DNA from: Centroscyllium fabricii
Lineage: Eukaryota
NCBI GenBank assembly: GCA_051313645.2
Contig: JBNRSN020000354.1
Span: 1-64,000, forward strand
Direction of reading: 5' to 3'
DNA length: 64,000 bases
In this document: in pieces, positions 1-64,000 of the stretch
Position numbering within the stretch: position 1 is the first letter of the stretch
Layout of the letters: each line of letters begins with the position of its first letter
Position numbers and translations under genes: made by a program
The notes under the pieces: generated by a model
Seen by the model: the letters and a program-made list of their open reading frames with translations, nothing else
Databases searched by the model: none
Told to the model about the DNA's origin: nothing

Positions 1-2100
1 AATCTGGAATATTAACAGGAAGTTCTGGAATATTAACAGAAAATATGGGAAATCTGTAATATTAATAGGAAGTCTGGAATATTAACAGAAAATATGGGAA
101 ATCTGGAATATTAACAGAAAATCTGGAATATTAACAGAAAATACTGGAAATCTGGAATATTAATAGGAAGTCTGGAATATTAACAGAAAATACGGGACAT
201 CTGTAATATTAACAGGAAATCTGGAATATTAACAGAAAATACTGGAAATCTGGAACATTAACGGGAAATCTGGAATAATAACAGAAAATACTATATTAAC
301 AGGAAATACTGAAAATCTGGAATATTAACAGGAAATACTGAAAATCTGGAATATTAACATGAAATCTGGAATATTAACAGGAAATCTGGACTATTCACAG
401 GAAACACTGGAAATCTGGAATATTAACAGGAAATCTAGAATATTAACAGGAAATAATGGAATATTAACAGGAAATCTGGAATATTAACAGGAAATACTGG
501 AAATCTGTAATATTAACAGGAAATCTGGAATGGTAACAGAAAATACTGGAAATCGGGAATCTTAACAGGAAATCTGGAATATTAACAGGAAATCTGGAAT
601 ATTAATAGGAAATACTAGAAATCTGGAATATTAACAGGAAATCTGGAATATTAACAGGAAATCTGGAATATTAATCGGAAATACTAGAAATCTGGAATCT
701 TAACAGGAAATCTGGAATATTAACAGGAAATCTGGAATATTAACAGGAAATACTGGAAATCTGTAATATTAACAAAAAATCTGGAATATTAACAGGAAAT
801 ACTGGAAATCTGTCATATTAACAGGAAATCCGGAATATTAACAGGAAATACTGGAAATCGGGAATATTAACAGGAAATCTGGAATATTAACAGAAAATAC
901 GGGAAATCTGTAATATTAACAGGAAATCTGGAATATTAATTGGAAATCTGGAATATTAACAGGAAATACTGGAAATCTGTAATATTAACAGGAAATACTG
1001 GAAATCTGGAATATTAACAGGAAATCTGGAATATTAACAGAAAATACAGGAAATCTGGAATATTAACAGGAAATCTGGAATATTAACAGGAAATCTGTAA
1101 TATTAACAGGAAATCTGGAATATTAATAGGAAATACTAGAAATCTGGAATATTAACAGGAAATCTGGAATATTAACAGGAAATCTGGAATATTAATCGGA
1201 AATACTAGAAATCTGGAATCTTAACAGGAAATCTGGAATATTAACAGGAAATCTGGAATATTAACAGGAAATACTGGAAATCTGTAATATTAACAAAAAA
1301 TCTGGAATATTAACAGGAAATACTGGAAATCTGTCATATTAACAGGAAATCCGGAATATTAACAGGAAATACTGGAAATCGGGAATATTAACAGGAAATC
1401 TGGAATATTAACAGAAAATACGGGAAATCTGTAATATTAACAGGAAATCTGGAATATTAATTGGAAATCTGGAATATTAACAGGAAATACTGGAAATCTG
1501 TAATATTAACAGGAAATACTGGAAATCTGGAATATTAACAGGAAATCTGGAATATTAACAGAAAATACAGGAAATCTGGAATATTAACAGGAAATCTGGA
1601 ATATTAACAGAAAATCTGGAATATTAACAGGAAATACTGGAATATTAACAGGAAATACTGGAAATCTGGAATATTAACAGGAAATCTGAATAATAACAGA
1701 AAATACTGGAATATTAACAGGAAATACTGAAAATCTGGAATATTAACAGAAAATCTGGAATATTAACAGGAAATACTGGAAATCTGGAATATTAACAGGA
1801 AATCCAGAATATTTACAGGAAATATGGAATATTAACAGAAAATCTGGAATATTAACAGGAAATACTGGAAATCTGGAATATTAACAGAACATCTGGAATA
1901 TTAACAGAAAATCTGGAATATTAACAGGAAATACTGGAAATCTGGAATATTAACAGAACATCTTGAATATTAACAGGAAATACTGGAAATCTGGAGTATT
2001 AACAGAAAATCTGGATTATTAACAGGAAATACTGGAACTCTGGAAGATTAACAGGAAATCTGGAATATTGACAGGAAATCTGGAAAATTAAGAGAAAATG
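1..2100. repeat. AT-rich minisatellite, 20-bp unit GGAAATCTGGAATATTAACA with optional 9-bp GGAAATACT insert (29-bp unit); runs off the window start
   Basis: Seen directly. It contains a 521-bp internal duplication: variant TTAATCGG at 671 and 1192, TGTCATATT at 811 and 1332. Confidence 0.97.
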
Positions 2101-2169
2101 CTGGAAAGACTCCGCAGATTCTGTGGCGAGAGGGTTAATATTAATGTTAATGTTCAGAGCTCTGACCTT

Positions 2170-2249
2170 TGACCTCTCGCGCTCTCCATTTTATTTCCTC
2201 TGTGGAGAATCTGGTGCAGATTCCGCAGGATTTTCCTTCAGAAACGGCG
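2170..2249 (+). promoter_or_regulatory. COX14: Candidate CpG-rich promoter and non-coding exon 1 of COX14, ending at donor GCG|GTAAGT (2250-2255)
   Basis: This is the only unique CpG-rich sequence upstream of COX14 in the window (about 2105-2528), with a consensus donor. Mammalian COX14 has a non-coding first exon. The exon start is a guess. Confidence 0.5.
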
Positions 2250-2528
2250 GTAAGTTCTCCGGAGACAGGCCGCAGCAGCCAGTTTTAATACCAGTGTCCG
2301 CTCGCTCTTTGTCTCACCGACCCCGGGAATCGCGGCCTTCGACTCGCTCAGTGCCGGGGCCTGAGGCCTGGACTCGGACTCAGTCACCTTGGCCTCGGTT
2401 GGATCGGGCTGACTCTGTTTCGGTCCCGGGGCTTTTGATGATTGTGCGTCGGTCAAACAGCCTCAATGTCCCGCAGTGGCGGCTCCGCTGGTTCCCCCAG
2501 CCTGGGAGAGGCTCGGCTTCTGTCGCTG

Positions 2529-5500
2529 GCCTGTGATGGAGTCACTGATCCGGGGCCCTGCACTTGGCCTCAGTACCCTGCCTGTGACGGGGTCACTGAT
2601 CTGGGGCCCTGGACTTGGCCTCAGTACCCTGCCTGTGACGGTGGTCACTGATCCGGGGCCCTAGACTTGGCCTCAGTACCCTGCCTGTGATGGGGGTGAC
2701 TGATCCGGGGCCCTGTACTTGGCCTCAGTACCCTGCCTGTGATGGGGTCACTGATCCGGGGCTCTGCACTTGGCCTCAGTACCCTGCCTGTGACGGGGTC
2801 ACTTATCCGGAGCCCTGCACTTGGCCTCAGTACCCTGCCTGTGACGGGGTCACTGATCCGGGGCCCTGCACTTGGCCTCAGTACCCTGCCTGTGACGGGG
2901 TCACTGATCCGGGGCCCTGCACTTGGCCTCAGTACCCTGCCTGTGATGGGGTCACTAATCCGGGCTCTGCACTTGGCCTCAGTACCCTGCCTGTGACGGG
3001 GTCACTGATCCGGGGCCCTGCACTTGGCCTCAGTACCCTGCCTGTGACGGGGGTCACTGATCCGGGGCTCTGGACTTGGCCTCAGTACCCTGCCTGTGAT
3101 GGGGTGACTGATCCGGGGCCCTGCACTTGGCCTCAGTACCCTGCCTGTGATGGGGTGACTGATCCGGGGCCCTGGACTTGGCCTCAGTACCCTGCCTGTG
3201 ATGGGGTGACTGATCCGGGGCCCTGGACTTGGCCTCAGTACCCTGCCTGTGACGGGGGTGACTGATCCGGGGCCCTGTACTTGGCCTCAGTACCCTGCCT
3301 GTGACGGTGGTCACTGATCCGGGGCCCTGGACTTGGCCTCAGTACCCTGCCTGTGATGGGGTGACTGTCCGGGGCCCTGGACTTGGCCTCAGTACCCTGC
3401 CTGTGACGGTGGTCACTGATCCGGGGCCCTGGACTTGGCCTCAGTACCCTGCCTGTGACGGGGGTGACTGATCTGGGGCCCTGGACTTGGCCTCAGTACC
3501 CTGCCTGTGACGGTGGTCACTGATCCGGGGCCCTGGACTTGGCCTCAGTACCCTGCCTGTGATGGGGGTGACTGATCCGGGGCCCTGTACTTGCCCTCAG
3601 TACCCTGCCTGTGACTAGGGTCACTGATCCGGGGCTCTGCACTTGGCCTCAGTACCCTGCCTGTGATGGGGTCACTGATCCGGGGCTCTGCACTTGGCCT
3701 CAGTACCCTGCCTGTGACGGGGTCACTTATCCGGAGCCCTGCACTTGGCCTCAGTACCCTGCCTGTGATGGGGGTCACTGATCCGGGGCCCTGCACTTGG
3801 CCTCAGTACCCTGCCTGTGACGGGGTCACTTATCCGGAGCCTGCACTTGGCCTCAGTACCCTGCCTGTGATGGGGGTCACTGATCCGGGGCCCTGCACTT
3901 GGCCTCAGTACCCTGCCTGTGACGGGGTCACTGATCCGGGGCCCTGCACTTGGCCTCGGTACCCTGCCTGTGATGGGGTCACTAATCCGGGGCTCTGCAC
4001 TTGGCCTCAGTACCCTGCCTGTGACGGGGTCACTGATCCGGGGCCCTGCACTTGGCCTCAGTACCCTGCCTGTGATGGGGTCACTGATCCAGGGCTGTGC
4101 CCTTGGCCTCAGTACCCTGCCTGTGACGGGGTCACTGATCCGGGGCCCTGCACTTGGCCTCAGTACCCTGCCTGTGACGGGAGTCACTGATCCAGGGCTG
4201 TGCCCTTGGCCTCAGTACCCTGCCTGTGATGGGGTCACTGATCCGGGCCACTGCACTTGGCCTCAGTACCCTGCCTGTGACGGGAGTCACTGATCCGGGT
4301 CCCTGCACTTGGCCTCAGTACCCTGCCTGTGATGGGGTGACTGATCAGGGCCACTGCACTTGGCCTCAGTACCCTGCCTGTGACGTTGGTCACTGATCCG
4401 GGGCCCTGGACTTGGCCTCAGTACCCTGCCTGTGACGGGAGTCACTGATCCGGGGCCCTGCACTTGGCCTCAGTACCCTGCCTGTGATGGGAGTCACTGA
4501 TCCGGGGCCCTGGATTGGCCTCAGTACCCTGCCTGTGATGGGGTCACTGATCCGGGCCACTGCACTTGGCCTCAGTACCCCTGCCTGTGACGGTGGTCAC
4601 TGATCCGGGGCCCTGGACTTGGCCTCAGTACCCTGCCTGTGACGGGAGACACTGATCCGGGGCCCTGCACTTGGCCTCAGTACCCTGCCTGTGATGGGAG
4701 TCACTGATCTGGGGCCCTGCACTTGGCCTCAGTACCCTGCCTGTGATGGGGTGACTGATCCTGGGCCCTGGACTTGGCCTCAGTACCCTGCCTGTGATGG
4801 GGTGACTGATCCGGGGCCCTGGACTTGGCCTCAGTACCCTGCCTGTGACGGGAGTCACTGATTCGGGGCCCTGCACTTGGCCTCAGTACCCTGCCTGTGA
4901 TGGGGTGACTGATCCGGGGCCCTGGACTTGGCCTCAGTACCCTGCCTGTGACGGGGGTGACTGATCCGGGGCTCTGGACTTGGCCTCAGTACCCTGCCTG
5001 TGACGGGGGTGACTGATCCGGGGCCCTGGACTTGGCCTCAGTACCCTGCCTGTGACGGGGGTGACTGATCCGGGGCCCTGTACTTGGCCTCAGTACCCTG
5101 CCTGTGATGGTGGTCACTGATCCGGGGCCCTGGACTTGGCCTCAGTACCCTGCCTGTGATGGGGTGACTGATCCGGGGCCCTGGACTTGGCCTCAGTACC
5201 CTGCCTGTGACGGGAGTCACTGATCCGGGGCCCTGGACTTGGCCTCAGTACCCTGCCTGTGACGGGGGTGACTGATCTGGGGCCCTGGACTTGGCCTCAG
5301 TACCCTGCCTGTGACGGTGGTCACTGATCCGGGGCCCTGGACTTGGCCTCAGTACCCTGCCTGTGACGGGGGTGACTGATCTGGGGCCCTGGACTTGGCC
5401 TCAGTACCCTGCCTGTGACGGTGGTCACTGATCCGGGGCCCTGGACTTGGCCTCAGTACCCTGCCTGTGACGGTGGTCACTGATCCGGGGCCCTGGACTT

Positions 5501-8500
5501 GGCCTCAGTACCCTGCCTGTGACGGGAGTCACTGATCCGGGGCCCTGCACTTGGCCTCAGTACCCTGCCTGTGATGGGGTGACTGATCCCGGGCCCTGGA
5601 CTTGGCCTCAGTACCCTGCCTGTGATGGGGTGACTGATCCGGGGCCCTGCACTTGGCCTCAGTACCCTGCCTGTGACGGGGGTGACTGATCCGGGGCTCT
5701 GGACTTGGCCTCAGTACCCTGCCTGTGACGGGGGTGACTGATCCGGGGCCCTGGACTTGGCCTCAGTACCCTGCCTGTGACGGGGGTGACTGATCCGGGG
5801 CCCTGGACTTGGCCTCAGTACCCTGCCTGTGATGGTGGTCACTGATCCAGGGCCCTGGACTTGGCCTCAGTACCCTGCCTGTGATGGGGTGACTGATCCG
5901 GGGCCCTGGACTTGGCCTCAGTACCCTGCCTGTGACGGGGGTGACTGATCTGGGGCCCTGGACTTGGCCTCAGTACCCTGCCTGTGACGGTGGTCACTGA
6001 TCCGGGGCCCTGGACTTGGCCTCAGTACCCTGCCTGTGACGGTGGTCACTGATCCGGGGCCCTGGACTTGGCCTCAGTACCCTGCCTGTGACGGGGGTGA
6101 CTGATCCGGGGCCCTGGACTTGGCCTCAGTACCCTGCCTGTGATGGGGTGACTGATCCGGGGCCCTGGACTTGGCCTCAGTACCCTGCCTGTGACGGGGG
6201 TGACTGATCTGGGGCCCTGGACTTGGCCTCAGTACCCTGCCTGTGACGGTGGTCACTGATCCGGGGCCCTGGACTTGGCCTCAGTACCCTGCCTGTGACG
6301 GTGGTCACTGATCCGGGGCCCTGGACTTGGCCTCAGTACCCTGCCTGTGACGGGGGTGACTGATCTGGGGCCCTGGACTTGGCCTCAGTACCCTGCCTGT
6401 GACGGTGGTCACTGATCCGGGGCCCTGGACTTGGCCTCAGTACCCTGCCTGTGATGGGGGTGACTGATCCGGGGCCCTGTACTTGCCCTCAGTACCCTGC
6501 CTGTGACTAGGGTCACTGATCCGGGGCTCTGCACTTGGCCTCAGTACCCTGCCTGTGATGGGGTCACTGATCCGGGGCTCTGCACTTGGCCTCAGTACCC
6601 TGCCTGTGACGGGGTCACATATCCGGAGCCCTGCACTTGGCCTCAGTACCCTGCCTGTGATGGGGGTCACTGATCCGGGGCCCTGCACTTGGCCTCAGTA
6701 CCCTGCCTGTGACGGGGTCACTGATCCGGGGCCCTGCACTTGGCCTCAGTACCCTGCCTGTGATGGGGTCACTAATCCGGGGCTCTGCACTTGGCCTCAG
6801 TACCCTGCCTGTGACGGGGTCACTGATCCGGGGCCCTGCACTTGGCCTCAGTACCCTGCCTGTGATGGGGTCACTGATCCAGGGCTGTGCCCTTGGCCTC
6901 AGTACCCTGCCTGTGACGGGGTCACTGATCCGGGGCCCTGCACTTGGCCTCAGTACCCTGCCTGTGACGGGAGTCACTGATCCAGGGCTGTGCCCTTGGC
7001 CTCAGTACCCTGCCTGTGATGGGGTCACTGATCCGGGCCACTGCACTTGGCCTCAGTACCCTGCCTGTGACGGGAGTCACTGATCCGGGGCCCTGGATTG
7101 GCCTCAGTACCCTGCCTGTGATGGGGTCACTGATCCGGGCCACTGCACTTGGCCTCAGTACCCTGCCTGTGATGGGAGTCACTGATCCGGGGCCCTGCAC
7201 TTGGCCTCAGTACCCTGCCTGTGATGGGGTGACTGATCAGGGCCACTGCACTTGGCCTCAGTACCCTGCCTGTGACGGTGGTCACTGATCCGGGGCCCTG
7301 GACTTGGCCTCAGTACCCTGCCTGTGACGGGAGTCACTGATCCGGGGCCCTGCACTTGGCCTCAGTACCCTGCCTGTGATGGGAGTCACTGATCCGGGGC
7401 CCTGGATTGGCCTCAGTACCCTGCCTGTGATGGGGTCACTGATCCGGGCCACTGCACTTGGCCTCAGTACCCTGCCTGTGACGGTGGTCACTGATCCGGG
7501 GCCCTGGACTTGGCCTCAGTACCCTGCCTGTGACGGGAGTCACTGATCCGGGGCCCTGCACTTGGCCTCAGTACCCTGCCTGTGATGGGAGTCACTGATC
7601 CGGGGCCCTGCACTTGGCCTCAGTACCCTGCCTGTGATGGGGTGACTGATCCCGGGCCTTGGACTTGGCCTCAGTACCCTGCCTGTGATGGGGTGACTGA
7701 TCCGGGGCCCTGGACTTGGCCTCAGTACCCTGCCTGTGACGGGAGTCACTGATCCGGGGCCCTGCACTTGGCCTCAGTACCCTGCCTGTGATGGGGTGAC
7801 TGATCCGGGGCCCTGTACTTGGCCTCAGTACCCTGCCTGTGACGGGGGTGACTGATCCGGGGCTCTGGACTTGGCCTCAGTACCCTGCCTGTGACGGGGG
7901 TGACTGATCCGGGGCCCTGGACTTGGCCTCATTACCCTGCCTGTGACGGGGGTGACTGATCTGGGGCCCTGGACTTGGCCTCAGTACCCTGCCTGTGACG
8001 GTGGTCACTGATCCGGGGCCCTGGACTTGGCCTCAGTACCCTGCCTGTGACGGTGGTCACTGATCCGGGGCCCTGGACTTGGCCTCAGTACCCTGCCTGT
8101 GACGGGAGTCACTGATCCGGGGCCCTGCACTTGGCCTCAGTACCCTGCCTGTGATGGGGTGACTGATCCCGGGCCCTGGACTTGGCCTCAGTACCCTGCC
8201 TGTGATGGGGTGACTGATCCGGGGCCCTGCACTTGGCCTCAGTACCCTGCCTGTGACGGGGGTCACTGATCCGGGGCTCTGGACTTGGCCTCAGTACCCT
8301 GCCTGTGATGGGGTGACTGATCCGGGGCCCTGGACTTGGCCTCAGTACCCTGCCTGTGACGGGGGTGACTGATCCGGAGCTCTGGACTTGGCCTCAGTAC
8401 CCTGCCTGTGACGCGGGTGACTGATCCGGGGCCCTGGACTTGGCCTCAGTACCCTGCCTGTGACGGGGTGACTGATCCGGGGCCCTGTACTTGGCCTCAG

Positions 8501-11500
8501 TACCCTGCCTGTGATGGTGGTCACTGATCCGGGGCCCTGGACTTGGCCTCAGTACCCTGCCTGTGATGGGGTGACTGATCCGGGGCCCTGGACTTGGCCT
8601 CAGTACCCTGCCTGTGACGGGGGTGACTGATCTGGGGCCCTGGACTTGGCCTCAGTACCCTGCCTGTGATGGTGGTCACTGATCCGGGGCCCTGGACTTG
8701 GCCTCAGTACCCTGCCTGTGACGGTGGTCACTGATCCGGGGCCCTGGACTTGGCCTCAGTACCCTGCCTGTGACGGGGGTGACTGATCTGGGGCCCTGGA
8801 CTTGGCCTCACTACCCTGCCTGTGACGGTGGTCACTGATCCGGGGCCCTGGACTTGGCCTCAGTACCCTGCCTGTGACGGGGGTGACTGATCCGGGGCCC
8901 TGTACTTGGCCTCAGTACCCTGCCTGTGACGGGGGTCACTGAGACGGGGCTCTGCACTTGGCCTCAGTACTCTGCCTGTGATGGGGTCACTGATCCGGGG
9001 CTCTGCACTTGGCCTCAGTACCCTGCCTGTGACGGGGTCACTTATCCGGAGCCCTGCACTTGGCCTCAGTACCCTGCCTGTGATGGGGGTCACTGATCCG
9101 GGGCCCTGCACTTGGCCTCAGTACCCTGCCTGTGATGGGGTGACTGATCCCGGGCCCTGGACTTGGCCTCAGTACCCTGCCTGTGATGGGGTGACTGATC
9201 CGGGGCCCTGCACTTGGCCTCAGTACCCTGCCTGTGACGGGGGTGACTGATCCGGGGCTCTGGACTTGGCCTCAGTACCCTGCCTGTGACGGGGGTGACT
9301 GATCCGGGGCCCTGGACTTGGCCTCAGTACCCTGCCTGTGACGGGGGTGACTGATCCGGGGCCCTGTACTTGGCCTCAGTACCCTGCCTGTGATGGTGGT
9401 CACTGATCCGGGGCCCTGGACTTGGCCTCAGTACCCTGCCTGTGATGGGGTGACTGATCCGGGGCCCTGGACTTGGCCTCAGTACCCTGCCTGTGACGGG
9501 GGTGACTGATCTGGGGCCCTGGACTTGGCCTCAGTACCCTGCCTGTGACGGTGGTCACTGATCCGGGGCCCTGGACTTGGCCTCAGTACCCTGCCTGTGA
9601 TGGTGGTCACTGATCCGGGGCCCTGGACTTGGCCTCAGTACCCTGCCTGTGACGGGGGTGACTGATCTGGGGCCCTGGACTTGGCCTCAGTACCCTGCCT
9701 GTGATGGGGTCACTGATCCGGGGCTCTGCACTTGGCCTCAGTACCCTGCCTGTGACGGGGTCACTTATCCGGAGCCCTGCACTTGGCCTCAGTACCCTGC
9801 CTGTGATGGGGGTCACTGATCCGGGGCCCTGCACTTGGCCTCAGTACCCTGCCTGTGACGGGGTCACTGATCCGGGGCCCTGCACTTGGCCTCAGTACCC
9901 TGCCTGTGATGGGGTCACTAATCCGGGGCTCTGCACTTGGCCTCAGTACCCTGCCTGTGACGGGGTCACTGATCCGGGGCCCTGCACTTGGCCTCAGTAC
10001 CCTGCCTGTGACGGGGGTCACTGATCCGGGGCTCTGGACTTGGCCTCAGTACCCTGCCTGTGATGGGGTGACTGATCCGGGGCCCTGCACTTGGCCTCAG
10101 TACCCTGCCTGTGATGGGGTGACTGATCCGGGGCCCTGGACTTGGCCTCAGTACCCTGCCTGTGATGGGGTGACTGATCCGGGGCCCTGGACTTGGCCTC
10201 AGTACCCTGCCTGTGACGGGGGTGACTGATCCGGGGCCCTGGACTTGGCCTCAGTACCCTGCCTGTGATGGGGTGACTGATCCGGGGCCCTGGACTTGGC
10301 CTCAGTACCCTGCCTGTGACGGGGGTGACTGATCTGGGGCCCTGGACTTGGCCTCAGTACCCTGCCTGTGACGGTGGTCACTGATCCGGGGCCCTGGACT
10401 TGGCCTCAGTACCCTGCCTGTGACGGTGGTCACTGATCCGGGGCCCTGGACTTGGCCTCAGTACCCTGCCTGTGACGGGGGTGACTGATCTGGGGCCCTG
10501 GACTTGGCCTCAGTACCCTGCCTGTGACGGTGGTCACTGATCCGGGGCCCTGGACTTGGCCTCAGTACCCTGCCTGTGATGGGGGTGACTGATCCGGGGC
10601 CCTGTACTTGCCCTCAGTACCCTGCCTGTGACTAGGGTCACTGATCTGGGGCTCTGCACTTGGCCTCAGTACCCTGCCTGTGATGGGGTCACTGATCCGG
10701 GGCTCTGCACTTGGCCTCAGTACCCTGCCTGTGACGGGGTCACTTATCCGGAGCCCTGCACTTGGCCTCAGTACCCTGCCTGTGATGGGGGTCACTGATC
10801 CGGGGCCCTGCACTTGGCCTCAGTACCCTGCCTGTGACGGGGTCACTGATCCGGGGCCCTGCACTTGGCCTCAGTACCCTGCCTGTGATGGGGTCACTAA
10901 TCCGGGGCTCTGCACTTGGCCTCAGTACCCTGCCTGTGACGGGGTCACTGATCCGGGGCCCTGCACTTGGCCTCAGTACCCTGCCTGTGATGGGGTCACT
11001 GATCCAGGGCTGTGCCCTTGGCCTCAGTACCCTGCCTGTGACGGGGTCACTGATCCGGGGCCCTGCACTTGGCCTCAGTACCCTGCCTGTGACGGGAGTC
11101 ACTGATCCAGGGCTGTGCCCTTGGCCTCAGTACCCTGCCTGTGATGGGGTCACTGATCCGGGCCACTGCACTTGGCCTCAGTACCCTGCCTGTGACGGGA
11201 GTCACTGATCCGGGGCCCTGGATTGGCCTCAGTACCCTGCCTGTGATGGGGTCACTGATCCGGGCCACTGCACTTGGCCTCAGTACCCTGCCTGTGACGG
11301 GAGTCACTGATCCGGGGCCCTGCACTTGGCCTCAGTACCCTGCCTGTGATGGGGTGACTGATCAGGGCCACTGCACTTGGCCTCAGTACCCTGCCTGTGA
11401 CGGTGGTCACTGATCCGGGGCCCTGGACTTGGCCTCAGTACCCTGCCTGTGACGGGAGTCACTGATCCGGGGCCCTGCACTTGGCCTCAGTACCCTGCCT

Positions 11501-14500
11501 GTGATGGGAGTCACTGATCCGGGGCCCTGGATTGGCCTCAGTACCCTGCCTGTGATGGGGTCACTGATCCGGGCCACTGCACTTGGCCTCAGTACCCTGC
11601 CTGTGACGGTGGTCACTGATCCGGGGCCCTGGACTTGGCCTCAGTACCCTGCCTGTGACGGGAGTCACTGATCCGGGGCCCTGCACTTGGCCTCAGTACC
11701 CTGCCTGTGATGGGAGTCACTGATCCGGGGCCCTGCACTTGGCCTCAGTACCCTGCCTGTGATGGGGTGACTGATCCCGGGCCTTGGACTTGGCCTCAGT
11801 ACCCTGCCTGTGATGGGGTGACTGATCCGGGGCCCTGGACTTGGCCTCAGTACCCTGCCTGTGACGGGAGTCACTGATCCGGGGCCCTGCACTTGGCCTC
11901 AGTACCCTGCCTGTGATGGGGTGACTGATCCGGGGCCCTGGACTTGGCCTCAGTACCCTGCCTGTGACGGGGGTGACTGATCCGGGGCTCTGGACTTGGC
12001 CTCAGTACCCTGCCTGTGACGGGGGTGACTGATCCGGGGCCCTGGACTTGGCCTCAGTACCCTGCCTGTGACGGGGGAGACTGATCCGGGGCCCTGTACT
12101 TGGCCTCAGTACCCTGCCTGTGATGGTGGTCACTGATCCGGGGCCCTGGACTTGGCCTCAGTACCCTGCCTGTGATGGGGTGACTGATCCGGGGCCCTGG
12201 ACTTGGCCTCATTACCCTGCCTGTGACGGGGGTGACTGATCTGGGGCCCTGGACTTGGCCTCAGTACCCTGCCTGTGACGGTGGTCACTGATCCGGGGCC
12301 CTGGACTTGGCCTCAGTACCCTGCCTGTGACGGTGGTCACTGATCCGGGGCCCTGGACTTGGCCTCAGTACCCTGCCTGTGACGGGAGTCACTGATCCGG
12401 GGCCCTGCACTTGGCCTCAGTACCCTGCCTGTGATGGGGTGACTGATCCCGGGCCCTGGACTTGGCCTCAGTACCCTGCCTGTGATGGGGTGACTGATCC
12501 GGGGCCCTGCACTTGGCCTCAGTACCCTGCCTGTGACGGGGGTCACTGATCCGGGGCTCTGGACTTGGCCTCAGTACCCTGCCTGTGATGGGGTGACTGA
12601 TCCGGGGCCCTGGACTTGGCCTCAGTACCCTGCCTGTGACGGGGGTGACTGATCCGGAGCTCTGGACTTGGCCTCAGTACCCTGCCTGTGACGCGGGTGA
12701 CTCATCCGGGGCCCTGGACTTGGCCTCAGTACCCTGCCTGTGACGGGGGTGACTGATCCGGGGCCCTGTACTTGGCCTCAGTACCCTGCCTGTGATGGTG
12801 GTCACTGATCCGGGGCCCTGGACTTGGCCTCAGTACCCTGCCTGTGATGGGGTGACTGATCCGGGGCCCTGGACTTGGCCTCAGTACCCTGCCTGTGACG
12901 GGGGTGACTGATCTGGGGCCCTGGACTTGGCCTCAGTACCCTGCCTGTGATGGGGTGACTGATCCCGGGCCTTGGACTTGGCCTCAGTACCCTGCCTGTG
13001 ATGGGGTGACTGATCCGGGGCCCTGGACTTGGCCTCAGTACCCTGCCTGTGACGGGAGTCACTGATCCGGGGCCCTGCACTTGGCCTCAGTACCCTGCCT
13101 GTGATGGGGTGACTGATCCGGGGCCCTGGACTTGGCCTCAGTACCCTGCCTGTGACGGGGGTGACTGATCCGGGGCTCTGGACTTGGCCTCAGTACCCTG
13201 CCTGTGACGGGGGTGACTGATCCGGGGCCCTGGACTTGGCCTCAGTACCCTGCCTGTGACGGTGGAGACTGATCCGGGGCCCTGTACTTGGCCTCAGTAC
13301 CCTGCCTGTGATGGTGGTCACTGATCCGGGGCCCTGGACTTGGCCTCAGTACCCTGCCTGTGATGGGGTGACTGATCCGGGGCCCTGGACTTGGCCTCAT
13401 TACCCTGCCTGTGACGGGGGTGACTGATCTGGGGCCCTGGACTTGGCCTCAGTACCCTGCCTGTGACGGTGGTCACTGATCCGGGGCCCTGGACTTGGCC
13501 TCAGTACCCTGCCTGTGACGGTGGTCACTGATCCGGGGCCCTGGACTTGGCCTCAGTACCCTGCCTGTGACGGGAGTCACTGATCCGGGGCCCTGCACTT
13601 GGCCTCAGTACCCTGCCTGTGATGGGGTGACTGATCCCGGGCCCTGGACTTGGCCTCAGTACCCTGCCTGTGATGGGGTGACTGATCCGGGGCCCTGCAC
13701 TTGGCCTCAGTACCCTGCCTGTGACGGGGGTCACTGATCCGGGGCTCTGGACTTGGCCTCAGTACCCTGCCTGTGATGGGGTGACTGATCCGGGGCCCTG
13801 GACTTGGCCTCAGTACCCTGCCTGTGACGGGGGTGACTGATCCGGAGCTCTGGACTTGGCCTCAGTACCCTGCCTGTGACGCGGGTGACTGATCCGGGGC
13901 CCTGGACTTGGCCTCAGTACCCTGCCTGTGACGGGGTGACTGATCCGGGGCCCTGTACTTGGCCTCAGTACCCTGCCTGTGATGGTGGTCACTGATCCGG
14001 GGCCCTGGACTTGGCCTCAGTACCCTGCCTGTGATGGGGTGACTGATCTGGGGCCCTGGACTTGGCCTCAGTACCCTGCCTGTGATGGTGGTCACTGATC
14101 CGGGGCCCTGGACTTGGCCTCAGTACCCTGCCTGTGACGGTGGTCACTGATCCGGGGCCCTGGACTTGGCCTCAGTACCCTGCCTGTGACGGGGGTGACT
14201 GATCTGGGGCCCTGGACTTGGCCTCACTACCCTGCCTGTGACGGTGGTCACTGATCCGGGGCCCTGGACTTGGCCTCAGTACCCTGCCTGTGACGGGGGT
14301 GACTGATCCGGGGCCCTGTACTTGGCCTCAGTACCCTGCCTGTGACGGGGGTCACTGAGACGGGGCTCTGCACTTGGCCTCAGTACTCTGCCTGTGATGG
14401 GGTCACTGATCCGGGGCTCTGCACTTGGCCTCAGTACCCTGCCTGTGACGGGGTCACTTATCCGGAGCCCTGCACTTGGCCTCAGTACCCTGCCTGTGAT

Positions 14501-17500
14501 GGGGGTCACTGATCCGGGGCCCTGCACTTGGCCTCAGTACCCTGCCTGTGATGGGGTGACTGATCCCGGGCCCTGGACTTGGCCTCAGTACCCTGCCTGT
14601 GATGGGGTGACTGATCCGGGGCCCTGCACTTGGCCTCAGTACCCTGCCTGTGACGGGGGTGACTGATCCGGGGCTCTGGACTTGGCCTCAGTACCCTGCC
14701 TGTGACGGGGGTGACTGATCCGGGGCCCTGGACTTGGCCTCAGTACCCTGCCTGTGACGGGGGTGACTGATCCGGGGCCCTGTACTTGGCCTCAGTACCC
14801 TGCCTGTGATGGTGGTCACTGATCCGGGGCCCTGGACTTGGCCTCAGTACCCTGCCTGTGATGGGGTGACTGATCCGGGGCCCTGGACTTGGCCTCAGTA
14901 CCCTGCCTGTGACGGGGGTGACTGATCTGGGGCCCTGGACTTGGCCTCAGTACCCTGCCTGTGACGGTGGTCACTGATCCGGGGCCCTGGACTTGGCCTC
15001 AGTACCCTGCCTGTGATGGTGGTCACTGATCCGGGGCCCTGGACTTGGCCTCAGTACCCTGCCTGTGACGGGGGTGACTGATCTGGGGCCCTGGACTTGG
15101 CCTCAGTACCCTGCCTGTGATGGGGTCACTGATCCGGGGCTCTGCACTTGGCCTCAGTACCCTGCCTGTGACGGGGTCACTTATCCGGAGCCCTGCACTT
15201 GGCCTCAGTACCCTGCCTGTGATGGGGGTCACTGATCCGGGGCCCTGCACTTGGCCTCAGTACCCTGCCTGTGACGGGGTCACTGATCCGGGGCCCTGCA
15301 CTTGGCCTCAGTACCCTGCCTGTGATGGGGTCACTAATCCGGGGCTCTGCACTTGGCCTCAGTACCCTGCCTGTGACGGGGTCACTGATCCGGGGCCCTG
15401 CACTTGGCCTCAGTACCCTGCCTGTGACGGGGGTCACTGATCCGGGGCTCTGGACTTGGCCTCAGTACCCTGCCTGTGATGGGGTGACTGATCCGGGGCC
15501 CTGCACTTGGCCTCAGTACCCTGCCTGTGATGGGGTGACTGATCCGGGGCCCTGGACTTGGCCTCAGTACCCTGCCTGTGATGGGGTGACTGATCCGGGG
15601 CCCTGGACTTGGCCTCAGTACCCTGCCTGTGACGGGGGTGACTGATCCGGGGCCCTGGACTTGGCCTCAGTACCCTGCCTGTGATGGGGTGACTGATCCG
15701 GGGCCCTGGACTTGGCCTCAGTACCCTGCCTGTGACGGGGGTGACTGATCTGGGGCCCTGGACTTGGCCTCAGTACCCTGCCTGTGACGGTGGTCACTGA
15801 TCCGGGGCCCTGGACTTGGCCTCAGTACCCTGCCTGTGACGGTGGTCACTGATCCGGGGCCCTGGACTTGGCCTCAGTACCCTGCCTGTGACGGGGGTGA
15901 CTGATCTGGGGCCCTGGACTTGGCCTCAGTACCCTGCCTGTGACGGTGGTCACTGATCCGGGGCCCTGGACTTGGCCTCAGTACCCTGCCTGTGATGGGG
16001 GTGACTGATCCGGGGCCCTGTACTTGCCCTCAGTACCCTGCCTGTGACTAGGGTCACTGATCTGGGGCTCTGCACTTGGCCTCAGTACCCTGCCTGTGAT
16101 GGGGTCACTGATCCGGGGCTCTGCACTTGGCCTCAGTACCCTGCCTGTGACGGGGTCACTTATCCGGAGCCCTGCACTTGGCCTCAGTACCCTGCCTGTG
16201 ATGGGGGTCACTGATCCGGGGCCCTGCACTTGGCCTCAGTACCCTGCCTGTGACGGGGTCACTGATCCGGGGCCCTGCACTTGGCCTCAGTACCCTGCCT
16301 GTGATGGGGTCACTAATCCGGGGCTCTGCACTTGGCCTCAGTACCCTGCCTGTGACGGGGTCACTGATCCGGGGCCCTGCACTTGGCCTCAGTACCCTGC
16401 CTGTGATGGGGTCACTGATCCAGGGCTGTGCCCTTGGCCTCAGTACCCTGCCTGTGACGGGGTCACTGATCCGGGGCCCTGCACTTGGCCTCAGTACCCT
16501 GCCTGTGACGGGAGTCACTGATCCAGGGCTGTGCCCTTGGCCTCAGTACCCTGCCTGTGATGGGGTCACTGATCCGGGCCACTGCACTTGGCCTCAGTAC
16601 CCTGCCTGTGACGGGAGTCACTGATCCGGGGCCCTGGATTGGCCTCAGTACCCTGCCTGTGATGGGGTCACTGATCCGGGCCACTGCACTTGGCCTCAGT
16701 ACCCTGCCTGTGACGGGAGTCACTGATCCGGGGCCCTGCACTTGGCCTCAGTACCCTGCCTGTGATGGGGTGACTGATCAGGGCCACTGCACTTGGCCTC
16801 AGTACCCTGCCTGTGACGGTGGTCACTGATCCGGGGCCCTGGACTTGGCCTCAGTACCCTGCCTGTGACGGGAGTCACTGATCCGGGGCCCTGCACTTGG
16901 CCTCAGTACCCTGCCTGTGATGGGAGTCACTGATCCGGGGCCCTGGATTGGCCTCAGTACCCTGCCTGTGATGGGGTCACTGATCCGGGCCACTGCACTT
17001 GGCCTCAGTACCCTGCCTGTGACGGTGGTCACTGATCCGGGGCCCTGGACTTGGCCTCAGTACCCTGCCTGTGACGGGAGTCACTGATCCGGGGCCCTGC
17101 ACTTGGCCTCAGTACCCTGCCTGTGATGGGAGTCACTGATCCGGGGCCCTGCACTTGGCCTCAGTACCCTGCCTGTGATGGGGTGACTGATCCCGGGCCT
17201 TGGACTTGGCCTCAGTACCCTGCCTGTGATGGGGTGACTGATCCGGGGCCCTGGACTTGGCCTCAGTACCCTGCCTGTGACGGGAGTCACTGATCCGGGG
17301 CCCTGCACTTGGCCTCAGTACCCTGCCTGTGATGGGGTGACTGATCCGGGGCCCTGGACTTGGCCTCAGTACCCTGCCTGTGACGGGGGTGACTGATCCG
17401 GGGCTCTGGACTTGGCCTCAGTACCCTGCCTGTGACGGGGGTGACTGATCCGGGGCCCTGGACTTGGCCTCAGTACCCTGCCTGTGACGGGGGAGACTGA

Positions 17501-20500
17501 TCCGGGGCCCTGTACTTGGCCTCAGTACCCTGCCTGTGATGGTGGTCACTGATCCGGGGCCCTGGACTTGGCCTCAGTACCCTGCCTGTGATGGGGTGAC
17601 TGATCCGGGGCCCTGGACTTGGCCTCATTACCCTGCCTGTGACGGGGGTGACTGATCTGGGGCCCTGGACTTGGCCTCAGTACCCTGCCTGTGACGGTGG
17701 TCACTGATCCGGGGCCCTGGACTTGGCCTCAGTACCCTGCCTGTGACGGTGGTCACTGATCCGGGGCCCTGGACTTGGCCTCAGTACCCTGCCTGTGACG
17801 GGAGTCACTGATCCGGGGCCCTGCACTTGGCCTCAGTACCCTGCCTGTGATGGGGTGACTGATCCCGGGCCCTGGACTTGGCCTCAGTACCCTGCCTGTG
17901 ATGGGGTGACTGATCCGGGGCCCTGCACTTGGCCTCAGTACCCTGCCTGTGACGGGGGTCACTGATCCGGGGCTCTGGACTTGGCCTCAGTACCCTGCCT
18001 GTGATGGGGTGACTGATCCGGGGCCCTGGACTTGGCCTCAGTACCCTGCCTGTGACGGGGGTGACTGATCCGGAGCTCTGGACTTGGCCTCAGTACCCTG
18101 CCTGTGACGCGGGTGACTCATCCGGGGCCCTGGACTTGGCCTCAGTACCCTGCCTGTGACGGGGGTGACTGATCCGGGGCCCTGTACTTGGCCTCAGTAC
18201 CCTGCCTGTGATGGTGGTCACTGATCCGGGGCCCTGGACTTGGCCTCAGTACCCTGCCTGTGATGGGGTGACTGATCCGGGGCCCTGGACTTGGCCTCAG
18301 TACCCTGCCTGTGACGGGGGTGACTGATCTGGGGCCCTGGACTTGGCCTCAGTACCCTGCCTGTGATGGGGTGACTGATCCCGGGCCTTGGACTTGGCCT
18401 CAGTACCCTGCCTGTGATGGGGTGACTGATCCGGGGCCCTGGACTTGGCCTCAGTACCCTGCCTGTGACGGGAGTCACTGATCCGGGGCCCTGCACTTGG
18501 CCTCAGTACCCTGCCTGTGATGGGGTGACTGATCCGGGGCCCTGGACTTGGCCTCAGTACCCTGCCTGTGACGGGGGTGACTGATCCGGGGCTCTGGACT
18601 TGGCCTCAGTACCCTGCCTGTGACGGGGGTGACTGATCCGGGGCCCTGGACTTGGCCTCAGTACCCTGCCTGTGACGGTGGAGACTGATCCGGGGCCCTG
18701 TACTTGGCCTCAGTACCCTGCCTGTGATGGTGGTCACTGATCCGGGGCCCTGGACTTGGCCTCAGTACCCTGCCTGTGATGGGGTGACTGATCCGGGGCC
18801 CTGGACTTGGCCTCATTACCCTGCCTGTGACGGGGGTGACTGATCTGGGGCCCTGGACTTGGCCTCAGTACCCTGCCTGTGACGGTGGTCACTGATCCGG
18901 GGCCCTGGACTTGGCCTCAGTACCCTGCCTGTGATGGTGGTCACTGATCCGGGGCCCTGGACTTGGCCTCAGTACCCTGCCTGTGACGGGAGTCACTGAT
19001 CCGGGGCCCTGCACTTGGCCTCAGTACCCTGCCTGTGATGGGGTGACTGATCCCGGGCCCTGGACTTGGCCTCAGTACCCTGCCTGTGATGGGGTGACTG
19101 ATCCGGGGCCCTGCACTTGGCCTCAGTACCCTGCCTGTGACGGGGGTCACTGATCCGGGGCTCTGGACTTGGCCTCAGTACCCTGCCTGTGATGGGGTGA
19201 CTGATCCGGGGCCCTGGACTTGGCCTCAGTACCCTGCCTGTGACGGGGGTGACTGATCCGGAGCTCTGGACTTGGCCTCAGTACCCTGCCTGTGACGCGG
19301 GTGACTCATACGGGGCCCTGGACTTGGCCTCAGTACCCTGCCTGTGACGGGGGTGACTGATCCGGGGCCCTGTACTTGGCCTCAGTACCCTGCCTGTGAT
19401 GGTGGTCACTGATCCGGGGCCCTGGACTTGGCCTCAGTACCCTGCCTGTGATGGGGTGACTGATCCGGGGCCCTGGACTTGGCCTCAGTACCCTGCCTGT
19501 GACGGGGGTGACTGATCTGGGGCCCTGGACTTGGCCTCAGTACCCTGCCTGTGACGGTGGTCACTGATCCGGGGCCCTGGACTTGGCCTCAGTACCCTGC
19601 CTGTGACGGTGGTCACTGATCCGGGGCCCTGGACTTGGCCTCAGTACCCTGCCTGTGACGGGGGTGACTGATCTGGGGCCCTGGACTTGGCCTCACTACC
19701 CTGCCTGTGACGGTGGTCACTGATCCGGGGCCCTGGACTTGGCCTCAGTACCCTGCCTGTGACGGGGGTGACTGATCCGGGGCCCTGTACTTGGCCTCAG
19801 TACCCTGCCTGTGACGGGGGTCACTGAGACGGGGCTCTGCACTTGGCCTCAGTACTCTGCCTGTGATGGGGTCACTGATCCGGGGCTCTGCACTTGGCCT
19901 CAGTACCCTGCCTGTGACGGGGTCACTTATCCGGAGCCCTGCACTTGGCCTCAGTACCCTGCCTGTGATGGGGGTCACTGATCCGGGGCCCTGCACTTGG
20001 CCTCAGTACCCTGCCTGTGACGGGGTCACTGATCCGGGGCCCTGCACTTGGCCTCAGTACCCTGCCTGTGATGGGGTCACTGATCCGGGGCTCTGCACTT
20101 GGCCTCAGTACCCTGCCTGTGACGGGGTCACTGATCCGGGGCCCTGCACTTGGCCTCAGTACCCTGCCTGTGATGGGGTCACTGATCCAGGGCTGTGCCC
20201 TTGGCCTCAGTACCCTGCCTGTGACGGGGTCACTGATCCGGGGCCCTGCACTTGGCCTCAGTACCCTGCCTGTGACGGGAGTCACTGATCCAGGGCTGTG
20301 CCCTTGGCCTCAGTACCCTGCCTGTGATGGGGTCACTGATCCGGGCCACTGCACTTGGCCTCAGTACCCTGCCTGTGACGGGAGTCACTGATCCGGGGCC
20401 CTGGGCTTGGCCTCAGTACCCTGCCTGTGATGGGTCACTGATCCAGGGCCCTGCACTTGGCCTCAGTACCCTGCCTGTGATGGGGTCACTGATCCGGGGC

Positions 20501-20890
20501 TCTGCACTTGGCCTCAGTACCCTGCCTGTGACGGGGTCACTGATCCGGGGCCCTGCACTTGGCCTCAGTACCCTGCCTGTGATGGGGTCACTGATCCAGG
20601 GCTGTGCCCTTGGCCTCAGTACCCTGCCTGTGACGGGGTCACTGATCCGGGGCCCTGCACTTGGCCTCAGTACCCTGCCTGTGACGGGAGTCACTGATCC
20701 AGGGCTGTGCCCTTGGCCTCAGTACCCTGCCTGTGATGGGGTCACTGATCCGGGCCACTGCACTTGGCCTCAGTACCCTGCCTGTGACGGGAGTCACTGA
20801 TCCGGGGCCCTGGGCTTGGCCTCAGTACCCTGCCTGTGATGGGTCACTGATCCAGGCCACTGCACTTGGCCTCAGTACCCTGCCTGTGAC
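2529..20890. repeat. GC-rich tandem satellite, 51/52-bp unit CCTGTGAYGGGGTCACTGATCCGGGGCCCTGCACTTGGCCTCAGTACCCTG, about 355 copies, with higher-order duplications
   Basis: Seen directly. Identical ORF-track entries recur at offsets of 5416, 4125, 1188 and 409 bp. Confidence 0.99.
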
Positions 20891-21442
20891 AGGGGCACAG
20901 ACAAGGCCACTGTACCCTGTGGCTGTGATTTGCTCCACTGTCAATGTCTGGGTTCATCGCCATTTTCGTGAGGTGATGGGTCGCCACCTTCCCCTCTTGG
21001 GAAGCAGTGAGATCCAGCGCCTGCGTAGTGGGGTGGGGCATGGATATTGTTGAAGTCAGACTGCCCTGGTTTTGTCTTGTGCTTGGAATCATTTATCTCC
21101 TGCCAGTCATTAAAATCAAGATTCATTTTTGACCCACACTCTGGCTCGTGTGTGTTGGTTTGTGTTGGTTTACCAGTGCAGTGTGGATTTGTGCACACAA
21201 TCTCTCACATGGGACATTATGGTATTCAGTACAAATGGAGGTGCATTCCTGACAAGGAGCAGACAATTGGAAAGCAAATCAGTATGTACTAGCAACTCTT
21301 ACCCACCTGAAAAAGTAGTCAACCCTCCCTCTTGATGAGGGACTGGCATGTGCCATGGCAAGTAGATGGGTAACAGTCTGCTTCTAGTATTTGTTTTCCG
21401 CAATCAAAATCACTGGTATATTTGTGTTTCAGCTCTGTCACA

Positions 21443-21607
21443 ATGATGTCCTCTAAGAGGCTGGCAGACGTGGGTTACAAGATGTTCTCTGGATCAATGA
21501 TGTTACTGACGGTATATGGTGGTTATCTGTGCAGTGTCCGTGCGTACCGCTACTTCCAGAGGAAAAAGGCCATAAAGGCATCAGCCGAAAATCAAACCAG
21601 TGGCTGA
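21443..21607 (+). CDS. COX14: Cytochrome c oxidase assembly factor COX14 (54 aa; second in-frame ATG at 21446)
   Basis: [42 protein letters not shown] closely matches human COX14 as recalled ([35 protein letters not shown]). Acceptor TTTGTGTTTCAG ends at 21432, 10 nt before the ATG. It lies tail-to-tail with a CERS gene, as human COX14/CERS5 do. Confidence 0.95.
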
Positions 21608-21940
21608 AGGTCTTGCCAGTGAAATGATAAAGGACTAACGGCCATCCTACCCTGGCAAACAAAAGCCCCATTTCCACCATGGGACAAAAGTGAATGATAT
21701 TTAACATGGAGTATGTAACTGCCAGACTTTTGTGAATCAATTTTTTTTAAATCCATTCATTCGAAAATTAAGATGTGGATAAATAGTTTTGGTTGAAAAT
21801 TATTTTCTGCTTTGAGCTTTTTGTGGGGTTTAACTTTTGTTATTTAAGTTTTGACAGCTTAGCTGGCTAATGTTTCTTTAACCAGAATACTGAATTGCAG
21901 CCTCGATTCCCTGCACTCGCAAAGTCAATACATTTTCATA

Positions 21941-22680
21941 ATAACAGAAAACGCTGGAGAAACTCAGCAGGCCAGGCAGCATCGGTGGAGAGAGAGACAG
22001 AGTTGACGTTTCGGGTCGAAGACCTTTCGTCAGAACTGGAGAAGCCAGGAGGGGGGGGAGAGATTTAAAGCTTGTGGGGGCTGGGGAAAGGGGGAGGGGG
22101 GGGCTGAAAGAACAAAGGAAAGATCAGCAACAGGCTAGAAGGCGGGGAAGGTAAGAGATATTTGGAGAAATTGAAGGAACACAGGATGGCTCTGAATAGG
22201 CGTGAACAGCTCTGGCAGAGTAAAGGAAAAAAGCCCAGACGAAAGTGTGGATTGAAAAAAAAAGAGAAAATATATATATATGTAAAAAAGTATGTGGTAG
22301 GGGCCGAGGTTATGATCTGAAATTGTTGAACTCTATGTTTAGTCCAGAGGGCTGGAGAGTGCCTAAGCGAAAGATGAGGTGCTGTTTCTCGAGTTTACGC
22401 TGAGCTTCCGTGGAACAATGCAAGAGGCCACAGACAGTGAGGTCTGAATGGGAGTGGAGTGGAGAATTAAAGTGACAGGCCACCGGGAGCTTGGGGTCCC
22501 CCCTTACAGACTGAACGGAGGTGTTCCGCAAAGCGGTCACCCAATCTGCGTTTGGTCCCTCCGATGTAGAGGAGACACATCGTGAGCAGCGAATACAGTT
22601 TACTAAATTGCAACAAGTACACGTAAATTGCTGTTTCACCTGGAAGGGGTGTTTGGGGCCCTGGACAGTGGGGAGGGAAA
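21941..22680 (-). mobile_element. Penelope-like element 3' fragment (GIY-YIG endonuclease remnant plus terminal repeat)
   Basis: Frameshifted FTCT..NLV.CIRCSRC / YIGGTKRRLGDRFAEHLRSV / PVACHFN / LEKQHLIFRLGTLQPSGLNIEF. Terminal sequence AATAACAGAAAACGCTGGAGAAACTCAGCAGG. Confidence 0.88.
22001..22037 (-). ncRNA. Minimal type I hammerhead ribozyme motif (Penelope-associated)
   Basis: Minus strand reads AGUU-CUGACGA-A-AGGUC-UUC-GACCC-GAAACGUC-AACU: stem I AGUU/AACU, intact core, stem II, palindromic ACGU stem III, GUC site. Confidence 0.7.
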
Positions 22681-23047
22681 ATGTTCTTTTCAAAGAATGA
22701 CCCGAGTAGTTTGGCGTTTGAGATAAATGCCCCCACCACACAATCAGCTGTCCTTTCTTTTACCCTTTCCTCTTTCTCCCCCCTCTCCAAGTTTTTTTTG
22801 ACTGGAACAGGATCACAATTTAAAATAATTGCCCCTGCTGCCCAAGCAGGTAAATACAGCAGCTGGTGTGATACGGAGCAAGACTTGTTCCTTTAACACC
22901 TAAATAACTGATGAGATGAACAATCCCATTTACAGAGGCCTGGTTGTTGATCTGTACAGGATCTAGATTGCAGTTGCAGAGAGGATTTTGAAGTGACAAG
23001 ATTATGCCTGCCACAATAAATTTATTTTTTCTACAGTTAAAAACCCT

Positions 23048-23764
23048 AGGAAGGACAGAGGATCAGAGGGACCTTGGTGTGCATGTACATAGATCCCTGA
23101 AGGCAGCAGGACAGGTGGATACGGTGGTGAAAAAGGCATATGGGATATTTGCCTTCATTAGCCGAGGCATAGAATATAAGAGCAGGGAGGTTATGATGGC
23201 GCTGTACAAAATGCTAGTTAGGCCACAGCTGGAGTCCTGTGTGCAGTTCTGGTCGCCACACTATAGGAAGGATGTGATTGCTTTGGAGAGGGTGCAGAGG
23301 AGATTCACCAGGATGTTATCTGGGCTGGAGCACTTCAGCTATGAAGAAAGACTGGACAGGCTGGGGTTGTTTTCCTTGGAGCAGAGAAGGCTGAGGGGGG
23401 ACCTGATTGAGGTGTACAAAATTATGAGGGGCATAGATAGGGTAGAAAGGAACTTTTTCCCTCAGTAGAGGGGTCAATAACCAGACACCATAGTTTCAGG
23501 GTAAGGGGCAGGCGGTTTAGAGGGGATTTGAGGAAAAACGTTTTCACCCAGAGGGTGGTTGGAGTCTGGAACTCACTGCCTGAAAGGGTGGTAGAGGCAG
23601 GAACCCTCACAACATTCAAGAAGCATTTAAATGAGCACTTGAAACGCCATAGCATGCAAGGCTACGGACTAAGTGCTGGAAAATGGGATTAGAATAGACA
23701 GGGCTTGATGGATGGCGCGGACACGATGGGCCGAAGGGCCTGTTTCTGTGCTGTATGACTATGA
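23048..23764 (+). mobile_element. CR1 LINE, 5'-truncated (ORF2 C-terminus plus 3' UTR)
   Basis: [52 protein letters not shown]; tail CTGTGCTGTATGACTATGAC. Confidence 0.93.
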
Positions 23765-23963
23765 CCACTTATCCACCCCAAATGTCAGTGCTGCAGGTAT
23801 TGTGGAGCAGCCTGGGTTTTCCCTTGATCGTTGACTGGCAGTGGAAGAGGAATTTCAGAGTAGACTGCTTGGCAAGTGAGCTTGTCTGGAAAACAAACAT
23901 GCTGATTGTGCTTCTGTAATGCTAAGGACAGTGGCAGCATAGATCTATTTACTCATACTGAAA

Positions 23964-24470
23964 ATAGAAACATAGAAGATAGGAGCAGGAGTAGGCCATT
24001 CGGCCCCTCGAGCCTGCTCTGCCATTCAATGTGATCATGGCTGATCATCCAAATTCAGTACCTTGTCCCTGCTTTCTCCCCATACCCCTTGATCCCTTTA
24101 GCATTAAGAAATATATCTAACTCCTTCTTGAATATATTTAATGAATTGGCCTCTACAGCCTTCTGTGGTAGAGAATGCCACAGGTTCACCACTCGCTGGG
24201 TGAACAAATTCCTCCTCATCTCAGTCCTAAATGGCCTACCCCTTATCCTTAGACTGTGACCCCTGGTTCTGGACTCCCCCACCATCGGGAACATTCTTCC
24301 TGCATCTAGTCTGTCTAGTCCTAAATTTTAAGTTTCAATGAGATTCCCTCTCTTCTAAACTCCAGCGAGTATAAGCCCAATCGACCCAGTCTCTCCTCAT
24401 ATGTCATTCCTGCCATCCCAGGTATCAGTCTGGTGAATCTTCGCTGCACTCCTTCCATGGCAAGAACATC
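23964..24470 (-). mobile_element. CR1 (HER1-like) LINE 3' fragment
   Basis: MFPMVGESRTRGHSLRIRGRPFRTEMRRNLFTQRVVNLW; CCTATCTTCTATGTTTCTAT tail. Confidence 0.92.
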
Positions 24471-24937
24471 AAAAATATATAGCATTGTAGCCTGCTGCAA
24501 AATCTGGAGTATTACTGCTCATGTACAGGCACATTGGCACTGGTGTGTGTTTCATGTAGCTGCACAACAAATGCATTATTAATTGTAAATCTCTTGATAA
24601 ATATCCTTCGAGTAAAGTAAATGTTATATTAAATCAATCAGTCAGAGTAAAGTAAATGTTATATTAAATCAGTCATTCAGCTCAATCTGCCAGGTCACAA
24701 AATCTACTGAAATGTCCAACCCCCTGCAGAGATTGGGCGATCTCGATTCTGAAATTACATTTCATGACAGAAGTTAATGAAAACCTGGGGCTCAGTGGGT
24801 AGCACTCTCACCTCGAGTCAGAAGGTTGTGGGCTCAAGTCCCACTCCAGGTACTTGAGCACAAAACTCTAGCCTGACATTCCAGTGCAGTACGGAGGGAA
24901 TGCTGCACCGGCAGAGGTACCGTCTTTCGGATGAGAT

Positions 24938-27830
24938 ACATACATAGAAGATAGGAGCCATTCAGCCCTTCAAGCCTGCTCCACCATTCGATGAGATCAT
25001 GGCTGATCATCCAAACTCAGTACCCCGTACCTGCCTTCTCCCCATATCCCTTGATACCTTCAGCTCGAAGAACTATATCTAACTCCTTCTTGAATATATT
25101 TAATGACTTGGCCTCCACTACATTCTGTGGTAGAGAATTCCACAGGTTCACCACTCTCTGGGTGAAGAAATTCTTCCTCATCTCTGTCCTGAATAGCCTA
25201 CCCCTTATCGTTAGACTGTGCCCCCTGGTTCTGGACTCCCCAACTATCGGGAACATTCTTCTTGCATTTAGTTTGTCCGGACCTGTCAGAATTTTATAAG
25301 TCTCGATGAGATCCCCGCTCATTCTTCTAAACTGCAGCGAGTATAAGCCTAATCGACCCAATCTCTCCTCATACATTATTCCTGCCATCCCAGGTATCAG
25401 CCTTGTGAACCTTCGCTGAACTCCTTCCATGGCAAGAACATCCTTCCTCAGATAAGGTGACCAAAACTGCACAGTACTCAAGGTGTGGTCTCACCAAGGC
25501 CCTGTACAACTGCAGCAGGACATCCTTGTTCCTGTACTCAACCCTTTCGCTATAAAGGTCAACATACCATTTGCCGCCTTCACTGCCTGCTGCACCTGCA
25601 TGCTTACCTTCAACGACTGGTGCACAAGAACACCCAGGTCTCGTTGCACTTCCCCATCTCCCAATCTATTTCCATTCAGATAATAGTCTGCCTTTCTTTT
25701 TTTGACACCAAAATGGATAACCTCGCATTTATCCACGTTGTATTGCAGCTGCCACGCTTCTGCCCAATCACCCAACCTGTCCAAATCATCCTGGAGTTTC
25801 TTGGTATCCTCCTCGCAGCACACACGCCCACCCAGCTTTGTGTCGCCTGCAAACTTGGAGATATTACATCTAGTTCCCTTATCTAGATGATTAATATATA
25901 TTGTGAATAGCTGGGGTCCAAGGACCAATCCCTGCGGTACCCCACTAGTCACTGCCTGCCACTCAGAAAAAGACCCGTTAATTCCTACTCTCTGCTTTCT
26001 GTCCACCAACCAGTTCTCTATCCAAGTCAATACCTTGCCCCCAATCCTATGTGCCCTAACTTTATATGCTAATCTCTTGTGCGGGATCTTGTCGAACGCC
26101 TTCTGAAAGTCCAAATACACCACATCTACTAGTTCTCCCTTATCTATTTTCCCTGCTGGACTCTTGGGAGCTTGCAAGATCACATTTCATTGTTCATGTA
26201 CTTGTACATTGTATAATGACAAAGTTGAATTATTATTATTATTATTAGTTACATCCTCAAAAAACTCCAGTAGATTAGTCAAGCACGATTTACCTTTTGT
26301 AAATCCATGTTGACTTTGTCCGATCCTGTCACTGTTTTCCAAGTGCTCAGCTATTACATCCTTTATAATGGACTCTAGCATTTTCCCCACTACCGATGTC
26401 AGGCTTACCGGTCTGTAATTCCCCGCTTTCTCTCTCCCAGAATAGTGGGGTAACATTAGCTACCCTCCAATCCATGGGTACAGTTCCAGATTCCAGCGAA
26501 TGTTGAAAGATGATCAGTAATGCATCTACTATTTCTAGGGCCACTTCCTTAAGTACCCTAGGATGTAGATTATCAGGCCCTGGGGAATTTATCAGCCTTT
26601 AATCTCGTCAATTTCCCTAACACCATTTCCCTATAAATACTGATTTCTTTCAGTTCCTCCCTTTCATCAGACCCTATGCGCTCCAACATCTCTGGGAGGT
26701 TATTTGTGTTCTCCTTTGTGAAGACAGAACCAAAATATGCATTTAATTGGTCTGCCATTTCTTTGTTCCCCATTATAACTTCCCCCGCTTCGGACTGCAA
26801 GGGACCCATACTTGATTTCACTAATTTTTTCTCTTCACATATCTCTTCATAAAAGCTCTTAGTCAGTTTTTATGTTCCCTGCAAGCTTACTTTCATATTC
26901 TATTTTCCCCTTCTTAATTAATTCCTTTGTTCAATCCTAAACTGCTCCCAATCCTCAGGGTTACTGCTTTTTCTGGCCAATTTATGTGCCCTCTCCTTGG
27001 ATCTTATACTAGCCCTAATTTTCCTTGTTAGCCACGGTTGAGTCACACTTTTTGTTTTATTCTTATGCCAAACTGGGATGAACAAATTCTGTAATTCATC
27101 CATGCGGTCTTTGAATGTTTGCCATTGCCCCTCCACCGTCAACCCTTTGACATTGCCCAATCGATCCTACCCAATTTGCACCTCATACCATCGTAGTTTC
27201 CTTTATTTAAATTCAGAACCCTAGTCTTCTATCATATTGTGATCGCTCTGATCCAAGGGGCCTCGTACAACACAAGATTGCTAATTAATCCTCTCATTAC
27301 ATAATACCCAGTCTAATATGGCTTGATCTCTGGTTGGTTCCTCGACATACTGTTCCAGAAAACCATCCCGTAAACATTCTAGGAATTCCTCCTCCACAGT
27401 ATTTTTACTAATTTGGCCAGCCCAATCTATATGTAAATTAAAGTCACCCATGATGACAGCTGTGCCCTTACTGCATGCTTCTCTAATTTCCCTTTTAATG
27501 CCTTCCCCAAACTCCGTATTACTGTTTGGAGGTCTATATACCACTCCCACTAACGTTTTCTGCCCCTTGATATTTCTCAGTTCTACCCATACAGATTCCG
27601 CATCAGAGTTAATATCCTTCCTTTCAATTGTGTTAATCCCCTCTTTAACCAGCAATGCTACCCCACCTCCCTTTCTTTTTTGCCTGTCCTTCCTAAATAT
27701 TAAATACCCCTGGATGTTGAGTTCCCAGCCTTGGCCAGCCTGGAGCCATGTTTCTGTAATCCCAATGAAATCATATTCGTTTACCTCTATTTCCGCAGCT
27801 AATTCGTCCACCTTGTTCCGAATGCTCCTT
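24938..27830 (-). mobile_element. CR1 LINE with near-complete but disrupted ORF2 (APE endonuclease plus RT)
   Basis: APE motifs GITETW, GVVYRPPNS, MGDFN, AILDWVL (27281-27811). RT motifs NYRPVSLTS, QHGF..KSCLTNL, YLDFQKAFD, SGVPQG.VLGPQLF, KFAGDTKL. Multiple frameshifts. Confidence 0.95.
26155..26246 (+). mobile_element. Short non-LTR 3'-tail insertion with (TAT)n tail inside the CR1
   Basis: It interrupts CR1 RT between FFEDVT and KIDKGELVD, and ends GTATAATGACAAAGTTGAATTATTATTATT. Confidence 0.55.
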
Positions 27831-28347
27831 AAGACACAAAGCCTTCAGGCTTGTTTTTTTCACGCTCTCAGACCTATCTGAATTATTATTTACTGTTAAG
27901 CTGAGGCCCCATCTGCTCCCTCAGGTGGATGTAAAAGATCCTATGGCACTGTTTGAAAGATCAGGAGGGGGGGCGGGGTTCTCCCTGGTGTCCTATTTAT
28001 CCCTCAATCAACATCACTAAAACAGATTATCTGGTCATTATCACATTGTGGCAAATTGGCTGCTGCTTTTCCTTATTTACAACAATGACTACACTTCAAA
28101 AGTACTTCATTGGCTGTAAAGCGCTTTGTGACGTCCAGTGGTCGTGAAAGGTGCTATATAAATGCAAGTCTTTCTTTAGAAGTTGAACTGACTTTGTATT
28201 CCTTCTAAAAGGCTTGGGCACTGACACCTGTCCCAATTCACATTAACTGGGCTTTCAAACATACAGAATCTCAGGGTGGGGTCTGTGCCACCTTCACTTC
28301 AGTCAACTGTGAGAAATGAAAGTCTATTAAAAATATTTAATGACACC

Positions 28348-28353
28348 TTTATT
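28348..28353 (-). terminator. Candidate distal poly(A) signal AATAAA of the CERS transcript (another at 28497-28502)
   Basis: TTTATT on +, followed on - by U-rich sequence, at the boundary between a unique AT-rich region and the repeat-dense intergenic region. Confidence 0.4.
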
Positions 28354-30576
28354 GCAGTGTATCCAGTAAAAAACACATTGAATTAACAAGAACAAACAGA
28401 AGAACCTCCACTGACACATCCACAGCTTGTCATCCTGCAAACATTAGTCTGTATTGACAGAAATTTTGGTGCATTGATTTAAAAAGCAAGACAAAGTTTA
28501 TTTTGGTTGTCCTCCCCTAAATCATTCCCGTTGCTCAAGCCGCTCAGATCTAATCACTGGGATGTTTGTGGCTCAGTGTTGCCTCCTTCTGGGACAATGA
28601 GCCTCCTCTCTCTGCTTTCCATCTTGAAAAACTCAGCCATCACCCTGCAGGGTTTGTCTGAAAAAAGCACAATAAAGCTGCAACGTAACATTCGACAGTA
28701 ATAACAGTTCAACATGAAAATAAACCGAAATGGGGGGGGGGTGCCTCATCCAACAAAACAATCTTGAAAGACAAAGCCCCATTGGCATTCCCCCATGCAT
28801 CAGTTCAGGCACCCATTCTAGTCAGTCACTTTAAACTGTCCAACAGCAAGATAGGAGTCTCACCCAAAGATGATTTCTGGATGCCTCCCAATAATTAGCA
28901 CCTCCCCATAAAAAGCAAATTCTCCAGGATGTCTGTTTTGATGACTCCAGGGTGGTGGTGGGTGTTGTTCTCTTCCTTCCTTCCTTCTCTTCCCCCCCAA
29001 GGTGACAATTCTCACTAGGGTACAGTTTCACGCAATGTACCCACCCTCCAGTACCTCACACAAGTCGCCATTCTTCACGCGCAGTAATTTCCAACTGGGC
29101 TCGAAGGTTAATCAAGTGGAAACACTGGCTGTGTTCCTCGACCTCCTTCATAGGCCAGAAGACAGCAGTTGTAGTGCACCCCCCCTCCCCCAATAACAAG
29201 ATCAGCAAACTCACCACCGACCAATGATTGAACCTGGGATCTTCCTGGTCTGTGTCGCAGTTCCACACCAGGTAGTAATGTCACCAACTAAGTCATTAGG
29301 GTTTCTTTTTATTTAAGAAAAGGACATAATCAGCACATTTCATTGGTTCATTCCATTTTGGATCAATTTGTTTTCAAAAAATTTTTTTCTGGCACTGCAG
29401 ACTTGAGTGGGGAGTCATTGATGCCATAATACCGGCACTAAAGAATAAACGATTAGAACATAATTGCTGCGAGTTTATTCAGTGCTAAACCACAGTTAAC
29501 TACCATGAAACAGCACAGCCAGAATCATAACAAACTATCAACAGGAGGTAAATATTATACATCATGTACAGTTATCTCTCAAATAACTTTACACATTCCA
29601 TGACTGGTCCGGTGTGGCATTCCGAAATTTAAAGAGAGATCAGTCCATTCAATAGAATGATGTAAATTGCAAATCTTTTAATAAAGTAAGCAATGTTACA
29701 TAGACAAAGTCACTATTCAAAATTCTATCCAGTTTGCAATTTTGAAATCAATGCCACTGTATTTCAGTGATTGCCAGCACAGCCAGAGGATCCATTAACC
29801 CCGGCCCAGCTTTTCCAGCCTGCACAGCGAGCATCTGAATCAAATTCATTATACATCGAATAATGACTTGGATGTCTACAGGCTCTTCACATTGGTATCT
29901 GTGCCAGTGTGGGCACAAGAGTAGCACAGCACGAGTGCTGGGTCATGCCCAGAACTAAAACAATGGCTCGAGTGAATTCCTGGAACAACAATGACTTTGT
30001 AGAATACATAAGGGGTACTTTTTCCCCCTTCCTAACCCCACAAGCTAAAGAAAAACCAACGGAAGTCACACCCTGGATGAGTTGACCAGACAGTGAGCCA
30101 GAGAGTGGTAATCAAGTGGCATGTAGTAACAGATACCAAAATTAAAGAATAAAAGTGAACATATTCTGTCACACAATCATGCCAGTGACAAGGGCATCGT
30201 GTTCAAAGGGTGCGAAGGAAACTTTAGACTGTACAATGCAGTGAGTAGCTCAGTATTTCACTGTAAACTTTAAAAATATCCTCATAATACTTGATCAGTC
30301 ATGTTTGTGATGCAATAACCAATGTGCATCTGCTTAAGTCACAAAACACACCTATATACACTTGCTGACATCATTCATGTCTGTGAACTTGGCTAATCCT
30401 CCATACAATGAGTGTGTAAGTTAAGGTCATAGGAATTTCCTAGTATTCAAACATAAATAGACACACACACACACGATAAATGGTTGGTGGAGAGTTACAA
30501 GACTAAAGTTCAAGCAATGTGGCTCAGGTGAAGTCCGAAACTACAAGAGTGAAGGGAGACAGTAATTCAGACATGG

Positions 30577-30789
30577 AGTAAAAAACAAAATGCTGGAAAT
30601 CCTCAGCAGGTCAGGCAGCATCTGTGGAGAAAGAAAAAGATAACGTTTCAGCTCGATGACCAGCCCTGATCGACCCGAAACGTTAACTCGGTTTATCTCT
30701 CCACAGATGCTGCCTGACCTGCTGAGTATCTCCAGCAGTTTCTGTTTTTATTTCAGATTTCCAGCATCCGCAGTATCTTGCTTTTGTAT
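30577..30789. mobile_element. Fold-back (inverted) Penelope-terminus element with 14-bp TSD
   Basis: Arms AAAATGCTGGAAATCCTCAGCAGGTCAGGCAGCATCTGTGGAGA / TCTCCACAGATGCTGCCTGACCTGCTGAGTATCTCCAGCA. TSD TAATTCAGACWTGG at 30563-30576 and 30790-30803. Confidence 0.85.
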
Positions 30790-31117
30790 TAATTCAGACT
30801 TGGGCTTCCCTCCCGGTCCCCTTCGATTAGCAGAACTCCGATTTAATTATTTCCTTAAGCTCAGACATTTTACTTTTACAATAGTCAGCAGTTTAATAAA
30901 AATACAAAGAATGTAATGAGAACCATAGAGGCTGAAAGGGTACAAAAAAAAGTGAAAGACACACACTGAATGTTATAGCACCACCTGACTCCTACTGCAA
31001 TACCACTCCCCTCCCTTGTACAACTCAGTAACATTCTGTACATACATTATAAAAAGAGATAGAAGGAATTTGACAGGAATTTTGAGGGGAGGGAAAAGGA
31101 AAAAAGGTATTCAAGTA

Positions 31118-31270
31118 CAGGTTGAGCACCGTTAATCCGGACACCGTTAATCCGGCGACTTCAGTCGTCCGGAATAAATCCGGCCGACTGATCTGCGCAT
31201 GCGTAAAATGGCCACCACGCTTGGCTGCACATGCCCGGGCCTTCCCGAACGATGAGTGCATGCGCAGACC
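31118..31270 (+). mobile_element. One end of a Tc1/mariner (Tigger-like) DNA transposon
   Basis: TA|CAGGTTGAGCACCGTTAATCCGG, matching the TIR of the element at 49975-50542. The other end was not found. Confidence 0.65.
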
Positions 31271-31879
31271 ACAACACTAATCTTAAGAACCTTTTATCTT
31301 GATTGCCATTGTAGTTACTAGGCATATTTAGCAATTGATACCAAGGCGTTTATAGGGCTGCAAAACATGTACATAACCCAATATGCTTTTAAGGTTATAC
31401 TTCCAGTATGCTCACAGTGCATCATCTCTCATTGATTCCACTATTATCGTCACCATATGGGCCAGTACTTCACCTTGGTGTTGTATAGCTGAAAATGCTT
31501 ATTCTAGATGCAACTCTATAGTTTGGAAAGACAAAATTAAAAATTCTACTGGATATTTTTTGGACATAGTAGAAAAATTTTGTGCCAACCATTACGCTTC
31601 ACAAAATCTAGTGACAGCACTGGCTGTCTGAGATTGCTATTGGGGATGTTAAAACTAAAGTTTCCTCCCAACCCACAAAAGGTGTGGCATCTGGCCACAT
31701 AGTTTGTTAGCTTTCAACTTTGAAACTGAGGCAAGATGCACTTACAATGGAACAGAATTACTTTCTCTAAATTTTAAAAGTCTACCTTGGTATTGTCCCG
31801 AACGATCCTGGGCCTCCCCGAACGATGAGCACATGGGCAGACCATTCAAAATGGCCACCAGCGTTCTTTACGTCAGTCT

Positions 31880-32010
31880 CTCTTTCACCTGACGATGGGG
31901 CAGAAGCTCCGAAAGCTTGTGATTTAAAATAAAACTGTTGGACTATAACCTGGTGTTGTGTGACTTCTTGCATTTGTCCACCCCAGTCCAACACCGTGCA
32001 CCTCCACATT
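31880..32010 (+). mobile_element. Second-family Penelope terminal fragment
   Basis: CACCTGACGA..CTCCGAAAGCTTGTG..AAATAAAACTGTTGGACTATAACCTGGTGTTGTGTGA..CCCCAGTCCAACACC, recalled as a common shark PLE end. Confidence 0.7.
31885..31922 (+). ncRNA. Minimal type I hammerhead ribozyme motif
   Basis: UCAC-CUGACGA-U-GGGGC-AGAA-GCUCC-GAAAGCUU-GUGA: stem I UCAC/GUGA, core, 5-bp stem II, palindromic AGCU stem III. Confidence 0.72.
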
Positions 32011-32389
32011 ATGCTTCGAATTAGACCAGGGATACATCCTCTCATTGGGTCTTCTCTAGCTAGACAAAAAAAGCCTGACAATGCAGGTTCCTACTAGGCT
32101 GCTTTTGCACGGATAAAAAAAAATCGTGTGCAGGCAGGATATATACCAAATTTAGAAGTATTTCGAGGAGTACTTCACAAAGTACTTTCTGCTCTCCCCC
32201 AGAATAACATTCCCCTTTAAAGATACAAACACAGTCCATGCCTTTGGGCGACTTGTGCAACATTTCTGCTGGCCATAGATCTACCGATCCCACTTCAGCA
32301 GACTGGTGTGGTTTGCAACGATTCAGTTTTGGTGATGGCACTTTCACCAGTGCCGATGGAGAATATTAAAATGTAGAATGTGTACAAAA

Positions 32390-32500
32390 ACCAAGGTGGC
32401 AGATTATTATCTGAATGGCAATAGATTGGGAGATGGGGAAGTGCAACGAGACCTGGGTGTTCTTAGCCTGCTCCTGCTCCTATCTTCTATGTTTCTAGCT
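32390..32500 (+). mobile_element. Small CR1 fragment (internal RT piece fused to 3' tail)
   Basis: [22 protein letters not shown] is joined directly to CCTGCTCCTATCTTCTATGTTTCTA. Confidence 0.75.
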
Positions 32501-35500
32501 CGAGCCTCAGTACGTCGTGACAGAATTCAAAATGCCCCCAACTACACTTATGGTCTCGTAACTCGCTTCCCACCTCTCCAGTAAGCTATTCACGAACCGG
32601 CCTCGCAGCATCACTTCCAGTTACAGTTCAAGATAAACCAGAGTGTGGGGTTTGCTACAATATAGCCCAGAGAGAGATGCTACAACTATACCATACCGCT
32701 GATTTCATAAATCTGAAAAGGAGGGCAGGGGAGGCGATTATGGAATCTCAACATTATGGGGGGCTGTATATTTCAGGGAACCTCTGTCCTTTACAGTGTA
32801 TTCATTTTATACCCCATGTATTGAAGATTAAAATTATTTAAGAACCATTTTGTGACACTTGCAAACCTGGTTGGGAGAAGGCCATGCCATGTGAGAAAAA
32901 GAAAAAGAATCCCCTAGGATACATGGCGGGGGAAGGGCTGATTAGAACATGTAATTTAAGAATCGTGTGTTCAGGACAAGACCATTTAAAGTGTAGCCTT
33001 AACAAATAGAAATGGAAGTAGAACCAGTGGACAGCACCAAGTTCTGGCCAAGCCTCACATGGATCTCCCACAATCTCCTGCAGGTCAGCAAGAGCAATGG
33101 CAGATGGGAAGGATTTTTAGGCAGATTCGAAAAAGAATTGTTTTGTGGGTCAAACAGTATGGAGCTCACTCCAGTCTCATTTTCTGTAGAAAAAAAGGAA
33201 AAGTCCTTTGAAGCGTTCAGACTGGCACCCGTACGATCATTCCACGTTAGGGACCTTTCAACAGACTTCAGATTCCAGGAATCAACACAAACTGGACACA
33301 GAGGTCACATCCTTAAAGAAGGCACCTCGGCCTGCAGGGTTTAAATGTAGCACAAGCCACTCAAGACAAATTTGACTTGCAAACAACATTCTCTCTCTTT
33401 CTCAATGTATAAATCCATCGTTGCTGCATAAACTGCTCAGTTTTAGACCAACATTCTAACCCACATAATTTAAAAAATAAAATCCCTCCCCGCACCCCTT
33501 CTACAACCTCAAGAACCTAATAGCCAGATCACTGTGTTAACAGGGTCTCGGTGCTTTAACAGTCCAAGTCTCCAGATCAGGTAGTATCGGTGAGTTACAC
33601 TGCTTGTTACAATAAAGAGTGTGTGGGTGCGAGCGATTACAATGAAATCTTCAGCCCTGAACTCGAATGACATGGTTTACAAGAAAATAGCGAGGGCTTC
33701 AGATTACTTAAGAAATATGGATGATTATATCCTTTTAATAAACTTCAGTACTTAACTGTGCCAATTTAATTCAGACTTTTACCCTGCTCTTTGCCACAGA
33801 CCTATTTTTAGACACAGTAATGCACAGCACCAGGTTGGAGATTCAATCCACCAGCCAGCCATCATCAATTTGAGCTGCCAGGCAAGAAGTCATCAGGCTG
33901 TGGTGTCACCGTGTCTGGTGTGGGGAGGGAAGAGGTGTATAGGGGCAGTACCCTATACCTCTGAGTAGCTAATGACATTGGTGGAGGTCTGCAAACAAAG
34001 TTACTCAAAAAATCTCCCGTTTCCAAATGAATGATGGGACTGGGGAGGGAAGAGGAGACAGACAAAACGGAGTGAGAGAGGTAAGCAACAATCCTTTAAC
34101 TCAGAACATTTCAGACACCATCCATCTTGGTTAACTGACCCATTGCTTGAACAACGTGGACACTACATTTGGACATAAGTCATGTTTATATTGTGTTATC
34201 CTGTGCTTTAAAAATAAAGATCAATCTAACTTAATAGCAGTGCAGGGGAGATCATTACTGAGCAAGTGCCCGCACCAAAACCCTGACAAACCATCTACAA
34301 CACTGTTGGTGCAGGTGACTTCATTAGTGTCCTGGCCCTGTACATTAGCTGTGCTACTGGCCAGCGTTAAATCATGCAATCAAACACTCCGTTAGTGAAC
34401 AAGATGTATCTGTTACCATCAAGTATGTTCTGACCAACACTTTACCAGCGCGAAAACAAAGCTTGGTTCAGATCGAACCCTCAGACAGATGAAGGTTTTC
34501 TCTGACAACAACAAAAGAAGTCTTCAGAGGATCGAGGTCGGTGCTGAGTTAGCAGATTAGCAGAGTGTGGGGGAGATATCTGGGAGTGAGTTACACACAG
34601 AATCAGGGATATACACGACACTGCAACTGGCTTCAGTTTCCAGGCTAGAGGGAGAAAGAAGGTTCCCTGTTCCTAACTGCTCTTCCAGTGACCCCTGCAT
34701 GTGGACAGCAGGCGAGGTCAAAGTTGGTTGGGGGGAGGGGAGAGGGGCGATAGAGCAATGCAGCCGAACCAGAGGTCCAGAAAAGAAACGGGTCTACTTA
34801 GGCGACACACACAAAGGCTGTTGGCACCCGTGGAACAGTGCCCCCAGCAAGAGCCAGCAGCGTCAGGAGAGAACAAATCGGTGAGGGGGGGGGGGGAAAG
34901 TGATGAAACAATGGACGTGGAAGGTTGCTCCAAATGTCAGCTACAGCCTGACCATCTGACCATTTGAACTTTGGCCTCAGCCCTCCCCAAAACACAGCGT
35001 CATTGCCAGGAGTTGCGGGCGCAATCACGCTCACCCTCCCGTTCTCTCAGCTGCAGCCCGACAGAATGGCTTTGGAGGGGAGGGGGGAAATAAAAGGAGG
35101 ATTTTAGTCTCCCGTAAAACTTTAAAATTTGAAGAGGAAAAAAATCTAAAGAAGCTTAAGGCTGCGAGGGTGGGCCGTGGACAACAGATTCAAAAATCCT
35201 GGGCTTCCAGAGCCCGACTGAATTAAAAAAAACACAACAAAAATACACCAAATGACATAGTATTGTGAATTTGCTTTACATCAATATAATCAATGTCTTT
35301 AAAATTAAAAAAAATTCAAGGCTCAGAAATTCAACTCACTGAAACATCTCCCTTGAACCAGTATTTACACAGGCCCCCTCAGGTATACCACTAGGATCTC
35401 CACAGAACCATCATAGGGAAAGACAATTTGTTTTTTCCTTTCAAGAAAACAGTTTGCGTAGCTGAAACTACTGCACAAAAAATTGAAATTTTTGTTTAAG

Positions 35501-37093
35501 CTTAAAAATGACAAACTCTGCAACTTGTAAACAAACCCTTTCGGAACGGTTTCCACACAAATTCTCGTTCGAGACAACCTTCGTGGAGCGAGACCCGTTA
35601 ACAGCTATTGCAGGAAATCTGGAAAAGTTTAAAAGTAGTCTCATTTCCAGGGTTCAGTGAGCCCCAGCAACAGATTAAAGAATCGCCCAACACTGTCTCT
35701 AAAAAATCAGAGACATTTGGGTGGATTACTTTGCAAGGCAATTTAAAAAAAAATCAACATAATTAAAAAGAAACAATTTAGTCCAACTAATTGAGCTTTA
35801 ATTTGACTGGAACCTAACCAGCCTCCCCCCAAAAAATGACAATTAAATGGCGGAGCAGGACCGAGGGGCCGTATGGCCTACTCCCGCCCCTACTTATGTT
35901 CTTAATCTCTGCTTTCCGACAAGAAGAGGGATAAAACAATGTAGGGCCTTTATAACTTTCTAACCTTGAGTCATCACTGGGTGGGGGGAGGGATTTAGTT
36001 TTCAATCCTTCCCCATCAATAAAAACTAAACTAAAACATTTACTTCAGAGGCTCGCCTCCTTTTGCTCCTCAAAACTGAAAGGGATTGTCATCAGCACTT
36101 CAATCTACTGCCGTAACACAAAGACGGCCAGCTTCCGCTCACAAATGGCTAAATGAAGACCATCTGGAAGTTGCCCGCTGTCGACTGCCTGATTTCAGCA
36201 ATGTAGTAAGCTGCAAACCAGCTCGTTAACAAATGGAATTACTTTGGATTAAACAGCAATAAATGAACTGACCACTCAAAATACCATATAGAGGCTAACG
36301 GGGAAACTCCCTCCTTCAACATCCAATTTCTAAAGAGGGTTTACAACACACACACACACTCAGCTACTCACTAGAACCTAGTGTTTTAATACAAAGCTGT
36401 GCTTCAATACTTGGGTCAACAGTGGAATGACACCACAAAAATGGCAATTTGGAACCTTGCCCACAACTCCTGATTCTTTGGGTTTACAGATTACTCAATG
36501 CCTTTTATATAAAATACCCAACATGGTGAGGATTCAAACACTAAATGAGAGTTCTCCCATCTGAAGTTACCTGCTTTACTCCTTCAATGAATTTGAATCC
36601 CCACCACTACCCCCCCCACCCAAGACTGATTACACAATCCTCTTGGTTTTAGCGGTCTTCCATCTCGCTTTGCTGTTGCGCCAACGAATCACAAAATATA
36701 GGACGAGGAAACACGACAATAACACAGGCCTGAAATGTAAACCACACCTTTAGCAATTCGACAAATTGCACAAAACCCATTTAAAGCACTGCAAGGTTGT
36801 TAAATGGAATCGGATGGGTCCAGAGAATCCACAGTCCAGCTCCATCCGTTCCCATTCAAAGCCGCACTTCAATTTCTCATATTGCTAAAGCACATAGAAC
36901 AAACAAAAAGAAAAATGCCTGTGTGCTTTGCAGGTGCAGGTTACTGAGCAGGCAGGCCATCTCAGATCCCATGCAGCAACACCCAGTTTATTTTTGTTGT
37001 TATTTTTTTTTAAACTGTCCAGTGCTCGGTTGTTTTTCATAAGGTTGTCCTGTCTGTGCCTAACCCACGTTACACAGTTCACGGAGGCAGCAT

Positions 37094-37255
37094 CTAATGG
37101 TCCCCCGCCCATGTTCCAGTGGTTAGGTGCCCGTTGGTCCCGTTCGTGCTGTTGGCACCTTTGGAGGGACTGTGGTGATGGAGTTTTGTGCCGTTAGTTA
37201 TGGAATCGTCATCATCGGAGCTGCTCTCAATGTCACTGCGATCATCCTTAGAGAC
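37094..37255 (-). CDS. CERS5: Ceramide synthase (CERS5/6 type) last coding exon: VSKDDRSDIESSSDDDDSITNGTKLHHHSPSKGANSTNGTNGHLTTGTWAGDH*
   Basis: Acceptor TTTTTCTCTTCAATCCAG, phase 0, 162 nt ending in TAG. VSKDDRSD(I/V)ESSS is diagnostic of CERS5/6; adjacency to COX14 favours CERS5. Confidence 0.9.
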   Translation of the reverse strand, partial: VSKDDRSDIESSSDDDDSITNGTKLHHHSPSKGANSTNGTNGHLTTGTWAGDH

Positions 37256-38594
37256 CTGGATTGAAGAGAAAAATTACATTATATTTACGCATCATCAGGT
37301 AGCGATGCACTTTGCCTCCTTGCGTGTCACTTCCACTTTCAAAGCTGGAACCGTATAACAAAATCACAGCTCTCATTTGGGTCAAACTCCCGTCTCCCCA
37401 CCCAGTGCAGTACGTGTGTTGAAAACAGAACGTTGCGTTAGTTATGTAGCACCACACAGGGTCAGTTGGTGGTCTGGGCTAATCCTCTACAAGTTCCTGA
37501 TCACAGCAGGTCCATGCTGGGAAGGTGCTGAGCTAAGCTGAGGCAAGAGGAGGAGAGAAAGAAAGAGGGCAAGTCACCCTGGAGATTTTCATGTCCCCAG
37601 CCCTGGTCCATTGGAAGGAGGTCACCACCTGATTCTGGGAATGGTGCACAAGATCAGAAAGCTCAAGGAGAGGCAGGATTAACGGAAAACACATATCAAA
37701 AGAAAAATTAATAAAATAGGGAAAAGGATAAACTTAAACTTCCAAGATTCCCCAAATGCGGAGTTGCTACATTCAGAAGTCAAGAACTGTAAAATTTAAT
37801 TCCCATTAATCCTTCAATGGATTTCTGCAGAATTTGTGTTTCTCCCAGGCCACGTACGGACGGTGCCACAGAGAGCAAGTAGCTGCCTTGCTCCAAGGTC
37901 TCGCCGACTGGTCGTTTGTCTGGCAGACGGTTGGAGGTGTACGCCAGTGACCGAGTGGTGACATCGTGATGACCCCTTGTGGGGAGGGATTTGACTTCAG
38001 GCTGTGGCAGCAGGACTGAGATCAGGAGCTCAGTGGAGAGTGAAGGAGATTTGAAGCTGCATTCATCGACTCTGTGGTGCCATTAGCTCCAGACCACCAT
38101 CGGCAGACTCAGTATAAAAACGCAGCCGCACGCCAGTAAATCACTAAATAAATTCCAGTGTTCGAACTTTGCAAAAAGTTAGGTATGCAAGGTAAAGTGG
38201 TTAAAAACCAAGGAAAATACCTTCTCCTGGGCAGGGATGAAGTGCTTAATTGTATAATAAATCTGACTAGAGTCAGAACTCAATGTTAATAAATGACAAG
38301 ACTACGCGTAAGTAAATTAAAGATCGAGTCTCACCATCAGGAACCCTTTTAAAAGTTGCACAACTGAAAACCAAGTTGACACTTTTATTCTGTTCAATTT
38401 GAATTCTTGTGTTTGAATTTGCAAGCGCCGATGACATCGGGGAACTTTGCAGGAGCTACCAAGTCTAACTTTGAGGGACTTGGGGCTGTTCTTCAGCAAA
38501 GGGGGTCCTTGCAAAATGACATTAATTCAGCTCCCTTTACCGGGGTTTGGTCTCAAACAAAAAAAATGGAATGAACGACACAGAACGTCAAAAC

Positions 38595-39092
38595 AATAGG
38601 AAGGATGTGATTGCTTTGGAGAGGGTGCAGAGGAGATTCACCAGGATGTTACCTGGGCTGGAGCACTTCAGCTGTGAAGAAAGACTGGACAGGCTGGGGT
38701 TGTTTTCCTTGGAGCAGAGAAGGCTGAGGGGGGAACCTGATTGAGGTGTACAAAATTATGAGGGGCATAGATGGGGTAGATAGAAAGGAACTTTTCCCCT
38801 TAGTAGAGGGGTCAATAACCAGGGGGCATAGTTTCAAGGTAAGGGGCAGGAGGTTTAGAGGGGATTTGAGGAAGAGCTTTTTCACCCAGAGGGTGGTTGG
38901 AATCTGGAACTCACTGCCTGAAAGGCAGGAACCCTCAACATTCAAGAAGCATTTGGATGAGCACTTGAAATGCCACAGCATACAAGGCTACGGACCAAGT
39001 GCTGGAAAATGTGATTAGAGTAGACAGGGCTCGATGGCCGGCGCGGACACGATGGGCCAAAGGGCCTCTTTCTGTGCTGTATAACTCTATGA
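38595..39092 (+). mobile_element. CR1 LINE 3' fragment (same subfamily as 23048-23764)
   Basis: [21 protein letters not shown]..; tail CTGTGCTGTATAACTCTATGAC. Confidence 0.92.
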
Positions 39093-40337
39093 CTCGAAAT
39101 GAGATCAGACTTCTTAGTAAATGCTGCAATTTTAAAAAAGTAATACCGATGGCGAGATTGCCTCTGAAATTAGCTCGTGGTTTTCTGGTGATGTTACTGG
39201 GCATTATAAGGAAGGGGCACTCTTCCACTAGATATGCTTGGATGTTAAGGGCAGGTCAACTCTGGGCCACTTTTAAACCCTTTTAAATAGTTCATAAAAG
39301 TTACGTACTGGTGTGATGGGAGGCCCTGAAGTTCTGCTGCCAGACTTGGCAAAGTTAAACTCTCCATTACAGAAGTCATTACTATAATTACTACAGATTA
39401 TTGACCTACTTTCTCCCCAAATGTAGCAGCTTTGGAAGCTGCCTGTGTTCCGTAGGATTTTAGTCTCCAACAGTTACTCTCATTTTACTTTTTTTCCCCC
39501 CCTCAAGAACAATGGTCCCAAGCTGATGCTGCCCGTCTCCTAGCAACCACGCCACAGCAGCAGAGGCCCCAAGAGCACGATGCACTTTCCCCTTTCGGAC
39601 ACGGGGCTGCGAGGTCTAGGGTGACCCCGAGGGGGAGAACACCCAGCAATTGCCAGCCGAGAGCCTGAGTGGATGCTTTACTCCCGAGCCTGTGCCAGCG
39701 CGGCTTTACGACAAGTTGCCAGAAGCGCCAGTGACCCAGGGCAACATGCCCTCGGAATATTTACCTTGCCCCGTAGAAAGCTCTGTCCCCAGTGGCTCGG
39801 CTATGATTACTGGGAATCCGGTTATTTGAAATAAGCAAAACCAGCCAAAAACCCAGGAATCCTTTACAGAATAGGGAGACAACGCCAGTTTTCAAAAGAT
39901 GAAGTTGAATCAGACCACTTAAAAAAAAATACATGTAAGTTAGTCACTTAAAGTGCAAACTGACTTCTGAGCATATCATTGAAGTTTGTATGGCAGAAGT
40001 CTGCAATGTGTCAGCTTCGGTTTGCTTTTCGGCAGGATACGAAACAGAAAGGTCACAAACCGTTTGCAACTCAAAATCCTCATTAATTCAGGTCACTGCT
40101 GGCTCCTGAAAGGACAAACACTAACCACAGCAAATCATTAAACAGTACACAGACTCCCCACCCATTATTTGGTACTTTTCCACCATTGTCATAACTCCCA
40201 AATAACCCAGGAGGTGGCACTATCAAACTGGGCAACAGGACAGTGGCAAAGCTGCAAAGAAATCGCACCTCAGAGTCAGCATTTCAGAAGTTGCTTTGAA
40301 TAAAACTAGGTACAACAAAAGGTCCCGCTTGTGGGAA

Positions 40338-40436
40338 ATAACAACAGGAAATGCTGGAGAAACTCAGCCGGCCAGGGCAGCATCAGTGGAGAGAGAAACA
40401 GAGTTAACGTTTCAGGTCGAAGACCTTTCGTCAGAC
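40338..40436 (-). mobile_element. Solo Penelope terminus with hammerhead-like core
   Basis: Minus strand reads CTGACGAAAGGTCTTCGACCTGAAACGTTAACTC; stem I is poorly paired. Confidence 0.75.
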
Positions 40437-40490
40437 CGGTTACCACAAAGCAAAAATATTCAACGTTTCTTTTAAATGTAAAAACATATC

Positions 40491-41283
40491 GGTGGGGATT
40501 TTCCTGAAGGTGCGGCGATTTGGCGGGTTTTGGTTGGGTCGGGTTTCTGGCCCGCCCGCGGGCCTGGGAACCCCACGCAAATTTGGCTTAAGTGGCCAAT
40601 TAACTCCCCGCGTGCGGGGAGCCACTTCCAATTGCCTAAATCGGGTCGGAAAGCAACGGGCTGCAGCTGGGAGCCGGAGCTTTGATGGACAGTTCTAGGG
40701 ACTGTCTGTTGTCAGTTTCCATGGAAACAGTCCACTGTGACATCACAGTAGAGTGCAACCAATCGCAAAGCCCAAGTGTGTTGAGTGACAGGTGTAAGGA
40801 TGCACTGCCAATCTTTCAGAGTTCGGGACCAAGCATTTCATCATCTGTCAAGGTGAGTCTTTTCAGTGTTTTCGCCACAGATGGTCATCAGAAAAGGGAG
40901 TCACTTACACCTCCAGGGTGTTGAAGGCCTGGAAAGCATTCTGCTCTAGGTCCTTCAATGCCTTGAAGGTGAAAGTGACCTAGCCGACTGTGATCCTGCT
41001 AGCTTTTACTGGCGGGGTTTCAGGATGGCAGGGAATGGGTGGGAAGGCCTTTAAAATCACAAGGGGCCCTTAAAATGGGATTACCCATGGCAATTAAGGG
41101 CCCCTAATTACCTCAACGATCAACCCCGCCGGTGACGGGCGGGAAAGAATCGGGACGGGAAAACAGGCCCGCGGAAAAGTGCAAATCGGCGGGGATCCGA
41201 CCCCCCCCCCCCCCCCCGGGTTTTGCGATTTTAGGGCCCGCCCCGCCGGAAACCCGCCCTCACAGACCCGTGAAAATTCCCCC
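40491..41283. mobile_element. Non-autonomous TIR element (PIF/Harbinger-like)
   Basis: Ends GGGGATTTTC / GAAAATTCCCCC. Homologous in inverted orientation to 52915-53682. Superfamily assignment is inferred. Confidence 0.6.
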
Positions 41284-42553
41284 ATAGTCTGTGCGTAACA
41301 ATCAAGAAAATGCGGTAATTTTAAATATCCAATCATACGCCAATATACCACAGCCAAAAGGCTCGTCGCGCACATCATCTAGTTTTGGATGAGCATATTT
41401 TTGAGATGCAGGCACAAAACCATTGATTTAAAAAAAGATAAAAGTGATGCATAAAACATAGGTCAAGAGAGTGGCTTACCAGCCCTGTTAGACAACAGCT
41501 GGGATACGATCTGCCTTTGGGAAGCATGTTCCTTTTGAAGAGCTAAGGAGGTTCTATTCATTAATACAGTACAATTCATGGTTTGTTCTTTAAAATTTCA
41601 GAAATGCAGGTCAACATTTAGTACAGGAAGGGTAAAGGTCAAAAAGGTGAAGCACAGGAAGGGGGCATGAATTATTCGGACGCGGGTTCGATCGCCAGGC
41701 TGCTGGTCTCTGGCAAGTCAGCATGGGGAGGAGTCAAGCAGCAGCCAGGCTCGGCCCAATGGTGGGTGGAGAGCTGGGGCTGCCATCCCCACCCGTACTC
41801 AGAGCCTGGCTCAAACAGCCCGGGTAACGGGGGGGGGGGGGGGGGGGGGAGGGGAGGAAACTCGAACATAGGGGGATGGCATCCCCACAAAAAAAGGGAA
41901 GCTACTGCAAAGGTACCTTTCTCTCTATCCCCTCCCAATCTGTAAATAATTGTAGTGGCGTATTAGTTCTTGCAATCCAGATTAAATAAAATTATCTTTT
42001 TTTTAAAAAGCAGCCTAGTTACATTTGTTAGCAATGTTAACAGATACGGGAGTAAATATATTTACACATGAATGAACTCATTCAGATAACCAAAAAAGTA
42101 GTCACTCAAATTAAACATATCACATTTAGAAACCTCAGGGTTTTCACTTTCCCACGTCCCCAAATACATAGAACTTTGGGGGTGGGGAGATTTTCTTTAG
42201 TCAAGTTGAAGGTTAAAACAGCTTCTTTTCTGGAATGACAGCAGATTAAACCAGTTGGCCAGTGCTTTCACTAGCTCAAGGCCCATACGTTCAAATCACA
42301 CCGGATGGTGGCTGCGCAATACAGACAGATCACCTGGTGCGTTTAAACACCTAAAGAGAACCAATAACTGAAAGAGCGAGGTGAACAAGAAATGGTTCAC
42401 ATGTCCCAACAGAACAGGCACCTTTTCTATTGTAAATAAATCACCAGAAAAGCGCTCTTCTCTTCCGCAACTCTCCAATCACTTGTACATGTGCTGCCCA
42501 ACAGTGCTCGGAGCATGGGGGCAGGAGGAAGGGAGGTGATGAATTGTTTACAC

Positions 42554-45500
42554 TGTAGTGCTTACACGACCCAAGGATCAAGCAGGAGCCGAAGAGGGAC
42601 AATCAACACTTCTTTATTCAACCAAGCTTAAACAGAAAGAGTGTGAGCCACGAGGAGCAGGCTCTTTTAAAGCCCCTGCTCAGCAACCTCTGACCTCTGA
42701 CGTCATCGCGTCACCCGGTGGGCGGGGCTATGCCCCGCAGTATTCCCGAGGCGGATTCGCCAGCCAGCGATCCGCCACACAGCTCCCCCCAGAATCCGTC
42801 CGAGGGAAAAAGTCTACAAGAGGCGTCGTGGTGGCCGTATGGTGCGGCCGGCACGGGTCTTGCGTTGCTCCTGGTGCTGCGGTGAGTGTGGGTGGGTGGT
42901 GGTGCGGGAGGGCGTCCGCGTTGAGGTGGTTGGGCCGGGACCGCCATGTCGCCCGCTATCATGTGAGCCGGTTTCAGCCGGTCGATTGACACAGTTTCAG
43001 TTCGGGTGCCCAGCTGCAAATCAAAAGTTTTAGGTCCCGCCCGAAGCACTCTATAAGGGCCGTCGTAGGGTGGCCGTAGAGGTGTGCAATGAGCGTCGTG
43101 GTGGACGAAAACGAACTTGGCTTGCTGGATGGAGTCCGGCACATGTGCCACCGGCTCCCCGTGCCGGGTCACCGGTAAGGGGGCGAAAGTTCGTGCCGGG
43201 TTGGCGAAGTCTTTGAGAAACTGGTCCGCCGACCAGGTGGCGTTCGATTAGGGGAGAAACTCGCCCGGCACTCTCAATGTCTGGCCGTAGACCAGTTCCG
43301 CTGCTGAGGCGTGCAAGTCCTCTTTGGCCGCCGAGCGGAGTCCGAGCAATACCCATGGTAGGCGGTCTGTCCAGGATGCGTCTTCCAGGCTGGCCCGCAG
43401 GGAGGCTTTCATTGAACGGTGAAACCTTTCGCACAGCCCGTTCGCCTGCGGGTGGTACGCGGTCGTTCTGTGCAGGGTCACCCCGAGGTCGCGGGCGATA
43501 GCAGCCCATAGTGCCGACGTGAACTGGGGACCTCTGTCTGACGTGATGTCGGTGGGCACACCGAAACGGGCGACCCAAGTTCCAATGAACGCCCTGGCTA
43601 AGTCCATAGTATTGGTTGCAGCCAGGGGGACTGCTTCTGGCCAGCGAGTGTTGCGATCCACCATCATCATCAGATGGGTGTGGCCCCGGGACGGCGGCAG
43701 TGGTCCGACGAAATCGACGTGGACATGGTCGAAGCGCCTGGCTGGTACGGTAAAGTTTTCTAGAGGGGCCTTGACGTGTTTATGCACTTTGGCCCGCTGA
43801 CAGGCGATGCAGGCGTTGGTCCAGGCGCGGACGTCCCTACGAAGGCCGCGCCACACAAAACGGGCCGAGATGAGCTTGATGGAGGCGCGGGTGCCGGGGT
43901 GGGACAGGCCGTGGAGGGTCTCAAAGATGCGCCGCCTCCATACCTGGGGGACGACGGGCCTGGGCTGCTGCAGTGAGATGTCGCAGCACACTACGGTGGC
44001 CACGGGGCATGCTGGCCAAACGTAAGCCGGGGAGCTTTTCTGCCGGGGCTCGAAGATCTGGGTCCGCAAGTTGGTCTGCTGCCAGTTTGGCGTAATCCAC
44101 CGCCATTTGGGCGGCGTTGATGGTGGGGCGTGACAGGCAGTCGGCTACCACGTTGTCGCGGCCGGAGATATGCTGTATGTCGGTCGTAAATTCCGACACG
44201 GCCGCGAGCTGGCGCTGCTGCCTGGCCGACCAGGGTTCGGTGATCTTAGCCATCGCAAAAGTCAGCGGCTTATGATCCACGAAGGCTGTGAAATGACGGC
44301 CCTCAAGGAGGAAGCGAAAATGGCGCACAGCGAGGTAGAGAGCAAGGAGCTCCCTGTCGAAGGCGCTGTACTTGACCTCCGGGGGCCGTAGGTGCCGGCT
44401 GAAAAAGGCCAGGGGCTGCCAAGAGTTGTCCACCCACTGTTCAAAAACGGCCCCGACGGCCTGGTCGGAGGCGTCAGTGGTGAGGGCCACTCTGGCGTTG
44501 GGCCTGGGGTGGGCTAGGAGGGTGGCATTAGCTAGGGCGGTCTTAGTTTCGGTGAACGCGGTGGCGGCGTCAGCCGTCCACTCGACAGCGGCTTTGCTGG
44601 ACTGCCCGCGTGTGGCCTGGTATAGGGGAGCCATGAGGGCGGCTGCTCCCGGGATGAAGCGGTTATAAAAATTAACCCTCCCGAGGAACTCCTGCAGGCC
44701 CTTGACAGTGTGCGGGCGGGGGAACTCCTGGACCGCCTGCACTTTGGAGGGCAGGGGTATGGCCCCGGCTTTGGAAATGCGGTGGCCCAGGAAGTCTATA
44801 ATGTCCAGGCCGAATTTACACTTTGAGGGGCTTATATAAGGCCGTGTTCTGCCAGGCGCTGGAACAGGGTCCTGAGATGCAGGAGGTGCTCCTGGGGGGA
44901 GGTGCTGGCCACGAGGATGTCGTCTAGATAGACGAAGATGAACTGCAAGTCCCGTAGGACTGAGTCCATTAGGCGCTGGAAGGCCTGGGCCGCGTTTTTG
45001 AGCCCAAAGGGCATTCTCAGGAACTCGAACAGGCCAAAGGGGGTTATCACGGCTGTCTTAGGGACATCCGCCGGGTGCACCGGGACCTGGTGGTAGCCAC
45101 GTACCAGGTCGATCTTGGAAAAGACCGTGCAGCCCGCTAGCCTGGCGGAGAAATCCTGAATGTGGGGTACGGGGTACCTGTCTGGGGTGGTGGCGTTATT
45201 AAGGCGGCGGTAGTCGCCGCAGGGGTGCCAACCTCCGCCCGGCTTGGGGGCAATGTGGAGGGGAGAGGCCCAGGGGCTGCTGGAGCGGCGGATTATGCCG
45301 AGTTGCTCCATTGTGTCAAACTCAGCGCGCGCAATCTCCAGCTTGGCCGGGTCCAGCCTGCGGGCGTGGGCGTGTACGGGAGGGCCGGTGGTGGGAATAA
45401 AATGTTCCACCCCGTGTTTGGCCGGTGAAGGTGGGGTTGGTCAGTGTCGGGAACTCGGAAAGGAGCGCACTGTACGCGTCGGAGTTCCGGGCACGGCATC

Positions 45501-46973
45501 GTGCCGCTGCGTGGGCTAGTAGTGCCGGCCCCACGGAGCATGGGATGGGTGACATGTTTTTGATGTCGACCAGACGGCGCCGGGTCATGTCGACCAGGAG
45601 GCCGTGTGCGCACAGGAAATCTGCCCCAAGGAGGGGTGAAGTGACCTTGGCTGTGACGAACTCCCATTCATACGTATGGCCGGCAAGCTGGATGGTTAGC
45701 TTGCGGGTCCCGTATGTTTTTATGTCAGAGCCGTTAGCCGCTGCGAGGGGCGGGCCCTGGGTACCTTGTTGGGCTTCTGCGGGGGAGGCTGGCATGATGC
45801 TGTGTTGTGCGCCCGTGTCGCAGACAAACCGGAGACCCGTGCCTCTGTCTGTAACATAGAGCAGGGCTCCGGCGTGGCCTACGGACATGGTGGGGGCTAG
45901 GCTGGGGCTTGAACGTGCAGGGCAGGACGCAGCGGTGCGCTTTGGCGCCGAACCGCGCATTTTAGTAACACCAACCGGTGCTCACGGCCCGCGGTTGTCT
46001 GGGAGGGTGCGGGGTCTTGGTTGAGGCATCGGGGCGGACATGGGGGGCGTGTTGGCTGGCTCGACTGCCGCGGCGGTCAAGTCACACGTGGCGGAGCGGG
46101 TGCGCTTGGCTGCCATGAGCCTGTCGGCTTCCTCGGCTAGCTCGTCCCCGCTCAGGTTCCTGAGAGCCGCCAGGGCCGGTCTGATGGAGGGGGGCAGCTT
46201 AAGGAGGAAAATGGTGCGGAACAGAGAGGCGGGGTCGGTGGTCAGCGCCTGCATCTGGCCCCAAAGGTCAGATGGGTCTGCGTCCCCGAGTTCGGGGAGG
46301 TTGAGAAGTTGGCAGTCGCGCTCGAACTGGGTCGGGGTGAATTTTTTGAGTAGCGCAGCCTTAATAAAGTCGTACCTGCCTGTTGCAGGCGCGCTCTGTA
46401 ACTTTGACCACATCCGGTCGATCGTCGACTGCGGTAGAGCCGTGAAGACTAGGTCATAGCGGTCGTCCCCCTAGATGCCATGGGTGCGGCAGCTGGTCTC
46501 GATGCACATGAACCACGCTGCCGGGCGTTGCTCCCAGAACTCTGGTAAAGTCAGTCGGTGCCCGGGGTTCTGGCCACATCCTTGCTGACGGGAAGGCTGG
46601 TTTCTGTTAGTTGTGGACATCGTTGCAGGTTGCGTGTTCAAAATGTCCCGAGGCTGTACAGACTGCTTGGCTTAAACCCTGTTAAGCTGCTATTTTCTTC
46701 TCGGAAGATGTTCCAAGACGGGGTCACCACTGTAGTGCTTACAGGCCCCAAGGATCAAGCAGGAGCCGAAGAGGGACAATCAACACTTCTTTATTCAACC
46801 AAGCTTAAACAGAGAGTGAGCCACGAGGAGCAGGCTCTTTTAAAACCCCTGCTCAGCAACCTCTGACCTCTGACGTCATCACGCTGAGACGTGATGACGT
46901 CATCGCGTCACCCGGTGGGCGGGGCTATGGCCCGCAGTATTCCCGAGGCGGATTCGCCAGTCAGCGATCCACA
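42554..46973 (-). mobile_element. Full-length Ty3/Gypsy LTR retrotransposon, CsRn1/Kabuki-like lineage, decayed
   Basis: LTRs at 42554-42779 and 46731-46973 (TG...CA). TSD ACAC at 42550-42553 and 46974-46977. PBS TGGTGACCCCG (tRNA-Trp) at 46719-46729. PPT GGGGGGAG next to the 3' LTR. Domain order gag-PR-RT-RH-IN. Confidence 0.95.
42800..46620 (-). pseudogene. Gypsy gag-pol with several frameshifts and stops
   Basis: Gag with degenerate CHCC knuckle (WCY*NARFGAKAHRCVLPC); protease CDTGA; RT PFGLKNA and YLDD; RNase H TDAS..ELLALY..DHKPL..NVVADCLSR; integrase HGLSHPG..CIAC, VDFV..SDRG..NGLCERFH; GPY motif PPYDGPY. Confidence 0.92.
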
Positions 46974-47485
46974 ACACAACGTTTTATTTAGGGATTGATT
47001 GATCGCTTGCCTCTGGCATGTATCTTTATATCTAGGGGCTCCAGATTGACACACATTCTTAACCTAACAACAGGAGTAGAACATTTGACTGCTACTTTGT
47101 TAGCCAAATTAGTATTGTTTGCTTGTAATCTGAATTCTGTGCCTTTTCGCCTCCCCACCCACCTCACTCCAATAGCCTTTCTTCCAGAGTAAACATCACA
47201 ATTGATTCTGCATCTGTGGCCTTCTGGAACAATGCACTCCACATTCTCAAGTTTTTCCTGAATTCACTTTTGCTCAAATTCGAAGATTCTGTCCCTTTGT
47301 TCTCGATTCTAGAGGGCAGAGTCATTGCTCAGTTTACCCGGTCAACTCCCAATGTTATTTTAAATGCTTCAATCAGATCACCTCTTAACCGTCTTCATCG
47401 CCAGGAACGGAGGCCAAGTTTACCCACTCATCATATCTCCGTGCCTTCTGCCTCACTGGCGATCAGCTAACAGTATAAACCAGGA

Positions 47486-48680
47486 TTTCAGCATTCCGTA
47501 GGGACCACTCCCTCCGAGACACCCTAGTCCACTCCTCCATCACCCCTTCCCCATGCACCTTTCCATGCAAGCGCAGGAGATGCAACACCTGCCCTTACAC
47601 CTCCCCCCATCCCACCGCCCAGGGCCCCAAACATCCCTTCCAGGTGAAACAGCGATTTACTTGTACTTCTTGCAATTTAGTATACTGTATTCGCTGCTCA
47701 CGATGCGGTCTCCTCTACATTGGGGAGACCAAAGGCAGATTGGGCGACCGCTTTGCGGAACACCTCCGTTCAATTGAAAGCACCTACCTGAAACGCTGCC
47801 TACGGAGGTCTCAGAACATTATTAAAGACCCCACACACCCCAGCCATAGTCTGTTCGCCCCCCTGCCCGCCGGCAGATGCTACAGATCAATTTGCACCCG
47901 CACGACCAGATTCAAGAACAGCTTCTTCCCCAGGGCTGTCAGTCTCCTGAACTCTAACAAAAACTCCATCCTCTGCACACCTGAAATGTACTTTATTGTA
48001 TGCAACCCATGTAACTTATTTGCACTACTCTCAGGAACGGCGAGTCTACGTTTCGTTGTATTGTACTGGTACACTGCAATGACAATAAAATTGAATTGAA
48101 TTGAATTCAGTCTGTAAGGGGGACCCTGAGCTCCCGGTGGCCTGTCACTTTAATTCTCCGCTTCACTCCCACTCTGATCTCTCTGTCCTTGGCCTATCAC
48201 ATTGTTCCTCGGAAGCTCAGCGTAAACTCGAGGAACAACACCTCATCTTCCGATTAGGCACTTTACAGCCCTCCGGACTCAATATCGAGTTCAGCAATTT
48301 CAGATCATATCTTCGGCCCCCATTATAGTTTTACCTATTTTTATCCACACCTTTTATTTGGCCATTTTCTCTCTCTCTTGGCAGCCACCTCCCATTCTGC
48401 CAGTGCTTTTCACACCTAATCTATAGCTGTCTCCTGTCCACAGCCCCATCACCATCTCGTCTCATTTTGAAAACCTCTTAATGTCTTTTCTCTTTGTTCT
48501 CTCTTTTCTTTTGTTTTCTCTTCCCTTTTGTTCCCTCCCAGCTCCCCCGGCCTTCTCACCCGTTTCATTTCCTTGCTTTAGTCTTGACAAAGGGTCCTAA
48601 CCCGAAACGTGAACTCTATATTTCTCTCCACGGATGTTGCCTGGCCTGCTGAGTTTTTCCAGCATTTTCTGTTGTTATTT
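47486..48680 (+). mobile_element. Penelope-like element 3' fragment (GIY-YIG) with 14-bp TSD, interrupted by a Rex1/Babar piece
   Basis: FTCTSCNLVYCIRCSRCGLLYIGETKGRLGDRFAEHLRS..PVACHFN..LEEQHLIFRLGTLQPSGLNIEF. TSD AGTATAAACCAGGA at 47472-47485 and 48681-48694. Confidence 0.92.
47773..48105 (+). mobile_element. Rex1/Babar-type non-LTR 3' fragment nested in the Penelope element
   Basis: CLRRSQNIIKDPTHPSHSLFAPLPAGRCYRSICTRTTRFKNSFFPRAVSLLN; tail AATAAAA(TTGAA)n; short TTCA duplication at the junctions. Confidence 0.82.
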
Positions 48681-49083
48681 AGTATAAACCAGGAACTGAA
48701 TCTGGAGCCTTCCTGGTGTGTGAGAGACAGGACCACACCAGAGAGAGAGGCAATGGAATTATCAACCAAGACTCAGGAAAGCTCACAAAGAGTTGGTTTT
48801 TTTTAATGGATAAGTACGTCCCAAGTGCTGAGCATCCCTTGCAGTTAAAGCCTTTCTTTCCTGAACTTACAGCATGACAGTATATTAAAGGTATATTGAA
48901 TGCCTTTTATGGCCTTGGGCTGGAATATCTGCATGATTTCATTCTTGGTGGCTGGTTAAGGCAGCAAGTGGTGGGGAGCATAATGTCATTTACTGGCAAT
49001 AATTGCAGCCCCTTCGTGCACAATATGCAGGTAAGTGGTTATCGTGCGATTATTTCAGGCTGCGATGTGTAGGTTATTGACAT

Positions 49084-49145
49084 CATGCAAAGCAAAAGGG
49101 GGTGATGACATTGTAGAGCATACCAAGAAAGATACAGCCCATGCA
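49084..49145 (-). promoter_or_regulatory. Two RBFOX motifs (UGCAUG) downstream of the microexon
   Basis: CATGCA on + at 49084-49089 and 49140-49145, both in the context GCUUUGCAUG on the transcribed strand. Confidence 0.55.
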
Positions 49146-49221
49146 AAGCAGAAAGGGTTGCACATCGCGAAATAATCAGGCAAAGTGTCGGACGACTGAC
49201 TCCAACAGTTGCAACACTTAC

Positions 49222-49245
49222 AAGCAAAAGGTCCCACTTCCCAGA
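49222..49245 (-). CDS. CERS5: Candidate 24-nt alternative microexon of the ceramide synthase (SGKWDLLL)
   Basis: Pyrimidine tract, AG|TCTGGGAAGTGGGACCTTTTGCTT|GTAAGT, phase 0/0 matching the flanking exons. It resembles the 8-aa AGKWNPLH insert recalled from mammalian CERS6. Confidence 0.75.
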
Positions 49246-49974
49246 CTTCCCGGTGTACAGAGACAGAAAGAATAAAAACACAAGGGGACAAAAATACAAG
49301 AAACAAAATGAAACCAAATCTTGTACCACAGAAAAGACAGTCAAGAAATTCTTCCTCATTTGGACTGTTTGAGCGAATACACATACACGGATAAAGACAC
49401 ACACACACGCAGGAGGAACAGAACACCAAGAACAGCAGCAGCACCAGGATCTGGACGCACAGATGGTGTATCACTAATTCATTCACCATTGAGCTCATTC
49501 GCTATAGCTTCCACCCCTCCTACATGTCGCTTCGAAAACTTGTAATACATTACCTTTCAGTAGCTTCAAAAAAAAAATCACCAATTGATATCTCGGTGAA
49601 TCAGTTAAAATTCAAGACTAAATTAGAGTCTCGAATCATTATATTCCGGGCCAGAGCGAGACCCCAAGCTCCTCGAATCTTGACCCGCCAGGCCAGAGAG
49701 AGCGAGAGGCCTCCATCCCCTCTCTGAAGCCATCGGAACGGAAGAAAATGTGGGCACTCGAGCTGGCAGTGGACTCAAGTCCACCACACAACACAGTTCA
49801 TCCAATTGGCAGACTGAGAAACTGAGCTCAGAAAGGATAGAGGATTACAGTGGGTGGGAGAGGCAACAGTCATGTGGCTGCTGGTGTTCTGCTGCGATTT
49901 ATCATGGGGGGGCGGGTGGATTTTCTCAAGTCAGTTCCAGGTTCTAAATATTTTGAGAGTGCTGGATACCATTA

Positions 49975-50542
49975 CAGGTCGAGCACCGGTAATCCGGCAC
50001 CCGATGGTCTGGCGCCTTCAGTGGTCCGGCGCGATCATTTTGCGGAGCAGCCGCTCGGCGGCGCCACCGTTTCCAGTGAAGGGTGAGCGAGCGCTAAAGG
50101 CGTCGGGTGTTTGGGTTTCTGTTTTTTTAGGGTTTTGTAAGTGTTCTATCCTGGGGAGTGTTCTACCCGCGTGCTCCGGGCCCCGGGGAGTGTTCCGCCC
50201 ACGCGCTCCGGGCCCCGGGGAGGTTTCTGCCCACGCGCTCCGGGCCCCGCGGAGTGTTCTACCCGCGCGCTCTGGGCCCCGCGGAGTGTTCTACCCGCGC
50301 GCTCCGGGCCCCGGGGAGTGTTCTACCCGCGCGCTCCGGGGAGTGTTCTGCCCGCGCGCTCTGGGCCCCGCGGAGTGTTCTACCCGCGCGCTCCGGGCCC
50401 CGCGGAGTGTTCTACCCGCGCGCTCCGGGCCCCAGGGAGTGTACTACCCGCGTGCTCCCCCCGAACCTTCAGTGGTTTGGAATTTTCAGTGGTCCGGCAC
50501 CGACCTGGTCCAGAGGGTGCCGGATTACCGGTGCTCAACCTG
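49975..50542. mobile_element. Tc1/mariner (Tigger-like) MITE with TA TSD and an internal ~32-bp GC-rich tandem repeat (about 50155-50460)
   Basis: TA|CAGGTCGAGCACCGGTAATCCGGCACC ... GGTGCCGGATTACCGGTGCTCAACCTG|TA; repeat unit GAGTGTTCTACCCGCGCGCTCCGGGCCCCGSG. Confidence 0.88.
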
Positions 50543-51987
50543 TATTTGGTGAAAGTGGAATTTCACACTCCTCCCCTATCCTCCGGAGAACTAGAAAGTT
50601 AAGAAAACAGTGAAACACCATTACTTATGCGGCGGAAACACAAACATGCAAATGGCATCACAAAGAAAATATCATGGGCATTAACTATAGGGCACGTGTG
50701 TTCTAGAATATTCTTGAATATGCTCCCCACCCCCACCGCCCCCCCCCCCCAGTTTGCTCTTCCCACTTTTCTCCCCATCTCTCCTGAAGGAAGAGCCATG
50801 CTGGGTGGGTACAAACGGTTCTCCAGTATCTCAGCCTGGATAGTGGACAGTAGAAGAACTCAATCACGAGGGCAATCGTAGCCAAGCCCCATCCTGTTCT
50901 TGTCCACCGAGGGAAGAAACAATCGACAGTGTTGGGTAACAGGTGCATTCTTCTGGAGATTCAGCCCCCGTACAATGTCACTGAAGCACATCCTCAAAAA
51001 GAGAGGGAAACTAAAGTAAAGGCACAACTTCAACAGAGCAACCCGAGGAGCTCACATGGAGAGTATGCCCACAGTTGCCTGCTCATTGCGGTGCTAAATT
51101 CACTCAAAAGGTGCGTCTTCTTAGCCGTGTAGTTTATGTACCTGCTAAAGGCCAAGATTGTATCAAACGTCAGGGAACATTAAATCACAAACCCAAAAGT
51201 CTTCAGTCTTTAAATCAGCATCATAATTGGGTCACATGATAACAGACGGTCAGAGTTCACCCAAACCCATCATTACCTCCAGAAAATGCAAAACAAAATT
51301 AAACGTCACCTAGAAGTGGAGAGATTTCGCTAATGAAGTTACAATTGAAAATGAATTAACTGTCAGCGCACAGGACAGTATTATTAACCTTTATAGCGCA
51401 ATACTCCCGCGACATACCGTTCATAGCCAGGCTGTTGTGACTCTGGTTCGAAGTTTATTGATTGTGCAATCGGGTGAGCAGGATTTGCAGAGAAAGCAGA
51501 CCTCAACCCATTAATTAAAAAAAACACACTTGCACTGAAACCCAATCTGAACGTACATCGCTTTTTTTCCTTCCTCCTTTCCTGGAGGCCAACTCTTGAT
51601 GGAGTATGAGTCAATGGGTGCTGGCACTCCTTTGGTACCTCTTCAATATGGCCATTTGAAATGTGCGAGCCCAATGAGAGGGCCAGGCAGGCTGCAACAA
51701 TCAACGGACAATGGGAAATGCTCAGAGTAACTGGGCCGACTGTATAGGCCTTACCACCAACTCTGCCGAGACCGCTAGAAGCTTATTTGTATAGCTCAGC
51801 TTGACTAACTAGCTAAGCCATTCGGGGGGCTGGCTGGGGGGAGGGGGGGGGGGGGGGGGGGGGGGTGCGTGCAGAGAAAGTGAACAAAAAATACCTTTAA
51901 TACTTGAGAAATTGCTTCTGTGAAACAGGACCAACACTCAGATCAATAACATTCAGTGTGCTGAGCCATTTTAAAAAAATAAAAAAT

Positions 51988-52460
51988 TCTCAGGATGTGG
52001 GTGTCGCTGGCAAGGCCAGTATTTATTGTCTATCCCCAATTGCCCTAGAGAATTACATTGAATATACAGCACAGACACAGGCCATTCGGCCCAACTAGTC
52101 CATGCCGGTGTTTATGCTCCACTCGAGCCTTCTCCAATCCTTCCTCATGTAACTATCAGCATAACCCTCTATTCCCTTCTCCCTCATATCCTTGTCTGGC
52201 TTCCCCTTAAATGCACCTATACTATTTGCCCAGGGAGGGACCGCCAGGATTTTGACCCAGCAACGATGAAAGAACAGCGATATATTTCCAAGTCGGGGAT
52301 GGTGTGTGATTTGGAGGGGAACTTGGAGGTGGTAGTGTTCCCATGCGCCTGCTGCTCTTGTTCTTCTAGGTGGTAGAGGTTGCGGATTTGGGAGGTGCTG
52401 TCGAAGCCGCCTTGGCGAGTCGCTGCAGTGCATCTTGTAGATGGTGCACACTGCAGCCAC
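51988..52460 (-). mobile_element. Nested CR1/L2-clade LINE 3' fragments
   Basis: GATGTGGGTGTCGCTGGCAAGGCCAG tail; AVCTIYKMHCSDSPRRLRQHLPNP; a second CR1 tail at about 52060-52230. Confidence 0.65.
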
Positions 52461-52914
52461 GGTATGCCGGTCTTCCCATCAGGACAGGTATCTGGTGACA
52501 TCACGGAGTTGAAAGCAGCCCAAGCCCGGGAATGTGGGTTAGTAACTGGGTATGCAGCAATTTCCCAGGGCTGGGATGGCTTTGAATCAGCTCCCAGGCT
52601 GGTTTGAAGTGAACTAAAACAAATGGGGCAACTCTGGGAGGCAGATGGCTCCACCAGCTCAGTGATGTCAATGGAGCAGTCAAGCGGGAAGGTCTTCACT
52701 GAGGTAAGAAATGTGATTTTATTTGGGAAAATATGGAGAACTTAAAAAAAAACTTCCTGTGGCATTGTAGACAGAGAATCAAGACCAAATATAGTCTTCA
52801 GGTGAAATGGGGTTAGAGGATGGGGGATAATTGGACCAGCATGCACAGATGTAATTCAAACCCCATTTTAAAAGGCATATATTCTGGTGTTTTAATACAA
52901 TATTTGGATTTTAT

Positions 52915-53682
52915 GGGCAAAGTTTTCATGTCGCCGTGAGGCAGGGTTTTGGGCGGGTCGGACGGCAAAATAGCGGAACCAGTGGGTCCTGACCCCACCC
53001 CCGGATCCCCGCCACTTTTCCATTTTCCGCCGCCCTGTCTCCCCGCCCCGAATCTTTCCCGCCGGCGGGGATGGTTGTTATGCTCATTAAGGGCCCTTAA
53101 TTGACATCTGCAATGTCATTTTAAGGGCCCTTAGCAATTTTCAACTCCTTCTCACCCAAACTCCGCCAGTGAAACCCAGCGGGAGCACAGTGGTCTTGCT
53201 AACTTTCTCCTTCAAGGTGTTGAAGGACCTGGAGCAAAATGCTTCCCAGGCCTTCAGGTGTAAGTGACTCCCTTGGGTGAAGACCAGCTGTGGGGAAAAA
53301 AACTTAAAAATCTTACCTTGCCAGCTCCATTGACAGCCGGTCCCTAGCTGTCAAAGATTTGCAGCCCACCCGCCACCTGTCACTCAGAGCACTTGGCCTT
53401 TCCCATTGGTTGCACTCCACTGTGATGTCACAGTGGAGTGTTTCCATGGGAACTGTAAACACACAGTCCCCGCAGCTGTCTGACAACCTCCTAGAATCCC
53501 GCTTGAGCTCCGTAATTGCCGACTGGACTGAGGCAATTACCAGGGGCACCGCACACACGGCGATTTAATTGCAATTAATGGAAAATAGCGTCGGCTTTCC
53601 AGGCCCTTGGGCGGGCGGGACAGAAACCCGCCCCAACCAATCCCCGCCAGGTTCCCGCACCTCCAGGAAACCCCGCCCCCCC
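52915..53682. mobile_element. Non-autonomous TIR element, inverted homolog of 40491-41283
   Basis: Shares CACTGTGATGTCACAGTGG, GTTTCCATGG, TGTAAGTGACTCCC and AAGGGCCC blocks in reverse orientation. Confidence 0.6.
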
Positions 53683-53889
53683 CTATATTTATAGTTAAGT
53701 GGCAAAGCTTAGGGGAATTTGAGAAGTAGAGTTGGTCGGAGCACAGGAGTTTCTTAGCAGTCCAGGCCTGGGACTTGAAGCTGCAATTGATGGTCAGGAG
53801 TATGGTGGGTTACCATGAGCCTGAGCTGAGGGCTCTCGCAAGAGGCGGCTGAAGAGAAAATAGTCGACTTTCAAAGATTTTAAATTTAC

Positions 53890-54046
53890 CTTTCCCTTGA
53901 GGACAGCTTTAAATGCGATGCGTATAATGAGATATGACCAGATGCCATGTAGAACCTGTAGTGTGAGCAACAGGAAATTGAAGAACCACCAAGACGGGTA
54001 TGGCCCAATGATCTCCCAACTTTCAAACAGTGTTGTGTTTAAAATC
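53890..54046 (-). CDS. CERS5: Ceramide synthase penultimate coding exon (157 nt): [52 protein letters not shown]
   Basis: Acceptor TTTTTCATTTTCAG, donor AAG|GTAAAT. Matches the CERS5/6 TLC-domain end ([19 protein letters not shown]). No upstream exon was found before the window end. Confidence 0.93.
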
Positions 54047-54366
54047 CTGAAAATGAAAAAAAAACACAAATCAACCTTCACTTTTGTAAACCCTTTCCAA
54101 CTGACGAGGCTAATAGTTACAAGTACTTACAAGTCTTTGTAAGCATTTGACTTTTTAAAGGAGTGTAAAACTGTCAGGATCCCTTTTGTCACATTAAAAG
54201 GGGGAAAGTGTGTGCAGAGGGGGGGAATTTTCAAACATCGTTAACCACTTTATTTTTAAAAAACGTCAATGTTATTATTTCCAGGAGACCCTGGAGAGCT
54301 GCTCTGGACTGACCTAATGCCAGGAAAGCACATTGCAGGCTAGAAAATCAGCACCGCCAACCTGTA

Positions 54367-55658
54367 GGGCAGAATTTTCCTCAAGGTGCGGGAACCTGGC
54401 GGGTTTTGGGCGGGTCACGTTTCTGACCTGCCCACTCAAGGGCCTGGGAGGCCAACGTAATTTTGCCTCAAGTGGCCAATTAAATCCCCGCCTGTCAGAG
54501 CCTTTTTGAATACACACCTTTCAGTCAGAAAGCGTGGGGCGTGCTTCCAGTTTGTGAACCACCGGCGGGCCTTTGATTGACAGGCCTGAAGTGTTTCTAT
54601 GCTGCGATTCATAATGCAGTATCAATAGCTCAGAAATCACAAAGCTTGATTGACAGTTGTGAAGTGGTTGTTTTCTTTCTCTGTTTTCACAGCATTATTT
54701 TTTTTTTTTTAATTCATTGATGGGATGTGGGCGTCGCTGGCTGGCTAGGCCTGCATTTAGTGCCCATCCCTAATTGCCCTTGAGAAGATGGTGGTGAGCC
54801 GCCTTCTTGAACCGCTGCAGTCCATATGGTGTAGGTACACCCACAATGTTGCGTAGCGGTTGTTTACAACTGAGTGGCTTGCTAGGCCATTTCAGAGGGC
54901 ATGAAGAGTCAACCACATTGCTGTGGGTCTGGAGTCACATGTAGGCCAGGCCAGGTAAGGACGGCAGATTTCCTTCCCTAAAGGTCATTAGTGAACCAGA
55001 TGGGTTTTTGCAACAATCAACAATGGTATCATGGTCGCCATTACCAAGACTAACATTTAATTCCAGAATTTTGATGTCATAATACTTTGTAAACAGATGA
55101 AACCACAAATTTAAGAGTGACAACTTTAAGTAGGCTGGCTGTTTGTGGTTTCATTGGAATGTAAACAGAAACGGATCCCCTGGGTGATTGACAGCTTGTT
55201 TCACAGACACAGCTCGCACCGCGACATCTGTGAATGATTGGGACGCATCTGCATGTAAGTGATTTTAAGTTCTTTGGGCACTGAGGTTTGGCACCCTTGG
55301 GTGCCAGCTGCACCTCCAGCATGGTGGAGGATAGCAAGCTGCTGTACCCATGCCTTGAAGGTGGCAGCCGATTGGGTGCCCGCCAGCTTTCAACGGCGGT
55401 GTTCCCACCAGGCGGGTTTTGGGTGGAAGATGGTGAAAGTTGCAAGGGGCCCTTAAAATGACATTACCGATGCCAATTAAGGGTCCCTAATGAGCTTAAT
55501 GAGCATCCCCGCCGATGCCAGGCGGGACAGTCGGTCCCGCTGGGTGAAACTGACAAGTGGGCAGGAAATGGACGGGAGGGGCCGCGGACCCCGCTTTTGC
55601 GATTTTCGTTGCAGTCCCACCCAAAAACCCGCCCCACGGCCCGATGAAAATTCTGTCC
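54367..55658. mobile_element. Related TIR element with a SINE/LINE-tail insertion (about 54695-55075, - strand)
   Basis: TIRs GGGCAGAATTTTC / GAAAATTCTGTCC. The nested repeat starts at the poly-T run followed by GATGTGGGCGTCGCTGG. Confidence 0.6.
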
Positions 55659-55899
55659 ATAGTGTCGTTCCCAGTGCTAGCTGGGCAGCTCCATAGCAGC
55701 CCAGAGACTCAATTGAAGCTCACACTAATTGTCTGTAATGGAGCCATTCCAGGACACACAGGAATGAACCCAAGAATGAACCCAAGAATGGATGTCACCA
55801 GAGTGGCCCTAATTAGGACCAGAGGCCCTATGCAAGGATCTTCATAGCATTGAAGTTTTTTTCTTAAATATAAAAAATACCTGGTAAGATCATCATTTT

Positions 55900-56110
55900 A
55901 AATAAGAACAGAAAATGCTGGAAATACTCAGCCGGTCAGGCAGCATCCGTAGAGAGAGAAACAGAGTTAACGTTTCAGGTCGATGACCTTTGATCAGAAC
56001 GTTCTGATGAAAGATCATCGACCTGGTTAACTCTGTTTCGCTCTCTCTACAGATGCTGCCTGACCTGCTGAGTATTTCCAGCATCCACAGTATTTTGCTT
56101 TTGTGAGAGT
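55900..56110. mobile_element. Fold-back Penelope-terminus element with 8-bp TSD
   Basis: Near-perfect palindrome centred on AACGTT (about 55998-56003). TSD ATCATTTT at 55892-55899 and 56111-56118. Each arm has a degenerate hammerhead core. Confidence 0.85.
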
Positions 56111-56287
56111 ATCATTTTGTTCCCCTTTGAGGACTAGGATTTTGCATAACAGGCCATTCAACTCTTGAAAGTTGGATCTTTTCCAGGAATAAACAGGACA
56201 TCAGAGAGGTTTACAGAGAATAATTCAAAGTGTTGGCATATTCATGTTACAATATTCATGTTACAATGCAGTCAAACCCCACCAACA

Positions 56288-57410
56288 CAGAAACATAGAA
56301 GATAGGAGCAGGAGTCGGCCATTCGGCCCCTCGAGCCTGCTCCGCCATTTAATGAGATCATGGCTGATCATCTAAATTCAGTACCCTGTCCCTGTCCCTG
56401 CCCTCTCCCCATATCCCTTGATCCCTTTAGCCTTAAGAAATATATCCAACTCCTTCTTGAATATATTTAATGAATTGGCCTCTACGGCCTTCTGTGGTAG
56501 AGAATTCCACAGGTTCACCAATCTCTGGGTGAAGAAATTCCTCCTCATCTCAGTCCTAAATGGCTTACCCCTTATCCTTAGACTGTGACCCCTGGTTCTG
56601 GACTCCCCGACCATCGGGAACATCCTTCCTGCATCCAGTCTGTCTAAAAATAACAGAAAATGCTGGAAAAACTCAGCAGGCCAGGCAGCATCGGTGGAGA
56701 GAGAAAGATAGAGTCAAGGTTTTGGGTTAGGACCCTTTGTCAAGACTAAAGCAAGGAAATGAAACAGGTGAGAAGGCCGGGGGAGCTGGGAGGGAACAAA
56801 AGGGAAGAGAAAACAAAAAAGAGAAAACAAAAGAGAAAAGACATTATGAGGTATTCAAAATGAGACGCGATGCTGATGGGACTGTAGACAGGAGACAGTT
56901 ATAGATTAGGTGTGAAAAGCACTGGCAGAATGGGAGGCGGCTGCCATGTGGGAGAGAGAAAAAAAGCGAAGGGGACCAAATAAAAGGTGTGGATAAAAAT
57001 ATGTAAAAATATAATGGGGGCCGAAGTTACGATCTGAAATTGTTGAACTCGATATCGAGTCCGGAGGGCTGTAAAGTGCCTAATCGGAAGATGAGGTGTT
57101 GTTCCTCGAGTTTACGCTGAGCTTCCGAGGAGCAATGTAATAGGCCAAGGACAGAGAGATCAGAGTGGGAGTGAAACAGAGAATTAATCTGTCTCGTCCG
57201 GTTAGAATTTTATAAGTTTCAATGAGATCCCCTCTCATTCTTCTAAACTCCAGCAAGTATAAGCCTAATCGACCCAAGCTCTCCTCATACATCATTCCTG
57301 CCATCCCAGGTATCAGTCTGGTGAATCTTCGCTGCACACTCTCCATGGCAAGAACATCCTCCCTCAGATAAGGCGACCAAAACTGCACACAATACTCGAG
57401 GTGCGGTCTC
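56288..57410 (-). mobile_element. CR1 3' fragment interrupted by a Penelope fragment
   Basis: RPHLEYCVQFWSPYL..GDLIETYKILTG (57195-57410) continues as MFPMVGESRTRGHSL (56378-56645). Confidence 0.9.
56646..57187 (-). mobile_element. Penelope 3' fragment with 7-bp TSD, near-identical inverted copy of about 48150-48680
   Basis: TSD TCTGTCT at 56639-56645 and 57188-57194; shared long identical stretches such as CATTTCCTTGCTTTAGTCTTGACAAAGGGTCCTAACCC. Confidence 0.88.
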
Positions 57411-57734
57411 AACCTAAACACTATACAACCAAACCATTGGAACTAGAAGCATCCCGATCATTGGATCGCTCCGTTAAAAAGGTGCTGCTGCAGCCAGGTT
57501 CAACTGTTCCAGGGGATACACAACATAACCATCAGTCCAAGAGACCGACAATCCCAAAATTCAGTCGTAACCTGTTGGAGGTTAATCTCCAAAGCACCAG
57601 ATTGGAGTAACAGAACTCCGAGGCACAAATATTATGTTAGCACTTTACAGAATGTGCAGCTCCTTCACGGCAAAGCCAGATTAATTGGAACTATTACTGT
57701 ACTTTAAAAAGGCTGGTTTTAAAGTAGATTACCA

Positions 57735-59436
57735 GGAATTAAACACATACTTTGGTTCTGTCTTCACAAAGGAGGACACAAATAACCTCCCAGAGATGTC
57801 AGGGAACATAGGGTCTGATGAAAGGGAGGAACTGAATGAAATCAGTATTTGTAGGGAAATGGTGTTCGGGAAATTGATGGGATTGAAGGCCGATAAATCT
57901 CCAGGGCCTGATAATCTACATCTTAGGGTACTTAAGGAAGTGGCCCTAGAAATAGTAGATGCATTGCTGGTCATCTTCCAAAATTCTATAGACTCTGGCA
58001 CAGTACCCATGGATTGGAGGGTATCTAATGTAACCCCACTATTTAAAAAAGGTGGTAGAGAGAAAATGGGGAATTATAGACCGGTAAGCCTGACATCTTA
58101 CCATGTGGGGAGAATGCTAGAGTCCATTATAAAAGATGTAATAGCAGAGCAGTTGTAAAATAGTGACAGAATCGGACAATGTCAACATGGATTTACAAAA
58201 GGTAAATCGTGCTTGACTAATCTACTGGAATTTTTTGGGATGTAACTGGTAAAATAGATAAGGGAGAACCAGTGGATGTGGTGTATTTGGATTGTCAGAA
58301 GGCTTTCGATAAGGTCCCACATAAGAGATTAGCATGTAAAGTTAAGGCACATGGGATTGGGGGCAAGGTATTGACTTGGATAGAGAACTGGTTGGCAGAC
58401 AGAAAGCAAAGAGTTGGAATAAACGGCTCTTTCTCCGAGTGGCAGGCAGTGACTAGTGGGGTACCGCAGGGATCGGTCCTAGGACCCCAGCTATTCACAA
58501 TATATATTAATGATCTAGACGAGGGAACTAGATGTAATATCTCCAAGTTTGAGATGACACAAAGCTGGGTGGGCATGTGTGCTGTGAGGAGGATGCGGAG
58601 AAACTCCGGTATGATTTGGACAGGTTGGGTAATTGGGCAGAAGCGTGGCATGTGGATAAATGCGAGGTTATCCACTTTGGTGTCAAAAACAGGAAGGCAG
58701 ATTATTATCTGAATGGCAATAGATTGGGAGAAGGGGAAGTGCAACAAGACCTGGGTGTCCTTGTGCACCAGTCACTGAAGGTAAGCATGCAGGTGCAGCA
58801 GGCGGTTAAGAAGGCAAATGGCATGTTGTCCTTTGTAGCGAGAGGGTTCGAGTACAGGAACAGGGATGTCTTGCTGCAGTTGTACAGGGCCTTGGTGAGA
58901 CCACACCTTGAGTACTGTGTGCAGTTTTGGTCGCCTTATCTATGGAAGGATGTTCTTGCCATGGAGGGAATGACTTATGAGGAGAGACTGGGTCGATTGG
59001 GCTTATACTCGCTGGAGTTTAGAAGAATGAGAGGGGATCTCATTGAAACTTATAAAATTCTAACAGGACTAGACAGACTAGATGCAGGAAGGATGTTCCC
59101 GATGGCCAGGGAGTCCAGAACCAGGGGTCACAGTCTAAGAATAAGGGTTAAGCCATTTAAGACTGAGATCCTGCTCCTATCTTCTATGTTTCTATGAGGA
59201 GGAATTTCTTCACCCAGAGAGTGGTGAACCTGTGGAATTCTCTACCACAGAAGGCAGTTGAGGCCAAATCATTAAATATATTCAAGAAGGAGTTAGATAT
59301 ATTTCTTAAGGCTCAAGGGCTATGGAGAGAAGGCAGGGACAGGGTACTGAAATTGAATGATCAGCCATGATCTCATTAAATGGCGGAGCAGGCTGGAGGG
59401 GCCGAATGGCCTGCTCCTATCCTCTATGTTTCTATG
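57735..59436 (+). mobile_element. CR1 LINE RT region plus 3' UTR, disrupted
   Basis: [58 protein letters not shown]. Confidence 0.95.
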
Positions 59437-60204
59437 AATCCCACTCATTTTGGTCCAAGTTCCCCTCTAAGTCACACATCACCCTAACTTAACATATATA
59501 GTCGTTCCTTCATAGTCACGAGGTCAATATCCTGAATTTGCTACCCAACACCATCATGGGGCACCATCATTACAACGATTGCAGTGGTTCAAGGCAGTAG
59601 CCCACCACGCCATTCCAGAGCAACTAGGGATGGGTAGTAAGTACGGTGTTGAGCAGTATTGCCCACCTCCCCGAGGGCAAATATACAGTAGTAAACAATG
59701 AATAGGCTTTCTTTAGGTCAAAATGGAAATCCTCGCCTTGGAATGGGATCCTGGAGTCACCAGTCAGTGAACAGTTAAAAAGTGCCAGACAGGCGAACAA
59801 CGTGTCCTCATGAATTCGGATGGTACACTTTGTCTGGCTAATGATTTTCTGGCGAGGTCACCAGTTTTTTTGTAGTAAACAGAGCACTGTACGTAATAAA
59901 GTAGACTGTGGTGACGTTCTGTTAGGCTGTCATAGGACAGCAGTCAATAGCTTGTTTATAGGAGAAATAATATCATGCAGCACAGTGATCCATGTGCTTA
60001 AGAAAAGGTTAATTTTGACCTTTGCCCCATGGGTTCAATGTGCAGGAACAAGCTGTGAAATGGTCGCTTACATAGTGCTGAAATCCACAAAATGGTTTCC
60101 ACTCCAGTGCAAGCTACGTACCTCCAACTTATGGTACAATTTTGTAAACCATTCAAAACACAGTGAATGGGCCAAGATGAAACACTGAAGTCTCCTTCGA
60201 AAAA

Positions 60205-60607
60205 GAGAACATAGACATAGACATAGAAGATAGGAGCAGGAATAGGCCATTCGGCCCTTCGAGCCTGCTCCACCATTCAATGAGATCATGGCTGATCATC
60301 CAAACCCAGTACCCTGGCCCTGCCTTCTCCCCATATCCCTCGATCCCCACCGAGCCTGCACCGACACCTATCCCCGTAACCCCACATATTTAATCCCCCT
60401 GACACTAAGGGTCAATTTATCCTGGCCAATCAACCTAACTCGCACATCTTTGGACTGTGGGAGGAAACCGGAGCACCCGGAGGAAACCCACGCAGACACG
60501 GGGAGAATGTGCAAACTCCACACAGATAATACCCGATGCCGGATTTGAACCCGGGTCTCCAGTGCTGAGACACAGCAGTGCTAACCACTGTGCCACCGTG
60601 CCGCCCT
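60205..60607 (-). mobile_element. HE1-type V-SINE (tRNA head, V domain, CR1-derived tail)
   Basis: GGCGGCACGGTGGCACAGTGGTTAGCACTGCTG..GGGTTCAAATCC..TGTGTGGAGTTTGCACATTCTCCCCGTGTCTGCGTGGGTTTCCTCCGGGTGCTCCGGTTTCCTCCCACAGTCCAAAGATGTGC. Confidence 0.88.
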
Positions 60608-61577
60608 CGATTTCGTATGGTATACAGCACGAGAATAGGGATGCTGGACTCATTAAACAGCACATAAAACACAAAATGAATAATGAAAAATCAATTTGGA
60701 AAACAAAATCAAAAAGCCTGAAGAGAATTTTATTTTCTCCATTCTTCAACAGCGCAATCTGCCATCAAGGTCCTGCTAAAGCTGTCATGTGGCTACTGAT
60801 TAGGGGGTGGTGCTGGAAGGACCTAGCATAATTCACCTGCCTTATTCCTCGTGAGGAATTGCCTCACCTCATACCTCCCTCGGATGAGCAGTCTGAGAAG
60901 AGGAGCTTGCCGCGTGGCCAATTGAGAGTTGAACCCACACCGTGCCTCTCCTCATGCAACGTGTCACCATTCAATACAGCAGTGAAGATTTACAGCAGTC
61001 TATAATTCTGGGATGCATTCCATTTCATTTGCTGCGATGGAAATCACTTTCTACCCAACGGTTACACAGCTTCCTTTTTAAGAGTAGGCTGCATTGGGGG
61101 TTGGGGCTGGGGGCGGTGGGAAGAGATGAGTTGGTACGAGGCCAAGTTAACCGTACCAGCAACCCTTAAGCCTCAGGCCTCCCATCCCCATCCTACTGCA
61201 CTACATGCAATATCAACAGGACATTTCAGAATAACACAGAACTTGAAACTTACACTGGTGAATGAAGTATCTGAAATGCATGGTGCACATTCTTTCTCCC
61301 TCTTTACTTGCAGGGAATCAATGAGCCATTGTTTGGGTGACATTTACTTGGCCATTTCCTTCCTTGCATCCCTCTGGATTGTTAACGTGAATATACATAA
61401 GCAGGCCAGAGTTATTTTTACAGATACTAAACAATGCCTGTGGGTAGAGTGTTTTGACACCCACACCAATGAACTATTAAACTATACAATCCAAGGCCTT
61501 CCTGCTTGTGGGTAGATAGATGGTACATGCCAGTTTCCAGTCCCAAATTCTGAATGAAGCTCTGACTCAAACACATT

Positions 61578-62310
61578 GGGCTAGAAATTGGCTGCCGTGC
61601 GCCTGCCCGTTAGCGCCGGGCGCTAATGGTGCGCAAGACAATTAGCGCCTGCGCTTGCGCCTCCCACGGTATTCAGTGGGACGCTAAGGTGGGCGGTAAC
61701 CGGTAGCGCCCCACTGAATATTTTGCGCGCTCGCCGACGGGGATGACATCATCAGTGCGCGCAGCGCCTGTGACTGAAATTGGGCAGCGCCTGGAGTTTT
61801 CGGCGGGCACTGCCCGCGACAGCTTTTTCCAGCCGTAAGAGCAGCGGGGGAGCGCTGCTTAAAGGGGAGGGTGCCGGTCGGCCATTTTGATTGCTGGCCG
61901 ACTGCCAGCACCTGCCCCCTCTGCCGCCCCCGGTGCTCCCCCCGCGGTGTCAGGCCTCCGACCACTGAGCCCGGCACCTCCCTCCAGTGCCGGGCCCCTG
62001 CTGCTGAATGTCGTCCCATGGCGGCCCTCCGGCCGCAGCCGTGCGAGGCCCCTCCCCTTTAATCGGGGATGAAGGCCTGCAGTACCGCGGGCCGCCACTC
62101 TGCGCTGCATGGCGCAGCGACCCCCAGCGCCCGGAACTTCGGCCGTAGCGCCTGAAGAGCGAGGGCGGGCGCCTGTTTTAGCGCCCGCCCTCCTACTATG
62201 GGCGCTACAGCCGAATTTCAGCGCCAACGACGCCAGCAATCAGCTGTCGCTAAAAATAGCGCTGCACCCAGGTTCGCGCCAGAAAACGTGCGCTAGCCAA
62301 TTTTTCCCCC
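61578..62310. mobile_element. GC/CpG-rich non-autonomous TIR element (Harbinger-like)
   Basis: Ends GGGCTAGAAATTGGCT / AGCCAATTTTTTCCCCC; sub-terminal GCGCC repeats. Confidence 0.6.
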
Positions 62311-62749
62311 AAACAATTTAAAACCAAATATCCAAGTTAATTCTCACAAGTTCCTCATTACAATCTTTGGTCAATCTATCGTGCTGTTTAATGATCACAT
62401 TGCGCTTTCACTAGGTACACAGAATACAGCAATGAGCATGTAACAACTTAAAGCCTAATGATGCAAATGTTTCAGTGCACCTGGCTAATGACCACAAGCC
62501 TCAGGTTAACCCCTAGCCTTGGGCACTATTCATACTGTAGCTTTACTAAAGATGGTAAGTGCCCAATTTCTACCAGGGCAAAAGAAAAAACATGCCAATG
62601 TTTCCATCCTGGGTTACATTTCAGGGACAACTCCAGAAGCTAGTCAAAGTGGCACTGCTGAAAGGCACAACGATGTCTGCATCACTCAGCTTGCCCTTCT
62701 TAACCAACCCAAGGCAGCGGTCCATGTTGGGACATGTCTCCTTGCTGTA

Positions 62750-63060
62750 CTCCAAGTATGAAAATCTCCACATCATCGTTCGAGCAAACGGAGATGAGGA
62801 GAAACTTCTTCACTCAGAGGATGGTAAATCTGTGGAATTTGCTACCCCAGAGAGCTGTGGAAGCTACAACATTAAATAAATTTAATACAGAGATAGACAG
62901 TTTCCTCAAAGTAAAGGGAATTAGGGGTTACGGGGAGCGGGCAGGGAAGTGGACGTGAGGCTAGGTTCGGATCGGCCATGGTCCTGTGGGTGGCGGAGCG
63001 GGCCCGGGGGCCGTGTGGCCTGGTCCTGCTCCTATTTCTTGTGTTCTAATTCTATGTTAG
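62750..63060 (+). mobile_element. CR1 3' fragment
   Basis: TEMRRNFFTQRMVNLWNLLPQRAVEA..KGIRGYGERAGKW; CCTGCTCCTATTTCTTGTGTTCT tail. Confidence 0.85.
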
Positions 63061-63235
63061 ATGTCAGGAGATGGTTCTTTTCACAGGGAGTAGTGGAGAC
63101 CTCGGGAACAGGCTGCCAGCTAGGGCAGTGGATGCTGATTCGCTGGATTCCTTCAAGAGTAAATTGAGCCTGTTCCTGGCTGGGGTGGAGATCACCTCTT
63201 ACAGAAGGTAGGTTCTGCAGGAAATTCAGGGCCAG

Positions 63236-64000
63236 TGTAAGGAGCGTGCGCCGTATATTTTACTGTACGACTTGGGGTCCGTTACTGCCTTGCGCTAGCA
63301 GTCCGCTAGGCCTCGCGCAATAACCTCCTCCCCCGCGAGCGGTTCGAATCGCTCACTCTTTACGGTTCTAGACGCTGGACTTAGGTGCAGGAAGAGAGAG
63401 AGAGATGGAGATGGATGCCGATTGGACTCAGACTATTGACTCGAATAAAAGTTTGTAAAGTTGGAAGGTTTTTATTACACCAAGAGATATATTTACATCA
63501 GTCAGGATAAAGGTTTATTACACCAAGAGATATATTTACAGCAGTTAGGTTGTATTTTCTCGGGTCAACACAGTATGGAACACCAACAATTGTTCCCAAA
63601 TAGATATATATACATATGCACATACACAAACAACTCATAGGATGGGGAACGCACGACACATCGTAAATCGGGGCAATGACTCTAAAATTACACCCCAAAC
63701 GAACCACCCTTCCCTCTATTGCCTAGCTATGTCCAGGTGTGTAGGATCAATGCACATGCTCACCACTCGGTAATACTCGGGTTCTGCTACAAAGTCCCTC
63801 GTTTCTTCGGCTGCAGCGTCGGTCGTCACGTGGCTGTGGAAGATTCGGGAGTCCACTCGTTGTTTTCTCCCTTTGGGCGGCGGTCGCTCCTGCTCGGGCT
63901 GGTCCCGGACGGATTCCTCGAGGCTGCTCTACCTTCTCACACCAACCGCACCGTCTCCCTGGCTGAACCGGACCCTGGGGTATGCCGATCCTGCCCTCTC
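63236..64000. mobile_element. Probable LTR (TGTAAGG start), truncated by the window end
   Basis: Abrupt CpG-rich sequence beginning TGTAAGGAGCG, TTTATT signals and a 30-bp direct repeat (AAGGTTTATTACACCAAGAGATATATTTACA at about 63465 and 63510). No coding evidence in the window. Confidence 0.45.

Follow-up and report, generated by a model that had tools for sequence, protein, structure and literature searches.

INTRODUCTION

The closest described counterparts of the exon reported here are optional exons near the 3' end of the mammalian ceramide synthase genes CERS6 and CERS5. In human CERS6, the insert corresponds to Ala335-His342, and no isoform function is stated as known in the available text of PMC6315813. 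According to the accessible part of another study, glia and glioma differ in the CERS6 microexon, both in RNA and in ribosome data (PMC7156646). The human CERS5 exon, exon 10, lies at hg19 chr12:50526745-50526847, after a 157-nt exon (PMC11142752). The available sections of the same paper describe it as a non-triplet exon of 103 nt that is preferred in normal brain, stops early in the last exon, removes four phospho-serines (and the DxRSDxE motif) and fails to rescue C16-ceramide, and as a glioma-linked switch for C16-ceramide. Exon 10 is among the PTBP1- and SRSF3-affected entries in supplementary file 2 of that paper and is absent from its RBFOX1-overexpression list (8/8 CERS5 places). In mouse, an alternative Cers5 exon rises in the Ptbp1 knockout (available text of PMC7593632), and the forward primer given there reads as the upstream exon. 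A skipped-exon change in Cers5 after stroke is also mentioned in the accessible portion of PMC11607634. The parts of PMC13397177 and 10.64898/2026.09.05.749416 that were available hold nothing further on the exon. Among the matches listed in our literature search, no paper links the CERS6 microexon, CERS5 exon 10 and the non-mammalian forms.

A second point of reference is the SRRM3/4-dependent class of neural microexons. In the available text on that class, a UGC between the pyrimidine tract and the AG is found in 74-79% of members and is not strictly required (10.1101/2024.09.17.613571).

RESULTS

A shark ceramide synthase gene with a 24-nt in-frame unit in its last intron

We analysed a window of 64,000 nt (the whole stretch of DNA, at its full length) from Centroscyllium fabricii. 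It holds the last two coding exons of a ceramide synthase gene and the intron between them, with the following features:

53890..54046, minus strand: upstream constitutive exon (exon 9 of 10), 157 nt, ending KGK
49246..49319, minus strand: AG-free zone and pyrimidine tract (0.82 C+T at -60..-12)
49222..49245, minus strand: 24-nt frame-keeping cassette microexon, SGKWDLLL, upstream acceptor (AG before, GTAAGT after)
49222..49236, minus strand: 15-nt in-frame alternative, WDLLL, second GGGAAG acceptor and same donor (the form in catshark and sawfish models)
49216..49221, minus strand: donor GTAAGT, the fixed exon end across CERS5 lineages (0-mismatch fit of read-through models)
49156..49221, minus strand: conserved intron stretch 3' of the donor (sawfish model fit)
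49140..49149, minus strand: GCTTTGCATG, RBFOX-type site 1, TGCATG at +77 (sawfish peptide LLCM fits)
49084..49093, minus strand: GCTTTGCATG, RBFOX-type site 2, TGCATG at +133 (the sawfish model ends before this site)
37094..37255, minus strand: last exon, coding part, with VSK, DxRSDxE motif, serine/acidic cluster, NGH..W tail and stop

The host intron (53889-37256) is 16,634 nt long and in phase 0, and the last exon begins VSKDDRSD. Between the [KR]GK exon and this last exon, the location of the CERS5/6 C-terminal cassette exon, 49245-49222 is a stop-free unit with AG and GT at its ends and a length that is a multiple of 3 and within 27 nt. The original prediction had picked out this frame-preserving unit (AG, SGKWDLLL, GTAAGT) in a repeat-free setting, with two motifs about 77 and 133 nt downstream. 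On re-reading the sequence, we found the unit and the TGCATG cores at +77 and +133 as described, with no tandem repeats across 48537-50153 and no interspersed repeats in the microexon region.

The acceptor, GGGAAG, is weak. Its AG is the first to follow the 74-nt AG-free zone, and an identical GGGAAG 9 nt downstream would give an in-frame 15-nt exon (49236-49222). Upstream there are a branch-like TTTAT, at 28 nt, and TCTT/TCTCT motifs of the PTBP-type consensus. Longer exons from upstream AGs were also computed for the shark (98, 129, 133 and 143 nt); none was supported, and the 133-nt version would mimic the mammalian frameshift.

An intron of this length can hold AG..GT units by chance, and we counted 15 frame-keeping AG..GTRAG units of 3-51 nt in it. 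The microexon has the most pyrimidine-rich upstream stretch of the 15 (0.73). Moreover, among 12,286 stop-free 8-codon windows of the intron, SGKWDLLL has the joint highest score when compared with the inserts of lamprey and CERS6; it is the top match with both splice signals, the other top-scoring window having none. Homologous exons are annotated in lamprey, chimaera and CERS6, and homology by itself already refutes chance; we therefore regard a chance unit as vanishingly improbable.

Homologous inserts at the same junction

Inserts at this junction are present in automatic gene models of many vertebrates, for which a transcript basis is presumed. A lamprey CERS5/6-like protein (X1, XP_032807537.1) carries SGRWDSLH, and its X2 form skips it; in the lamprey cluster (10 members), two have SGRWDSLH, five skip and three differ. 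CERS6-type proteins with [AVST]G[KR]WNPLH number 35 of 331 and come from sharks, ray-finned fish, lungfish, frog and mammals. Human CERS6 isoform 2 (PDB 8qz6) carries AGKWNPLH, the mammalian insert named in the original prediction, and it is homologous to the shark unit.

Most chondrichthyan CERS5 models (n = 26, with 15 of the 38 members of the main shark cluster listed) skip the exon: 22 skip, one has 24 nt, one has 15 nt, one has 15 nt with read-through and one has unrelated sequence. The 24-nt form is that of a chimaera (XP_042200124.1, SVKWDLCL) and the 15-nt form that of catshark X1 (P0014, KGK-WNILL-VSK); in sawfish X2 (P0125), KGK-WDLLL is followed by intron read-through. The sawfish peptide differs from the window at a minimum of 4 of 81 positions (15 exon and 66 intron nt), a fit of about 95%. 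Tetrapod CERS5 inserts have 10 residues in six frog and three bird models, and one turtle model has AGKFHPLH. A short insert was found in 0/86 hand-labelled ray-finned CERS5 models (77 skip, 9 other).

Fitting these inserts back to the 24 nt of the window took 3-7 changes; shuffled sequences needed about 13-14, and 0-6 of 5,000 did equally well. At least 4 of the 24 nt have to change for lamprey and for CERS6, and at least 3-4 overall for chimaera, lamprey and CERS6; the CERS6 fit was equalled by 0/5,000 shuffles. The first three codons are one change from lamprey S-G-R and one change from CERS6 A-G-K. When 1.84 billion representatives were searched with the microexon frame, there was a single match, without G[KR]WD, which we read as unrelated.

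Because annotated inserts and skipped forms occur at the same junction in relatives, we conclude from this comparison that 49245-49222 is a real, conserved cassette exon. It predates the CERS5/CERS6 duplication, as had been proposed, and is likely as old as vertebrates, because both paralogue lineages and lamprey have it, whichever ohnologue the lamprey gene is. The exon is not hidden, for CERS5 models of chimaera, catshark, frog, bird and turtle already include it. Nor is it specific to sharks, since other vertebrates have it and a likely human counterpart has already been studied (available sections of PMC11142752).

The shark copy could still be a decaying relic, homologous and rarely or never spliced in. 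Such a relic would fit the weak acceptors, the lack of an upstream TGC, the change of the PLH end to LLL, the 22/26 skipping chondrichthyan models and the 0/86 count in ray-finned fish. We consider it quite unlikely, given that frame, donor and motifs are intact, that inclusion models exist in catshark and chimaera, and that the sawfish fit of about 95% runs over the exon and 66 intron nt, with the context of the first TGCATG fitting as well.

Other sequences also occur at this junction. In Lampetra planeri (models P0270, P0271 and P0273) there is another insert, LVQATSLLH, of 9 residues, and there are two forms with a shifted frame; a second cassette in lampreys, or an acceptor drift of their own, may lie behind them. 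Six teleost CERS5 models (P0087, P0107, P0167, P0277, P0279 and P0285) have a hydrophobic alternative sequence after RGK, mostly replacing the tail, which could be an independent tail switch. Skate CERS5 X2 (P0121) lacks VSK after KGK, likely because another acceptor is used that lies inside the last exon, 9 nt from its start.

Acceptor choice and inclusion in sharks

The 24-nt form is used in chimaera, lamprey and CERS6. Both elasmobranch models with the exon (2/2), catshark with WNILL and sawfish with WDLLL, use the 15-nt acceptor. Elasmobranchs might use this downstream acceptor only, with a working exon of 15 nt and the S-G-K codons now part of the intron, and the two acceptors are the same weak GGGAAG. 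We hold this to be possible rather than probable: the S-G-K codons have kept their likeness to the lamprey and CERS6 inserts, the AG-free zone is first broken by the 24-nt AG, and the chimaera uses 24 nt. With 15 of the 38 main shark cluster members listed, both acceptors may be in use in sharks, as far as these models tell.

In four sequencing runs of relatives, among 24, no joint into the microexon was seen among the 15 of 208 joints listed for 36800-54100; the RNA nature of these runs is a guess, and the region is swamped by repeats. In one run, X5, which comes from a relative and is guessed to be RNA, a contig reads from exon 9 into the last exon with nothing in between. Depth over 48917-49493 was 0.13 in that run and 0 in the other three, and an adjoining repeat-bearing bin exceeded 15,000 in all four.

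Flanking regulatory motifs

A mark of RBFOX-enhanced exons is a conserved (U)GCAUG no more than about 200 nt 3' of the exon. The microexon has two such sites, the first of which fits the sawfish model. Both copies of GCTTTGCATG in the whole intron (49149 and 49093) lie beside the microexon, and two of the six TGCATG copies of the intron are those at +77 and +133. For LLCM, the peptide read through in sawfish, the fit to 49151-49140 has 0 mismatches; it is a match at the protein level and does not distinguish TGC from TGT. Two TGCATG within 200 nt occurred in 28 of 6,990 windows from 70 kb of the other introns of the gene and in 33 of 1,644 host-intron windows (the microexon's own pair included); of 5,000 dinucleotide shuffles, 140 had such a pair. 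A further close pair (47569 and 47557) lies in 47552-47569, about 1.65 kb downstream of the microexon at a repeat-rich edge.

TGC was not found in the 110 nt upstream of the microexon. Because the upstream UGC is absent, control by SRRM3/4 appears less likely. In the available part of a zebrafish supplement, no splicing entry is among the cers5 places listed (2 of 3), and no cers6 place is listed (PMC13281805).

The host gene is likely CERS5

The gene has ten coding exons at contig positions 37094-279651 (a span of about 242 kb), with the eight beyond the window further along the same contig, and a full product of 387 residues. For comparison, the available text of PMC6315813 gives 37.6 kb for the human CERS5 gene. 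Identity of the product is 91-94% with the elasmobranch proteins that bear the name CERS5 or 'CERS6-like', and 72-77% with shark CERS6. Its C-terminal tail pattern is NGH..W as in CERS5, not NG[YF]L.

Confirmation of CERS5 identity by a tree, which the original prediction had called for, was obtained in part. An unrooted tree (35 rows, inserts removed) placed the chondrichthyan clade and bony CERS5 opposite shark and bony CERS6 at 100/100. The rooted trees, which had partial CERS2/3/4-like paralogues as outgroups, were unstable. A 22-row rooted tree, which left out teleosts, the third paralogue described below and some others, gave CERS5 monophyly with a support of 61. In a 31-row tree rooted with partial outgroups, the shark clade joined CERS6 and lamprey at 99; its root fell inside bony (teleost) CERS5, and it carried a long-branch warning.

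The host gene could instead be another CERS5/6-type ohnologue or a sister of CERS6, in which case the exon story would be the same and the link to human exon 10 paralogous. Besides the 31-row tree, many NCBI names read '6-like', and the assembly shows no CERS6-grade gene. Yet Heptranchias has both genes, an orthologue of the host gene (93% identical) and a CERS6 (77%), and the unrooted split, the support of 61 in the reduced tree, the NGH..W tail and several NCBI models named CERS5 stand on the other side, with the contrary tree rooted on teleost CERS5 and flagged for long branches. We therefore judge the alternative unlikely. On the sequence comparisons, the host gene is most likely CERS5, and it is not CERS6.

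No recognisable neighbour gene lies within 257,689 nt upstream, and no LIM match was found on the host contig among the 150 of 1,083 candidates scored; downstream of the gene the contig ends in satellites. The human CERS5 neighbours are LIMA1, COX14 and GPD1. The satellite arrays at the contig start occupy positions 1-2107 and 2529-20898 of the window, with a 49-nt family and a 52-nt unit in 356 copies (92% match).

A CERS6-grade gene was not found in the assembly, where a shark CERS6 query matched the host gene best (55-76% per exon; 45/45 candidates scored); this may mean a true loss, a gap in the assembly or a stretch withheld from it. A degenerate exon-plus-donor pattern had one match in the assembly, the window itself, and 0 in the control; since the pattern was built to fit the window, this shows only that a second copy, and with it a CERS6 exon, is absent from the assembly.

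A divergent third CERS5/6-like gene lies on another contig (C778:35928600-36019000), and no microexon-like unit was found in its 2.2-kb last intron. Together with the 0/86 ray-finned CERS5 models, this indicates that loss of the exon is possible. Two proteins with the name 'CERS5', from goby and beardfish (P0263 and P0264), share the exon 9 start IRSV.FESW with the third gene and group with it at 90. This gene may survive in teleosts.

The mammalian long exon likely descends from the microexon

Eleven mammalian proteins continue after RGK with VT[YC][PQ]...SS[LF]A (one with PSFA), and six end in C[VI] followed by a stop. The tail of this long form is a shifted reading of the rodent or bird insert plus VSK, with 0-3 mismatches of 12 in 10/10 pairs, a match equalled by 0-1 of 2,000 shuffles. 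The in-frame reading VGAGQFHPLH persists in rodents. In turtle, bird and rodent, read-through models have ACKC as their last residues and fit the last four codons at the window donor with 0 mismatches, which argues that the donor is fixed and the acceptor varies. The lengths of the CERS5 exon differ: 24 nt in chimaera and one turtle model, 15 nt in two elasmobranchs, 30 nt in frogs and birds, and about 103-109 nt, shifting the frame, in mammals (103 nt in human and a deduced 109 nt in other mammals).

Because position, phase and stop agree, the mammalian long form is likely the published 103-nt human exon 10, with a length of 103 nt against the 109 nt deduced for the other mammals. Human exon 10 would then likely be a lengthened descendant of the microexon. 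With the donor fixed, the acceptor moved and the frame shifted, an in-frame tuner likely became a tail-deleting switch. As a whole, we consider it likely that a 24-nt microexon older than the split of gnathostomes and agnathans was kept unchanged in CERS6, that its acceptor wandered in CERS5, and that in mammals it became the non-triplet exon 10, a brain-specific, tail-deleting shutdown of C16-ceramide synthesis.

A box turtle CERS5 model (X2, P0180) continues after RGK with VRAPG..RP..SVPDWSWTVSSLACKC, which resembles the mammalian long exon at a deduced 103 nt. The long acceptor could thus predate mammals; alternatively, the model may reflect donor read-through.

DISCUSSION

We think it quite probable that 49245-49222 is a frame-keeping exon of a likely CERS5, homologous to the optional exon of lamprey, chimaera and CERS6, that is likely included mainly in nerve, adds 8 (or 5) residues and likely tunes regulation of the tail rather than catalysis. 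In the mechanism that we propose, a strong donor and a weak, purine-rich acceptor would make skipping the default. PTBP1 would bind the upstream TCTT/TCTCT tract and repress the exon in non-neural cells, a step that we model because the human and mouse counterparts respond to PTBP1, and RBFOX proteins on the two downstream TGCATG sites would promote inclusion; the absence of human exon 10 from the RBFOX1-overexpression list speaks against this last step. Inclusion would put the extra 8 (or 5) residues directly ahead of the DxRSDxE motif and a phospho-serine cluster, the kinase of which we presume to be CK2. Over evolution, the CERS5 acceptor would drift while the donor stayed conserved, giving exons of 15, 24 and 30 nt and the mammalian exon of about 103-109 nt.

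The insert lies three residues before DxRSDxE, in a tail that is predicted to be disordered. In the available text of the studies concerned, DxRSDxE is dispensable for catalysis in vitro and affects CerS-CerS co-precipitation (PMC8789539), and it affects ceramide levels in mice (PMC9292091). The accessible part of a cryo-EM study describes an included isoform that was cut at Asp350, with a dimer interface at TM1a/TM3 and not in the tail (PMC11919693). Because DxRSDxE is dispensable for catalysis and the dimer interface is at TM1a/TM3, the insert most likely tunes tail phosphorylation or partner binding, and would not act on the active site.

The exon was already present in automatic annotations of relatives; what is new is the likely descent of the frame-shifting human exon 10. 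The CERS6 insert and human CERS5 exon 10, treated singly in the available text of PMC6315813 and PMC11142752, are likely one ancestral exon. This would be a traceable case of an in-frame microexon turning into a frame-shifting exon by movement of the acceptor alone. We predict that the old 30-nt acceptor survives within exon 10 of mammals, because the in-frame rodent reading persists. If the descent of exon 10 holds, the ancestral in-frame condition persists in sharks, frogs and birds, which offer natural variants for the study of insert function. For sharks alone, the gain is a small one in annotation.

Among known systems, the 24-nt microexon of CERS6 resembles the shark exon in junction, length, frame and G-[KR]-W core, and has skipped and included forms. 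It belongs to a paralogous gene, however, and ends NPLH, whereas the shark peptide ends DLLL, its PLH end having changed. All CERS6 inserts seen have 8 residues; in CERS5, two elasmobranch models splice to the tandem acceptor that gives 15 nt. The lamprey and chimaera inserts, both automatic annotations, are like the shark exon in having 24 nt at the same junction, and share 5/8 and 6/8 residues, respectively, with SGKWDLLL.

SRRM3/4-dependent neural microexons, as described in the available text of bioRxiv 10.1101/2024.09.17.613571, share with the shark exon a length below 27 nt, a kept frame, a strong donor, and a weak AG at some distance from the pyrimidine tract. Unlike them, the shark exon has no UGC between tract and AG and has RBFOX-type sites downstream instead.

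Human exon 10 and the mouse Cers5 exon are optional and lie in the same intron as the shark exon, and the mammalian long forms end in homologous sequence and donor. In contrast to the shark exon, which keeps the frame and the tail, human exon 10 has 103 nt, is non-triplet and loses DxRSDxE and the phospho-serines. The PTBP1/SRSF3 effect belongs to human exon 10, whereas the shark exon is known here from its sequence.
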